Source of the DNA: Candidatus Shapirobacteria bacterium
GTDB lineage: Bacteria > Patescibacteriota > Microgenomatia > UBA12405
Assembly: GCA_903825325.1 (NCBI GenBank)
Contig: CAIKAI010000044.1
Coordinates: 1-46,064 of the forward strand
Direction of reading: 5' to 3'
Length of the DNA stretch: 46,064 nucleotides
In this document: positions 1-46,064 of the stretch, piece after piece
How positions within the stretch are numbered: position 1 is the stretch's first letter
Layout: each line of letters opens with the position of its first letter
The notes under the pieces: model-generated
What the model was told of the DNA's origin: nothing
Seen by the model: only the letters and a program-made list of their open reading frames with translations
Database searches by the model: none
Position numbers and translations under genes: made by a program

Positions 1-12000: not shown

Positions 12001-15000
12001 TTTTCCGGTTTTGGCGGTTTTATTGTACAAATGGATTGTTTGGTCGACCACTAAATTACTCCCTACCGTTAGCCCTCTCCGCGTAAACGGTTTACCCTTG
12101 GCCAGTACTTCCTTGACCAAGCCATCCAAAATCGTCAAATTATTATTTTCGAGTAAATCTTTTTTGCTCGCCAGCTCTGCTTGGGATTGAATTAATTGTT
12201 TCAAATTTGTTACTTCGGCTGATGGCACATATTTCTTTTCCGCGTCAGTGGCATACCCCGTCATCAAATTCGCTAATTTTTCTAAATCAGATTGGACTGA
12301 TTGGTAGTTGGGCGAACCCACATATCTATATTTGACCATTTTCAAGATTGTGTCCAAAGCGTCTTTGATACTTTTAACTTTTTGCCTCTGGTCATAACTA
12401 CTATTTTGATCATTTAATTTGTCCAATAAATTATTCACTTCATCAGCATATCTTTTTATTTTTCCATAGTCAGCCAAGCCATTTCCATTATTACTGTTGT
12501 ACTGCATATTACTCACATCATTACCCAGTTTTCCCAATTGATGTGTGTCCAATAGGCTATAGACATTATTAAGGGCAATATATTTAATTCGGCTTAAGGG
12601 CTCATTCATGTCGTAGGAAATTTGCCGTAGGGTATCTTTTAAATTCTGGTTGATTTTATCTAGTTGCACCACCAACAGTTTTACATTGCCCACTACAGCG
12701 TCTTGGACCTTAGTGCCTTTCACCAACTCCAAATCATTTGCCAACTTCCTTAAAATTGCAAGTAACTCATCGATTTTCGATTGTAATTGGCTAATTTTGT
12801 CGGCATCCTTTAATCCGTTCATTTGATCCAAAGATGTTTTACTCATTTGCACCAATTCATTGGCTCTTTCGACTGTCCCCTTGTAACTTTTGAAATTAAT
12901 ATAAATATCCTCCAACTCTGTCAGAGCTTTAACTTTTCTTTCCAACAAGGTTATTTCCCCAACCAAAATGGTTTTTTGTTTTTTGAGATATTGCACATCA
13001 TCGTTTTGATTTTGCGAATTGTCTCGACCGTCTTTAAGAATATTTCCCAAAGCCAGACCTAAGACATTATCGCTTTTATCAGTCACCATATTTTTCAAGG
13101 CCAACCGTCGACCTACCAAAATTTCTCGGATTTTTTGTTTATCTACTTGATTGGTAATCCCCGAAGAATTCAAAATTGTATCAATGTCATCCACTGACAA
13201 ACTATTCAATAAGCTCGCCGCTTGATTTTTAATTTCTTCGATTGTCAAATCTCCAAATAACGCCGCTGACAACGGATTAATATCTTTTGATCGCATTGTT
13301 TTTAATTCGGGAATCGAGTCGGTTGTCAAATCAGTCGCCGTTTTTCGGCCAGTTAATCCCTTAAACAGCAACGATCCACCATGGTCGGTCAGCATTACTT
13401 GACCATTTTTATCAGTTTGCAAATTACCGTATGGGTGTTCTGGACCAGTTCCCACCGCATCCCAATCGAGCAAATATGCTGCCGCTGCAAAATATGGTTT
13501 AGCTTGAGTTCGGTCTACGGCTAGGGTTTGTTTTAGCCCTTCCTCAAAATCAGTCAAGTAATAGACATTATTTCCGTCAGTTAATAATGACCCATTCAGA
13601 GTGGGGATTCCCAGTTTCTTATAAATTTGATTACTAACAAATTCCACTTGCGACTGGACCGGATCCTGATACTGTTTGACATAATATTTCTTGCCAGTAT
13701 ATTTATCCTGATAAGTCCCTCCCTGATTCGTTCCCAATTTTTCTCCAATTTTTTCCAGTCGATCAAAGGTTAACGGGCCATTGGCCAGATCATCAAACTT
13801 CTGTTTTGCTATTGGGTAAATACCCTCCACCAATTTCTTCTTTTCTGCCGCCGAATAACTACCGGTAATAAATTTATTTAATTGCGCTTCCAAGCCAGTT
13901 TGAATGATATTCCATCGTACCTTGGTCAAATCGGTTTGCTCCATCGCATTTTTTACTAGCACATATGTACTCATCCATTCACCAGCTCTGTTCTCACCTA
14001 AAGTGTTAATCACCAACATCGCCAATTCCGAATTACGTCCTCCGTCCTGGTCCGCCTGCACGATTAAATCTGTTCTCAATTTATCTACGTCCTGTTGTTG
14101 GGCCACCACCGTATCTTTTTGCTTAGCGCTGGCAAACTCCATTGGTAGATAGGTAAATTCATCTACCACTCCCGATAATTTGATTGTCTTGGAAATCACC
14201 GAGCTTTCAATTTCATTAAATTGCATTCGTCCTCGCGCCAACTCCGAGATTAACTTATTCAAACTTAAAATTTGCGTCAAATTTGTCGTTATCGGAATCT
14301 GACTATCAACACTTTTCTCCAAATTATTTACACTAATTCGTAAATTTTCCAAATCAGTCCAAGCCTGAGCGTCTCCCGTTCTTAAATGATCCGCCGTTGT
14401 GGCAATTTGTGCACTTAATTTCTTTCCCGTCTCCCCCATTTCTGTCGGATAGTTTTGATTAATATTCTCCACAAATACACCCAAAGTTTCCACCTTGGCC
14501 AATGCTTCACTCATAATTGTCTGTTTACCTTCACTGATCCTTTTTTGGATATCATCAATTCTTGCGAGTATGTTGGTTAGTCCAGTCTTTAAATCATTAG
14601 CCCCATCCACTTCCTCAACCAAACTTATCTGTTGATTAATTCTCTTTTTCCAATTCTCCAAATCGGTCGACAATGCTTCCAAATCGCTAAATGCTTGCTG
14701 TTTGTTTGCCAAACTAGTACTTCTTAAATTGTTCTTTATCTTATTGACCTTTGATTCTATTTCCCCCAAAGACACTGCATTATTAGCTTCTTTTCGCAAT
14801 TCATTGAGAGCATTTTGGGCTCTTATTTTGTCTACTTCTTTCTGAAGCCTGGCTTTATTTTCCGCTTTTGCTTCGGCTAGTGTAAATGCTTGTAACTTCA
14901 ACCTTATTTCTACTGCTGTTGTTAATCCAGCCAAATCAGTCTCCTTCATTCCTGCCTCTAAAGCTGCTTTCTTGGCTGCATCAAATTGCTCTTTAACCGC

Positions 15001-18000
15001 AGCAATATCTTTCTCAATGGTAGCTATCATTGCTTTATTTTTGTCAATTTGCTCCTGTCCAAGATTTAAATCCTCTGCTTGTTTTAGTAAATCCTTGGCT
15101 CGTTGCAATAAGTCCTCCAAATTTGTTTTCTTATTCTTCTCCAAATCAATTATTACTGCTAAACCATTGCTAGCCTCTGTCTTTTGTTTTGCTTCATTCG
15201 CTTGTTTATCGATCAAAACCTGATCCAGAGTCAATTGATTTGGATTAGCCGCCACCGCTACCTCGGCCGCTTTTAATCCAGCCTCAGTTTCCTTATTTGC
15301 TGCATCCATTTCTTGCTTAATTCTGGCTTTAATTGTCGCCACTACTTTATCAATATCCGCTTGGTTCGTGGCACTTTCTAATGCCTGATTCTCAAATAAA
15401 TCTAATTGAGGGTATTTAGAACGAACAGATTGTTTGGCTATACTTAACTGCTGTTGCGTCTCGAATTTTTTTGTTTTCTCCATTAAATTCTTAATATTTT
15501 CTGGCAACTCTCTACCGTCATACAAAACTTTATTATAGAAATTGACTAACTCTTCGAAACTTGTACTCTGAGGCAGATAATCAAATGTCTTCGATCCAAC
15601 TTCTTTTTTGAACGCTGCTATTAATTGGAGTTTTGCCCTTATTTCTACAAATGCATCAATAGATAGAGATTCCTTCAATTTACCCTTATCATTCATGGTA
15701 ATTTTTACAAAATCAGAATAATCGAAATACAAATCAGTCGGTTGATGATAATATCCAAAAATACCCGTCTCTTGATATAACTTTTCAAATTGATCAACCG
15801 CTTCCTTTGCTGTCAGTGGTAAATTGTCACTATAACCATTTAGGATTTTTTCCAATCGTCGATTTCGACTTGAAATATCTATTTTTTTGTTAGTATCTAT
15901 CACTACGATATCAGTGACTTTATTAGTTAAGAGATCGACGGTATGATCATCGAGCTTCATTCCTGAATTTATATACAACTCCGTAATTTTAGCTTTTACA
16001 TCGTTACGGTTTGAATTTTCATTAAAGTTCATTTCCAGAACGCTTTTTAGAATGTCACCAAAACCTTTTGTTGCCACTATCCAGTCTCCTTTATTATTCA
16101 ATCCCAGTGATCTGGCCGCCTCACCCAAAAGTGCCTCGCTGTTAGCATCTAAGGTCAAAGCATTCTTTATACTTAGCTTACTTGTCTCTATTTCATTAAG
16201 TAAAGCGTTATAGTCGTTTTTACCCATTACCCGACCCAATACATTTGGCCATAAAGTTAGTGGCTGTCGATCGAACATCGCCACGGCCGCCTTTACTCCA
16301 TATTTCATTTGCGCAACTCTGAATTCCTCAATTGCTCTAGTCACTAACTGTTTATAATAATCCCGTCTTTTTTCCAGCACCGCCTTCATATAAGGGCTAT
16401 TTATCCTCTCAATTGCCTCAGAGTAATAATCATACAAACCACCATCTGCTTTTTTCTCAAGCAAATAAGCTATTAATAATTCATCACTTATGTCATATCC
16501 CGTCGACAAATATGCAATCAACTCATTTTTTACGCGTGGGTAGATATAGTTTTCTTCCAACATCGTCACCCAAGAATAACTAGTCACATCCCCACTTGAA
16601 CCAAGTTTTATCTGACCATCCGTCCCAATTAAATTATTTAATTCAGTTATATTAAACCAATCCAACAAACTATTTAGTGAATGCCGATGTTCATGATCCG
16701 CTGCGCTTGGTGTGTAAGTTTTTTGTCTAAATCCCACTATGCTAATTCGTTGACCCTCAAATTTGATCGTACTATTAAAACCTCCGGAATAGTCAATTGC
16801 ATTTTGTAATTGCTTACTAATATTGTTCAGATTGGTCACTCGTCCAAAAGTACGCATTGTAATAAAGTCAGTATCATTATCAACTATAAAATCAAAACCC
16901 AATAAAGCGACTTTCACAACGACATTCCCTTGCGGTTTAACAAGATACATATCTTCAAACAGTTTGTTACCATCGATGGTCATTTCTCCGTTTTGATCTT
17001 TTGTTTGATATTGTTCTTGTAGCTCAGCTACCTTAGCCCGAGTTAATTGATAATATTTGAACATCGACAGAAGGTCTTTCCAATAGTTGTCCGGCAAACC
17101 CAACACTTGTGAATTATTTACAAATATTTCCCGTAATTTATTTTCTGAAATATCCGGAGTTGCTTCAATTTGCGCTACAATTTCTGCTTCCAGGGAGTTC
17201 AAAGCCGCTTCATGCAGGGCGTAATTCTGTCGATAATCAGCCATTAACTTCAAATTGGTCGCCAAATCTCTTTTGCTTGAACTGCTTCTAATAGCTGCTA
17301 ATTCCTTTACCGGATCAAAAAACCTCCGGATTAGCTTGCCATTTACCAACTCCACTTCTGTCTTAACCCCATTCTCATCAACTAAATATAAGGTCCTCGT
17401 TTCATTTAAGTTGAATTCCAATTCTTTCCCTGTTAGTTGTTTACCCGTAGCTTTGTCTACAATTGATCCTGTCTCAGCCGGTAATAACACCACACGACTC
17501 CCAAATATTTGAGTCTTTGCCAGTGTTACTCCAAATACTTCCAATGAATACTCCACCCCAACCCCTTCATCTGTCAATGTCAAAGTCGGACTTACATAGA
17601 AAACACCATGATCATCTGCATACGATATTAACATCGATGTCCCTACCACAAATTCCTTGGCAGAACTCATCACCCAAGCCCGATTGGCTTCGTCCCAAAC
17701 ATCAATTGTTAACTTGTCAGACATCATCTTACTATTTACCAACTGATATTTTCCATCAGTGTTCTTGACAAACTTAAGCGTATCCGACCCGTAGTTTCCA
17801 AAACTCAACTTCATCCATTTAAATCTTTTTTCCTGTTGCATTTTGGCTATCAAAGCCACATATTGTTTAACTAGCATATCTCTGACAACTTTCGGAATAG
17901 GCTCTACACTATCACGGGTCAATGATTCAATATATTTATCAATCGCCGGACCAATATACGATGTACCGTCGTCTACATCGGCATAAGGTAGAATCTCCAT

Positions 18001-21000
18001 CAATTTTGCCTCTGACACCACCGAATTTGGCGACTGTCGATCAGTTAAGTAAATTAATTTGTAAGCCCAATCATTCAGTTCGTCCACTTGCCACTGTTCA
18101 GTAATGGTGCTCGGGTCAATATTTATTCCCACTGCCGCATATTTAGCCATCACTTGTTTATTATCCAAAGCCAGACCCAATTTTAATTGAGTTGGACTAT
18201 TTTTTGCATCCGCTGCCACCGCCACCTCAGCTGCTTTTAATCCATCATCAACTTCTTTTTTCGCTGCTGCTTTTTCTCTGGCAATTCTGGCTTCTATTGT
18301 GGCCGCTACTTTATTAATTTCATTTTGATTCTTAGCATTTTCTAAAGCTTGATTCTCAAATAAATCGAGTTGAGGGTATGTAACCCGAACCGTTTGTTTG
18401 GCATTATCAAGTTGTTGTTGTTTTGCTTCCGCTGCAATCCGGCCATCAATTATCTTTATTACATCATTAATTTCCTTCTGATTATTAGCTTCAGATAATT
18501 GTTGACTTTCAGTGTCGGTCAATTTCACCTTTTTATCACCATATTTCTTCAACACGTTGTCTTTGGCATCCTTAAGTTGTTTAGCCTCAGCTTCTTGTTT
18601 TGCTTCTGTGGCTAATTTTTCGACTGCGGTTTTTTCATTATTCAGGATTTTAAATATCTGTTGACCGTTTCTAAAAAATATCAAATACCCATCAGTAGTC
18701 AAAGTATATTTACCGTACATCAACCCAGCGCCTAAGCCACGATTTTCATAGGTTACTTCAACTGTTGGCAACGAAACTTCATCACCACGGCCTACGTTTT
18801 TAATCGATACGATCACACCATTTGTGTTTCTCTTTATTGCTAAATCAACATTTCTTTCCATTTCTGGGAAATATATTTGTTGAACTTCAACAGATCCTCT
18901 CTGATCAATTATTCCCAGCTTATTCCACCTATCCAATCTAAACTGTTTAATTGGGGCTAAATTATCCAACAAAAATGTTATATCAACGTAACTCGAGTTA
19001 AAAGGCATAAATAAATTACCAGCCACATTTGCTATTTGATTCGAATATTCAATCGGTTTGTTTGTCAAAACTCCACTATTTATAACCTCACCGTAAACAC
19101 CAAAACTGGTAACTTTTGCATCGGCAAAATATATTCTGTCAACCCAAACTCTTCCCATATTGTCATATCCCATTACCCACCGCACCGGCCTACCTTGCCA
19201 CACAGTTTCATATATTTCCAAGGTTACCAAACCTAATAATGTGTGATTTGTTGTTTCAGTCTTTACTGGCCCTTTACTAAAATCTGGTACAAAGCCATCC
19301 GGATACTTTATCGCTGACAACTTATTTCCATCAACTGGCACTTTATTGTAAGTCCCGGGCATGTATTGTTGAACATCTGCCAACGCTCCACCGTCATCAT
19401 ACATTTTTACTTCTCTGTCCCACTCAGAAAGTGTGAAATTCACTACATCATCATTTTTTAGTTTGAAATAATTTAGGATATCCTTATTAACTTCGATCAT
19501 TTGTTCACTTTCTTTACCTGATAGATAGTCGATGATGTCTTGAGTGGGTTTAGTTGTCTGAGTATAATGTGCTCCTTTTTCAAAAGCGCCACTAGGAGTC
19601 ATCCAAGGCGACAACCTCCAACCACCAGAACTGTTACTTTTCCAAAATAATCTTGGTTGTAACTTGCCATTAACTTCAATAAAAGCTACCGACAATAACC
19701 TGACTTTTTCAAATTCGTTGGTCGTTTCGCTTGTCATCTTCAATACATTTGGGAACATAAAATACGTATCCCTACCCACTGTCAAAACCTGAGTCGGGAT
19801 CAAATTTGGATCAGATAACATATTCCGAACAGTTGCTGTTTGCTTGGTATCAGTTCTAGCATTTTTGAAAAATTCACTTTCCGCTTCAGTTAAATTTCGA
19901 AGGTTTATTTTTGTAGCTGACTCATCAGCTCGGTTTTGTGTTGCTGCTACATCCGCAACTTTTTTCCGCGCCACCAATTGATTCACTCCGGCAATTGTTT
20001 TAGTTTTATCCAACTGTGTCTGATCTACGCCCAACGCTAGGGCATCTTTTTTGGCTTGTTCAAAATCAGCCGCTAATTTTTCTGCCGCAGCTTTCTTATC
20101 AGCCAAACTTTGATTATAGACAACAACTAAATTATCAATTTTGCTGACATCCACACCAAGATTTCTTCCTAAATCTGCCATTTTCTGGGCATTTGCCAAG
20201 TTACCTTTGTTGACAATCGTTATTCTGTTTACATAATCCGTAACAGTTTTAATATCCGTTTCTTTTTGAATTTCCGCGGCGGTTTTTTGCAGTGCTTTTG
20301 GCACTGATCCATTTAATTCCGCCAATTCAATATCATTTTGCAATTGGGCCACCACTGCTTCAATGCCTCTATACCCAACCCCCAAATTTTTAGCTCTGTC
20401 CAAAATGCCCTTTGCCTCAACCAGCAAAGCTTTTTTATCTGCACCACTTGCTTTTAATTTAACCGTCATCGCCGCCCAATCACTTTCGACTTTATTTTTA
20501 GCTTGCATTACCAATAAACCATTTGTCAACTCTTTTAGGGTCGTCATTTCCTTATTTTTGAAATCATCAGTTGCCAATACCGACAAATCTGATCCGGTTA
20601 AATTGCTTGACCCGGCAAAATCAATGGCTATTAGTCTTTTACTACCATCTGCCATGGTTTGTACCCTAATATTTGACGGATGCAATTGGTTGGTCAATTT
20701 ATAATTAGAATTTGTTGATGCTTCCTTAGATGTGTTAAATAAATCACCATGTGCCGTACCCGTTATATCATGTACTTTTTGCATTTCCTCGATAAAGTCA
20801 TCAACCATTTTCTGGGTTAAATCACCACCTTCAGCTAAGTAGTTGCTTAACGCCACCGTATCTTCAAAATATTCTTGTTGGAATCCGCCCAAAACTAAAC
20901 CTTTAAAGGTTATAAATGGTGCCTTGCCCCCCCATTTTTGATAAAACTCCAGTTGGAATTTGTTATCTTCGTACACTCCTCCGGCAATATACTCATCCAA

Positions 21001-24000
21001 AATCTGCCCTTTAGGCAAAATTGGTTTTATAAAGATTTTTGTCAAAGTCTTGGTTATTTTATTTACAAAAGTATTGGCATACGATCCCGACGATCCTTTT
21101 TCCCCGTACAATGGTGTCGCCACATAATCCGGTATGTTCAAGGGCCAGCCCAACGGCACCATCTTGGCGACCTCATTGGCTTTCTGCAAATATAAATCTT
21201 TATCCGTTTGGCTCGCTGCTCGAATAATCTTGTTTAAATAGCGATTATAAACTTGGGCCACAATGTCATAAAAATATTGTGGCTCAGCTGTTTTAGTAAA
21301 TAAGCCATCTTTTTCCCATTGCTCTAAGGTGTCTAATTGCGAGTTAAATAGTTCGTCCGAATCCTTCGTTGTATTAGTCACGTATTTCTTCGCCCCTAAT
21401 TTTACGGCCCTAGCCGCCACGTCCGCCGCACTTACTACCACCGGCGGTGGGTTATTAACTCGACTTGCGTTTGGCACTGTCGCCGTTGAATTATTTGTTG
21501 TCGTTCGACTTGCGTTTGGCACTGTCGCCGTTGAATTATTTGTTGTCGTTCGACTTGCATTTGGCACTGTCGACAATCCCGCTTGGTAGTCGATTAACTT
21601 TTTATTTAAATTATCAATAATAGTTTGATCAACTCCGTATCCTTTAGCATCATTTATTAACTGCTTAACTACCTCCACATTGCTCGCGTCTACCGTCGTT
21701 ATTGTGGTTATTTTTGACATTGCCGCAATCCTCGCTCTCAACTCCGGAGTTGTCCCCGTTACCACAAATCCCGCTCCAAACATTTTTCTCCCCTCTCGAG
21801 CCAATGCTACTCGGGCAGTTATCTGAGCATTGGTTCCCGTCACCATAAAGTCTGCCCCAAATTCAGTTTGAGTATCTTTAATCAGTTGATCCCTGGCATT
21901 TAATGGTTGAACTCTGCTGCTATTTGGTATTGTCGCGGTCGAGTTAAATGCATCAATTTTCTTTTGCAAATCAGCAACCACATTCGGCTCAACGTGATTA
22001 TCCGTCGCCTTTTTCAACAACGCCGTCGCTTTAGTCATCGCTGCCGCTTCTGAAATTGGGTCCAACACTGCGATATCGTAAGTAGTTTTTAATTGAGTAT
22101 CAGTAATTCCCGACAAATTTACGTTTTGATACGCCGATCTAATTACCGTCATTAATTCCAATCGTTTGGAGGCTATCGCTGCCGTAAAATTATCCCAATC
22201 AGCATTTGTTTGAATACTTGGCAAAACATCCGTTCCAAACAAAGTTTTATAATTCTCCTCATTAACCATTCTGACGCTCGAAGTTTTCGCCGGCACTCGA
22301 TCGTTGGTTGGATTATTAGCCTCCCCCATTCCTACATTTCCCGCTCCACCATTATCAAATGCATCAATTCTATTTTGTAAATCATTTTTGATACTTTGAT
22401 CTATTTGATAGCCATTAGCACTGGTTAACAGCTTTTTTGCCTGAGTCACATTGGCCGAGGTTATCGGTCCCAGTGCTGCGATATCCGCCACATTTTTTAG
22501 TTGGACTGTTGTTAAATTAGCCGCATTAACATTTGGGTATACCGCTTTTATTTGAACTGCCAATTCGTCACGTTTAGCACTAATATCCGCCACCATTTGA
22601 TTCCATGTTCCATTGTTCATTGCCACCGGCTTGGGTACCACAATTCCCAAAGCCCGGGCATTTGATTCTGTTACCATCCTCGCTCCACTATTTACTTTTG
22701 GTACCAAATCGGTCGCAGTGTCAACCGCAACCGACGATGCTGCCGCGCTCCCCGAATTGTTAGTTGAAGTTGAGTTCGAACTTGCCACCGTCGTTGATTC
22801 CCCACCCATACCCCGTCTATTTTCGGTTGGGAAATCTTCAGCTGTGTATCTTGAAGCAATCGCTTTTTCCAACTCCACTAAATTCTTCGCCTCCGCCACC
22901 GAACCTTGAGTTTGATTACTTCCACCATTTTCAAAAGAAATCCCAGTAGTTGGATCAGTCGCCATCAATTTCTGATCGGGACTCCATTTTGTTTGGAAAT
23001 CACCATAAGCTTCCGATTTTCCCAAGCTGTCTAGTTGACCCTTCAAATCAGTGGCTAACTTTTGTAGCTCTGCTTGAGCACTTTCCAAAGTATTTTTTAC
23101 CGCCAAGGCTCCACTACCTGGAGTGTCATTTATCATTTGGTTTCTCAATTGAGATTCCTGAGTGAAAACCGCCAATTTATCGTCATAGTATTTATTAATT
23201 TCTGCCAGCTTCGCTTCTCTAGCCGCCGGATCGATTCCTATTTGTCCCTCAACTGCCTTCACTGCCAAACTTCGAGCATCAGCAATCGCCTCTCTCGACA
23301 TATTCTCAATCGCCTTTATGACTGTTTCTTGTCGAGTTTCAGCGATCGCTTTCGCCTGATTGGCTTCATATAATGCCTTTGCCTGGGCTGTATTAATATT
23401 TGGATCGGCTCCGACAATGAAATGATCCGGTCCATATAATTCTGCATTTCCATATTGGGGATTATCCCGCAAAAAGGTTCTGATATCGGCATCAAAGTTA
23501 TCCACTGAAGGCGGCTTACCCTCGTTGGTCATCACCCTCACAATTTCGCTATATAATCTATCCCGACCAGTACCTTGAATCGCCGTGTCCATGGTGGTAT
23601 TAGTGTCATTAATTTGGACCCATCTGGCATTTTTATCTACTGCCAAATTTAACCCGGTGTCGCGGTGTTGAATTTCCAACACATAATCAGCCGAGCTCTT
23701 AGCCATCCCCTCACCATAATTTGCTGCCACATAGTTTTTGTAGTCGGTGATATTGTTAAAAGTTTTAATCGATCCATCTTTGAATTTAATGGTAAAAGTA
23801 CTCGCATCGGCATCGATAATATGGTGGTCCCTAACTCCCTTATATTGTTCATCAATTGCCTTTGAAACCTGGTCAGTCATTTCTCCAGTCGCCGTATTCA
23901 AAATTCTCACATTCTCGTAAACTAGCTGAGCCCGGTCGAGCTGAATAATTTTGTCCGCCAACACATCCATTTGACTACTTGCCGGCTCTCCATTTCCATT

Positions 24001-27000
24001 AGCTCTAGCCTCCGCTCGTCCTCGAGCTGCTTGCATCTCTGCATCAAACGCTCTGCCATCCATCCCATTTTTTAAAGCAAAAACTTCATCCATCACTTCG
24101 GTAGTTAGTCTCTGGTATTCATCCCGACTAATAACATCTTTCGGAATCAAACGCGCCACCGCCTCTAAAGCATTTGCCACTCCGGTTACGCTTCGAGGTT
24201 CAATTAAAGGTGGGGCATTACCAATCTGCACTGCATTTTTCATATCCCCATAACCTTTTGTTATCAGGTCTGGAGTTGCATCCAAAATAATTACTTGACC
24301 TTCAGACTTCGATAAAAATAATTGCAAACCATTTGTTTGATTTGACTGGTCATAAAATTTGACACTCGCCAAATCTAGTACCGGGGCCTCTTTTCCTGCC
24401 CCCATGGCCGCATTGTACATCGCTTTCCCCGTTTCCTCCGCCGCTAAAATCTCCAATATTGATGACTTGGTTTGACCAGTTGTCGACCCTTTGTTTAATA
24501 TATGGCTCGAACCATCTGCCGCATAACCGTAATCAACCGTCGGCACTTCCGCCAATTGACCCAGCTCCGTATTTACCACATTTAATCTGGTTACCAAATC
24601 GCCACCGCCCAAGCGGTCTAGTATATCGGGGCGTAATAATATTTCTCTAAAATCAACATCACTTAAGTTTCTTAACGTTTCTTTTAGTGGTGAATTGCTA
24701 CTCTCGACCGTTTCCCGATATATCCTGGTAATGGTTGCTTCGTCCATTGGCAGCTTTGTTTTTGGATCGAACACATCAACAAAACTACTCTTACCATCTT
24801 TCAAATTTTGCATCACCTTATTCCGTAAATCCGTTATTGCCTTTTGTTGCAAAACCTCGCCTCTCAATGCCTGAATCTCGTCATATGTCATTCTTAAAGT
24901 GGTATCTGCCGCCGTCATTGTCAACAAATATTTAGCTTCGCCAATGTTTGTCCGATAATTCTTCCCCGCCTGGATATATTTGCTACCTTCATCGGCAATT
25001 ACCGTGGCCTTATCAAATATGTCTGCCAACAATTTTCCGTTATCCCCCCCGGCTTGAATTCCAAAATGCAGATCCGAGTCGGAAATCATTACTGACACTT
25101 TTCCTTTTTGTAACAGCACCTTAAATTCTTCCGTCGTCATTTCAACTGGAGTCACCTTGCCGTCAATCAACACTAATTTTCTCCAACCAATATCTTTATC
25201 AAAAAACACCCTGTCTATCCCCGCATCGGCATACATTGTATGAAAAGACTCATCAACCGCCCCATTTCGGAAGTTAACGTCAGCAAATATTTGCATCACC
25301 GGCTTACCCACATCGGCGTACAACAAAGTCATCGCTTGGCTGGCCACCAAACTTTTTCCGTAGCCGGTTTGTGCCGACAATACTACCACCGGATTATTGC
25401 TCGACGCCACCCCCACAAAATCGGCCAATTGTAGTTCTGTAAAAGCAAAGTTTGATCCCTTATAAGTCTTACCAAACGTTTCTACCCTGGCCACCACCCG
25501 ATTTAATTCATCAATCGCAGTTTTATAATCAGCCAATTGCTTCGGGTCAGTTACCACTTTTTCATTTACTCTCAATTGATTACTCCCCGGCTCTCTCACA
25601 AAAAGACTGCCACTTTCCGCCATCCCCACCAATGGTTTACCTGTGTCCTTAGCCGCTTTAGTCGCCTCCGCCAAAATCGCTTTTGAAGTATCCGACACGA
25701 CCACATTCGCCTCCGAAAATTTTGGCAACAAATTTGTGGTTGTATTCGATGAAAATAGGCTCTGAATTGCCTCACCAATTCTCCCCAATATGCCTTTCGG
25801 TGCCGCTGCTTCTGCCTCAGCTAAGTTTTTCAAAGCTAAATCATTTGCTGCTTTGGCCTCGTTCACCACATGCTTGGCTGCGTCTACTTCGCTCCCGGTA
25901 GCGTTTTTCAAGGCAGTTTCTGCTTTGGCCAAATCAGCGGCAGTTTTTGCCGCATAAGAATTAGCCGCATCAGCAATTTTTTGGGCTTGTTTTGCGGCTT
26001 CACCCGGGTTAAAAATATTGATGATGGCATCAACAATTTTTAGATTTTTTGGTAATGCTGCATTTGCCTCTGCCAGCGATTTATTAGCCGCATCATAAGA
26101 CATCTTGGCATCATTCACAGCTTTATTCGCCGCCGCCAGATCTTTTACCTCAATCGTTTCTCCGGCGGCTTGTCTGTCTTGTAATTCTGTCAAATTTTTC
26201 ATCGCCTCATTTAGGGTGGTCCGAGCATCATTCGCCTCAGCTGTGGCCACTGCAATTACTCTTTGAACCATGCTTCCCGACGAACTGGCTGGGACCACTA
26301 CATTGGCAATTCCTTCTGCAATTCGGCTCAGTAATCCTGGTGGTGTGGCTAATGCTTTGGCCGCGGCTAAGGTTTTATTAGCTTGAGCCACTAAGTCTTT
26401 CGCCAATGAAACCTCGCTCTCGGCATTAAATAGTTCGACCTTGGTCGACACCTTCAGGGTTCCGTTAGCTTTGTCAGTCTCAATCCTAGCATTGACCTCT
26501 GCTAGCTTTTCCTCAGCCTGCTTTAAATTAGATTCTGCACTGGCTTTGGCTGCTTCAGCCGAAACTACCACCTTGGTCGCCCGCGAGGTCACCGATTTAT
26601 CCGGATTAAATATATTTGACACTGCCTCCCCTAACCGTGCCGGCAAACTTTTTGCCAACAACGTTTCTGCCTGTTTTACCCCAATTTGTGCCTTCTCATT
26701 TGCTGTCATAGCTTTGTCCACTGCCTCCAAAGCCGACTTGATCTCCGCTGGTTTAACCGTTTCGCCGTTTTTCTGTTTGACGAGCAGATCATCTAAAGTC
26801 TTTTGGCTACTATCCAAGTTCGTTTTTGCTTCTTCCGCCTTTGCCTTGTTTAAATCGACAATTTTCTGCGCTTCCACCGCTACCGGATCCTTGGGTACAA
26901 TATTGGCGATATTCTTCCCTACCTGAGCCACAAATGCTTCAGCCACCTGTTGTACTGCATTTTTTGTCACCGGGACTACTGGTGCTTTTGCTGTTTCCGC

Positions 27001-30000
27001 CGCTGGTTTAGCACTCTTGGCTTTGGCTAATTCGGCGTCCAAAGCCGCCTTCGCCTCCACTTGTTTTTGATTAGCCAAATCTAGCTTGGCCTGAGCATCC
27101 ACTAATCCTTGGCTAACCGATTCCGGTACCTCGCCTTGAATTCTACTTGCTACTTCCGCCGAGGCCTTATATCTGTCTAAATTTTCCTGAGCCTGGACCA
27201 ATTCCGTTTTAGCCGTCTCCACCGCCGCTTGTTTTTGGTTCAAACTGGCTTCCGCCGTTGCCTTAGCACCTTCCACTGCCAAACTCGGAGCAATTTTCCC
27301 TAACTCGGCATTGGCCGCCGCCATTGCTCTTTGGTTAGTTTCTGCCAACTTCTGAGCGCCATTATATTCTGTCTGAGCCGCAGTCAAGATTTTTTTATCG
27401 GGATTTAATTTATTTGTCGCGCTTTCAAGCTTTAACTGCGATTCTACTAACTTCGTTAATCCAGCCTGATAATCAGCCGCCGCCTTGGCTGCCTGATTGG
27501 CCGCCTCCAAAGCTGTGTTAACTTCGGGCAACTTTGCTTTATCGGCCGGATCAGTCGAACTAGCTAATTTATCCGATAATGCCTGTAAATCAGTTTGCAA
27601 CTTAACCGCCTTCTCTAAAGCCGTTTTGGCTTGACTAGTGGTTGTTTCCACCAATTTTGTATTTAGGTCGGCCACCTTTTGATTCGCCGCTTCAGCCTTA
27701 GCTTTCGCTTGCTCTAGTGCTACACTGTCTTGCTTACTTTCGGCCAATTTGACCTCTAACGCCGCTTTTTCTGCTGCCGCTGCCGCCCCAGCCCTTTGCG
27801 ATGCTTGATATCCAGGGTCAGCAGTTAGCCTGTCCAATTGGCTTTGAGCGGCTTTTAATCCCTCTTCAGCTGACCTGACCGCCACCGAAGCTTCCAATAC
27901 CGCCTTTGGATCTCCCTGCAATTTCAAGCTGTCCAATTTACTTTGAGCCTCATCATAAGCCTTTTTCGATTGATTAACCGCGGCCGTAGCTTCAACCACC
28001 GGCGAAAGATTACTTAACTTTTGCGATGCTGCTGTATGCGCCTCCATTGCCTTACTCAAAGATTCCTGAGCTGCAGTTAATTTTGCCTGCTGTTCGGCAG
28101 TTACAGTTGATCCTTCTGTTACGAATTTGCTTACTTCACCAAACCTTTGGGCTGCAATATTTAAGTTTGCTGATGCACTTTCCAGCGATAATATCGCTGA
28201 AGTTTCTGTAATCGCCGCTTTAGCTTCGGCCACACTTTTAACCACTTCCCCGTTCGCCGCCAACCCAGTTAATCCCATGACACACATTGATTGCGAATCA
28301 ACATCCTGACTTAAGCCTTTCGAAATCGCTCCCGAGCAAGCGCTAATCACAAATAAATCCGCACCCGCCGCACTAACGATTGCTGATCCTGCCGAGCCAA
28401 CTTTAGCCGCAGTGTCTAATACCGCCATCGCCCCCGCCATGTCCGTTCCAGTATGACTCGCCAACGAATCAATTACTGCCGTCGCCCCCTTCGCCGCCAA
28501 TCCTCCCACCATTCCCCCGAGATGAAGCATTTGACCTGCCGCCATTGCCCCCGTCGAAGCACATTCTAGCTGAGAAGCATTTGGATTTGAACAGGTATCC
28601 ACTGCCATTTTTCCAAAAATTATTGACCCATTTATTGAATTAGCCACCTGAATCCCGGTTGCTACTGCCCTCGCACCATTAGCTAATGTTGCCGCCAACT
28701 CAGCACCCTGTGAGGCATACGCCACTAAATCTCCGGTTTCACTCACTATTTCTCCCGCTTTTGCAATCGTACTCAAGACTCCAGCTGCTTGACCCAAAGC
28801 GCCAGCCACCGCTCCCGTCCCCATCATAGCTGAAATAACTACCGTAGTGGTACAAGATTCCTGAGTAATTCCGGCCGTACCCACCCGACTACAAGTGTCA
28901 ATCGAGTTACTAATCATTGATGGTAAAAATAGTGCTCCTGAATATGTTAACCATAAAGATGCCACCACCGGAGTTGCCGCTCCGCCCGTACCAATAATTG
29001 CTGCCACCGAACCAACTGCTGCCGCTGCTGTCAACACTGGAGTAGCGATATCCCCTGCCACGCCCGCATAACCTTGAGTTAACAGACTAAGATTATATGA
29101 ATTTACTCCCGACATCGCCATATCACTTTGCGCCGTGGAAATTTTTTCCGACTCCCGATAGAACCGACCATTCGTATAATCATTAAAATTGATCCTCACA
29201 TATGTTCCCAAATCTTGCTTTCGGGTATCAAGCATTTGTCCTTCCTTTTCCCAAGTTGTTTTTCCCGCCGCAATGTCGGCCACCACTTGGTCATATCGAC
29301 CCTCATTAGTTACCGTTCGAATAATCGGCGCCTCAGCCTGAAACTTGGTTTTTTCTGCCATCAAATCAATCGCTTTTACATTCGGATTGCTCGACAATTT
29401 GATGATTGAGGCCATAGCGCTAATTTCAGTACTACAATTTTTTCCACCAAGTTGGGTGCATCTTTCCATTGTTAAAAACTCATCCTCTGAATGAAATACT
29501 GTCGCTTTTGCATTCAATGAGTTAGGTGTCAACGGATTCTTTGAGAAAGCATTCATATTTGTACTAATCGCAAACTGAGTGCATGACGTCAGGTTACTTT
29601 CACCCGCCGAAGATGAATTTTTTTTGCTTAAACAATCTTTGACGTTTTGGTCAAACATGGCTTGATCAATTGCTTTGGTCTGAGCTGATATACCCACCGT
29701 CGCCATATCATGCACGGCAATGTTCGCCTGTCTTTCAATTGACAACTTCGGGATTTCCGTGTTCGGATCAAAACCAGCCGCCACCAGCAAATCTTCTGGC
29801 TTGGCAAAAGAGGCGCATAAACTCGGTTTATCAGCACACACTTTTTCATTAACCAAATCAGTGTTTCCATTTAGATAGTTATTTTGCAACACCGCCTTGA
29901 TATAGTAATCAATTACCGGGACATCTTTGTACAATGGCAAATATTTTTGCACCAATACTGCATCGGATAAACTTGAACATTTATCCGCTCCCATATCCTT

Positions 30001-32181: not shown

Positions 32182-32188
32182 TAAGTTT

Positions 32189-32845
32189 TTACTGTATTTC
32201 AAAAACAACTGTTAACTTTTTTTCTACTTTAACGGTCTCAAAATTGGTATAAAATCCGGGTTTTTCGTTTACCGAACCTCCCAAAATTCCGTTATCATCG
32301 GAAATTGAAATTAAATTACCCACATTTTTACCAGTAACTTTAGCCAGCACTTCAGCTTTAACCCTAGCGTCTTTAATTGCTTCAGTGCGAACTTTCTCCT
32401 CAACATTAGCTGCATCTTTTGGAATAAAAGTTACTGCGCTAATTGAATTGGCCCCGTTAGTAAAAAGCAATCTAATCAGATCACTCGTTTTCGACACTGA
32501 TTTCGACTTAATGTTCATCGCACTCACCATAATAAATTTACCGTCACTTTGCGGCGATACTTGGTAGAAGCTCTTATTAATTTCGGCATCTTTTCCCATG
32601 GTGTTTAGGGTCAAATCCGTCAACCGTAACAAATTAGCTTCGCCACTCGCAATTGCATCACCTGCCGACGCTCCCGAACCTGCGGCCGTCACCACTAACG
32701 ACACTGAATCAACCGGCACCACCATTGATCCGTCACCCGTTACACCTACAGTTGTTTTTATCCTCCCCAACCACAGGTAACCTCCGACTAATAACAATGC
32801 CACCAACACCCCGGTTATCCAGGGCTTATTTTTAATAAAGTCCAT
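32189..32845 (-). CDS. SIMPL-domain (DUF541-like) envelope protein with N-terminal TM/signal
   Basis: 218-aa track ORF with hydrophobic N-terminus WITGVLVALLLVGGYLWL. SIMPL-like pattern: VGVTGDGSMVVPVDSVSLVV, then ISAVTFIPKDAANVEEKVRTEAIKDARVKAEVLAKVTGKNVGNLISISD. Its stop is 8 nt upstream of the giant-gene GTG. Confidence 0.65.
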   Translation of the reverse strand: MDFIKNKPWITGVLVALLLVGGYLWLGRIKTTVGVTGDGSMVVPVDSVSLVVTAAGSGASAGDAIASGEANLLRLTDLTLNTMGKDAEINKSFYQVSPQSDGKFIMVSAMNIKSKSVSKTSDLIRLLFTNGANSISAVTFIPKDAANVEEKVRTEAIKDARVKAEVLAKVTGKNVGNLISISDDNGILGGSVNEKPGFYTNFETVKVEKKLTVVFEIQ

Positions 32846-33155
32846 ATTAGATTTAATAAATAATTAAAAAATTGCTCGAATTTTAATAACACCTGCTATA
32901 CAGGTTACAAGCTTCAGTCTTAACTCTGTATCTAAATACGAATTAAAGACTAAATAATACTAGTGATCGCCTAACAACAGGTGTTTATTTTTTGTTTTTT
33001 CTATACTACTATAATAAGTAACTTAATGAATTCTACCTGTCTGAATCTCTCCTGTAAATATCACTAAATAGATCAAATATGTGGCAAATTGTTCCCTATC
33101 TTTAGGGCAAAAAACCATGAGATTTTTTTTAGAAATCACCCAAAAATAAACGTCA

Positions 33156-33623
33156 TTACATTTCTTTATAATTCATCGTAAACCCGTGGGTCAACGCCAC
33201 AGCTACTGCGTCCGCCGCATGCGACGGCGATATCGATTGATCTAGATCAAGGGTATTGCGCACCATTATTTCCACCTGTTCTTTTTCCGCCCGACCATAC
33301 CCTACCAACGCCTGTTTTACCTGCAATGGTGTATATTCCGCCGCCGTCAGTCCGTTTTTTTGGCCACAAACTTTAATTACTCCGATTGCCTCGGCCACTT
33401 TTAAGGCCGATTTAGCATTTTTGGCAAAAAACAAAGTTTCAATTGCCATTTCGGATACTTTAAATTTTTTAATGATTTCCTCAAGATCTTTATATATTTT
33501 TCCCAACCTGTCCACGCTACTTTTTTTATTATCCGTCAAAATCACCCCACACACCACCAATTTTCCTTCATCAATTATTCCGTAGCCAGTATTTTCCAAT
33601 CCCGGGTCAATTCCTAATATCAT
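33156..33623 (-). CDS. ruvC: Crossover junction endodeoxyribonuclease RuvC
   Basis: 155 aa. MILGIDPGLENTGYGII (catalytic Asp), MAIETLFF (Glu), SHAADAVAVAL C-terminal motif. ATGA overlap with the upstream gene at 33620-33623. Confidence 0.9.
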   Translation of the reverse strand: MILGIDPGLENTGYGIIDEGKLVVCGVILTDNKKSSVDRLGKIYKDLEEIIKKFKVSEMAIETLFFAKNAKSALKVAEAIGVIKVCGQKNGLTAAEYTPLQVKQALVGYGRAEKEQVEIMVRNTLDLDQSISPSHAADAVAVALTHGFTMNYKEM

Positions 33624-34414
33624 TGCACTAATTTAACATTATTTTCGCTTGTCCCATCGTCGTACATTACTACTTGGGTAAATCTCGGCGTTTCTGTGTT
33701 CCGGTCCTTAGTAATTGCCCCTACCAGCACCGTTTCCCAGCCGTCAATCGCATAATCCGAACTGTAGTGTAAATGACCCGAGTAAGCCATCTGCACGTTG
33801 TTTTTCATCAAAATGTTTTTAAGCCAAACCGCTTCCGACGCCGTCGCCGGGCTATATTCTCCCATCAAATGTTTGGAGAAGTTATTCACCAATGGCATGT
33901 GAAATGCCACCACACAGTGCATCACAACACAAACTTGTATATCATTAGCTATCCACTTTTTCTGCTCTTCACCTAACCCTTGCCAATCACTATTATCAAT
34001 TAAAATTAGTTTCCAATTACCTACTACCAGGCTCTGATACTTATTTCCAAATAGCCAAATTTTTTTATAAATATCATGGTTCCCCGGCACCACCAAATAC
34101 TTAACACCACTCTCATCTAACACCTTCTTTATATCCTCTTGCTCCTTTAATGTCCCATTAATTGTCAAATCTCCATCTACCACCACCAAACTATCACCCT
34201 CATTCTTCGCCATATCTAAAGCCTTCTTTAGCTCAGCACCATCATCATGTACATCCGCCATTACCGCCAATTTATAAACAATATTTTTTTCTGTCGTACG
34301 GAACGGTTTCAAACCGTTCCCTACATCCTCAATTTTATTTATTTTTTTTGGCCATAATAAAAACAATCCAATAATAATCAATCCCATTCCCAATATAATC
34401 CAAACCCGTTTCAT
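33620..34414 (-). CDS. Membrane-anchored calcineurin-like metallophosphoesterase
   Basis: 264 aa. TM anchor VWIILGMGLIIIGLFLLW. Motifs ADVHDD, GDLT, VPGNHD, AFHMP, SGHLH. The CDS contains an in-frame copy of the palindromic element (34294-34323, encoding GNGLKPFRTT). Confidence 0.85.
   Translation of the reverse strand: MKRVWIILGMGLIIIGLFLLWPKKINKIEDVGNGLKPFRTTEKNIVYKLAVMADVHDDGAELKKALDMAKNEGDSLVVVDGDLTINGTLKEQEDIKKVLDESGVKYLVVPGNHDIYKKIWLFGNKYQSLVVGNWKLILIDNSDWQGLGEEQKKWIANDIQVCVVMHCVVAFHMPLVNNFSKHLMGEYSPATASEAVWLKNILMKNNVQMAYSGHLHYSSDYAIDGWETVLVGAITKDRNTETPRFTQVVMYDDGTSENNVKLVQ
34294..34323. repeat. Palindromic element copy 1 (core GGAACGGTTTcAAACCGTTCC at 34300-34320), in-frame inside the metallophosphoesterase CDS
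   Basis: tcgtacggaacggtttcaaaccgttcccta. It is 29/30 identical to 34429-34458, with a 10-bp perfect inverted repeat. Confidence 0.9.
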
Positions 34415-34428
34415 AATTCTATTTTACA

Positions 34429-34458
34429 TCGTACGGAACGGTTTGAAACCGTTCCCTA
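34429..34458. repeat. Palindromic element copy 2 (core at 34435-34455), 21 nt upstream of the metallophosphoesterase start codon
   Basis: tcgtacggaacggtttgaaaccgttcccta, located in the divergent intergenic region between 34414 and murB. Confidence 0.9.
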
Positions 34459-34567
34459 TCAAAATTATAGGCCATCTAAAATCTTTCCCACTTTTCCACA
34501 CCACTAGCCCATATTACTTTATTCCAAGACTAATTGATCATTAGATTCCCATTTATAGGTAAATTTC

Positions 34568-34594
34568 GATTTTGGAGTTTGGATTTTGGAGTTT
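34568..34594 (+). repeat. Two tandem copies of the 13-mer gattttggagttt, directly upstream of the murB -10-like box
   Basis: Copies at 34568-34580 and 34582-34594, separated by 1 nt. A third exact copy lies at 37614-37626. Confidence 0.85.
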
Positions 34595-34598
34595 ACGC

Positions 34599-34604
34599 TA
34601 TAAT
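34599..34604 (+). promoter_or_regulatory. -10-like TATAAT hexamer 6 nt upstream of the murB ATG; suggests a leaderless or near-leaderless transcript
   Basis: The tataat consensus lies at 34599-34604 and the ATG at 34611. There is no Shine-Dalgarno sequence between them, and no convincing -35 at 17-bp spacing. Confidence 0.3.
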
Positions 34605-34610
34605 GTGTCT

Positions 34611-35669
34611 ATGGATCTTTCCGATTTCCAAACCAATGTCCCCCTAGCCCCTTATACCACTCTCAAAATCGGCGGCTCTGCCGAATACTTTAAAATCGTT
34701 ACCAAGCAATCCGAGCTTTTTGAAGTTTTAAAATTTGTTTCAAAACAAATTGAAGATTGTAGTTTGAAGATTGAAGATTTTCATCTCCTCGGTCTCGGTT
34801 CAAATTGTTTAATTTCTGATTCTGGTCTCTCCGGTCTAACTATCATCAACAAAGCTTCTCAAATTAAAATTAAAAATGAAGATTCTAGATTGAAGATTGA
34901 AGATTTTTCTGTTACCTACACTCAAAGAAAAGAAAATGACCCCGAAATTTATTTGGACTTTTCCAAAATCGACTATGATGAATCTGACTTGCCCACTCAA
35001 GAAGTAGTTGTCACTTCTGGAACATCTCTCCCTTATGCCATCAATTATTTAATTTCTCAAGGCCTCACTGGCCTCCAGTGGTTTTCCTACATTCCCGGGA
35101 CTATCGGCGGTGCCGTTTATCAAAACATTCATGGTGGCAAATACCATTTCTCAGATTATCTTGTTTCCGTTAAAGTCTTTAACCTAGACACTGGCAAAAC
35201 TGAAATTTATAAAAAAGTTGATCTTGATTGGCGCTATGAAACCTCTTTTTTTCAACAACACCCCGAACAAATCATCCTCTCTGCTCGCCTTCGTTTGTTC
35301 AAAGGTGACGCTCAACTCGCCAAGAATGTTGTCTCTGCCTGGGTTGCTCAAAAAATCAAAGTTCAACCTATGAATTCCCCCGGCTCTGCATTTGCCAATC
35401 CCTCTCTCGAAATTTGTCAAAAGATTTGGGGGGAACAAAAATCTGCTGGCTGGATTATTGACCACGAACTAAATCTTAAAGGTTTTCAAATTGGTGATGC
35501 CCAAATTTCCCTTCAGCACAGTAATTTTTTTATCAACGCTGGCCATGCCACCTCTGCCGATTACAAAAAATTGATTGAATACGTCCAAAAACAGGTTAAA
35601 GGCAAATTTGGATTTGACTTAATTCCTGAAGTAAAATTATTAGGCTTTGGTGGTAAGGAACGGTTTTAA
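34611..35669 (+). CDS. murB: UDP-N-acetylenolpyruvoylglucosamine reductase MurB, with in-frame repeat insertions
   Basis: LAPYTTLKIGGSAEYF, GLGSNCLISD, IPGTIGGAVYQNIHGG, PGSAFANP. I prefer ATG 34611 over the track's TTG 34572, because the preceding 13 residues (EFGFWSLRYNVS) come from a direct-repeat/promoter-like tract. Confidence 0.85.
   Translation: MDLSDFQTNVPLAPYTTLKIGGSAEYFKIVTKQSELFEVLKFVSKQIEDCSLKIEDFHLLGLGSNCLISDSGLSGLTIINKASQIKIKNEDSRLKIEDFSVTYTQRKENDPEIYLDFSKIDYDESDLPTQEVVVTSGTSLPYAINYLISQGLTGLQWFSYIPGTIGGAVYQNIHGGKYHFSDYLVSVKVFNLDTGKTEIYKKVDLDWRYETSFFQQHPEQIILSARLRLFKGDAQLAKNVVSAWVAQKIKVQPMNSPGSAFANPSLEICQKIWGEQKSAGWIIDHELNLKGFQIGDAQISLQHSNFFINAGHATSADYKKLIEYVQKQVKGKFGFDLIPEVKLLGFGGKERF
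34749..34781 (+). repeat. murB internal 33-nt direct repeat, copy 1 (encodes IEDCSLKIEDF)
   Basis: attgaagattgtagtttgaagattgaagatttt. It is 30/33 identical to 34875-34907 and in the same reading frame. Confidence 0.9.
34875..34907 (+). repeat. murB internal 33-nt direct repeat, copy 2 (encodes NEDSRLKIEDF)
   Basis: aatgaagattctagattgaagattgaagatttt, lying 126 nt (42 codons) downstream of copy 1. Confidence 0.9.
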
Positions 35670-35685
35670 ACCGTTCCTTACCACC
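35649..35685. terminator. Extended palindromic element copy 3: an 18-bp perfect inverted repeat between convergent murB and the permease gene; candidate bidirectional terminator hairpin
   Basis: ggtggtaaggaacggttt-t-aaaccgttccttaccacc. The murB stop TAA (35667-35669) sits at the apex. It shares the GGAACGGTTT/AAACCGTTCC core with copies 1 and 2. No clear U-tract follows on either strand. Confidence 0.5.
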
Positions 35686-35691
35686 ATGACT

Positions 35692-37638
35692 TTACTCATA
35701 CTTCAACGCGTTCAGTGCTGAGATTTGGCTCGCCCTCTTGGCCGGGTACCACCCCGTTATTACCCCTAAAATCAATGACGCGGCTAATATCCCCACCGAG
35801 AACCATCCATTCATTACAAATAAGTTCTGGCCGATTTGGGTGCTGTTAAACACTAGCCGATTTAGGATCCCTCCGATCACCCACCCCAGTCCTAGGCCGC
35901 CTATTCCTCCCACTCCCAGAATTAACACTGCTTCGGTCAACAACAATCTAGTTACATCCACATTGCTTGTTCCCATACTTTTCATCACGCCGATTTCCCG
36001 TGTTCTTTCCAATAACGACACTGTTAAGGTATTAAACATTCCTAGCAGCGCCACCACTAAAGCAATCGCCCCAAATGACCCCAATAAAAATCTAATAATC
36101 GCAAATAATTTGGCGATTTGCGCCAGCGTATCCACTACACTCCGTGTCGTCAACCCCATCGATTGAATTAACGATCGTACTTCTGGCAGTTGCTCTTCGG
36201 TTTTAGCCATCACCCTTACTAGTGAGTATTCTTTAATTCCTAAACTTTCCAAATCAGCCCGCGGCACCAAAATCACTGGCTTCTTAATGTCGTTGTACAC
36301 TCCTACCACGTTATATTTTTCCGGTTCCGACAATACCCGACCACTAATTTGTGGCAACACACTACTGGTAACTAAATACGACACCTCCACCTCCGACCCC
36401 AAAATCTTTTTATCGTCACTATTCCAGGCTTTTACCAATGCTTGGCTGACGATTATTTCTTTTTTATTCCCCTGCCACACTTTTATGGTCACATTATTAC
36501 TCACGGTATCCGTTTTCTTTTTGTCTTCCAACAACGTTACCAATTGCGCCGATTGAGTCGCCGTCCCCAATACCATCCCCTGACCACTTTCCAACATCTT
36601 TTCAATATCTTTGTCCACGGCCGACAATACATTTACGTTTTTCATATCCAAATAAACTTCTTTTTCTTCCTTAACATCGGTATAAACACCATCGCCCAAA
36701 CTGTCTCTAATTGGCATTTTTGCTTTGATCCACTTGCCTTGCAATTTCCCGTTGTTGGTTGCCACTCTTCCCAATCCTGAACTATCATCATAAACTCCAC
36801 CCCAGGCCACCTCACCCCGATAACTGTCTAAAATTGATCCGCGGATCCAACCCATCATCTTTCCCGTTGCCGCTGGTGCGTCGTAGGCGGGAATATATGT
36901 CTCATCTCGCAATCGAAAATCAATCGTCTCCGCTGGCATCGCCGACTCAGTCGCCACTCCGGCCACCTCACCTATTGTTTTTTGGGTAGCGTCTTTATTC
37001 AACAACTCTTGAATATCTGCCGTCCCATCATATTGTTTATCCGCTTCTTTTGAAAAATTTTTACCTGTCACAATTTTTATATCCGCCATCGCCAAATAAT
37101 TATTTGATAAGCCTGTTACCACCGTATCCACTTTCGAATTTTTATAAATTACCTGCCCCGCCAAATTAATCGCTTGATCCACTTTTTCGACTCCAGGTAT
37201 GACTTTGATTTTTCCCAAGACATCACTATTAATTTTTACCTTACTTGATTCCGAAGTTACCTCGGCCACTCGCAAGGCATCCGGCCAAATTATTTTTTGT
37301 GTCACCACTCCTTGCAGTCCGTAACCAAAAGACACTAACAACACCACTGCCCCAATTCCCACCGCCACCCCACCCACCGTCACCGCCATTTTTGATCGAC
37401 CTTTTACCAAGTTTCGATAAGCCAACCACATTGTTTGCTTCCAAGACAAGCTCCCCGACTGTGGTTTAATAATTTTTCCCAAATACATGAAATTCTCTTT
37501 AATTATCCGAATATGGCTTTTTATATCAATCAGTCTTCGATAATCATATCTAACTATACCAAAATACATCTTTTTCCCAATTTTCATCACTATTTTTTGG
37601 GTTTTGGTCTTTAGATTTTGGAGTTTATTAATTATCAT
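35692..37638 (-). CDS. MacB/FtsX-family ABC transporter permease with a large extracytoplasmic domain
   Basis: 648 aa. TM1 is MAVTVGGVAVGIGAVVLLVSFGYG, followed by an extracytoplasmic region of about 400 aa. C-terminal FtsX domain: LLERTREIGVMKSMGTSNVDVTRLLLTEAVLILGVGG. ATGA overlap with the ATPase gene at 37635-37638. An internal start (MYLGKII) cannot be excluded. Confidence 0.85.
   Translation of the reverse strand: MIINKLQNLKTKTQKIVMKIGKKMYFGIVRYDYRRLIDIKSHIRIIKENFMYLGKIIKPQSGSLSWKQTMWLAYRNLVKGRSKMAVTVGGVAVGIGAVVLLVSFGYGLQGVVTQKIIWPDALRVAEVTSESSKVKINSDVLGKIKVIPGVEKVDQAINLAGQVIYKNSKVDTVVTGLSNNYLAMADIKIVTGKNFSKEADKQYDGTADIQELLNKDATQKTIGEVAGVATESAMPAETIDFRLRDETYIPAYDAPAATGKMMGWIRGSILDSYRGEVAWGGVYDDSSGLGRVATNNGKLQGKWIKAKMPIRDSLGDGVYTDVKEEKEVYLDMKNVNVLSAVDKDIEKMLESGQGMVLGTATQSAQLVTLLEDKKKTDTVSNNVTIKVWQGNKKEIIVSQALVKAWNSDDKKILGSEVEVSYLVTSSVLPQISGRVLSEPEKYNVVGVYNDIKKPVILVPRADLESLGIKEYSLVRVMAKTEEQLPEVRSLIQSMGLTTRSVVDTLAQIAKLFAIIRFLLGSFGAIALVVALLGMFNTLTVSLLERTREIGVMKSMGTSNVDVTRLLLTEAVLILGVGGIGGLGLGWVIGGILNRLVFNSTQIGQNLFVMNGWFSVGILAASLILGVITGWYPAKRASQISALNALKYE
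37614..37626 (+). repeat. Third exact copy of the 13-mer gattttggagttt, at the ABC ATPase/permease junction and inside the annotated 5' end of the permease ORF
   Basis: Exact 13/13 match to the murB-upstream copies, in the same plus-strand orientation. Confidence 0.8.
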
Positions 37639-38321
37639 ATTTTCTCCTTTTCAATATAACCGTCTTTCATAAATATTCTTCGATCGGCCAACTTTAGAAA
37701 TGACTCATCATGAGTCACCATTAAAATGGTTTTACCTTCTTTTTTATTTAAGTTTACCAATAAGCTAATTAATTTTTTACCATTTTTACTATCCAAATTT
37801 CCCGTCGGTTCGTCGGCCACCACCATTTTTGGATCAACTACTAGTGCCCGCGCTAAACTTACCCGCTGTTGTTCTCCTCCCGACAAATCCATCGGTTTTT
37901 TATTGGCCATTTCTTCTAATTCCACCGTCTTTAATGCTGCCATCGCTTTCTCTTTTAATTCTTTTTGACTCAAATTTGCCAACATCAGTGGATAGGCCAC
38001 GTTTTCCCACACCGATAATGACTTAATCCAGTTACTTTGTTGAAAAACTATCCCCACATTGCGCCATCGATGTGCTGCCCGTTCATCTTCACTCATTGTG
38101 GCCAACCATTTATCCATCAAATGCACCCTTCCCCGGCTCGGGTCCTCCATTCCTAAAATTAAATGCAACAATGTCGATTTGCCACAGCCCGACGGTCCAA
38201 AAATAATCGCCATTTCCCCTTCCTTAATTTTTAAATTAATTTTTTTCAATACCCACACCCGTCGACTTCCCACCTTATATGACATCCCCACCCGCTTTAG
38301 ATCGACAATTATGTTGTTCAT
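37635..38321 (-). CDS. ABC transporter ATP-binding protein (MacB/LolD/FtsE-like)
   Basis: Walker A GPSGCGKST, Q-loop VFQQ, signature LSGGEQQRVSLARAL, Walker B VVADEPTGNLD, H-loop VTHD. ATGA overlap with the upstream giant gene at 38318-38321. Confidence 0.92.
   Translation of the reverse strand: MNNIIVDLKRVGMSYKVGSRRVWVLKKINLKIKEGEMAIIFGPSGCGKSTLLHLILGMEDPSRGRVHLMDKWLATMSEDERAAHRWRNVGIVFQQSNWIKSLSVWENVAYPLMLANLSQKELKEKAMAALKTVELEEMANKKPMDLSGGEQQRVSLARALVVDPKMVVADEPTGNLDSKNGKKLISLLVNLNKKEGKTILMVTHDESFLKLADRRIFMKDGYIEKEKI

Positions 38322-46064: not shown

Follow-up and report, generated by a model that had tools for sequence, protein, structure and literature searches.

What kind of enzyme lies in the middle of a giant protein of a Candidatus Shapirobacteria bacterium, and what could it be doing there? 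The window (46,064 nucleotides of contig CAIKAI010000044.1, the whole stretch of DNA analyzed here) carries on its minus strand an open reading frame (ORF) of more than 10,736 amino acids (Table 1). A sequence-only reading of this DNA had recognized two Hanks-type kinases in the encoded protein, together with a third kinase-like domain of a different class, which it assigned to the atypical PI3/PI4-kinase-like type. The two Hanks kinases are real: Pfam Pkinase (PF00069) matches two stretches of the ORF at 97 bits, and its matches are confined to these two C-terminal domains, leaving residues 6141-6379 without a match. Pfam also places a VanY peptidase in the protein, and the only hydrophobic segments are those at residues 14-32, 1054-1072, and 1273-1295.

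A discrete kinase-fold domain in a giant protein

The 240-residue stretch in the middle of the protein is a real, discrete domain, delimited by a profile of 163 homologous segments and matching the family consensus (G[ST]NxGG ... YVK ... E ... LANWDxxG..DN ... IDxGG ... PE) over its full ~240 residues. The span first proposed for it (13050-13760) was essentially right, and the four peptides on which that proposal drew, GGTYQDKYTGKKYYVK, VEFVSNQIYKKLGI, YLLDWDAVGTGPEHPYGN, and MLTDHGGSLLF, all fall within the domain in the single uninterrupted minus-strand frame of the ORF. With the same 163-homologue profile, no second copy was found in the 10,736-aa ORF, and none was found elsewhere in the genome.

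Table 1. Features of the giant ORF discussed in the text; residue numbers are those of the ORF, and strand and helix positions are those of the AF2 model.
Feature	Position in window	Strand	Basis or remark
Host ORF, >10,736 aa	1..32208	-	ORF list; 3' end open at window edge
Kinase-fold domain, residues 6141-6379	13072..13788	-	240 bits, profile of 163 homologous segments
Gly-rich loop GTNQGG (G6159-G6164)	13717..13734	-	Between predicted beta1 and beta2
K6178 of YYVK, equivalent of the beta3 (VAIK) lysine	13675..13677	-	K in 161/163; predicted strand 40-45
E6189 of VEF, equivalent of the alphaC glutamate	13642..13644	-	E in 160/163; predicted helix 49-64
Catalytic-loop equivalent LLDWDAVGTGPEHPYGN	13423..13473	-	D6250 presumed base, N6262 presumed metal ligand
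DHGG (D6275), DFG-equivalent metal-binding Asp	13375..13386	-	D 96%, GG 97-98%
PE (E6301) of IPELKTMR	13306..13311	-	E in 161/163; 26 residues after the DFG-like Asp
Linker, helical, coiled-coil-like, ~320 residues	12112..13071	-	Sequence
Partner domain X, residues 6700-7105	10894..12111	-	Shared with kinase homologues; predicted DarT-like fold in C-terminal ~200 aligned columns

The AF2 model of the domain (pLDDT 91.4, pTM 0.89) predicts the element order beta1-beta2-beta3-alphaC-beta4-beta5-alphaE-beta7-beta8-helices. When this model was compared with the PDB using Foldseek, 595 chains were matched at E≤1e-3, and the best 50 of these 595 were almost all kinases, led by the HipA-type kinase CtkA of H. 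pylori (E 1.7e-6, TMq 0.58, TMt 0.55) and followed by eukaryotic-type kinases, with N-acetylhexosamine kinase and YtaA also present among them. Phage multi-domain proteins were matched in BFVD at TMq 0.65-0.76. As judged from the model, the domain has a protein-kinase-like fold; the sequence-only reading had named the absence of such a fold as the result that would overturn it, and the best 50 Foldseek matches were instead almost all kinases. Sequence-profile searches against the PDB with profiles of 14 and 57 sequences gave nothing significant (SetA, 0.09; CtkA, 0.49; MSK1, 0.97), and therefore the kinase relationship is seen by structure and not by HMM-to-sequence search. A single-sequence PDB search did return "Pizza" designed beta-propellers at an E value of ~1e-5, which we rejected because the score is a sum over six repeats of ~5 bits each, with individual E values above 100.

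The Gly-rich loop, lysine, alphaC glutamate, Asp...Asn, and DxG elements first picked out from the sequence all occupy family-invariant columns in the right predicted secondary-structure register, and it is from this register that their structural positions are taken. Across the 163 sequences, the columns conserved at 93-99% are G6159 (99%), G6163 (98%), G6164 (93%), K6178, E6189, D6250 (97%), N6262 (98%), D6275, G6277, and G6278. The Gly-rich loop is flanked by predicted strands at model residues 17-21 and 28-34, N6262 stands directly before predicted strand beta7, as does N171 of PKA in textbook numbering, and D6275 follows predicted strand beta8 at a distance of two residues, an arrangement also seen in the IQVTD segment of PKA. 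Every family-invariant residue is kept in the query, which departs from the family at four well-conserved, non-invariant columns (N6248D, R6273L, R6283K, and G6286T). Thus, as far as the alignment and model indicate, the domain looks catalytically complete. Its catalytic loop is unusual, reading DWD...GN in the query against NWD...DN in the family, without the HRD and lysine of eukaryotic-type kinases, and the spacing from Asp to Asn is 12 residues here, 8 in most relatives, and 5 in canonical kinases. The query therefore presents DWD, DHGG, and PE in contrast to the HRD, DFG, and APE of Hanks kinases, with PE (E6301) being, from its spacing, a possible equivalent of the APE motif.

Placement among kinase families

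The bilobal fold, predicted by AF2 and recovered by Foldseek, and the presence of K6178, E6189, D6250, N6262, and D6275 place the domain in the protein-kinase-like superfamily (Pfam clan CL0016). Because the kinase-like fold and the residue assignments hold, the giant ORF does carry a third kinase-fold domain of a class different from that of its two Hanks kinases, as had been proposed. The proposed class itself is not supported. Pfam PF00454 gave no match to the query at E≤10, to 14 relatives at E≤1, or to the full-length homologues scanned, and no PI3K or PI4K chain was among the best 50 of the 595 Foldseek PDB matches; in BFVD, two phage proteins with a PI3K/PI4K label were matched weakly, at TMq 0.40-0.43. 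What is shared with PI3K/PI4K is the protein-kinase-like fold at superfamily level and the logic of the Lys, Asp...Asn, and DxG residues. In contrast, the DRHxxN loop of those enzymes is absent, with neither the query loop nor the family loop (LANWDVVGxxxDN) having Arg-His after the Asp, and the domain is much smaller (~240 aa). It is not a member of PF00454, and its weak sequence links lead instead to HipA_C, HipA_2, and APH.

On structural grounds, the nearest solved relative of the family is CtkA (PDB 3AKJ/3AKK/3AKL), which, like the HipA family as a whole, shares with the predicted domain a compact kinase fold, a Gly-rich loop, Lys, Glu, Asp...Asn, and a metal-binding Asp. The sequence evidence for this placement comes from relatives, as the HipA models did not match the query. 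HipA_C (PF07804) gave weak hits in 4 of 14 single-domain relatives (best E 0.004), and relative P0026 scored 23.6 bits, below the Pfam gathering threshold of 30.5 bits. In one homologue the domain occurs five times, and this protein exceeded the whole-protein cut-offs of Pfam for HipA_C (67.5 bits), APH (64.7 bits), and HipA_2 (PF20613; 45.7 bits), passing the 30.5-bit HipA_C threshold via its summed score only. Across relatives, the HipA_C/HipA_2 matches are weak and recurrent and fall on the N-lobe. With hhalign, the alphaC-beta5 region aligned to residues 198-232 of E. coli HipA (35 columns, E 0.003), with a probability of 0.8% against the single HipA sequence and 10% against a HipA alignment that is shallow, since the deepening search yielded only close E. 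coli-type HipA sequences.

The domain also differs from HipA in several respects: (i) the DxHxKN motif of HipA has 5 residues from Asp to Asn, whereas the NWDxxG...DN loop of the family (DWD...GN in the query) has 8-12; (ii) the His and Lys of DxHxKN are missing from the query loop; (iii) the HipA N-terminal domain (PF13657) was not found in any relative scanned; and (iv) HipA belongs to a two-gene toxin-antitoxin system with a HipB-type antitoxin, whereas the domain here is a module within a multi-enzyme giant ORF.

An uncurated family associated with phage head proteins

When 1.84 billion representatives were scanned in full with HMMER, 2,729 homologues reached E≤1e-3, of which 1,060 also passed E≤1e-10; both counts are of representatives of clusters at 50% identity. 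The best single homologue had an E value of 1.5e-64. Routine resources do not describe this family: Pfam and NCBIfam gave no more than chance-level matches on the 500-aa stretch scanned, PHROGs gave nothing for the domain, and a literature search found no paper on the family or its NWD motif. The domains fused to homologues include ADPrib_exo_Tox, NUDIX, Phage_Mu_F, Phage_portal_3, DUF2213, and a DSP phosphatase. Twenty cultured phage records carry the domain (e.g., gp117 of Pseudomonas phage Dolphis), in proteins labelled only "ADP-ribosyltransferase" or "hypothetical." By sequence comparison, the domain belongs to a large, uncurated "NWD...DN" kinase-fold family whose other members come for the most part from phage head-packaged multi-enzyme proteins. 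P0003, the stand-alone homologue closest to it, has an uninformative context, its contig being an ordinary one from a MAG.

Phage head-fused proteins (MuF, portal, and prohead protease fusions) are read in the literature as packaged in the virion and ejected into the host, and phage polyvalent or MuF-fused proteins with kinase and ADP-ribosyltransferase (ART) modules have been described (Iyer et al. 2017, PMC5512222; Jamet et al. 2017, PMC5576092). In addition, the gene of a HipA-family kinase sits between those for portal and capsid in "Gratiaviridae" (Benler et al. 2021, PMC8008677). One kinase clade reported by Iyer et al. (PMC5512222) has lost its C-terminal subdomain, carries an insert between a conserved His and Asp, and is found mainly in Verrucomicrobia/Bacteroidetes; set apart by this description, it has no obvious match in the NWD...DN family, which lacks a conserved His.

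A putative DarT-like partner domain

About 330 residues downstream of the kinase, the giant ORF encodes a further conserved domain (domain X; Table 1), an ART-like partner that was absent from the sequence-only reading. Of the best 150 homologues of the kinase domain, 54 also contain domain X, which carries the motifs FH, SxSERxxRG, GLSS, GGADNVFTR, RVDMYAY, and NEQMF. At the sequence level, X matched neither a PDB chain nor a Pfam family. Its AF2 model (pLDDT 70.9) was matched best by DarT1 (8baq; E 1.6e-4), DarTG (7omu), other DarT chains, and Tpt1, with the DarT matches (PDB 8BAQ, 7OMU, 7OMV, and 7YK3) ranging from E 1.6e-4 to 3e-2 at TMt 0.43-0.58. The conserved Glu in NEQMF, the Tyr-rich strand (YAY), and the His in FH resemble the H-Y-E class of ARTs and may correspond to it. 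The candidate residues, putatively equivalent to those of DarT, are H6912 (invariant in a 13-sequence alignment, not in a 25-sequence one), Y6996/6998, and E7034. Unlike DarT, X has an extra N-terminal beta-rich half of ~180 residues. On the strength of the model, we read the C-terminal part of X, with moderate confidence, as a putative DarT-like ART fold.

The pairing recurs beyond this protein. The order kinase, linker, X, junction domain is repeated in one other related CPR giant ORF, whose linker (~580 residues) is not conserved with the one here. Domain X is also the C-terminal domain of MuF proteins encoded at 49 IMG/VR loci, and phage MuF proteins carrying X give weak kinase-profile hits upstream of it. 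On this sequence evidence, the kinase-then-ART order seems to extend to phage MuF head proteins, most of which match the kinase only weakly. The likeness to phage polyvalent and MuF proteins thus lies in this order and in the fusion of homologues to Phage_Mu_F, Phage_portal_3, DUF2213, and ADPrib_exo_Tox, whereas the difference lies in the setting, as the domain here sits mid-position in a chromosomal CPR protein of more than 10,700 aa without a head-protein domain.

Possible function of the kinase-ART pair

The explanation that we favor, and consider probable, is that the kinase and its DarT-like partner form a phage-type, host-modifying two-enzyme cassette built into a giant multi-effector protein. 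ATP-dependent phosphotransfer would be the most likely mechanism of the kinase domain, with K6178 and E6189 positioning ATP, D6250 acting as the base, and N6262 and D6275 holding the metal. As its target we would expect a protein of a different cell, such as the host or a rival of the episymbiotic CPR bacterium, and the kinase would be one of several effector modules borne by the giant protein. If, however, this region of the protein stayed outside cells without ever being translocated, no ATP would be available to it.

An unlikely alternative is that the enzyme is not a protein kinase but acts on a small molecule or on a substrate containing a nucleotide or ADP-ribose. Candidate substrates would be NAD or ADP-ribose metabolites, the end of a nucleic acid, or an ADP-ribose mark placed by the neighboring ART. 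This would fit the match of APH, a family of small-molecule kinases, to the N-lobe in the five-copy homologue, the presence of N-acetylhexosamine kinase and YtaA among the best 50 Foldseek matches, the place of Tpt1 among the fold matches of X, and the systematic fusion of the family to enzymes of NAD/ADP-ribose chemistry (ADPrib_exo_Tox, NUDIX, and DarT-like X). However, CtkA, the best structural neighbor, and most of the other listed matches are protein kinases, and the conserved 26-residue segment from the DFG-like Asp to PE may represent an activation segment. Moreover, fusion in polyvalent proteins need not imply a common substrate (Iyer et al. 2017, PMC5512222).

We regard as very unlikely a second alternative, in which the kinase fold does not transfer phosphate at all, being instead an AMPylation- or glutamylation-type enzyme or a pseudokinase that regulates or scaffolds the neighboring ART. 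Kinase folds with other chemistry are known, namely SelO (AMPylation) and SidJ (glutamylation), the latter next to SidE-family ARTs, and the atypical, lengthened catalytic loop and the four departures of the query from its family would suit such a role. In contrast, the query retains the Lys, Glu, Asp, Asn, and Asp of the presumed active site, each conserved at 96-99% in the family, which is not the pattern of a pseudokinase, and neither the SelO nor the SidJ fold was among the best 50 of the 595 Foldseek matches. Finally, it is highly improbable that this is an ordinary kinase with which the bacterium conducts its own cytoplasmic signalling and whose resemblance to phage cassettes is incidental, as the two Hanks-type kinases in the same protein and the lack of any module-specific secretion or translocation signal among our findings might suggest, because the domain occurs in just 1 of 60 related genomes and in 0 of 4 same-genus genomes searched, the pattern expected of a mobile effector module, the great majority of its homologues are parts of fusions to phage head proteins or of multi-enzyme proteins bearing toxin-type domains, and it travels with a DarT-like ART.

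Implications for giant proteins of CPR bacteria

The presence of the kinase and its DarT-like partner within a CPR giant protein links two subjects that are little understood, namely what giant proteins do in ultra-small episymbionts and the cargo enzymes that phages inject. A further step, which we consider decidedly unlikely and offer as speculation, would be that the giant CPR protein is a cellular counterpart of phage polyvalent proteins, that is, a surface-anchored polypeptide delivering phage-derived effectors into a bacterial or archaeal host. Were this true, the effectors would comprise the kinase, the DarT-like ART, the two Hanks kinases, and several peptidases, and the kinase and ART might act sequentially on the same target; phosphorylation of an ADP-ribose mark or of the end of a nucleic acid, for instance, might then make the modification irreversible.

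Given the missing models, a frequent family of phage and effector enzymes is invisible to routine annotation. The cassette, with its defined candidate catalytic residues, offers an experimental handle, and it leads to the testable suggestion that CPR giant proteins may be multi-effector weapons or host-manipulation devices built from phage modules.

Extent and setting of the domain

The giant ORF runs on the minus strand from position 32208 to the window edge without a stop (>10,736 codons), and the four peptides on which the sequence-only reading had based a further kinase-like domain were all found on translation, contiguous and in its frame. The adjoining genes encode RuvC, MurB, an ABC transporter pair, and a SIMPL protein; therefore, the locus is chromosomal, and the size of the source assembly (1.25 Mb) is consistent with an ultra-small bacterium. 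Only three strongly hydrophobic 19-residue windows occur among the 10,736 residues (Table), and the ~9,400 residues beyond them, including all enzyme modules, therefore lie on one side of the membrane, whether inside or outside.

When a 351-aa query was compared by HMMER with the whole set of 1.84 billion representative proteins, 2,729 of them matched at E ≤ 1e-3 (1,060 at E ≤ 1e-10), always over query residues ~40 to 270. With a profile of 163 homologous segments, exactly one copy was detected in the giant ORF, and a genome search found no further match elsewhere in the genome. The giant ORF of G032, a second genome of the CPR (Patescibacteria), is 45% identical to the query only across ~229 kinase-domain residues, and the flanks show no relationship within 500 residues of this match in either direction. 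The domain boundaries are therefore those of a mobile module, and the stretch picked by the sequence-only reading is a real, bounded domain.

Table. Features of the giant ORF (giant-ORF residue numbering). Motif residues are columns kept in at least 93% of 163 sequences; structural positions are predicted.
Feature	Residues	Window positions	Strand	Remarks
Hydrophobic segment 1	14-32	~32113-32169	minus	
Hydrophobic segment 2	1054-1072	~28993-29049	minus	
Hydrophobic segment 3	1273-1295	~28324-28392	minus	
Kinase domain	6141-6379	13072-13788	minus	240 bits, profile of 163 homologous segments
Gly loop	G6159, G6163, G6164			consensus G[ST]NxGG; between beta1 and beta2
YVK	Y6176, K6178			K6178 in beta3
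Glu	E6189			in alphaC
D of D...N loop	D6250			consensus NWD, query DWD; loop after alphaE
Gly	G6253			
N of D...N loop	N6262			abuts beta7
DxGG	D6275, G6277, G6278			consensus IDxGG, query TDHGG; D6275 two residues past beta8
PE	E6301			
Linker	6380-6699	12112-13071	minus	
Domain X	~6700-7105	10894-12111	minus	shared region, BLAST of 150 best homologues vs giant ORF

Predicted fold, conserved residues, and class

The AF2 model of the kinase domain, built from a 57-sequence alignment, reached a pLDDT of 91.4 and a pTM of 0.89. Searched with Foldseek against the PDB, it gave 595 matches at E ≤ 1e-3 and proved protein-kinase-like, as had been anticipated: the seven best matches were chains of Helicobacter pylori CtkA (E 1.7e-6 to 2.4e-5, TMq 0.53-0.59), followed, among the matches listed, by PKA, MEK1, p38, ALK2, SIK3, and similar kinases and by two APH-type small-molecule kinases. 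Against BFVD, the top matches were family members within large phage proteins (TMq 0.65-0.76), namely those of Gordonia phages Sixama and GodonK, an HK97-portal fusion, and an 'ADP ribosyltransferase', with generic viral kinases next. Every motif falls at its canonical kinase position in the predicted secondary structure, from whose register the equivalences to canonical kinase residues are drawn; in PKA, the IQVTD segment has the same placement relative to beta8 as D6275.

The motif residues picked out in the sequence-only reading coincide exactly with the most conserved columns of the family, and the query retains every one. In some of the less conserved columns it differs from the consensus (N6248D, R6273L, R6283K, and G6286T), and a four-residue insert, HPYG, ahead of N6262 is a feature of its subgroup. 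The predicted structure thus combines a kinase fold with a complete set of conserved catalytic-type residues. A pseudokinase role or non-phosphoryl chemistry appears quite improbable.

The proposed PI3/PI4-kinase-like class was not supported, PF00454 being absent from the query and from every relative scanned. No Pfam or NCBIfam model recognizes the domain in the query, PHROGs returned nothing for it, and HMM searches against PDB sequences gave no significant match. Weak sequence matches recurred only with HipA_C, HipA_2, and APH. HipA_C matched 4 of 14 relatives (best E 0.004) and HipA_2 matched 2 of 14; in the homologue P0026, HipA_C scored 23.6 bits. In P0010, a homologue of 3,416 aa from the HMMER scan with five kinase-domain copies, summed scores pass the Pfam cut-offs for HipA_C (67.5 bits), APH (64.7), and HipA_2 (45.7), all in the N-lobe. 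With hhalign, the alphaC to beta5 region aligned over a short stretch with the corresponding HipA segment (E 0.003, 10% probability). We conclude that the domain forms its own family within the protein-kinase-like superfamily, with the HipA/CtkA branch as its closest neighbor. HipA was formerly grouped with PI3/PI4-type kinases, and only in that loose historical sense does the original label fit.

Phage homologues and a putative DarT-like partner

Homology searches place this large family mainly in fusions to phage head proteins and in multi-enzyme proteins rich in toxin-type domains. Homologues carry ADPrib_exo_Tox, NUDIX, Phage_Mu_F, Phage_portal_3, DUF2213 (which matches PHROG head-maturation protease families), or a 'Swiss Army Knife' DSP phosphatase, and sometimes two to five kinase-domain copies. 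P0010 shows an extreme iterated kinase-ADP-ribosyltransferase (ART) architecture, with ADPrib_exo_Tox in several sub-threshold stretches beside its kinase copies. Twenty cultured-phage records contain the domain, for example Pseudomonas phages Dolphis, Jeremy, and Touem01, Yersinia phage fHe-Yen8-01, Aeromonas phage ST4, and several Gordonia phages, in genes annotated only as 'ADP-ribosyltransferase' or 'hypothetical'. In ~90-kb cultured phages of Pseudomonas, Yersinia, Aeromonas, Escherichia, and other hosts, the domain lies unannotated in ~1,200-aa genes; Dolphis gp117 (84125-87793) is one of these, with a 'nucleotide phosphatase' gene two genes downstream. The fusions match the 'polyvalent protein / MuF toxin' setting of Iyer et al. 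2017 (PMC5512222) and Jamet et al. 2017 (PMC5576092). Gut phages encode a HipA-family kinase in the head module (Benler et al. 2021, PMC8008677), membership of the present family not being implied.

Of the 150 best homologues, 54 carry, besides the kinase domain, an ART-like partner, domain X; in the giant ORF this partner lies downstream, and the sequence-only reading had missed it. Domain X matched nothing in Pfam or among PDB sequences. Its conserved motifs are FH, SxxERxRRG, GMSS, GGADSVFTR, RTDWYAY, and NEQMF; the query retains all of them, with RVD replacing RTD (query forms GLSS, GGADNVFTR, and RVDMYAY). In IMG/VR, 48 ORFs at 49 viral loci encode it, mostly at the C-terminus of ~1,100-aa proteins. 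A MuF domain was found in five of seven X-bearing proteins scanned, two of these five also having a Rho_N/SAP-like domain; most X-bearing ORFs gave a weak kinase-profile match between MuF and X (E 1e-4 to 1e-2), and one gave a strong match (1.7e-48). The AF2 model of domain X (pLDDT 70.9, pTM 0.74) matched DarT1 best (8BAQ, E 1.6e-4, TMt 0.58), with Thermosipho DarTG, Thermus DarT, Mycobacterium tuberculosis DarT, and yeast Tpt1 among the other best matches and classical ART toxins weakly behind DarT/Tpt1. We therefore assign domain X, with moderate confidence, a predicted DarT-like ART fold, with H6912, Y6996/6998, and E7034 as putative catalytic residues.

Possible function and spread of the cassette

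The kinase domain would probably carry out ATP-dependent phosphotransfer, in which K6178 and E6189 would position ATP, D6250 would act as the base, and N6262 and D6275 would bind metal. CtkA and HipA as analogues, together with the stretch from DHGG to PE, which resembles an activation segment, suggest that its substrate may well be a protein; this substrate seems unlikely to be a small molecule, a nucleotide, or ADP-ribose. The domain may act in another cell: kinases depend on ATP, so if the domain were exposed, it would have to enter a partner cell by translocation, much as phage-ejected polyvalent proteins do.

The G032 giant ORF (plus strand; at least 4,846 aa long within G032:C11:10000-24541 and 8,179 aa by genome search) encodes first the kinase domain (242 bits), then a ~580-residue linker, domain X (270 bits, 36% identity), and lastly a homologue of the junction domain, the region that follows X in the query protein. 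G032 belongs to the same family as the query genome, and this shared order despite unrelated intervening sequence suggests module shuffling among giant genes. The query linker is shorter (320 residues); it is low-complexity, heptad-like helical, and rich in K, L, N, and D. Among 60 related genomes, the kinase domain was found in G032 only, and in none of four same-genus genomes searched. Such patchy spread accords with an effector cassette that moves horizontally rather than with a component of core signaling, and an ordinary cytoplasmic signaling kinase is very unlikely.

The kinase-domain family has no curated model, and the literature searched yielded no experimental study of it. That phages carry kinase-fold effectors joined to ARTs in polyvalent proteins is already a known theme; the present locus contributes the cassette within giant CPR proteins, over 10,000 residues long in the query, with its order conserved in two of them.

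Follow-up and report, generated by a model that had tools for sequence, protein, structure and literature searches.

Organization of the locus

The window, that is, the whole stretch of 46,064 nt that was analysed, contains on its minus strand a frame that stays open without a stop from 32211 to 1 (10,737 codons) and is truncated by the window start. The giant gene lying in this frame probably begins at a TTG, since the 14-nt overlap that this start creates with the upstream SIMPL/DUF541 gene is identical in L002 and L026, where the pairing of the two genes is kept (Table 1). The first-pass annotation had described the product as a membrane-anchored giant protein, and a hydropathy scan indeed finds an N-terminal hydrophobic helix, a feature likewise present in the homologs P0001 and P0002. 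Further along the chain lies an Ala/Gly-rich hydrophobic stretch that may form one or two membrane helices. It is flanked on both sides by Cys-pair loops, which are likely disulfide loops, and a long, Ala/Lys/Glu-rich, coiled-coil-like stalk separates it from the putative ATPase that is the subject of this study. The ATPase module, initially placed in the middle of the giant protein, actually falls in the first quarter of its visible part. Downstream of it come Ser/Thr kinase domains that are conserved across the giant-protein family and, near the visible C-terminal end, a peptidoglycan-active VanY domain.

Table 1. Features of the giant gene and of its ATPase module
Feature	Residues	Position	Strand	Basis or remark
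SIMPL/DUF541 gene		32189..32845	-	PF04402, E 1e-19; adjoins giant gene upstream
Giant ORF		1..32202	-	at least 10,734 codons; probable start TTG at 32202; frame open from 32211
N-terminal membrane anchor	15-33	32113..32169	-	hydropathy scan; basic KNLVKKK before anchor
Ala/Gly-rich hydrophobic stretch	1055-1100	28912..29049	-	conserved in L001, P0001, P0002
Conserved ATPase module	2254-3134	22810..25452	-	BLASTP and phmmer homology
RecA-like lobe 1 (motifs Q, I, Ia, Ib, II)	2254-2412	24976..25452	-	AF2, Foldseek
NFAFTELQ	2254	25452-25429	-	residues counted from frame start 32211
Q-motif-like TELQ		25429..25440	-	Q 19 residues ahead of motif I AQTG; Q invariant in 5/5 homologs
Motif I / Walker A AQTGYGKS	2280 (Lys 2286)	25351..25374	-	A..G.GK[ST] in all homologs
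VIADEGS	2404	25002-24982	-	
Motif II / Walker B IADEGSKY	Asp 2407, Glu 2408	24976..24999	-	DEGS.Y invariant in 5/5 homologs
Insertion 1, between motifs II and III	2413-2635	24307..24975	-	AF2; mostly helical, two short hairpins
Candidate motif III LDATP		24271..24285	-	DATP invariant in 4/4 homologs; AF2, strand then helix
Insertion 2	2677-2762	23926..24183	-	AF2; long helices predicted at low confidence
Candidate RecA-like lobe 2	2763-2900	23512..23925	-	invariant motifs; poor AF2 model
Candidate motif IV ENVRILN		23896-23916	-	invariant
RDHH in candidate lobe 2		23821-23832	-	invariant
Candidate motif V RDTGLNL		23644-23667	-	invariant
IQGTGRDR	2878	23580-23557	-	
Motif VI QGTGRDR		23557-23577	-	invariant
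Helical extension after motif VI	2901-3134	22810..23511	-	AF2, three long helices; conserved in L001, P0001

A conserved module with helicase-type motifs

The four motif strings on which the ATPase had been proposed (NFAFTELQ, AQTGYGKS, VIADEGS and IQGTGRDR) are found at the places named and in that order, on the minus strand and in a single open frame, over 632 residues. Shuffling the giant protein yields a Walker A pattern in 67% of cases, with an expectation of about 1.1 per protein; alone, this motif is therefore meaningless. When [VILMFAC]3-DE is required 60-180 residues further downstream, the proportion of shuffles falls to 3%, and the ordered combination of Walker A, hhhDE and Q..GR.{1,2}R appeared in 0 of 3,000 shuffles, these patterns having been defined post hoc on a sequence already seen. 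The module's hhhDE and Q..GR.R matches are the sole ones within all 10,737 residues; its motif VI is one residue short of the QxxGRxxR consensus.

Scans of 1.84 billion representative proteins, of metagenomes and of GTDB returned as the only relatives four or five giant proteins of Microgenomates/Shapirobacteria-type CPR, assigned to Candidatus Shapirobacteria, a CPR lineage. BLASTP aligns the module with L001 at 47% identity over 1,007 columns and with P0001 at 37% identity over 930 columns, and phmmer supports the homology with an E value of 2e-134. The module is the longest block common to L001 and P0001 and among the best conserved, the rest of the giant-protein family being fast-diverging. 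Among sequences that are 37-50% identical, 71% of the motif positions are invariant, compared with 25% of the module overall; in one homolog Walker A carries an S-to-T swap (GKT for GKS). A search for the helicase motifs IV and V turned up invariant candidates for both, and the SF2-style order of motifs (Q, I, Ia, Ib, II, III, IV, V, VI) is borne out, motifs III, IV and V having been picked after the conserved blocks were known.

The motifs could still be fortuitous matches in a very long protein that has no nucleotide-binding domain at this place, all the more as one Walker A is expected by chance and as the region matches nothing in any model library. This explanation, already disfavoured, is highly improbable given that the complete ordered pattern is absent from the shuffles, that the motifs are invariant across all homologs and that the structure model described below is a P-loop-type domain with both Walker motifs canonically placed.

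Fold of the module

The module was modelled with AlphaFold (AF2) from a 4-sequence MSA. Its first ~170 residues form a beta-alpha-beta domain (pLDDT 64-83) in which strand 35-39 leads into the P-loop and this into helix 48-60 (module numbering); two more strands follow and then the DEGS strand (163-166), an arrangement that matches the SF1/SF2 pattern. The model thus gives the fold of lobe 1 with moderate confidence. The DATP region is modelled as a strand (400-405) followed by a helix (407-412). A large insertion between motifs II and VI had been noticed from the sequence; it is present, with ~230 residues between motif II and the conserved DATP, and is accompanied by a second, helical insertion of ~90-100 residues downstream of DATP. 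Both have pLDDT values below 50, except for residues 2481-2550 of the first one (70-82), and the candidate lobe 2 reaches 26-55; the C-terminal helical extension is better modelled (67-82 at module residues 721-830). Since lobe 2 and the insertions are modelled at low pLDDT, the two-lobe architecture is read from the motifs alone.

In Foldseek searches no match was obtained at E <= 1e-3. All the alpha/beta PDB matches with a probability above 0.5 are nevertheless lobe 1 of SF1/SF2 helicases, namely MrfA (0.77), Mfd (0.75), reverse gyrase (0.72), Upf1 (0.63), Brr2 (0.63 and 0.54) and DinG (0.57), and helicases account for ~19 of the best 50 matches. The best BFVD match is a "DEAD-like helicases family protein" (E 4.9e-3). 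The structural comparison points to a helicase lobe 1, but at a level that is not significant.

No family model from Pfam, NCBIfam, PADLOC or PHROGs, and no PDB sequence, matches the region above threshold. This includes the Pfam models with which the first-pass annotation proposed to verify the ATPase (SecA_DEAD, DEAD and ResIII), as well as SecA_PP_bind and Helicase_C; the sole trace among them is a DEAD match at E = 0.086 in one of the five family members. With no P-loop NTPase hit above threshold in any library, the ATPase call would, by the first-pass annotation's own rule, fail; it is kept because of the conservation, the motif statistics and the partial model.

The module resembles DEAD-box and RecQ-like helicases in several respects: AQTGYGKS is almost identical to AxTGxGKT, motif I of the DEAD-box proteins, a conserved Q stands ~19 residues upstream of it, the strand, Ia, Ib and DE-x-x follow in the same layout, and the best fold matches are to helicase lobe 1. 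In hhalign comparisons, the stretch spanned by the Q motif and motif I reaches z = 7.9 over column-shuffled nulls with an E. coli DEAD-box profile. When Walker A is removed the similarity falls to the level of the shuffled columns (z = 0.4), and the module can be aligned about equally well with an ABC ATPase that is unrelated. The block of motifs V-VI, with 22 residues from RDTGLNL to QGTGRDR, is in register with that of RecQ, in an alignment that is non-significant (P = 0.05-0.09). Unlike in these helicases, the core is split by insertions of ~230 and ~90 residues, there is no SAT/TAT motif at the usual distance past motif II, the Pfam DEAD and Helicase_C models remain below threshold, and no nucleic-acid-binding context is evident.

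Could the module belong to another class of P-loop NTPases? It might have just one nucleotide-binding domain, with helical domains after it, for example as a STAND/AAA+-like switch regulating the downstream Ser/Thr kinases, the "helicase C-terminal motifs" then being coincidental conserved blocks. Bacterial STAND/AAA-type NTPases fused to Ser/Thr kinases do exist (e.g. PknK-type proteins), and the present family has conserved kinase domains. The chain is mainly helical after Walker B, lobe 2 lacks a model, no similarity to any class is detectable beyond Walker A, and the only recurrent weak Pfam match is nSTAND_NTPase5 (two of five members, best E 0.015). However, the spacing of 125 residues between Walker A and Walker B, with two strands in between, suits SF1/SF2 proteins more than AAA+/STAND folds. 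Neither STAND, NLR nor AAA+ proteins are found among the good Foldseek matches (dynein, 0.04-0.08), and the upstream Q, the DATP and the RDTGLNL-QGTGRDR pair are typical of SF2. An NTPase of another class is therefore possible but unlikely, and the module is taken to be a genuine, conserved ATPase, probably of the SF2 type, with large insertions.

Relationship to SecA

The first-pass annotation saw in the module a SecA-DEAD-like motor, and its SF2 part is in keeping with the conserved P-loop module, the motif order and the RecA-like model of lobe 1. The SecA affinity is not. It had been suggested by a local similarity to SecA NBD1 (SDLHFGIQAGGDN / ATVIADEGSKY), but hhalign aligns only 27 columns with a 15-sequence SecA profile (P = 0.003-0.007). 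These columns begin at Walker A and extend through the strand that follows it (z = 4.0 relative to shuffles); without Walker A the z score drops to 1.3 when the alignment is local and to 0.5 when it is global. The DEAD-box profile outscores the SecA profile, by 35.4 to 29.7 and, in a second comparison, by 39.3 to 29.7.

The question nonetheless arises whether the module is a homolog of SecA after all, one that has diverged extremely, comprises NBD1, an insertion resembling the PPXD, NBD2 and the scaffold helix, and drives the giant protein's own export through SecYEG. Common to both proteins are Walker A, a Walker B of acidic character, a membrane context and long helices past motif VI, reminiscent of the SecA scaffold helix. 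In both, motifs II and III are separated by a large inserted domain, which in SecA is the PPXD. Published giants, moreover, mostly have divergent SecA_DEAD and preprotein-binding domains by their transmembrane anchors, without wing or scaffold (bioRxiv 10.1101/2023.11.21.568195). Yet insertion 1 displays no similarity to the PPXD by hhalign, and the sub-alignments of the insertion, motif III, lobe 2 and C-terminal parts with SecA give P values of 0.13-0.23. Even with the cut-off relaxed to E <= 10, neither SecA_DEAD nor SecA_PP_bind from Pfam gives a match. In Foldseek SecA ranks only 37th and 42nd (probability 0.11-0.13), behind many helicases. Motif II is DEGS instead of DEVD and motif III DATP instead of TGTA. 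An HMM built from the 15 SecA/SecA2 sequences gives negative bit scores for the module in all five family members, whereas it detects SecA-like domains in two plasmid-borne giants used as positive controls, those of Mycolicibacterium arabiense (WP_163916267.1, 3,473 aa) and Ca. Bandiella woodruffii (WP_323733494.1, 2,966 aa), with E values of ~1e-54 to 4e-54 and of 1e-58. These two proteins share with the present one an internal SF2-type ATPase, but theirs clearly belongs to the SecA family and bears no similarity to the module (hhalign P = 0.12-0.42). Descent from SecA is thus decidedly unlikely, and a specific kinship with SecA or SecA_DEAD is not supported, given the missing Pfam match, the negative HMM scores and the low Foldseek rank.

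Membrane context and possible role

Whether the ATPase faces the cytoplasm or the outside depends on the Ala/Gly-rich stretch. With Cys-pair loops on both sides of that stretch, the ATPase could sit outside the cell, without ATP, a point against the reading favoured below. A related proposal is that the SF2-like ATPase is delivered cargo: the giant would be mostly exported, its Ala/Gly-rich stretch would insert into the membrane of a host cell, and the VanY peptidase and the kinases would, like the ATPase, act in or on that host. The extracytoplasmic flanks suggested by the Cys-pair loops, the long stalk and the position of VanY fit such a scheme, as does the assignment of the relatives to Candidatus Shapirobacteria, since CPR bacteria are generally host-attached. 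Conversely, the ATPase belongs to the conserved core and not to a variable C-terminal cassette, no evidence of a translocation apparatus or processing site is seen, and the hydropathy analysis, being crude, leaves the number of membrane passes uncertain. Delivery as cargo is accordingly very unlikely. The place of the module in the family's core is inferred from its high conservation and from its fixed position beyond the Cys-loop region as well as the anchor and the hydrophobic stretch; the block shared with L001 and P0001 always comes downstream of the latter two.

The reading that I favour, by a modest degree of belief, is that the minus strand encodes, at 22810-25452, a P-loop ATPase of helicase type (SF2-like) whose sequence has diverged strongly; it is predicted to be catalytically intact and would presumably be cytoplasmic. 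ATP would be bound in the cleft between the two lobes, with Lys 2286 and Ser 2287 holding the phosphates and Mg, Glu 2408 activating the water molecule, and Arg 2883 or Arg 2885 sensing the gamma-phosphate as the arginine finger of motif VI. Closure and opening of the cleft might then be converted into movement along a polymer or into remodelling work. The module would, on this scheme, be a membrane-proximal motor for the deployment of the giant protein, not a swappable cargo.

ATPase modules in giant membrane proteins are a known theme, of which the present one is too divergent to be recognised by family models. Divergent SecA/DEAD ATPase domains recur beside transmembrane regions in giant bacterial proteins, and West-Roberts et al. 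described SecA_DEAD and SecA preprotein-binding domains inside giants of Omnitrophota and Actinobacteria, for which a role in driving the protein's own export was proposed (bioRxiv 10.1101/2023.11.21.568195). The protein studied here shares with them an SF2-type ATPase located downstream of transmembrane segments in a very long membrane-anchored chain, the absence of a recognisable SecA wing domain, and a cell-wall-active domain in the same protein (VanY in this case). It differs in that their ATPases are recognised by the Pfam SecA models, in contrast to the module, which neither Pfam nor the SecA HMM recognises, in that its host is a tiny CPR bacterium of the Microgenomates/Shapirobacteria type, and in that its family counts only about five known members.

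A probable SF2-type ATPase module in the giant protein

The best-supported reading of residues 2254-3134 of the giant protein is a very divergent SF2-type ATPase, predicted to be catalytically intact, in the conserved core of the giant family. The minus-strand frame encoding it runs from 32211 to 1 and continues past the window, giving 10,737 codons without a stop; residues are counted here from 32211. Translation probably begins at the TTG at 32202, because the SIMPL gene upstream then overlaps the giant gene as it does in two homologous loci (in each of the three loci with a visible start, the overlap is exactly 14 nt). At the N-terminus a basic stretch leads into a hydrophobic anchor, followed by Cys-pair loops, an Ala/Lys/Glu-rich segment and then the ATPase module. 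The first-pass annotation put the latter in the middle of the protein; its span, 23500-25460, corresponds to residues 2251-2904, which lie in the first quarter of the visible sequence.

Features of the window and of homologous loci (window positions unless a locus is named; residues of the giant protein)
Feature	Position	Strand	Residues	Remarks
Hydrophobic anchor			15-33	After the basic stretch
Cys-pair loops (14)	~28280-31625	-	196-1310	Cys 7-21 residues apart
Ala/Gly-rich hydrophobic stretch			1055-1100	Conserved; interrupts the Cys-pair loops
Putative ATPase module	22810-25452	-	2254-3134	Lobe 1, 2254-2412; candidate lobe 2, 2763-2900
CxxxxxxC domain (3 copies)			7120-7298, 8251-8425, 9149-9350	Conserved; ~180 residues
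Ser/Thr kinase domain 1	4843-5661	-	~8851-9123	HGDVKPSN and DFG
Ser/Thr kinase domain 2	2263-2877	-	9779-9983	HADIKPKN and DFG
VanY D-alanyl-D-alanine carboxypeptidase domain (PF02557)	1549-1902	-	10104-10221	E 2.4e-22
SIMPL/DUF541 gene	32189-32845	-		Directly upstream of the giant gene
SIMPL/DUF541 gene, homologous loci	L002 6616-7281; L026 4011-4667			
MacB-type ABC permease/ATPase pair	35692-38321			Directly downstream of the second large protein
Second very large protein (>2,581 aa)	38318-46063	-		FN3 and purple-acid-phosphatase-N-like repeats; runs off the window end

The Cys-pair loops are spaced by about 50-95 residues, except for a gap at the hydrophobic stretch, and the first three share GC.xGWYxGPxGGCFQVGTGI. 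The catalytic motifs HxDxKxxN and DFG are intact in both kinase domains, and a CxxxxxxC domain lies upstream of each; this domain is also found in P0001, a 4,404-residue relative described below. The VanY domain, a peptidoglycan-active domain close to the visible C-terminal end, agrees with the published theme of giant genes and cell-wall degradation. HExxH strings occur at residues 5173 and 7870 of the giant protein (HEHRH, HEEQH) and at residues 2203 and 3290 of P0001 (HELNH, HEEIH); they may be zincin-type metallopeptidase sites and have no Pfam support in either protein.

Motif order and conservation

The four strings on which the first-pass annotation had built its claim of a motor ATPase lie where it put them: NFAFTELQ at residue 2254, AQTGYGKS at 2280, VIADEGS at 2404 and IQGTGRDR at 2878. 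Taken by itself, a Walker A pattern is uninformative, arising about 1.1 times per shuffled giant protein and at least once in 67% of shuffles. A Walker A with three hydrophobic residues and DE (hhhDE) 60-180 residues downstream is found in 3% of shuffles, and the same pair completed by Q..GR.{1,2}R within 700 residues in none of 3,000; since the patterns were written after the sequence was seen, these figures are indicative only. The sole matches to hhhDE and Q..GR.R in the whole giant protein are those in the module.

Across the four long sequences of the family, 71% of motif positions are invariant, as against 25% of module columns. The conserved blocks are the Q of TELQ, A..G.GKS, Q.[FY]AD, D..L.FG and I.DEGS.Y in the first half, and DATP, EN.RILN, RDHH, RDTGLNL and QG.GRDR in the second. 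Walker A is kept in all homologs (GKT replaces GKS in L027, a short ENA scaffold that carries the N-terminal lobe of a P0003 homolog), and DEGS.Y is invariant in all five. Read from sequence, the order and spacing of these blocks correspond to candidate SF2 helicase motifs Q, I, Ia, Ib, II, III, IV, V and VI, with two interruptions, one of about 230 residues between II and III and one of about 90-100 helical residues between III and IV. The assignment of motifs I and II is clear, and motif VI conforms to Q..GR.R; for the helicase C-terminal motifs IV and V, invariant candidates occur in order, with III, IV and V assigned by eye.

Relatives of the module

HMMER, run exhaustively on 1.84 billion representative proteins, returned three relatives, P0001 (4,404 aa, E 2e-134), P0002 (1,569 aa) and P0003 (190 aa), whereas a word-indexed homolog search returned none. 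A metagenome scan added a new locus, L001 (47-50% identity), and recovered P0001 again, on a 949-kb contig that in GTDB belongs to 'Candidatus Shapirobacteria bacterium', of the CPR/Microgenomates lineage. Scanning GTDB with the alignment gave only the Shapirobacteria contig already known from the metagenomes; a GTDB scan with the single protein, an IMG/VR search and a tblastn search of plasmids gave no relative of the module. Since the searched collections yield so few sequences, the family is put at about five members, and small CPR genomes are the apparent source of all of them.

By BLASTP, residues about 2172/2255-3134 form the longest shared block and are among the best conserved, with 47% identity to L001 and 37% to P0001; identity elsewhere is 23-25% in the Cys-rich N-terminal region and 30-31% in the kinase region, the rest being mostly not alignable. 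P0001 and the window protein share the order anchor, Cys/hydrophobic region, ATPase, kinase. The P0002 homolog of locus L026 has an in-frame TAG (9361-9363) after motif VI, GRDRFYA*IEREM, where P0001 has Glu and the window Ser-Glu, and its frame runs 1,995 codons further; this TAG may reflect a population variant, an error of sequencing or a pseudogene.

Structure of lobe 1

Prediction of the module from its single sequence by AlphaFold was unusable (pLDDT 38.7). With a four-sequence alignment, which did not include the closest homolog L001 (the family alignment has little depth, with Neff about 1.9), pLDDT averaged 52.9 and reached 64-83 in module residues 1-170. In this model lobe 1 consists of a Q-bearing helix, the strand VVVLS, the P-loop, a helix, the strand VMQIF, helices, a beta-hairpin insertion, the strand VSVMIS, a helix and the strand TVIA leading into DEGS. 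AQTGYGKS lies between the AF2 strand 35-39 and helix 48-60 (pLDDT 57-79), as expected of Walker A in a P-loop NTPase of the ASCE division, and TVIADEGS, with Walker B and the catalytic Glu, follows the AF2 strand 163-166. Two strands separate the Walker A strand from the Walker B strand, which is the SF1/SF2 arrangement. Candidate lobe 2 (pLDDT 26-55) and both insertions (below 50) are poorly modelled, so that a second RecA lobe is proposed from motifs only. Three long conserved helices follow motif VI in the model.

No Foldseek match to the PDB reached E <= 1e-3. SF1/SF2 helicases nevertheless made up about 19 of the top 50 matches, all with E above 1e-3, and the alpha/beta matches with probability above 0.5 were all helicases: MrfA (0.77), Mfd (0.75), reverse gyrase (0.72), Upf1 and Brr2 (0.63) and DinG (0.57), lobe 1 matches spanning 0.54-0.77. 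SecA ranked 37th and 42nd, with probabilities of 0.11-0.13. The top BFVD match was a 'DEAD-like helicases family protein' (E 4.9e-3). Beyond a P-loop and a helicase-like lobe 1, we infer the fold class.

Family models and superfamily comparisons

Single sequences and family profiles gave nothing above threshold against Pfam, NCBIfam, PADLOC, PHROGs or PDB sequences (phmmer/hmmsearch), and no P-loop NTPase match above threshold came from the family-model libraries or from Foldseek. The traces left in Pfam are weak and both cover the P-loop: nSTAND_NTPase5, at E 0.015 in two of five members, and DEAD, one of the families that the first-pass annotation had proposed to search, at E 0.086 in one of five; ResIII, another of these, and Helicase_C were not found in the module family. 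An ordinary ABC ATPase of the window matches Pfam strongly, and composition is therefore not the reason for the module's silence.

Superfamily membership was also approached by profile comparison. Against column-shuffled queries, an E. coli DEAD-box profile built from five paralogs scored z 7.9 and SecA 4.0 with Walker A included, but 0.4 and 1.3 once the Walker A segment was removed. Around the P-loop, single helicases and even the window's ABC ATPase give alignments of about the same quality, and among the DEAD-box profile, RecQ, UvrB, DinG, Rep, UvrD, Rho and the ABC ATPase, none discriminates beyond Walker A. Lobe 2 gave a single in-register match, with motifs Va-VI of RecQ (P = 0.05-0.09).

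The module is not recognisable as a SecA

The first-pass annotation favoured an SF2/SecA-DEAD-like motor. Its SF2 half agrees with the candidate motifs and the lobe 1 model; SecA membership is not supported. SecA_DEAD (PF07517) gave no Pfam match at E <= 10, and an HMM built from 15 SecA/SecA2 sequences (from PLSDB, several of whose records are mislabelled chromosomes) gave negative bit scores for every family member. The same HMM recovers giant proteins with SecA-like domains at E about 4e-54 (WP_163916267.1, 3,473 aa, on the Mycolicibacterium arabiense MOBF plasmid NZ_AP022592.1) and 1e-58 (WP_323733494.1, 2,966 aa, on the Ca. Bandiella woodruffii plasmid NZ_CP110822.1); the SecA-like motors of these two proteins are clear but divergent.

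The corresponding HH profile was compared with the whole module, with six sub-regions and with a spliced core lacking the insertions. The local similarity to SecA suggested earlier shrinks in hhalign to 27 columns that begin at Walker A and end with the strand after it (P = 0.003-0.007), while the insertion, the motif III region, lobe 2 and the C-terminal helices gave no alignment (P = 0.13-0.23). A large insertion is indeed present, between motifs II and III; it shows no similarity to the SecA cross-linking domain (PPXD) in hhalign (P = 0.19), SecA_PP_bind (PF01043) has no Pfam match in the module, and the insertion is mainly helical in the model. The three helices after motif VI lack profile similarity with the C-terminal half of SecA (P = 0.19). 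A resemblance of 'LASVKFYDQS...ILDATP...PPLIEPR' to SecA 'LASITFQNYF...GMTGTA...IPTNRPMIR', noted by eye, failed in hhalign (P = 0.23).

A candidate engine for giant proteins

Attachment to the host and attack on it are the roles commonly ascribed to the giant proteins of bacteria that are ultra-small and host-dependent. For the export and powering of such proteins, a conserved ATPase, fixed in position and membrane-proximal, is an obvious candidate engine, and here it lies in a protein of at least 10,737 codons that has an anchor at its N-terminus and, between this anchor and the module, a conserved hydrophobic stretch. A preprint on giant bacterial genes reports divergent SecA_DEAD and preprotein-binding domains, close to transmembrane anchors, in most of the encoded proteins, and proposes that they take part in exporting the protein itself (bioRxiv 10.1101/2023.11.21.568195). 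The module resembles the ATPase modules in the giant proteins of West-Roberts et al. 2023 in its position, its membrane context and its cell-wall-active partner domain; because this design matches but the SecA family does not, it is not filed as a SecA member.

On the cytoplasmic side the module would be a motor that serves deployment, whereas an exported module would be cargo that acts in a host; the number of membrane passes made by the hydrophobic stretch would decide between the two. The Cys pairs that flank the stretch hint at export, while the module's requirement for ATP and its conserved, fixed position hint at the cytoplasm.

A more far-reaching proposal, which we regard as unlikely, is that the module founds an unrecognised SF2-like motor branch, confined to Microgenomates-type CPR and serving as the built-in engine of the giant protein. 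Such a branch would have arisen independently of SecA or have diverged from it beyond recognition, and the engine would thread or deploy a 10,000-residue, host-directed protein equipped with kinases and a peptidoglycan peptidase. If true, organisms whose secretion machinery is minimal would possess a self-contained device for export or injection.

Since the module falls outside every family model and has only about five known relatives, motif- or Pfam-based surveys, such as counts of SecA_DEAD, would miss it, and the design of a giant protein with an internal motor may be more widespread than its annotation. With about 900 residues, the module is a compact target for experiment, with clear point mutants (K2286A, E2408Q and R2883A).

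Neighbouring genes

The pair formed by the SIMPL and giant genes adjoins dnaA-dnaN in the homologous loci L002 and L026, but ruvC in the window. The remaining genes of the window are ordinary chromosomal genes; the genes other than the pair encode RuvC, a metallophosphoesterase, MurB, the MacB-type ABC pair and the second large FN3 protein.

Follow-up and report, generated by a model that had tools for sequence, protein, structure and literature searches.

Two described families of giant proteins come closest to the protein analysed here. The giant genes of Omnitrophota (the 'Archaeovorin' type; bioRxiv 10.1101/2023.11.21.568195) belong to ultra-small bacteria that depend on a host, and encode proteins exceeding 10,000 aa with a largely unannotatable N-terminal region, TM segments whose number and sidedness depend on the predictor used, a divergent SF2/DEAD-type ATPase near the membrane segments, and cell-wall-degrading domains. 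SPEARE proteins of the episymbiotic Nanohaloarchaeota/DPANN are also giant (up to 8,553 aa), and combine a variable adhesin-like ectodomain and a TM region with a conserved SF2 (ResIII) domain across the membrane; they have been proposed to open a pore to the host (PMC6642349).

The present protein is encoded in the window, by which we mean the whole stretch of DNA that was analysed (46,064 nucleotides from a Candidatus Shapirobacteria bacterium). It resembles the Omnitrophota giants in all the above respects, but has no detectable sequence relationship to them, its ATPase gives no SecA match, and the phylum differs, being Microgenomates-group CPR here. Moreover, it contains a single compact hydrophobic block where the Omnitrophota proteins have numerous TM regions, and its Cys-pair architecture is not reported there. 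The likeness to SPEARE proteins is one of overall architecture, with a ResIII match that is sub-threshold and present in one relative only. SPEARE proteins differ in being archaeal, in having, as a rule, their TM anchor close to the C-terminus, and in carrying laminin-G, protease and toxin-like domains, none of which is among the Pfam matches of the window protein.

Further parallels are found among toxins and surface fibres. Colicin pore domains, the diphtheria toxin T domain, the delivery region of large clostridial toxins and type III secretion system (T3SS) translocators contain apolar, small-residue-rich helical hairpins, which are too weakly hydrophobic for ordinary stop-transfer and are placed between a binding part and an enzymatic cargo. 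The hydrophobic block shares with them weak hydrophobicity, small residues and a position between binding part and cargo, but no homology was detected (no Pfam or PDB match; a Foldseek search of the block model against the PDB gave nothing below E 0.7, only generic helical repeats) and those toxins are not known to staple their hairpin bases with disulfides or to carry a cargo as long as ~9,400 aa. In monoderms, giant surface proteins exported by Sec, e.g., Ebh-type fibres, have an N-terminal export signal, a helical repeat stalk, a length of ~10,000 aa and few Cys, all of which they share with the giant protein; as far as we know, they contain neither a kinase nor an SF2 ATPase nor an internal hydrophobic block.

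The giant gene, its locus and its relatives

The giant ORF lies on the minus strand, starts with GTG at position 32181 (alternatively with a TTG up to 9 codons upstream) and shows no stop down to base 1 of the window, which corresponds to more than 32 kb and at least 10,727 aa (Table 1). Searches of Pfam, NCBIfam, PHROGs and PDB gave no match to any part of the first 5,000 aa, and the family is new. Its members were located by an exhaustive HMMER search and by DNA-pattern scans; a word-index homolog search returned P0001 alone, and nothing with the block alignment or the ATPase, the composition of the query probably saturating the candidate list. Relatives are few, one of them coming from Ca. 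Beckwithbacteria, and seven homologs were compared. Two relatives are found on contigs of 0.85 and 0.95 Mb, so that such a gene would represent roughly 3–4% of a genome of that size.

A SIMPL gene, whose product has an N-terminal membrane anchor and an extracytoplasmic domain, adjoins the giant gene in six of the seven lineages (window, L001, L002, L009, L003/L005 and L006, in the last on the opposite strand), while in L008 it is not adjacent. Judged by this gene order, SIMPL is a conserved candidate partner of the giant gene. Furthermore, the loci adjoin dnaA-dnaN in L002 and L009, and ruvC is located beside the locus in the window, which also has murB, in L001 and, by inference, in L003/L005. 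A polyvalent or tape-measure protein of a phage or mobile element was rejected on account of these chromosomal neighbours, a PHROGs search that recovered the kinase only (PHROG 2361, 9e-22), and a viral-contig scan in which no relatives were found. The gene is best explained as encoding a chromosomal envelope protein (>10,727 aa) of a CPR/Patescibacteria bacterium.

Table 1. Features of the giant protein and of the adjacent gene, with positions in the window.
Feature	Residues (aa)	Position	Strand	Evidence and remarks
SIMPL/DUF541 gene		32189..32845	-	Pfam SIMPL, E 1.1e-19; 7 nt upstream of the giant gene
GTG start and N-terminal signal anchor	1-27	32101..32181	-	M/V-KKK, then AGLQFAGLILMVAAVFLTT
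Post-anchor motif NLVQQNQENRSHAAS		32068..32112	-	L-x-Q-K/Q-x-Q/A-E/D-N-R-x-x-A, conserved
Ala-rich helical segment	35-176	31654..32079	-	41.5% Ala
Three ~85-aa Cys repeats	177-432	30886..31653	-	One Cys pair each; GC..GWY..G..GGC[FY]QV.TGI.N ... NG..QI.V.G
Eight Cys-pair units	437-930	29392..30873	-	Units 1-5 clearly repeat one ~65-aa module
Helical pre-block domain	931-1040	29062..29391	-	Invariant TTW and N..T.GRF.R (alignment A1)
Charge-poor G/A/S/T-rich block	1041-1312	28246..29061	-	Composition; conserved in 7 homologs
Ala/Lys/Glu/Gln-rich helical stalk	1313-2200	25582..28245	-	Without hydrophobic segment; between block and ATPase
Divergent SF2-type P-loop ATPase	2201-2900	23482..25581	-	Walker A TGYGKS at aa 2270
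Ser/Thr protein kinase domain	8841-9073	4963..5661	-	Pfam Pkinase (PF00069), E 8.9e-18, 65 bits vs cut-off 31.7
VanY-type (M15) D-Ala-D-Ala carboxypeptidase	10094-10211	1549..1902	-	PF02557, E 1.7e-22, 80 bits vs cut-off 25

Paired cysteines in the N-terminal region

The first-pass annotation had described the N-terminal region as a KKK-plus-hydrophobic anchor followed by an Ala-rich spacer, three Cys repeats and eight C-x6-17-C loops, and each of these elements was recovered. The anchor has a KD19 of 1.95 and a Hessa-type sum of +1.2 (on a scale calibrated only against the TM helices of the same window, whose sums range from -1.6 to +0.9), and a comparable hydrophobic segment opens all seven homologs. 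The motif that follows, also present in L001, P0003/L002, L009 and L003/L005, may be a processing or recognition site. With regard to the Ala-rich segment, protein identity to L001 was 70–86% and third-codon-position identity only 38–58%, which argues for strong purifying selection rather than for a passive spacer.

The three Cys repeats, with the previously noted pattern at aa 185–207, 271–296 and 357–388, are homologous to each other (44–66% identity, E 3e-10 to 6e-26 in pairwise BLAST), and two copies are present in L001. The eight units downstream contain Cys pairs at 454/465, 518/526, 583/601, 657/672, 726/735, 782/789, 850/867 and 908/916, with spacings of 6–17, and at least five of them belong to the repeated ~65-aa module (consensus L..C....C..[ML][ST]..L[IV]..Y.P.Y). 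An HMM built from the five window copies detected five domains in L001, four of them below 1e-6, four copies in L005 and weak copies in L009 and P0003; by extrapolation from low-confidence models of the block, these units may be helix-loop-helix elements. Neither the Cys repeats nor the ~65-aa modules matched Pfam or PDB at E up to 10. On comparison of these sequences, the Cys-rich ectodomain is a lineage-variable part of the protein. It is followed by the pre-block domain, entirely helical with pLDDT values of 62–84, which is the sole part of the AlphaFold model with usable confidence.

Clustering and pairing of Cys are far beyond chance. In the giant protein, 28 of 35 Cys fall within the first 1,300 aa (odds ratio 29.6, Fisher p = 5e-20), and the strict pairing of its 14 Cys pairs, defined as at most 20 residues within a pair and at least 40 between pairs, was reproduced in none of 200,000 random placements. 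Similarly, the number of Cys through the end of the block is even in all seven homologs (28, 28, 20, 18, 62, 32 and 22), with a total of 210 Cys in 7,250 aa, arranged in short-range pairs. Even-biased Cys use marks exported, disulfide-bonded proteins (PMC2823432), and from this signature, together with the anchor, we infer that the ectodomain is exported and forms disulfides. The earlier proposal of an extracytoplasmic location and stabilising disulfides for the first ~1,040 aa is thus well supported by the even, paired Cys of all seven members.

This pattern changes after the block, where only 17 Cys were counted in 21,084 aa (0.08%), twelve of them in C-x2-6-C pairs. Compared with the neighbouring cytoplasmic proteins, i.e., those without a TM-like segment (42 Cys in 5,758 aa, 0.73%), this represents a ninefold depletion. 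In autotransporter passengers, only closely spaced Cys pairs are tolerated during translocation (PMC3546941), and the scarce, mostly closely paired Cys behind the block would fit a chain that avoids large disulfide loops in an oxidising space.

The charge-poor block

The composition of the block agrees with its first description as charge-poor and G/A/S/T-rich: G/A/S/T account for 52.9% and charged residues for 8.5%, compared with 24.5% charged residues elsewhere in the protein, and no other stretch besides the Cys repeats falls below 10% charged residues per 100 aa. Its supposed glycine-zipper character, in contrast, found no support, with 48 small-xxx-small motifs against 52.8 +/- 4.2 in shuffled sequences and 4 GxxxG motifs against 4.8. 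The sequence GFLGTGMG is present in some homologs.

Three Cys pairs inside the block (1097/1110, 1197/1207 and 1282/1300), which were absent from the earlier description, are invariant in a 5-sequence alignment and present in all seven homologs. AlphaFold models of the block were of low confidence, both for the single sequence (mean pLDDT 41) and with the 5-sequence alignment (mean 44; range within the block 27–45), and in both runs the helix-helix turns fell inside these three pairs. The block reads as three helical hairpins, each closed at its base by a conserved Cys pair. Each hairpin spans at least 43 aa in every homolog, and the first is free of charge over 45 aa in all of them.

Regarding hydrophobicity, the block segments gave Hessa-type sums of +2.3 to +7.9 on the window-calibrated scale and KD values of 1.1–2.0, whereas the six real TM helices of the window (FtsX, SIMPL, metallophosphoesterase) reached KD 1.8–2.45; on the Hessa-type scale, no block segment matched these helices, contrary to what a classical polytopic inner-membrane domain would show. 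The block thus appears marginal for integration by the producer's own translocon. A GES/TopPred-type scan, which also flags soluble sites, returned three to seven 'certain' segments, with a parity that differed by homolog. Overall, the block is of intermediate hydrophobicity: Eisenberg <H> was 0.52–0.65, and the hydrophobic moment was low, which sets these segments apart from ordinary amphipathic bundle helices. Within every hairpin, hydrophobicity is higher in the first helix than in the second, and in several homologs helix 2 of hairpin 1 has little of it, so that the number of spans could be odd. The Cys loops of the block contain 18 K/R and 36 D/E and the hairpin tips 27 K/R and 20 D/E, with a neutral flank after the block, a mild bias that would favour the Cys loops being outside. 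Beyond the block, the window protein and six of the other available homolog stretches (~21,000 aa in total) contained nothing that reached a Hessa-type sum of +3.5, with one borderline segment in L009 (aa 2652) at that cut-off.

Stalk and enzyme domains after the block

The linker equivalent to the stalk is shorter in P0003 and L009. Behind it, in every homolog examined, the ATPase is the conserved domain closest to the block on its C-terminal side; it contains no Cys. Over ~700 aa it is 37% identical to P0003, it is also found in L009 and L001, and its motifs TGYGKS, DEGS, DATP, RDTGLNL and QGTGRDR are invariant in alignment A2. Family HMMs matched below threshold and in relatives only (DEAD, E 0.005 in P0003; ResIII, E 0.009 in P0002), and no PDB match was obtained. 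A SecA-like motor was considered and rejected, given that Pfam SecA_DEAD and SecA_PP_bind at E up to 10, phmmer against PDB and a PDB profile search were all negative, and that hhalign against E. coli SecA gave a probability of 1%; the resemblance is limited to generic SF2 motifs and a ~260-aa insert between motifs II and III. By its motifs, the domain is probably assignable only as a generic SF2 ATPase.

The kinase domain matches PknE in the PDB (4e-9) and has intact VIIK, HGDVKPSN and DFG motifs. It is the only protein-kinase domain detected in the window, and the plural 'kinases' used previously does not hold. The VanY domain shows the expected metal-ligand motifs SEHNTGYAVD and EDWH. With intact motifs in kinase, ATPase and VanY, these domains are presumably active somewhere. 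Since VanY-type enzymes act on the wall and also on peptidoglycan precursors (PMC9866002), this domain does not fix the side and was rejected as a marker of sidedness. Domains of extracellular type (Ig, fn3, lectin) were looked for behind the block and not found. A weak DnaJ-like match (E 1.7e-4) was observed in L005.

Sidedness of the chain

The first-pass annotation had opposed a giant cytoplasmic scaffold to a membrane-insertion module. This proved to be the right question, with the comparative evidence (hairpins, charge and Cys) leaning against the cytoplasmic side and the hydrophobicity scans disagreeing with each other. Four sequence signals suggest that the ~9,400-aa remainder begins outside the cell, namely the even number of spans given by three hairpins, the net acidic Cys loops with slightly basic tips, the even Cys counts up to the block in all seven members, and the ninefold Cys depletion behind it. 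As our best reading, the N-terminal region combines an exported adhesin stalk with a module for membrane insertion, and to the joint claim that the C-terminal part begins outside and that the block is such a module we assign a probability of about 0.45, somewhat short of even odds. On this proposal, Sec would export the chain, which the anchor would hold with its N-terminus inside, and the Cys pairs would form disulfides outside the cell. The three weakly hydrophobic hairpins would constitute the insertion module, with the bases at the Cys loops on the outer face and the slightly basic tips reaching the other side. Three hairpins make an even number of spans, so that the following ~9,400 aa would start on the outer side, and would carry there the stalk, the SF2 ATPase, the Ser/Thr kinase and the VanY peptidase.

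In the most speculative part of this proposal, the hairpins would enter the membrane of a partner or host, and the ATP-dependent domains would act only once threaded into that cell, the VanY domain opening the host wall and the N-terminal repeats serving as adhesin. Put in full, the protein would be a contact-dependent injection device of a CPR episymbiont that delivers its chain into the partner cell, which we regard as unlikely. The Cys repeats would bind the host surface, and the disulfide-stapled hairpins would pass out of the producer without integrating and enter the membrane of the host; the ~9,400-aa chain would then be threaded into the host cytoplasm, the SF2 ATPase arriving first and acting as a ratchet, the kinase and other modules would reprogramme the host, and VanY would help to breach the wall. 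Several points count against placing the chain outside. Extracellular ATP-dependent enzymes would be useless unless delivered, and threading ~9,400 aa into another cell has neither a demonstrated precedent nor an identified energy source here. In addition, the number of spans is possibly odd, and the post-block region offers none of the extracellular-type domains searched for. By analogy with SPEARE proteins (PMC6642349), an SF2 ATPase right after the block is also what may be expected of a cytoplasmic motor coupled to a membrane domain.

The strongest competitor, a serious one to which we give somewhat lower odds than to our best reading, takes the block as a polytopic anchor in the producer's own membrane with an odd number of spans, and the ~9,400-aa C-terminal part as a giant SPEARE-like cytoplasmic scaffold or motor at the contact site; the ectodomain would sense or bind the partner, VanY would act on cytoplasmic precursors, and the whole might be an import or translocation machine. 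Such a location would suit the identifiable post-block enzymes, all of which need ATP, and the order of block, stalk and SF2 ATPase kept in every homolog examined. It would also match the SPEARE plan of variable ectodomain, TM region and conserved cytoplasmic ResIII (PMC6642349), in view of the weak ResIII match in P0002, and it is further favoured by the DnaJ-like match in L005. The abrupt switch in Cys use exactly at the end of the block is what would be seen at a compartment boundary, and the more hydrophobic first helices would allow three true spans (S1, S3 and S5). A cytoplasmic location, however, gives no reason for the ninefold Cys depletion (0.08% vs. 0.73%) or for the C-x2-6-C pairing, and an odd number of spans would put at least one of the three equivalent Cys loops inside. 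Moreover, these loops are acidic, the flank behind the block carries no net positive charge, and every real TM helix in the window is more hydrophobic than the block segments.

The same evidence from parity, Cys and charge that supports an outer C-terminal part with an insertion module would also hold for a permanent six-span anchor in the own membrane carrying a giant surface fibre, without delivery, with enzymes that act at the wall or surface or are vestigial. Ala-rich helical stalks flank the block on both sides, and VanY could remodel the producer's own wall or that of a partner. We hold this to be quite improbable, given that kinase and Walker A/B motifs have stayed intact and conserved although the space outside a cell offers no ATP, and that the hydrophobicity of the block is marginal for stable integration.

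Less probable still is a block that never meets a membrane and instead forms a soluble, tightly packed Ala/Gly-rich helical bundle (alacoil-like) continuing the disulfide-stapled stalk. The Cys pairs at predicted helix-helix turns do continue into the block, no segment is as hydrophobic as real TM helices on the Hessa-type scale, and small-xxx-small motifs are not in excess; against this, 270 aa with 8.5% charge and a low hydrophobic moment are atypical for a soluble domain, and the 10,727 aa contain no second region of this kind behind the Cys repeats, with a charge-free 45-aa first hairpin in all seven homologs. Finally, homology of the block to hydrophobic T3SS translocators (SseC/IpaB/YopB), raised by a single SseC-family protein in the exhaustive phmmer search (P0005, itself Pfam SseC at 6e-16; E 2.3e-5, the alignment spanning helices and the hydrophobic hairpin), is hardly credible and was rejected, as composition-adjusted BLAST gave E 3.7, hhalign gave 64% probability over only 56 non-hydrophobic columns, and none of five family members matched Pfam SseC (PF04888) at E up to 10.

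Implications

A large part of bacterial diversity belongs to CPR/Patescibacteria, which are believed to live attached to other cells, and few of the molecules that make and use this contact are known. The head end of the giant protein defines at least three new domain families, namely the Cys repeat, the ~65-aa Cys-pair module, and the TTW/GRF domain with the three-hairpin block. The distribution of Cys along the chain, first paired and then excluded, is a cheap and general topology readout for giant proteins on which TM predictors disagree. The family poses a testable question, i.e., which side of which membrane holds a megadalton chain with kinases and an ATPase. A chain that is outside or delivered would amount to a novel type of effector-delivery system, and an injection device would represent a new principle of protein translocation and a molecular handle on the exploitation of hosts by ultra-small bacteria. 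If the chain is cytoplasmic, the protein would be the bacterial counterpart of the archaeal SPEARE, a motor at the site of contact with the host.

Architecture of the giant protein

The window is dominated by a single minus-strand reading frame, which starts with a GTG at 32181, stays open to base 1 and encodes at least 10,727 aa; an alternative TTG start lies nine codons upstream, but the homolog P0001 has been called from the equivalent V/MKK position. The anchor, the Ala-rich segment and the three Cys repeats that the first-pass annotation had described were all recovered at the head of the protein (table), and the ~85-aa units around the three repeat matches proved to be true repeats (44–66% identity, E 3e-10 to 6e-26). 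Eight C-x6-17-C loops had also been reported; the eight pairs are present, but not as isolated elements, at least five of them being copies of a ~65-aa repeated module, and a profile of the window copies matched three relatives with E below 1e-3. The charge-poor block was likewise found, although three Cys pairs inside it had been overlooked. Its designation as glycine-zipper-like reflected composition only: GxxxG and small-xxx-small spacings were no commoner than in shuffled sequences. Within the first 1,300 aa we counted 28 of the 35 Cys of the giant protein (Fisher p = 5e-20), and their strictly pairwise arrangement was obtained in none of 200,000 random placements; this pattern is not due to chance.

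Features of the giant gene, its neighbours and related loci (aa, residues of the giant protein; other numbers, nucleotides)
Feature	Location	Strand	Remarks
Signal anchor	N-terminus	(-)	KKK plus 19-residue hydrophobic stretch
Post-anchor motif	32068-32112 (aa 24-38)		L-x-Q-K/Q-x-Q/A-E/D-N-R-x-x-A
Ala-rich segment	aa 35-176	(-)	41.5% Ala
Cys repeats (n = 3)	aa 185-207, 271-296, 357-388	(-)	matches to the first-pass pattern
Cys pairs (n = 8)	between aa 454 and 916	(-)	6-17 intervening residues
Block	aa 1041-1312	(-)	52.9% G/A/S/T; 8.5% charged vs 24.5% in the remaining protein
Block Cys pairs (n = 3)	aa 1097/1110, 1197/1207, 1282/1300	(-)
SF2-type ATPase	aa 2201-2900	(-)	TGYGKS, DEGS, DATP, RDTGLNL, QGTGRDR
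HExxH motifs	~16695, ~8604 (aa 5163, 7860)		HEHRH, HEEQH
Cys-pair module after the block (three copies)	~10836, ~7443, ~4746 (aa 7116, 8247, 9146)		EGxENCSPGFxSC ... NSHEYVNxLxQxIQN
Hanks-type kinase	aa 8841-9073	(-)	catalytic motifs intact
VanY/M15 peptidase	aa 10094-10211	(-)	catalytic motifs intact
Antisense ORFs	30880-31389, 26441-26926	(+)	169 and 161 aa; Cys 5.9% and 3.1%
SIMPL/DUF541 gene, window	32189-32845	(-)
SIMPL/DUF541 genes, related loci	L001 1412-2068; L002 4011-4667; L009 8149-8814; L005 6897-7562; L006 3497-4162
MacB/FtsX-type permease gene	35692-37638	(-)
ABC ATPase gene	37635-38321	(-)
Second giant ORF	38318-46063	(-)	at least 2,581 aa; leaves window at right end

With regard to the enzymes after the block, several kinases had been proposed, of which one domain was detectable. 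The 700-aa ATPase contained no Cys, and the Cys after the block of the window protein comprised one single Cys and three C-x6-C pairs, the latter within a repeated NCSPGFxSC motif. The three-copy module bearing this motif holds the only Cys pairs of the last 9,400 aa, and a resembling motif, DDKCSPGYSGCSVR ... NSHDYQNNL, was observed in the related locus L009. The two HExxH motifs lie in stretches otherwise without annotation, and similar HEEIH/HELNH motifs occur after the block in L009; these stretches are possible zincin-like peptidase modules, for which Pfam gave no support. A sub-threshold DnaJ (J-domain) match (E 1.7e-4) was obtained in the related locus L005 (11213-21265, post-block aa 2305-2360), which, if real, would hint at action inside a cytoplasm.

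Comparison of the head of the protein with that of the related locus L001 (window 31432-32181, aa 1-250, against L001 2076-2825, covering the anchor, the Ala-rich 'spacer' and the first Cys repeat) showed 70–86% protein identity, with third codon positions 38–58% identical; identity was 25–34% over aa 450-1000 and 64% for the SIMPL neighbour. The Ala-rich 'spacer' is the most constrained head part, yet it is missing from the other five homologs. The post-anchor motif is kept in five of seven homologs, and the small-x-Ala at its end may represent a distant site for signal peptidase or for sorting. Two Cys-rich ORFs antisense to the giant gene look like shadow ORFs and not genes.

Family members and gene neighbourhood

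The first 5,000 aa of the giant protein had no match in Pfam, NCBIfam, PHROGs or any PDB sequence. A word-index homolog search returned a single relative, P0001, whereas an exhaustive HMMER search with aa 920-1330 against 1.84 billion representatives recovered three further true relatives and one type III translocator. As the indexed search missed all members but one, including a 37%-identical 700-aa ATPase found by the exhaustive one, negatives from indexed searches are uninformative for Ala/Gly-rich or giant queries. Through DNA-pattern scans, further loci were recovered in one Candidatus Beckwithbacteria MAG (Patescibacteria, Microgenomates group) and on metagenome contigs, including two of 845 and 949 kb (Ga0209097_10000001, Ga0172380_10000001). 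In total, seven distinct members were found, and none in the viral contigs scanned.

All members share one order of parts: an anchor, a variable Cys-rich ectodomain (with as many as 62 Cys before the block end in L005), Cys-pair modules, a conserved helical domain with the invariant motifs TTW and N..T.GRF.R, the hydrophobic block with three Cys pairs, a coiled-coil-like stalk and the SF2-type ATPase. In L001, the closest relative, a frameshift and a run of N (~5096, ~8210-8240) divide the giant gene into three gene calls; these breaks are probably assembly artefacts.

The giant gene is located amid housekeeping genes, in the order metallophosphoesterase-ruvC-SIMPL-giant in the window, ruvC-SIMPL-giant in L001 (matched by L003/L005 by ORF sizes only) and dnaA-dnaN-SIMPL-giant in L002; upstream of the giant gene of L009, ORFs corresponding to dnaA-dnaN by size only are accompanied by a SIMPL-like ORF. 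In six of the seven lineages (not in L008), the giant gene adjoins a membrane-anchored SIMPL/DUF541 gene, which lies mostly 7 nt upstream of it or overlaps it, and is on the opposite strand in L006; its product is a likely functional partner of the giant protein. The window also holds a second giant ORF, with fn3 and purple-acid-phosphatase-N-like domains, whose end overlaps an ABC ATPase gene; the latter overlaps the gene for a MacB/FtsX-type permease, an arrangement suggestive of a single operon for another huge surface protein.

Membrane character of the block

Several hydrophobicity scales were calibrated on TM helices encoded in the window, namely four of the FtsX/MacB permease and the SIMPL and metallophosphoesterase anchors. 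On a Hessa-type scale (summed over 19 residues), real TM helices ranged from -1.6 to +0.9, the giant's anchor gave +1.2 and the block segments of all homologs +2.3 to +7.9; sums in the clearly extracellular, beta-rich second giant ORF went down to +4.7. The corresponding Kyte-Doolittle values (19-residue window) were 1.8–2.45, 1.95 and 1.1–2.0, and those of Eisenberg <H> (21-residue window; TM helices of FtsX only) 0.73–0.86, 0.67 and 0.52–0.65. The hydrophobic moment of the block segments was low, which identifies them as uniformly apolar and not as helices of an amphipathic bundle. TM-length stretches had been attributed to the block on first pass. The Hessa-type sums of its segments fell short of real TM helices. 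A GES/TopPred-type scan, which scores Ala, Gly and Thr leniently, called three to seven 'certain' segments in the block depending on the homolog; it also flagged kinase-region sites and the ATPase Walker A. The honest conclusion is that the block appears membrane-active in character, yet a marginal stop-transfer signal, for which span-number parity from predictors will be unstable.

Side of the membrane on which the chain continues

Both AlphaFold runs placed helix-helix turns inside all three block Cys pairs, albeit at low confidence (block pLDDT 27–45), and on this basis the block can be read as three hairpins, each closed at its base by a Cys pair. No hairpin of any homolog was shorter than 43 aa, a length that barely accommodates two membrane spans per hairpin and hence gives an even number of spans; the first is charge-free over 45 aa. 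Summed over the seven homologs, the Cys loops contained 18 K/R versus 36 D/E and the hairpin tips 27 K/R versus 20 D/E, which under the positive-inside rule puts the Cys loops outside, in agreement with their being presumptive disulfides like the eleven ectodomain pairs.

Cys usage changed sharply after the block. Up to the last block Cys, each of the seven members had an even count (together 210 Cys in 7,250 aa), while beyond it only 17 Cys remained in 21,084 aa (0.08%), and C-x2-6-C pairs accounted for twelve of these; in neighbouring proteins lacking TM-like segments, 42 Cys were counted in 5,758 aa (0.73%). There is no reason for a cytoplasmic chain to avoid Cys; in exported proteins, Cys are either paired or excluded (PMC2823432), and chains needing to cross another barrier tolerate closely spaced pairs alone (PMC3546941). 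No segment at Hessa-type +3.5 or better followed the block in the window protein or in six of the other homolog stretches available (~21,000 aa in total), a borderline one in L009 (aa 2652) lying exactly at the cut-off. Taken together, the hairpins, charge, Cys use and missing later TM segment favour a chain that would leave the block on the ectodomain side.

The opposite arrangement, with the ectodomain outside and the post-block chain inside the producer, has several points in its favour. The post-block enzymes require ATP; the SF2 ATPase is always the first domain past block and stalk, as for a membrane-coupled cytoplasmic motor; DPANN SPEARE proteins have a similar layout of ectodomain, TM and cytoplasmic ResIII (PMC6642349), and the related protein P0002 gave a weak ResIII match. 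Moreover, an odd span count is possible, as in several homologs the first hairpin has a second helix of poor hydrophobicity, and the VanY domain cannot decide the side since peptidoglycan precursors, too, are substrates of VanY enzymes (PMC9866002). Given the ATP need, the ATPase position, the possible odd count and the neutrality of VanY, we keep this cytoplasmic-scaffold arrangement as a less likely but serious contender. Homology of the block to T3SS translocators, a lead from the Pfam SseC protein P0005 (phmmer E 2.3e-5), was rejected on a composition-adjusted BLAST E of 3.7, an hhalign probability of 64% over 56 non-hydrophobic columns only and SseC matches in none of five family members in Pfam scans.

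Relation to known systems and proposed mechanism

Omnitrophota giant genes and DPANN SPEARE proteins resemble this family in encoding or being giant multi-domain envelope proteins of ultra-small host-dependent prokaryotes, but both belong to other phylum groups and show no detectable homology to it. Since the Omnitrophota giants carry divergent SecA_DEAD domains beside TM regions (bioRxiv 10.1101/2023.11.21.568195), SecA-likeness of the ATPase was of interest; neither Pfam nor a profile search of the PDB nor an hhalign comparison with E. coli SecA revealed any. The Cys repeat, the Cys-pair module and the TTW/GRF domain with its three-hairpin block appear, by sequence comparison, to be new families, and the sharp switch from paired to excluded Cys likewise seems to be new. 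What the sequences show directly is the conserved architecture, the Cys distribution with its statistics and a hydrophobicity of intermediate level.

In the model that we propose, Sec would export the giant chain, the anchor would tether it, the ectodomain and block loops would be disulfide-bonded, and the three hairpins would form a membrane-insertion module, the remainder starting outside. To a remainder that begins outside, with or without delivery, we assign a probability of about 0.45. More speculatively, the hairpin module might enter the membrane of a partner cell and deliver the Cys-free enzyme train there, a step that we regard as improbable. If such delivery were true, the ATP-dependent domains would gain a working place, and VanY would find a wall to cleave.

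What the first reader, a model, noticed from the sequence alone, without database searches (positions are those of the whole stretch)
35692..46063. A second giant surface protein is translationally coupled (ATGA overlaps) to a MacB/FtsX-type ABC system
The lectin/CBM/LamG/Fn3 protein (more than 2,581 aa) ends in an ATGA overlap with the ABC ATPase start (38318-38321). The ATPase overlaps the permease in the same way (37635-37638). The permease has an extracytoplasmic domain of about 400 aa. FtsEX/MacB-type systems are known to transmit ATP-driven conformational changes to extracellular partners, for example cell-wall hydrolase activators. Tight coupling suggests the giant adhesin-like protein and the ABC system work together in export, anchoring or mechanical activation. 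Two giant genes in one 46-kb window point to a cell-surface interaction locus.
Basis: partly seen in the sequence, partly recalled or inferred. Interest (0 to 1): 0.6.

Follow-up and report, generated by a model that had tools for sequence, protein, structure and literature searches.

The report
Giant surface protein with dedicated ABC
In an ultra-small (CPR, Shapirobacteria-type) bacterium, a surface protein of more than 3,600 residues is encoded back-to-back with its own MacB/FtsX-type ABC ATPase and permease, a three-gene unit kept across the whole phylum and not described in the papers I could search, so the ABC pair probably handles the giant protein outside the membrane.

Summary
On the minus strand, a frame of at least 2,581 codons (38318-46063, cut by the contig end) ends in an ATGA overlap with a 228-aa ABC ATPase. 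That gene ends in a second ATGA overlap with a 648-aa MacB/FtsX-fold permease whose ectodomain is about 385 aa.

The gene order is conserved. ATPase and permease directly follow a homologous giant gene in 73 of 80 loci drawn from all prokaryote genomes, and in 35 of 40 evenly sampled genomes of the phylum. Among 41 close relatives the two parts co-occur 16 of 16.

The shared part of the giant protein is its last ~1,000 residues: a chain of FN3-like domains ending in a strongly conserved amphipathic tail (TPKAT..ALDLV..L...FGF). The N-terminal heads vary.

The missing N-terminus, with a signal peptide, very probably lies on contig C161.

Type VII ABC systems work outside the membrane, so ABC-driven export is unlikely. 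Docking, actuation or release through the tail is my inference and is untested.

I found no paper on this unit. This scan has noted the same unit at least eight times on other DNA.

The parts
38318..46063 (-). 3' part (2,581 codons plus stop) of the giant surface-protein gene; the 5' end runs off the contig
   Evidence: The window is the whole contig. Complete orthologues are 3,119-3,496 aa.
38321..41656 (-). Conserved C-terminal module (residues 1470-2581): a string of about 10 FN3-like beta-sandwich domains. This is the part shared by all cassette-linked giants.
   Evidence: BLASTP to relatives covers about residues 1470-2581 at 29-38% identity. Alignment A3 has 64 sequences. AF2 model pLDDT 77.6, all-beta domains. 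Foldseek matches titin/MyBP-C and FN3 arrays.
39083..39589 (-). FN3 / Pur_ac_phosph_N-type domains seen by Pfam (residues 2159-2327)
38321..38386 (-). C-terminal amphipathic tail (residues 2560-2581, VAESALDVVLKNLEDVFGFLNL); candidate docking or sorting handle
   Evidence: Invariant or near-invariant A, V, L, F, F columns in A1. Present in all 73 + 40 cassette giants examined. Predicted helix. Helical hydrophobic moment 0.45, in the top 1% of 18-mers of this protein.
45332..45754 (-). Internal repeat, copy 1 (residues 104-244)
   Evidence: 51% identical to residues 575-684, E 2e-30.
43931..44341 (-). Internal repeat, copy 2 (residues 575-711)
   Evidence: Repeats of this kind probably explain the assembly break.
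38318..38321 (-). ATGA overlap: giant stop / ATPase start
   Evidence: Junction gaps in 73 loci cluster at -4 to +5 nt.
37635..38321 (-). ABC ATPase, 228 aa, catalytic motifs intact
   Evidence: ABC_tran 4e-35. Nearest NCBIfam models are LolD, FtsE and DevA, all below their equivalog cut-offs. Motifs located.
37635..37638 (-). ATGA overlap: ATPase stop / permease start, with AAGGAG at 37644-37649
35692..37638 (-). Type VII (MacB/FtsX-fold) ABC permease, 648 aa
   Evidence: Pfam MacB_PCD + FtsX. PDB sequence hits to MacB, YtrF and LolF. AF2 model pLDDT 83.8. Foldseek: MacB 5gko E 3e-21, 5xu1, LolCDE 9rld, YtrEF 9o9x.
36139..37290 (-). Enlarged extracytoplasmic domain of the permease (about residues 117-500), with an extra beta-rich insertion at about 238-337 containing invariant G263, G280 and W303
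   Evidence: Secondary structure of the AF2 model. Invariant columns of the 49-sequence alignment A2.

Best explanation
This is one copy of a conserved three-gene module of Patescibacteria (CPR).

**Gene 1** encodes a Sec-exported giant modular surface protein. It has a variable lectin-like N-terminal 'head', a conserved C-terminal stalk of about 1,000 residues built from FN3-like domains, and a conserved amphipathic C-terminal tail.

**Genes 2 and 3** encode a dedicated type VII (MacB/Lol/FtsEX-fold) ABC ATPase and permease.

**Proposed mechanism.**
- The giant protein crosses the membrane by Sec, and its signal peptide is probably cleaved at the conserved A-L-(A/S/T)|E site.
- Its membrane-proximal C-terminal end (tail plus last FN3 domains) is then the ligand of the permease's ectodomain or stalk cavity.
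- ATP binding and hydrolysis in the cytoplasm are transmitted through the stalk helices (mechanotransmission) to grip, actuate or let go of that end.
- The ABC pair therefore serves as the dock and actuator of the adhesin-like protein, not as its export channel.

**Shown here:** the gene anatomy, the folds, the intact ATPase motifs, the phylum-wide linkage and co-occurrence, and the conserved tail.

**Inferred:** physical contact, the tail as the handle, signal-peptide cleavage, and the direction of the work.

**My odds:** direct action of the ABC pair on the giant protein about 0.6. Within that, hold/actuate is about 0.35 and one-way extraction/release about 0.25.
For: **Linkage**
- ATGA overlaps and no intergenic space.
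- The same order in 15 of 16 relatives, 73 of 80 loci (63 split, 10 with ATPase and permease fused) and 35 of 40 evenly sampled genomes of the phylum.
- Among 41 relatives, 16 genomes have both parts and none has the giant alone. Two have the permease alone, and both are contig-end cases.
- No other gene is conserved with the unit, so the giant is the only constant partner.
- Several tandem giants can share one ABC pair.

**What is conserved in the giant**
- Exactly the C-terminal ~1,000 residues and the extreme tail, while the heads vary (LamG, Kelch, DUF2341 and others).
- Tail subtype tracks permease class: FGF tails go with long or fused permeases, GW tails with 399-aa permeases.

**Export route and ABC type**
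- Full-length homologues have N-terminal signal sequences with a conserved AxA-like site.
- The probable N-terminus of this gene on contig C161 has one too.
- The permease has the type VII fold and the ATPase motifs are intact.
- Type VII systems do their work outside the membrane and several bind extracytoplasmic protein partners: FtsEX-EnvC, YbbAP-TesA, LolCDE-lipoprotein, Aat-dispersin (PMC5985334, PMC12646458, PMC7943197).
Against:
- Linkage is not absolute. In the closest orthologous genome (G017) the permease sits on another contig behind leuS, while giant and ATPase stay adjacent.
- 5 of 40 and about 4 of 80 tail-bearing genes have no ABC gene directly downstream.
- An earlier check within this scan (e1-1314616) reported lower linkage for its own family definition (151 of 227) and priced the 'lasting load' reading low.
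- The tail helix has only moderate model confidence (pLDDT about 57-59).
- A static anchor would not need an active ATPase.
- Signal-peptide cleavage is inferred from sequence only.
Confidence: 0.6

Rival explanations
1. Lol/Aat-like one-way release. After Sec export, the amphipathic tail (or an uncleaved signal anchor) holds the giant protein in the outer leaflet. The ABC pair extracts it catalytically and releases the protein to the wall, S-layer or cell surface. The tail then acts as a C-terminal sorting signal rather than a permanent dock.
For: - Most type VII systems remove amphipathic or lipidic moieties from the membrane: LolCDE, Aat, HrtBA, YbbAP, YknYZ (PMC5985334, PMC7943197, PMC12646458).
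- The tail is amphipathic with aromatic residues.
- One ABC pair can follow several tandem giants, and some tail-bearing giants have no adjacent ABC pair. That fits a shared service machine.
- The ATPase is intact.
Against: - There is no lipobox, acyltransferase, carrier or acceptor gene in or near the unit.
- The tail is too polar for a membrane-spanning anchor (mean hydrophobicity 0.29).
- Tight translational coupling suggests comparable amounts of the proteins, as in a complex.
Confidence: 0.25
2. Indirect link. The ABC pair handles some other envelope substrate, such as a lipid, glycolipid or peptide, or protects against one. That substrate is needed wherever the giant protein is made, without direct contact between the proteins.
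For: - MacB-family pumps of monoderm bacteria often act on peptides or lipid-linked molecules (PMC5985334).
- No contact has been shown.
- The permease can be encoded away from the giant gene (G017).
Against: - The only constant neighbour across at least five CPR classes is the giant's conserved C-terminal module.
- Presence and absence match strictly.
- Tail type tracks permease type.
- Ordinary ~410-aa MacB-like permeases exist elsewhere in the same genome without such a neighbour (contigs C160 and C56).
Confidence: 0.12
3. The ABC pair is the export channel of the giant protein (a type-1-secretion-like reading of the reader's 'export').
For: A conserved C-terminal signal-like tail lies next to an ABC system.
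Against: - The permease has the four-helix type VII fold, not a T1SS/PCAT exporter fold. This fold has no transmembrane pathway (PMC5985334).
- Homologues have N-terminal Sec signals.
- No adaptor or outer-membrane component is encoded nearby.
Confidence: 0.03

Closest known systems
FtsEX with its extracytoplasmic partner (EnvC; PcsB, CwlO, RipC)
   Same: A type VII ABC ATPase and a four-helix permease whose ectodomain holds a protein partner outside the membrane and transmits ATP-driven movement to it. There is no transport across the membrane.
   Different: - The permease and ATPase score far below the FtsX/FtsE equivalog cut-offs (25 vs 225-255 bits; 206 vs 265 bits).
- The ectodomain is about 385 aa with Sabre-type and extra inserted domains, rather than the small FtsX lobe.
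- The partner is a >3,600-aa FN3/lectin-type protein with no coiled-coil or hydrolase-activator domain.
- The partner is encoded in the same operon.
MacB / MacAB-TolC and monoderm MacB-like pumps (Spr0694-0695, YknYZ, YtrEF)
   Same: These are the best structural matches (5gko, 5xu1, 9o9x). They share the MacB_PCD + FtsX domain pair, and in about 10 of 80 loci the ATPase and permease are fused as in MacB.
   Different: - No membrane-fusion adaptor gene is present.
- The MacB equivalog score is 65 against a cut-off of 966.
- The ectodomain is nearly twice as large.
- The unit is linked to a giant protein rather than to drugs or peptides.
LolCDE and the Aat (AatPABCD) dispersin system
   Same: Type VII ABC machines whose substrate is a Sec-exported protein held at the outer face of the cytoplasmic membrane. 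In Aat the substrate gene is part of the same locus (PMC7943197).
   Different: - There is no lipobox or N-terminal acylation site, and no acyltransferase, carrier or outer-membrane duct.
- The candidate handle is a C-terminal amphipathic helix.
- The cargo is at least 300 times larger than dispersin.
- The host is probably a monoderm.
YbbAP-TesA (E. coli)
   Same: A type VII ABC pair forming a complex with an extracytoplasmic protein encoded next door (PMC12646458; Foldseek hit 9ge6).
   Different: The partner there is a small lipid hydrolase, and the complex extracts hydrophobic compounds. No enzyme domain was found in the window's part of the giant protein.
C-terminal sorting signals (LPXTG/sortase, PEP-CTERM, PGF-CTERM)
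   Same: The overall layout of the giant protein matches: N-terminal signal peptide, variable distal head, conserved stalk, then a short conserved motif (TPKAT) followed by a C-terminal helix, often with basic residues at the end.
   Different: The helix is amphipathic, not a hydrophobic transmembrane segment. The co-encoded machine is an ABC system, not a transpeptidase.

Membership tests
Type VII ABC transporter superfamily (MacB/LolCDE/FtsEX fold) | Permease with four TM helices, a large extracytoplasmic domain between TM1 and TM2, and long stalk helices | tested here: met
   AF2 model: helices 81-116, 501-544, 559-597 and 611-638; ectodomain about 117-500.
Type VII ABC transporter superfamily (MacB/LolCDE/FtsEX fold) | FtsX C-terminal domain (PF02687) and MacB periplasmic core domain (PF12704) | tested here: met
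   69.9 and 52.8 bits, both above the gathering cut-offs.
Type VII ABC transporter superfamily (MacB/LolCDE/FtsEX fold) | Structural similarity to solved members | tested here: met
   Foldseek: 5gko 3e-21, 5xu1 4e-19, 9rld 6e-19, 9o9x 3e-16.
Type VII ABC transporter superfamily (MacB/LolCDE/FtsEX fold) | Cognate ABC ATPase with intact catalytic motifs | tested here: met
   Walker A at 42, signature at 146, Walker B-Glu at 166-171, H-loop at 203. ABC_tran 4e-35.
FtsEX proper (cell division) | Scores above the FtsX / FtsE equivalog cut-offs | tested here: not met
   FtsX models score 21-25 bits against cut-offs of 225-255; FtsE scores 205.9 against 264.85.
FtsEX proper (cell division) | Partner with a coiled-coil / LytM, CHAP or NlpC-P60 module | tested here: not met
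   No such Pfam or NCBIfam domain was found in the giant protein.
MacAB-type tripartite or adaptor-dependent pump | Membrane-fusion (MacA/YknX-type) adaptor gene in the operon | tested here: not met
   No conserved third gene in 80 loci; the largest neighbour family occurs in 11 loci and is a 186-aa single-TM protein.
MacAB-type tripartite or adaptor-dependent pump | MacB equivalog score | tested here: not met
   NF007826 scores 65 bits (permease) and 170 bits (ATPase) against a cut-off of 966.
LolCDE / Aat lipoprotein-handling systems | LolC/E and LolD equivalog scores | tested here: not met
   TIGR02212 scores 33 against 362; TIGR02211 scores 222 against 308.
LolCDE / Aat lipoprotein-handling systems | Acylated substrate (lipobox Cys or N-terminal Gly with an AatD-type acyltransferase) | tested here: not met
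   The N-termini of full-length homologues and of the C161 ORF have no lipobox. No acyltransferase recurs nearby.
Type 1 secretion substrate / exporter | Type IV-fold ABC exporter with adaptor and outer-membrane protein; substrate without a Sec signal | tested here: not met
   The permease has the type VII fold. Homologues have N-terminal signals. No adaptor is present.
Sortase-type C-terminal sorting signal | Motif followed by a hydrophobic TM segment and a basic tail | tested here: not met
   The tail contains D, K, N, E and D. Mean hydrophobicity is 0.29 and hydrophobic moment 0.45, so it is amphipathic and not TM-like.
CPR giant-FN3-protein + ABC cassette (undescribed; noted earlier in this scan) | Conserved C-terminal FN3 stalk with amphipathic tail, directly followed by an ABC ATPase and an FtsX-fold permease | tested here: met
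CPR giant-FN3-protein + ABC cassette (undescribed; noted earlier in this scan) | Physical interaction between the tail/stalk and the permease | not testable with these tools
   No multimer prediction or experiment was available.

The most novel reading that the evidence does not exclude
The conserved C-terminal element is a short motif (TPKAT in this branch) followed by an amphipathic helix ending in FGF or GW. It may be a new class of C-terminal sorting or docking signal. A type VII ABC machine would read it as the CPR way of attaching, deploying or releasing the giant adhesins that contact host cells. Functionally this would be the counterpart of sortase/LPXTG or Lol in bacteria that live as epibionts.
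Probability: 0.25. Interest if true: 0.8.

Novelty: new variant of a known kind. Interest (0 to 1): 0.58.

Why it matters
CPR/Patescibacteria make up a large share of bacterial diversity, and the cultivated ones live attached to other microbes. Apart from type IV pili, the molecules that mediate contact are largely unknown.

A unit present in roughly a fifth of sampled genomes of the phylum (72 of 400 at E <= 1e-40), often in several copies, ties the largest surface proteins to a dedicated ATP-driven envelope machine. That makes it a concrete, testable candidate for the attachment apparatus.

For the ABC field it would add a new partner class to the type VII mechanotransmission family: a giant FN3-stalk protein with a C-terminal handle. 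It would also give a defined peptide (the tail) to test for binding and ATPase stimulation.

Tried and rejected
- **Extending the contig.** The window is the whole contig, and no other contig end overlaps it by a k-mer. The N-terminus was found instead by homology on contig C161.
- **A near-identical strain contig** (L135; 98% protein identity over the giant's C-terminal 382 residues, 95.5% nucleotide identity over the cassette) breaks in the same repeat region. Its first 53 nt are unrelated, so it does not supply the N-terminus.
- **Pfam on 450-aa pieces of the N-terminal two thirds** at E <= 1 gave only a sub-threshold CBM_4_9. A PDB sequence search of the giant gave only one weak FN3 hit.
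- **Foldseek of the stalk model** returns generic FN3/Ig strings (titin, cytokine receptors, GhpA base) and no specific relative.
- **A conserved fourth gene** (adaptor, acyltransferase, regulator, the other giant) was not found.
- **Literature searches** on CPR with MacB/FtsX, giant proteins, or Saccharibacteria with FtsX found no description of the unit.
- **Tail type against permease class** correlates perfectly, but I treat this as suggestive only because phylogeny confounds it.
- **Non-CPR hits to the C-terminal profile** (Riflebacteria, Eisenbacteria and others) lack the tail. They match through FN3 repeats only, so they are not counted as members.
Full report
**1. What is in the sequence**

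The window is the whole 46,064-bp contig C44 of a 1.25-Mb, 184-contig genome. Three same-strand (minus) genes fill 35692-46063:
- a frame of 2,581 codons that is open to the contig end (38318-46063);
- a 228-aa ABC ATPase (37635-38321);
- a 648-aa permease (35692-37638).

Both junctions are ATGA overlaps, read directly. The permease start has a canonical AAGGAG 5 nt upstream. The ATPase start has no clear Shine-Dalgarno sequence, which fits translational coupling.

There is no terminator-like site between the genes, and promoter-like sites do not exceed the shuffled expectation. The next gene, murB, is convergent.

The organism is a CPR/Patescibacteria bacterium.

**2. The ABC pair**

- The ATPase has intact Walker A, signature, Walker B-Glu and H-loop motifs. 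Its nearest NCBIfam models are LolD, FtsE and DevA, all below their equivalog cut-offs.
- The permease carries Pfam MacB_PCD and FtsX. It matches MacB, YtrF and LolF chains by sequence.
- Its AF2 model (49-sequence alignment, pLDDT 83.8) shows four TM helices with long stalk helices and an ectodomain at about residues 117-500.
- Foldseek ranks MacB (5gko, 3e-21), the pneumococcal MacB-like 5xu1, LolCDE and YtrEF first.

It is therefore a type VII ABC system. It is not FtsEX, MacB or LolCDE proper, because the equivalog scores are far below cut-off. The ectodomain is nearly twice the usual size. It holds an inserted beta-rich segment (about 238-337) with invariant G263, G280 and W303.

**3. The giant protein**

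*Window part.* Pfam sees only fn3 and Pur_ac_phosph_N near the C-terminus, plus a sub-threshold CBM_4_9. There are internal repeats: 104-244 matches 575-711, 740-838 matches 1305-1411, and 2103-2244 matches 2424-2562.

*Stalk.* The AF2 model of residues 1470-2581 (64-sequence alignment, pLDDT 77.6) is a string of about ten beta-sandwich domains ending in a short helix. Foldseek finds only generic FN3/Ig arrays.

*Tail.* The very end, VAESALDVVLKNLEDVFGFLNL, is an amphipathic helix. Its hydrophobic moment is 0.45, in the top 1% of 18-mers of this protein.

*Missing N-terminus.*
- Contig C161 ends in a 3'-open ORF of 1,055 aa with an N-terminal hydrophobic signal (…LLLIIGLNW…VLALA|ES) and a Laminin_G_3 domain.
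- Complete orthologues from metagenomes (3,280-3,496 aa; 54-64% identical in the C-terminal region) align with that ORF at their N-termini (43-46% identity over about 750 aa). They align with the C44 frame over their C-terminal 1,750 aa (48-52%).
- The genome holds only one C-terminal module.
- C161 and C44 are therefore very probably two pieces of one gene of at least 3,636 codons, broken at repeats.
- A near-identical strain contig breaks in the same region.

**4. Is the arrangement conserved?**

Yes.
- *Close relatives.* In 40 relatives, 18 have the long permease. Wherever the upstream DNA is visible (16 genomes), 15 show big protein, then ATPase, then permease. The big protein is homologous to residues ~1470-2581 of the query.
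- *All GTDB genomes.* A profile of the last 320 residues (A1) found 307 loci. Of the best 80, 73 have the ATPase and permease directly downstream (63 split, 10 fused into one MacB-like ORF). Junction gaps are mostly -4 to +5 nt. The loci come from Shapiro-, Roizman-, Levy-, Davies- and Woesebacteria, WWE3, Saccharibacteria, Doudna- and Moranbacteria.
- *Phylum sample.* In an even sample of 400 genomes of the phylum, 72 have a strong match at E <= 1e-40. Taking the best match in each of 40 different genomes, 35 have both ABC genes directly downstream.
- *Presence and absence.* In the 41 relatives: 16 have both parts, 0 have the giant only, 2 have the permease only (both cut by contig ends), and 23 have neither.
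- *Other neighbours.* No further gene family accompanies the unit in more than 11 of 80 loci.

Exceptions exist.
- In G017, the closest orthologue, giant and ATPase stay adjacent but the permease lies behind leuS on another contig.
- Some giants sit in tandem arrays that share one ABC pair or have none downstream.

**5. What is conserved in the partner**

The heads differ between lineages: LamG, Kelch propellers, DUF2341 and others appear in the precomputed Pfam lists. The shared parts are the stalk and above all the tail. Its consensus is …TITPKATxSALDLVVxNLSxxFGFL in this branch, and …SV(L/F)D(L/I)(I/V)xxS(L/F)xxx(L/F)GW(L/I)F in others.

FGF tails go with long-ectodomain or fused permeases, and GW tails with 399-aa permeases. 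This is suggestive but confounded by ancestry.

Against 1.84 billion cluster representatives, the profile finds 2,597 proteins at E <= 1e-30. In 101 of the best 150 the module ends at the protein's own C-terminus. Non-CPR hits lack the tail.

**6. Mechanism**

Established knowledge:
- Type VII ABC systems have no transmembrane substrate path. They convert ATP binding and hydrolysis into movements of their stalk and ectodomain (PMC5985334).
- Known uses are gripping a protein partner (FtsEX-EnvC, YbbAP-TesA; PMC12646458) or extracting and expelling molecules from the outer face of the membrane (LolCDE, Aat-dispersin, MacAB; PMC7943197).

Export of the giant through the ABC pair is therefore unlikely, and homologues carry Sec-type signals anyway.

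The layout resembles wall-anchored adhesins: cleavable-looking signal, variable head, conserved stalk, conserved C-terminal handle. I therefore favour a model in which the C-terminal end is held by the permease and the ATPase cycle grips, moves or releases it.

My odds:
- direct action on the giant protein, about 0.6 (hold/actuate about 0.35, one-way release about 0.25);
- indirect link, about 0.12;
- export channel, about 0.03.

Nothing here shows contact, and that is the main gap.

**7. Novelty and context**

Searches of the open literature found general remarks on large FN3-bearing surface proteins in Patescibacteria (PMC13059738, PMC11809585). They found no description of this unit.

Public databases name the giants only as 'fibronectin type III', 'LamG-like' or 'DUF2341' domain proteins.

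Within this scan the same unit has been reported at least eight times on other genomes. One later check put linkage at 151 of 227 for its own definition and priced the 'motor with a lasting load' reading low. My own counts (73 of 80, 35 of 40, 16 of 16) are for the tail-bearing family defined by profile A1, using the best copy per genome. They may be somewhat optimistic for that reason.

I class it as a new variant of a known kind: a type VII ABC system with an extracytoplasmic protein partner.

**8. Limits**
- No multimer prediction.
- Signal-peptide cleavage was judged by eye.
- The join of C161 to C44 rests on homology, not on reads.

Noticed in passing
G000 contig C161 (L129) 3148-6312 (+): A 3'-open ORF of 1,055 aa with a signal/anchor and a Laminin_G_3 domain. 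It is very probably the N-terminal part of the window's second giant gene. Upstream on that contig lie mreB and a WecG/TagA-type glycosyltransferase.
   Followed up: yes
L135 (ENA GROS21-1 scaffold_251) 9993-17271: A closely related strain (95.5% nucleotide identity over the cassette) has the same synteny. It carries an extra abhydrolase gene and a BrnT/BrnA toxin-antitoxin pair between murB and ruvC. Its copy of the window's first giant gene is called at 5,945 aa, against more than 10,736 aa here.
   Followed up: no
L032 (G017:C36) and L134 (G017:C19): In the closest orthologous genome, giant and ATPase remain adjacent but the permease lies directly behind leuS on another contig. leuS is also a recurrent neighbour of the cassette (9 of 80 loci).
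   Followed up: partly
L073 and other loci: Many TPA MAG records titled 'uncultured Gammaproteobacteria' or 'Pseudomonadales bacterium' are evidently Patescibacteria. For example, CAZCYZ010000003.1 (118,279 bp) equals G022:C3, which GTDB places in the same family as this genome. The record titles are unreliable.
   Followed up: partly
L132 (G302:C17) 3023-5202: Judged by eye from the C-terminal sequence and gene sizes (no domain search), secD/secF-like genes lie directly downstream of two tandem tail-bearing giant genes that have no ABC pair next to them.
   Followed up: no
L131 (G225:C3): An array of three tail-bearing giants, then ATPase plus a 399-aa permease, then a fourth giant, then a fused ATPase-permease. 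Cassettes duplicate, and several giants can share one ABC pair.
   Followed up: partly
L054 9805-10365 and 10 other loci: A ~186-aa single-TM protein follows the permease in 11 of 80 loci. Its function is unknown.
   Followed up: no
window 33620-33623: The metallophosphoesterase gene (33620-34414) and ruvC (33156-33623) also overlap by 4 nt. ATGA-type overlaps are common in this compact genome and are not by themselves evidence of a functional link.
   Followed up: no
window 34572-35669 (+): murB has an unusually long N-terminal half. Pfam FAD_binding_4 matches only residues 123-210, and a repeated 'LKIEDF' motif suggests an insertion.
   Followed up: no
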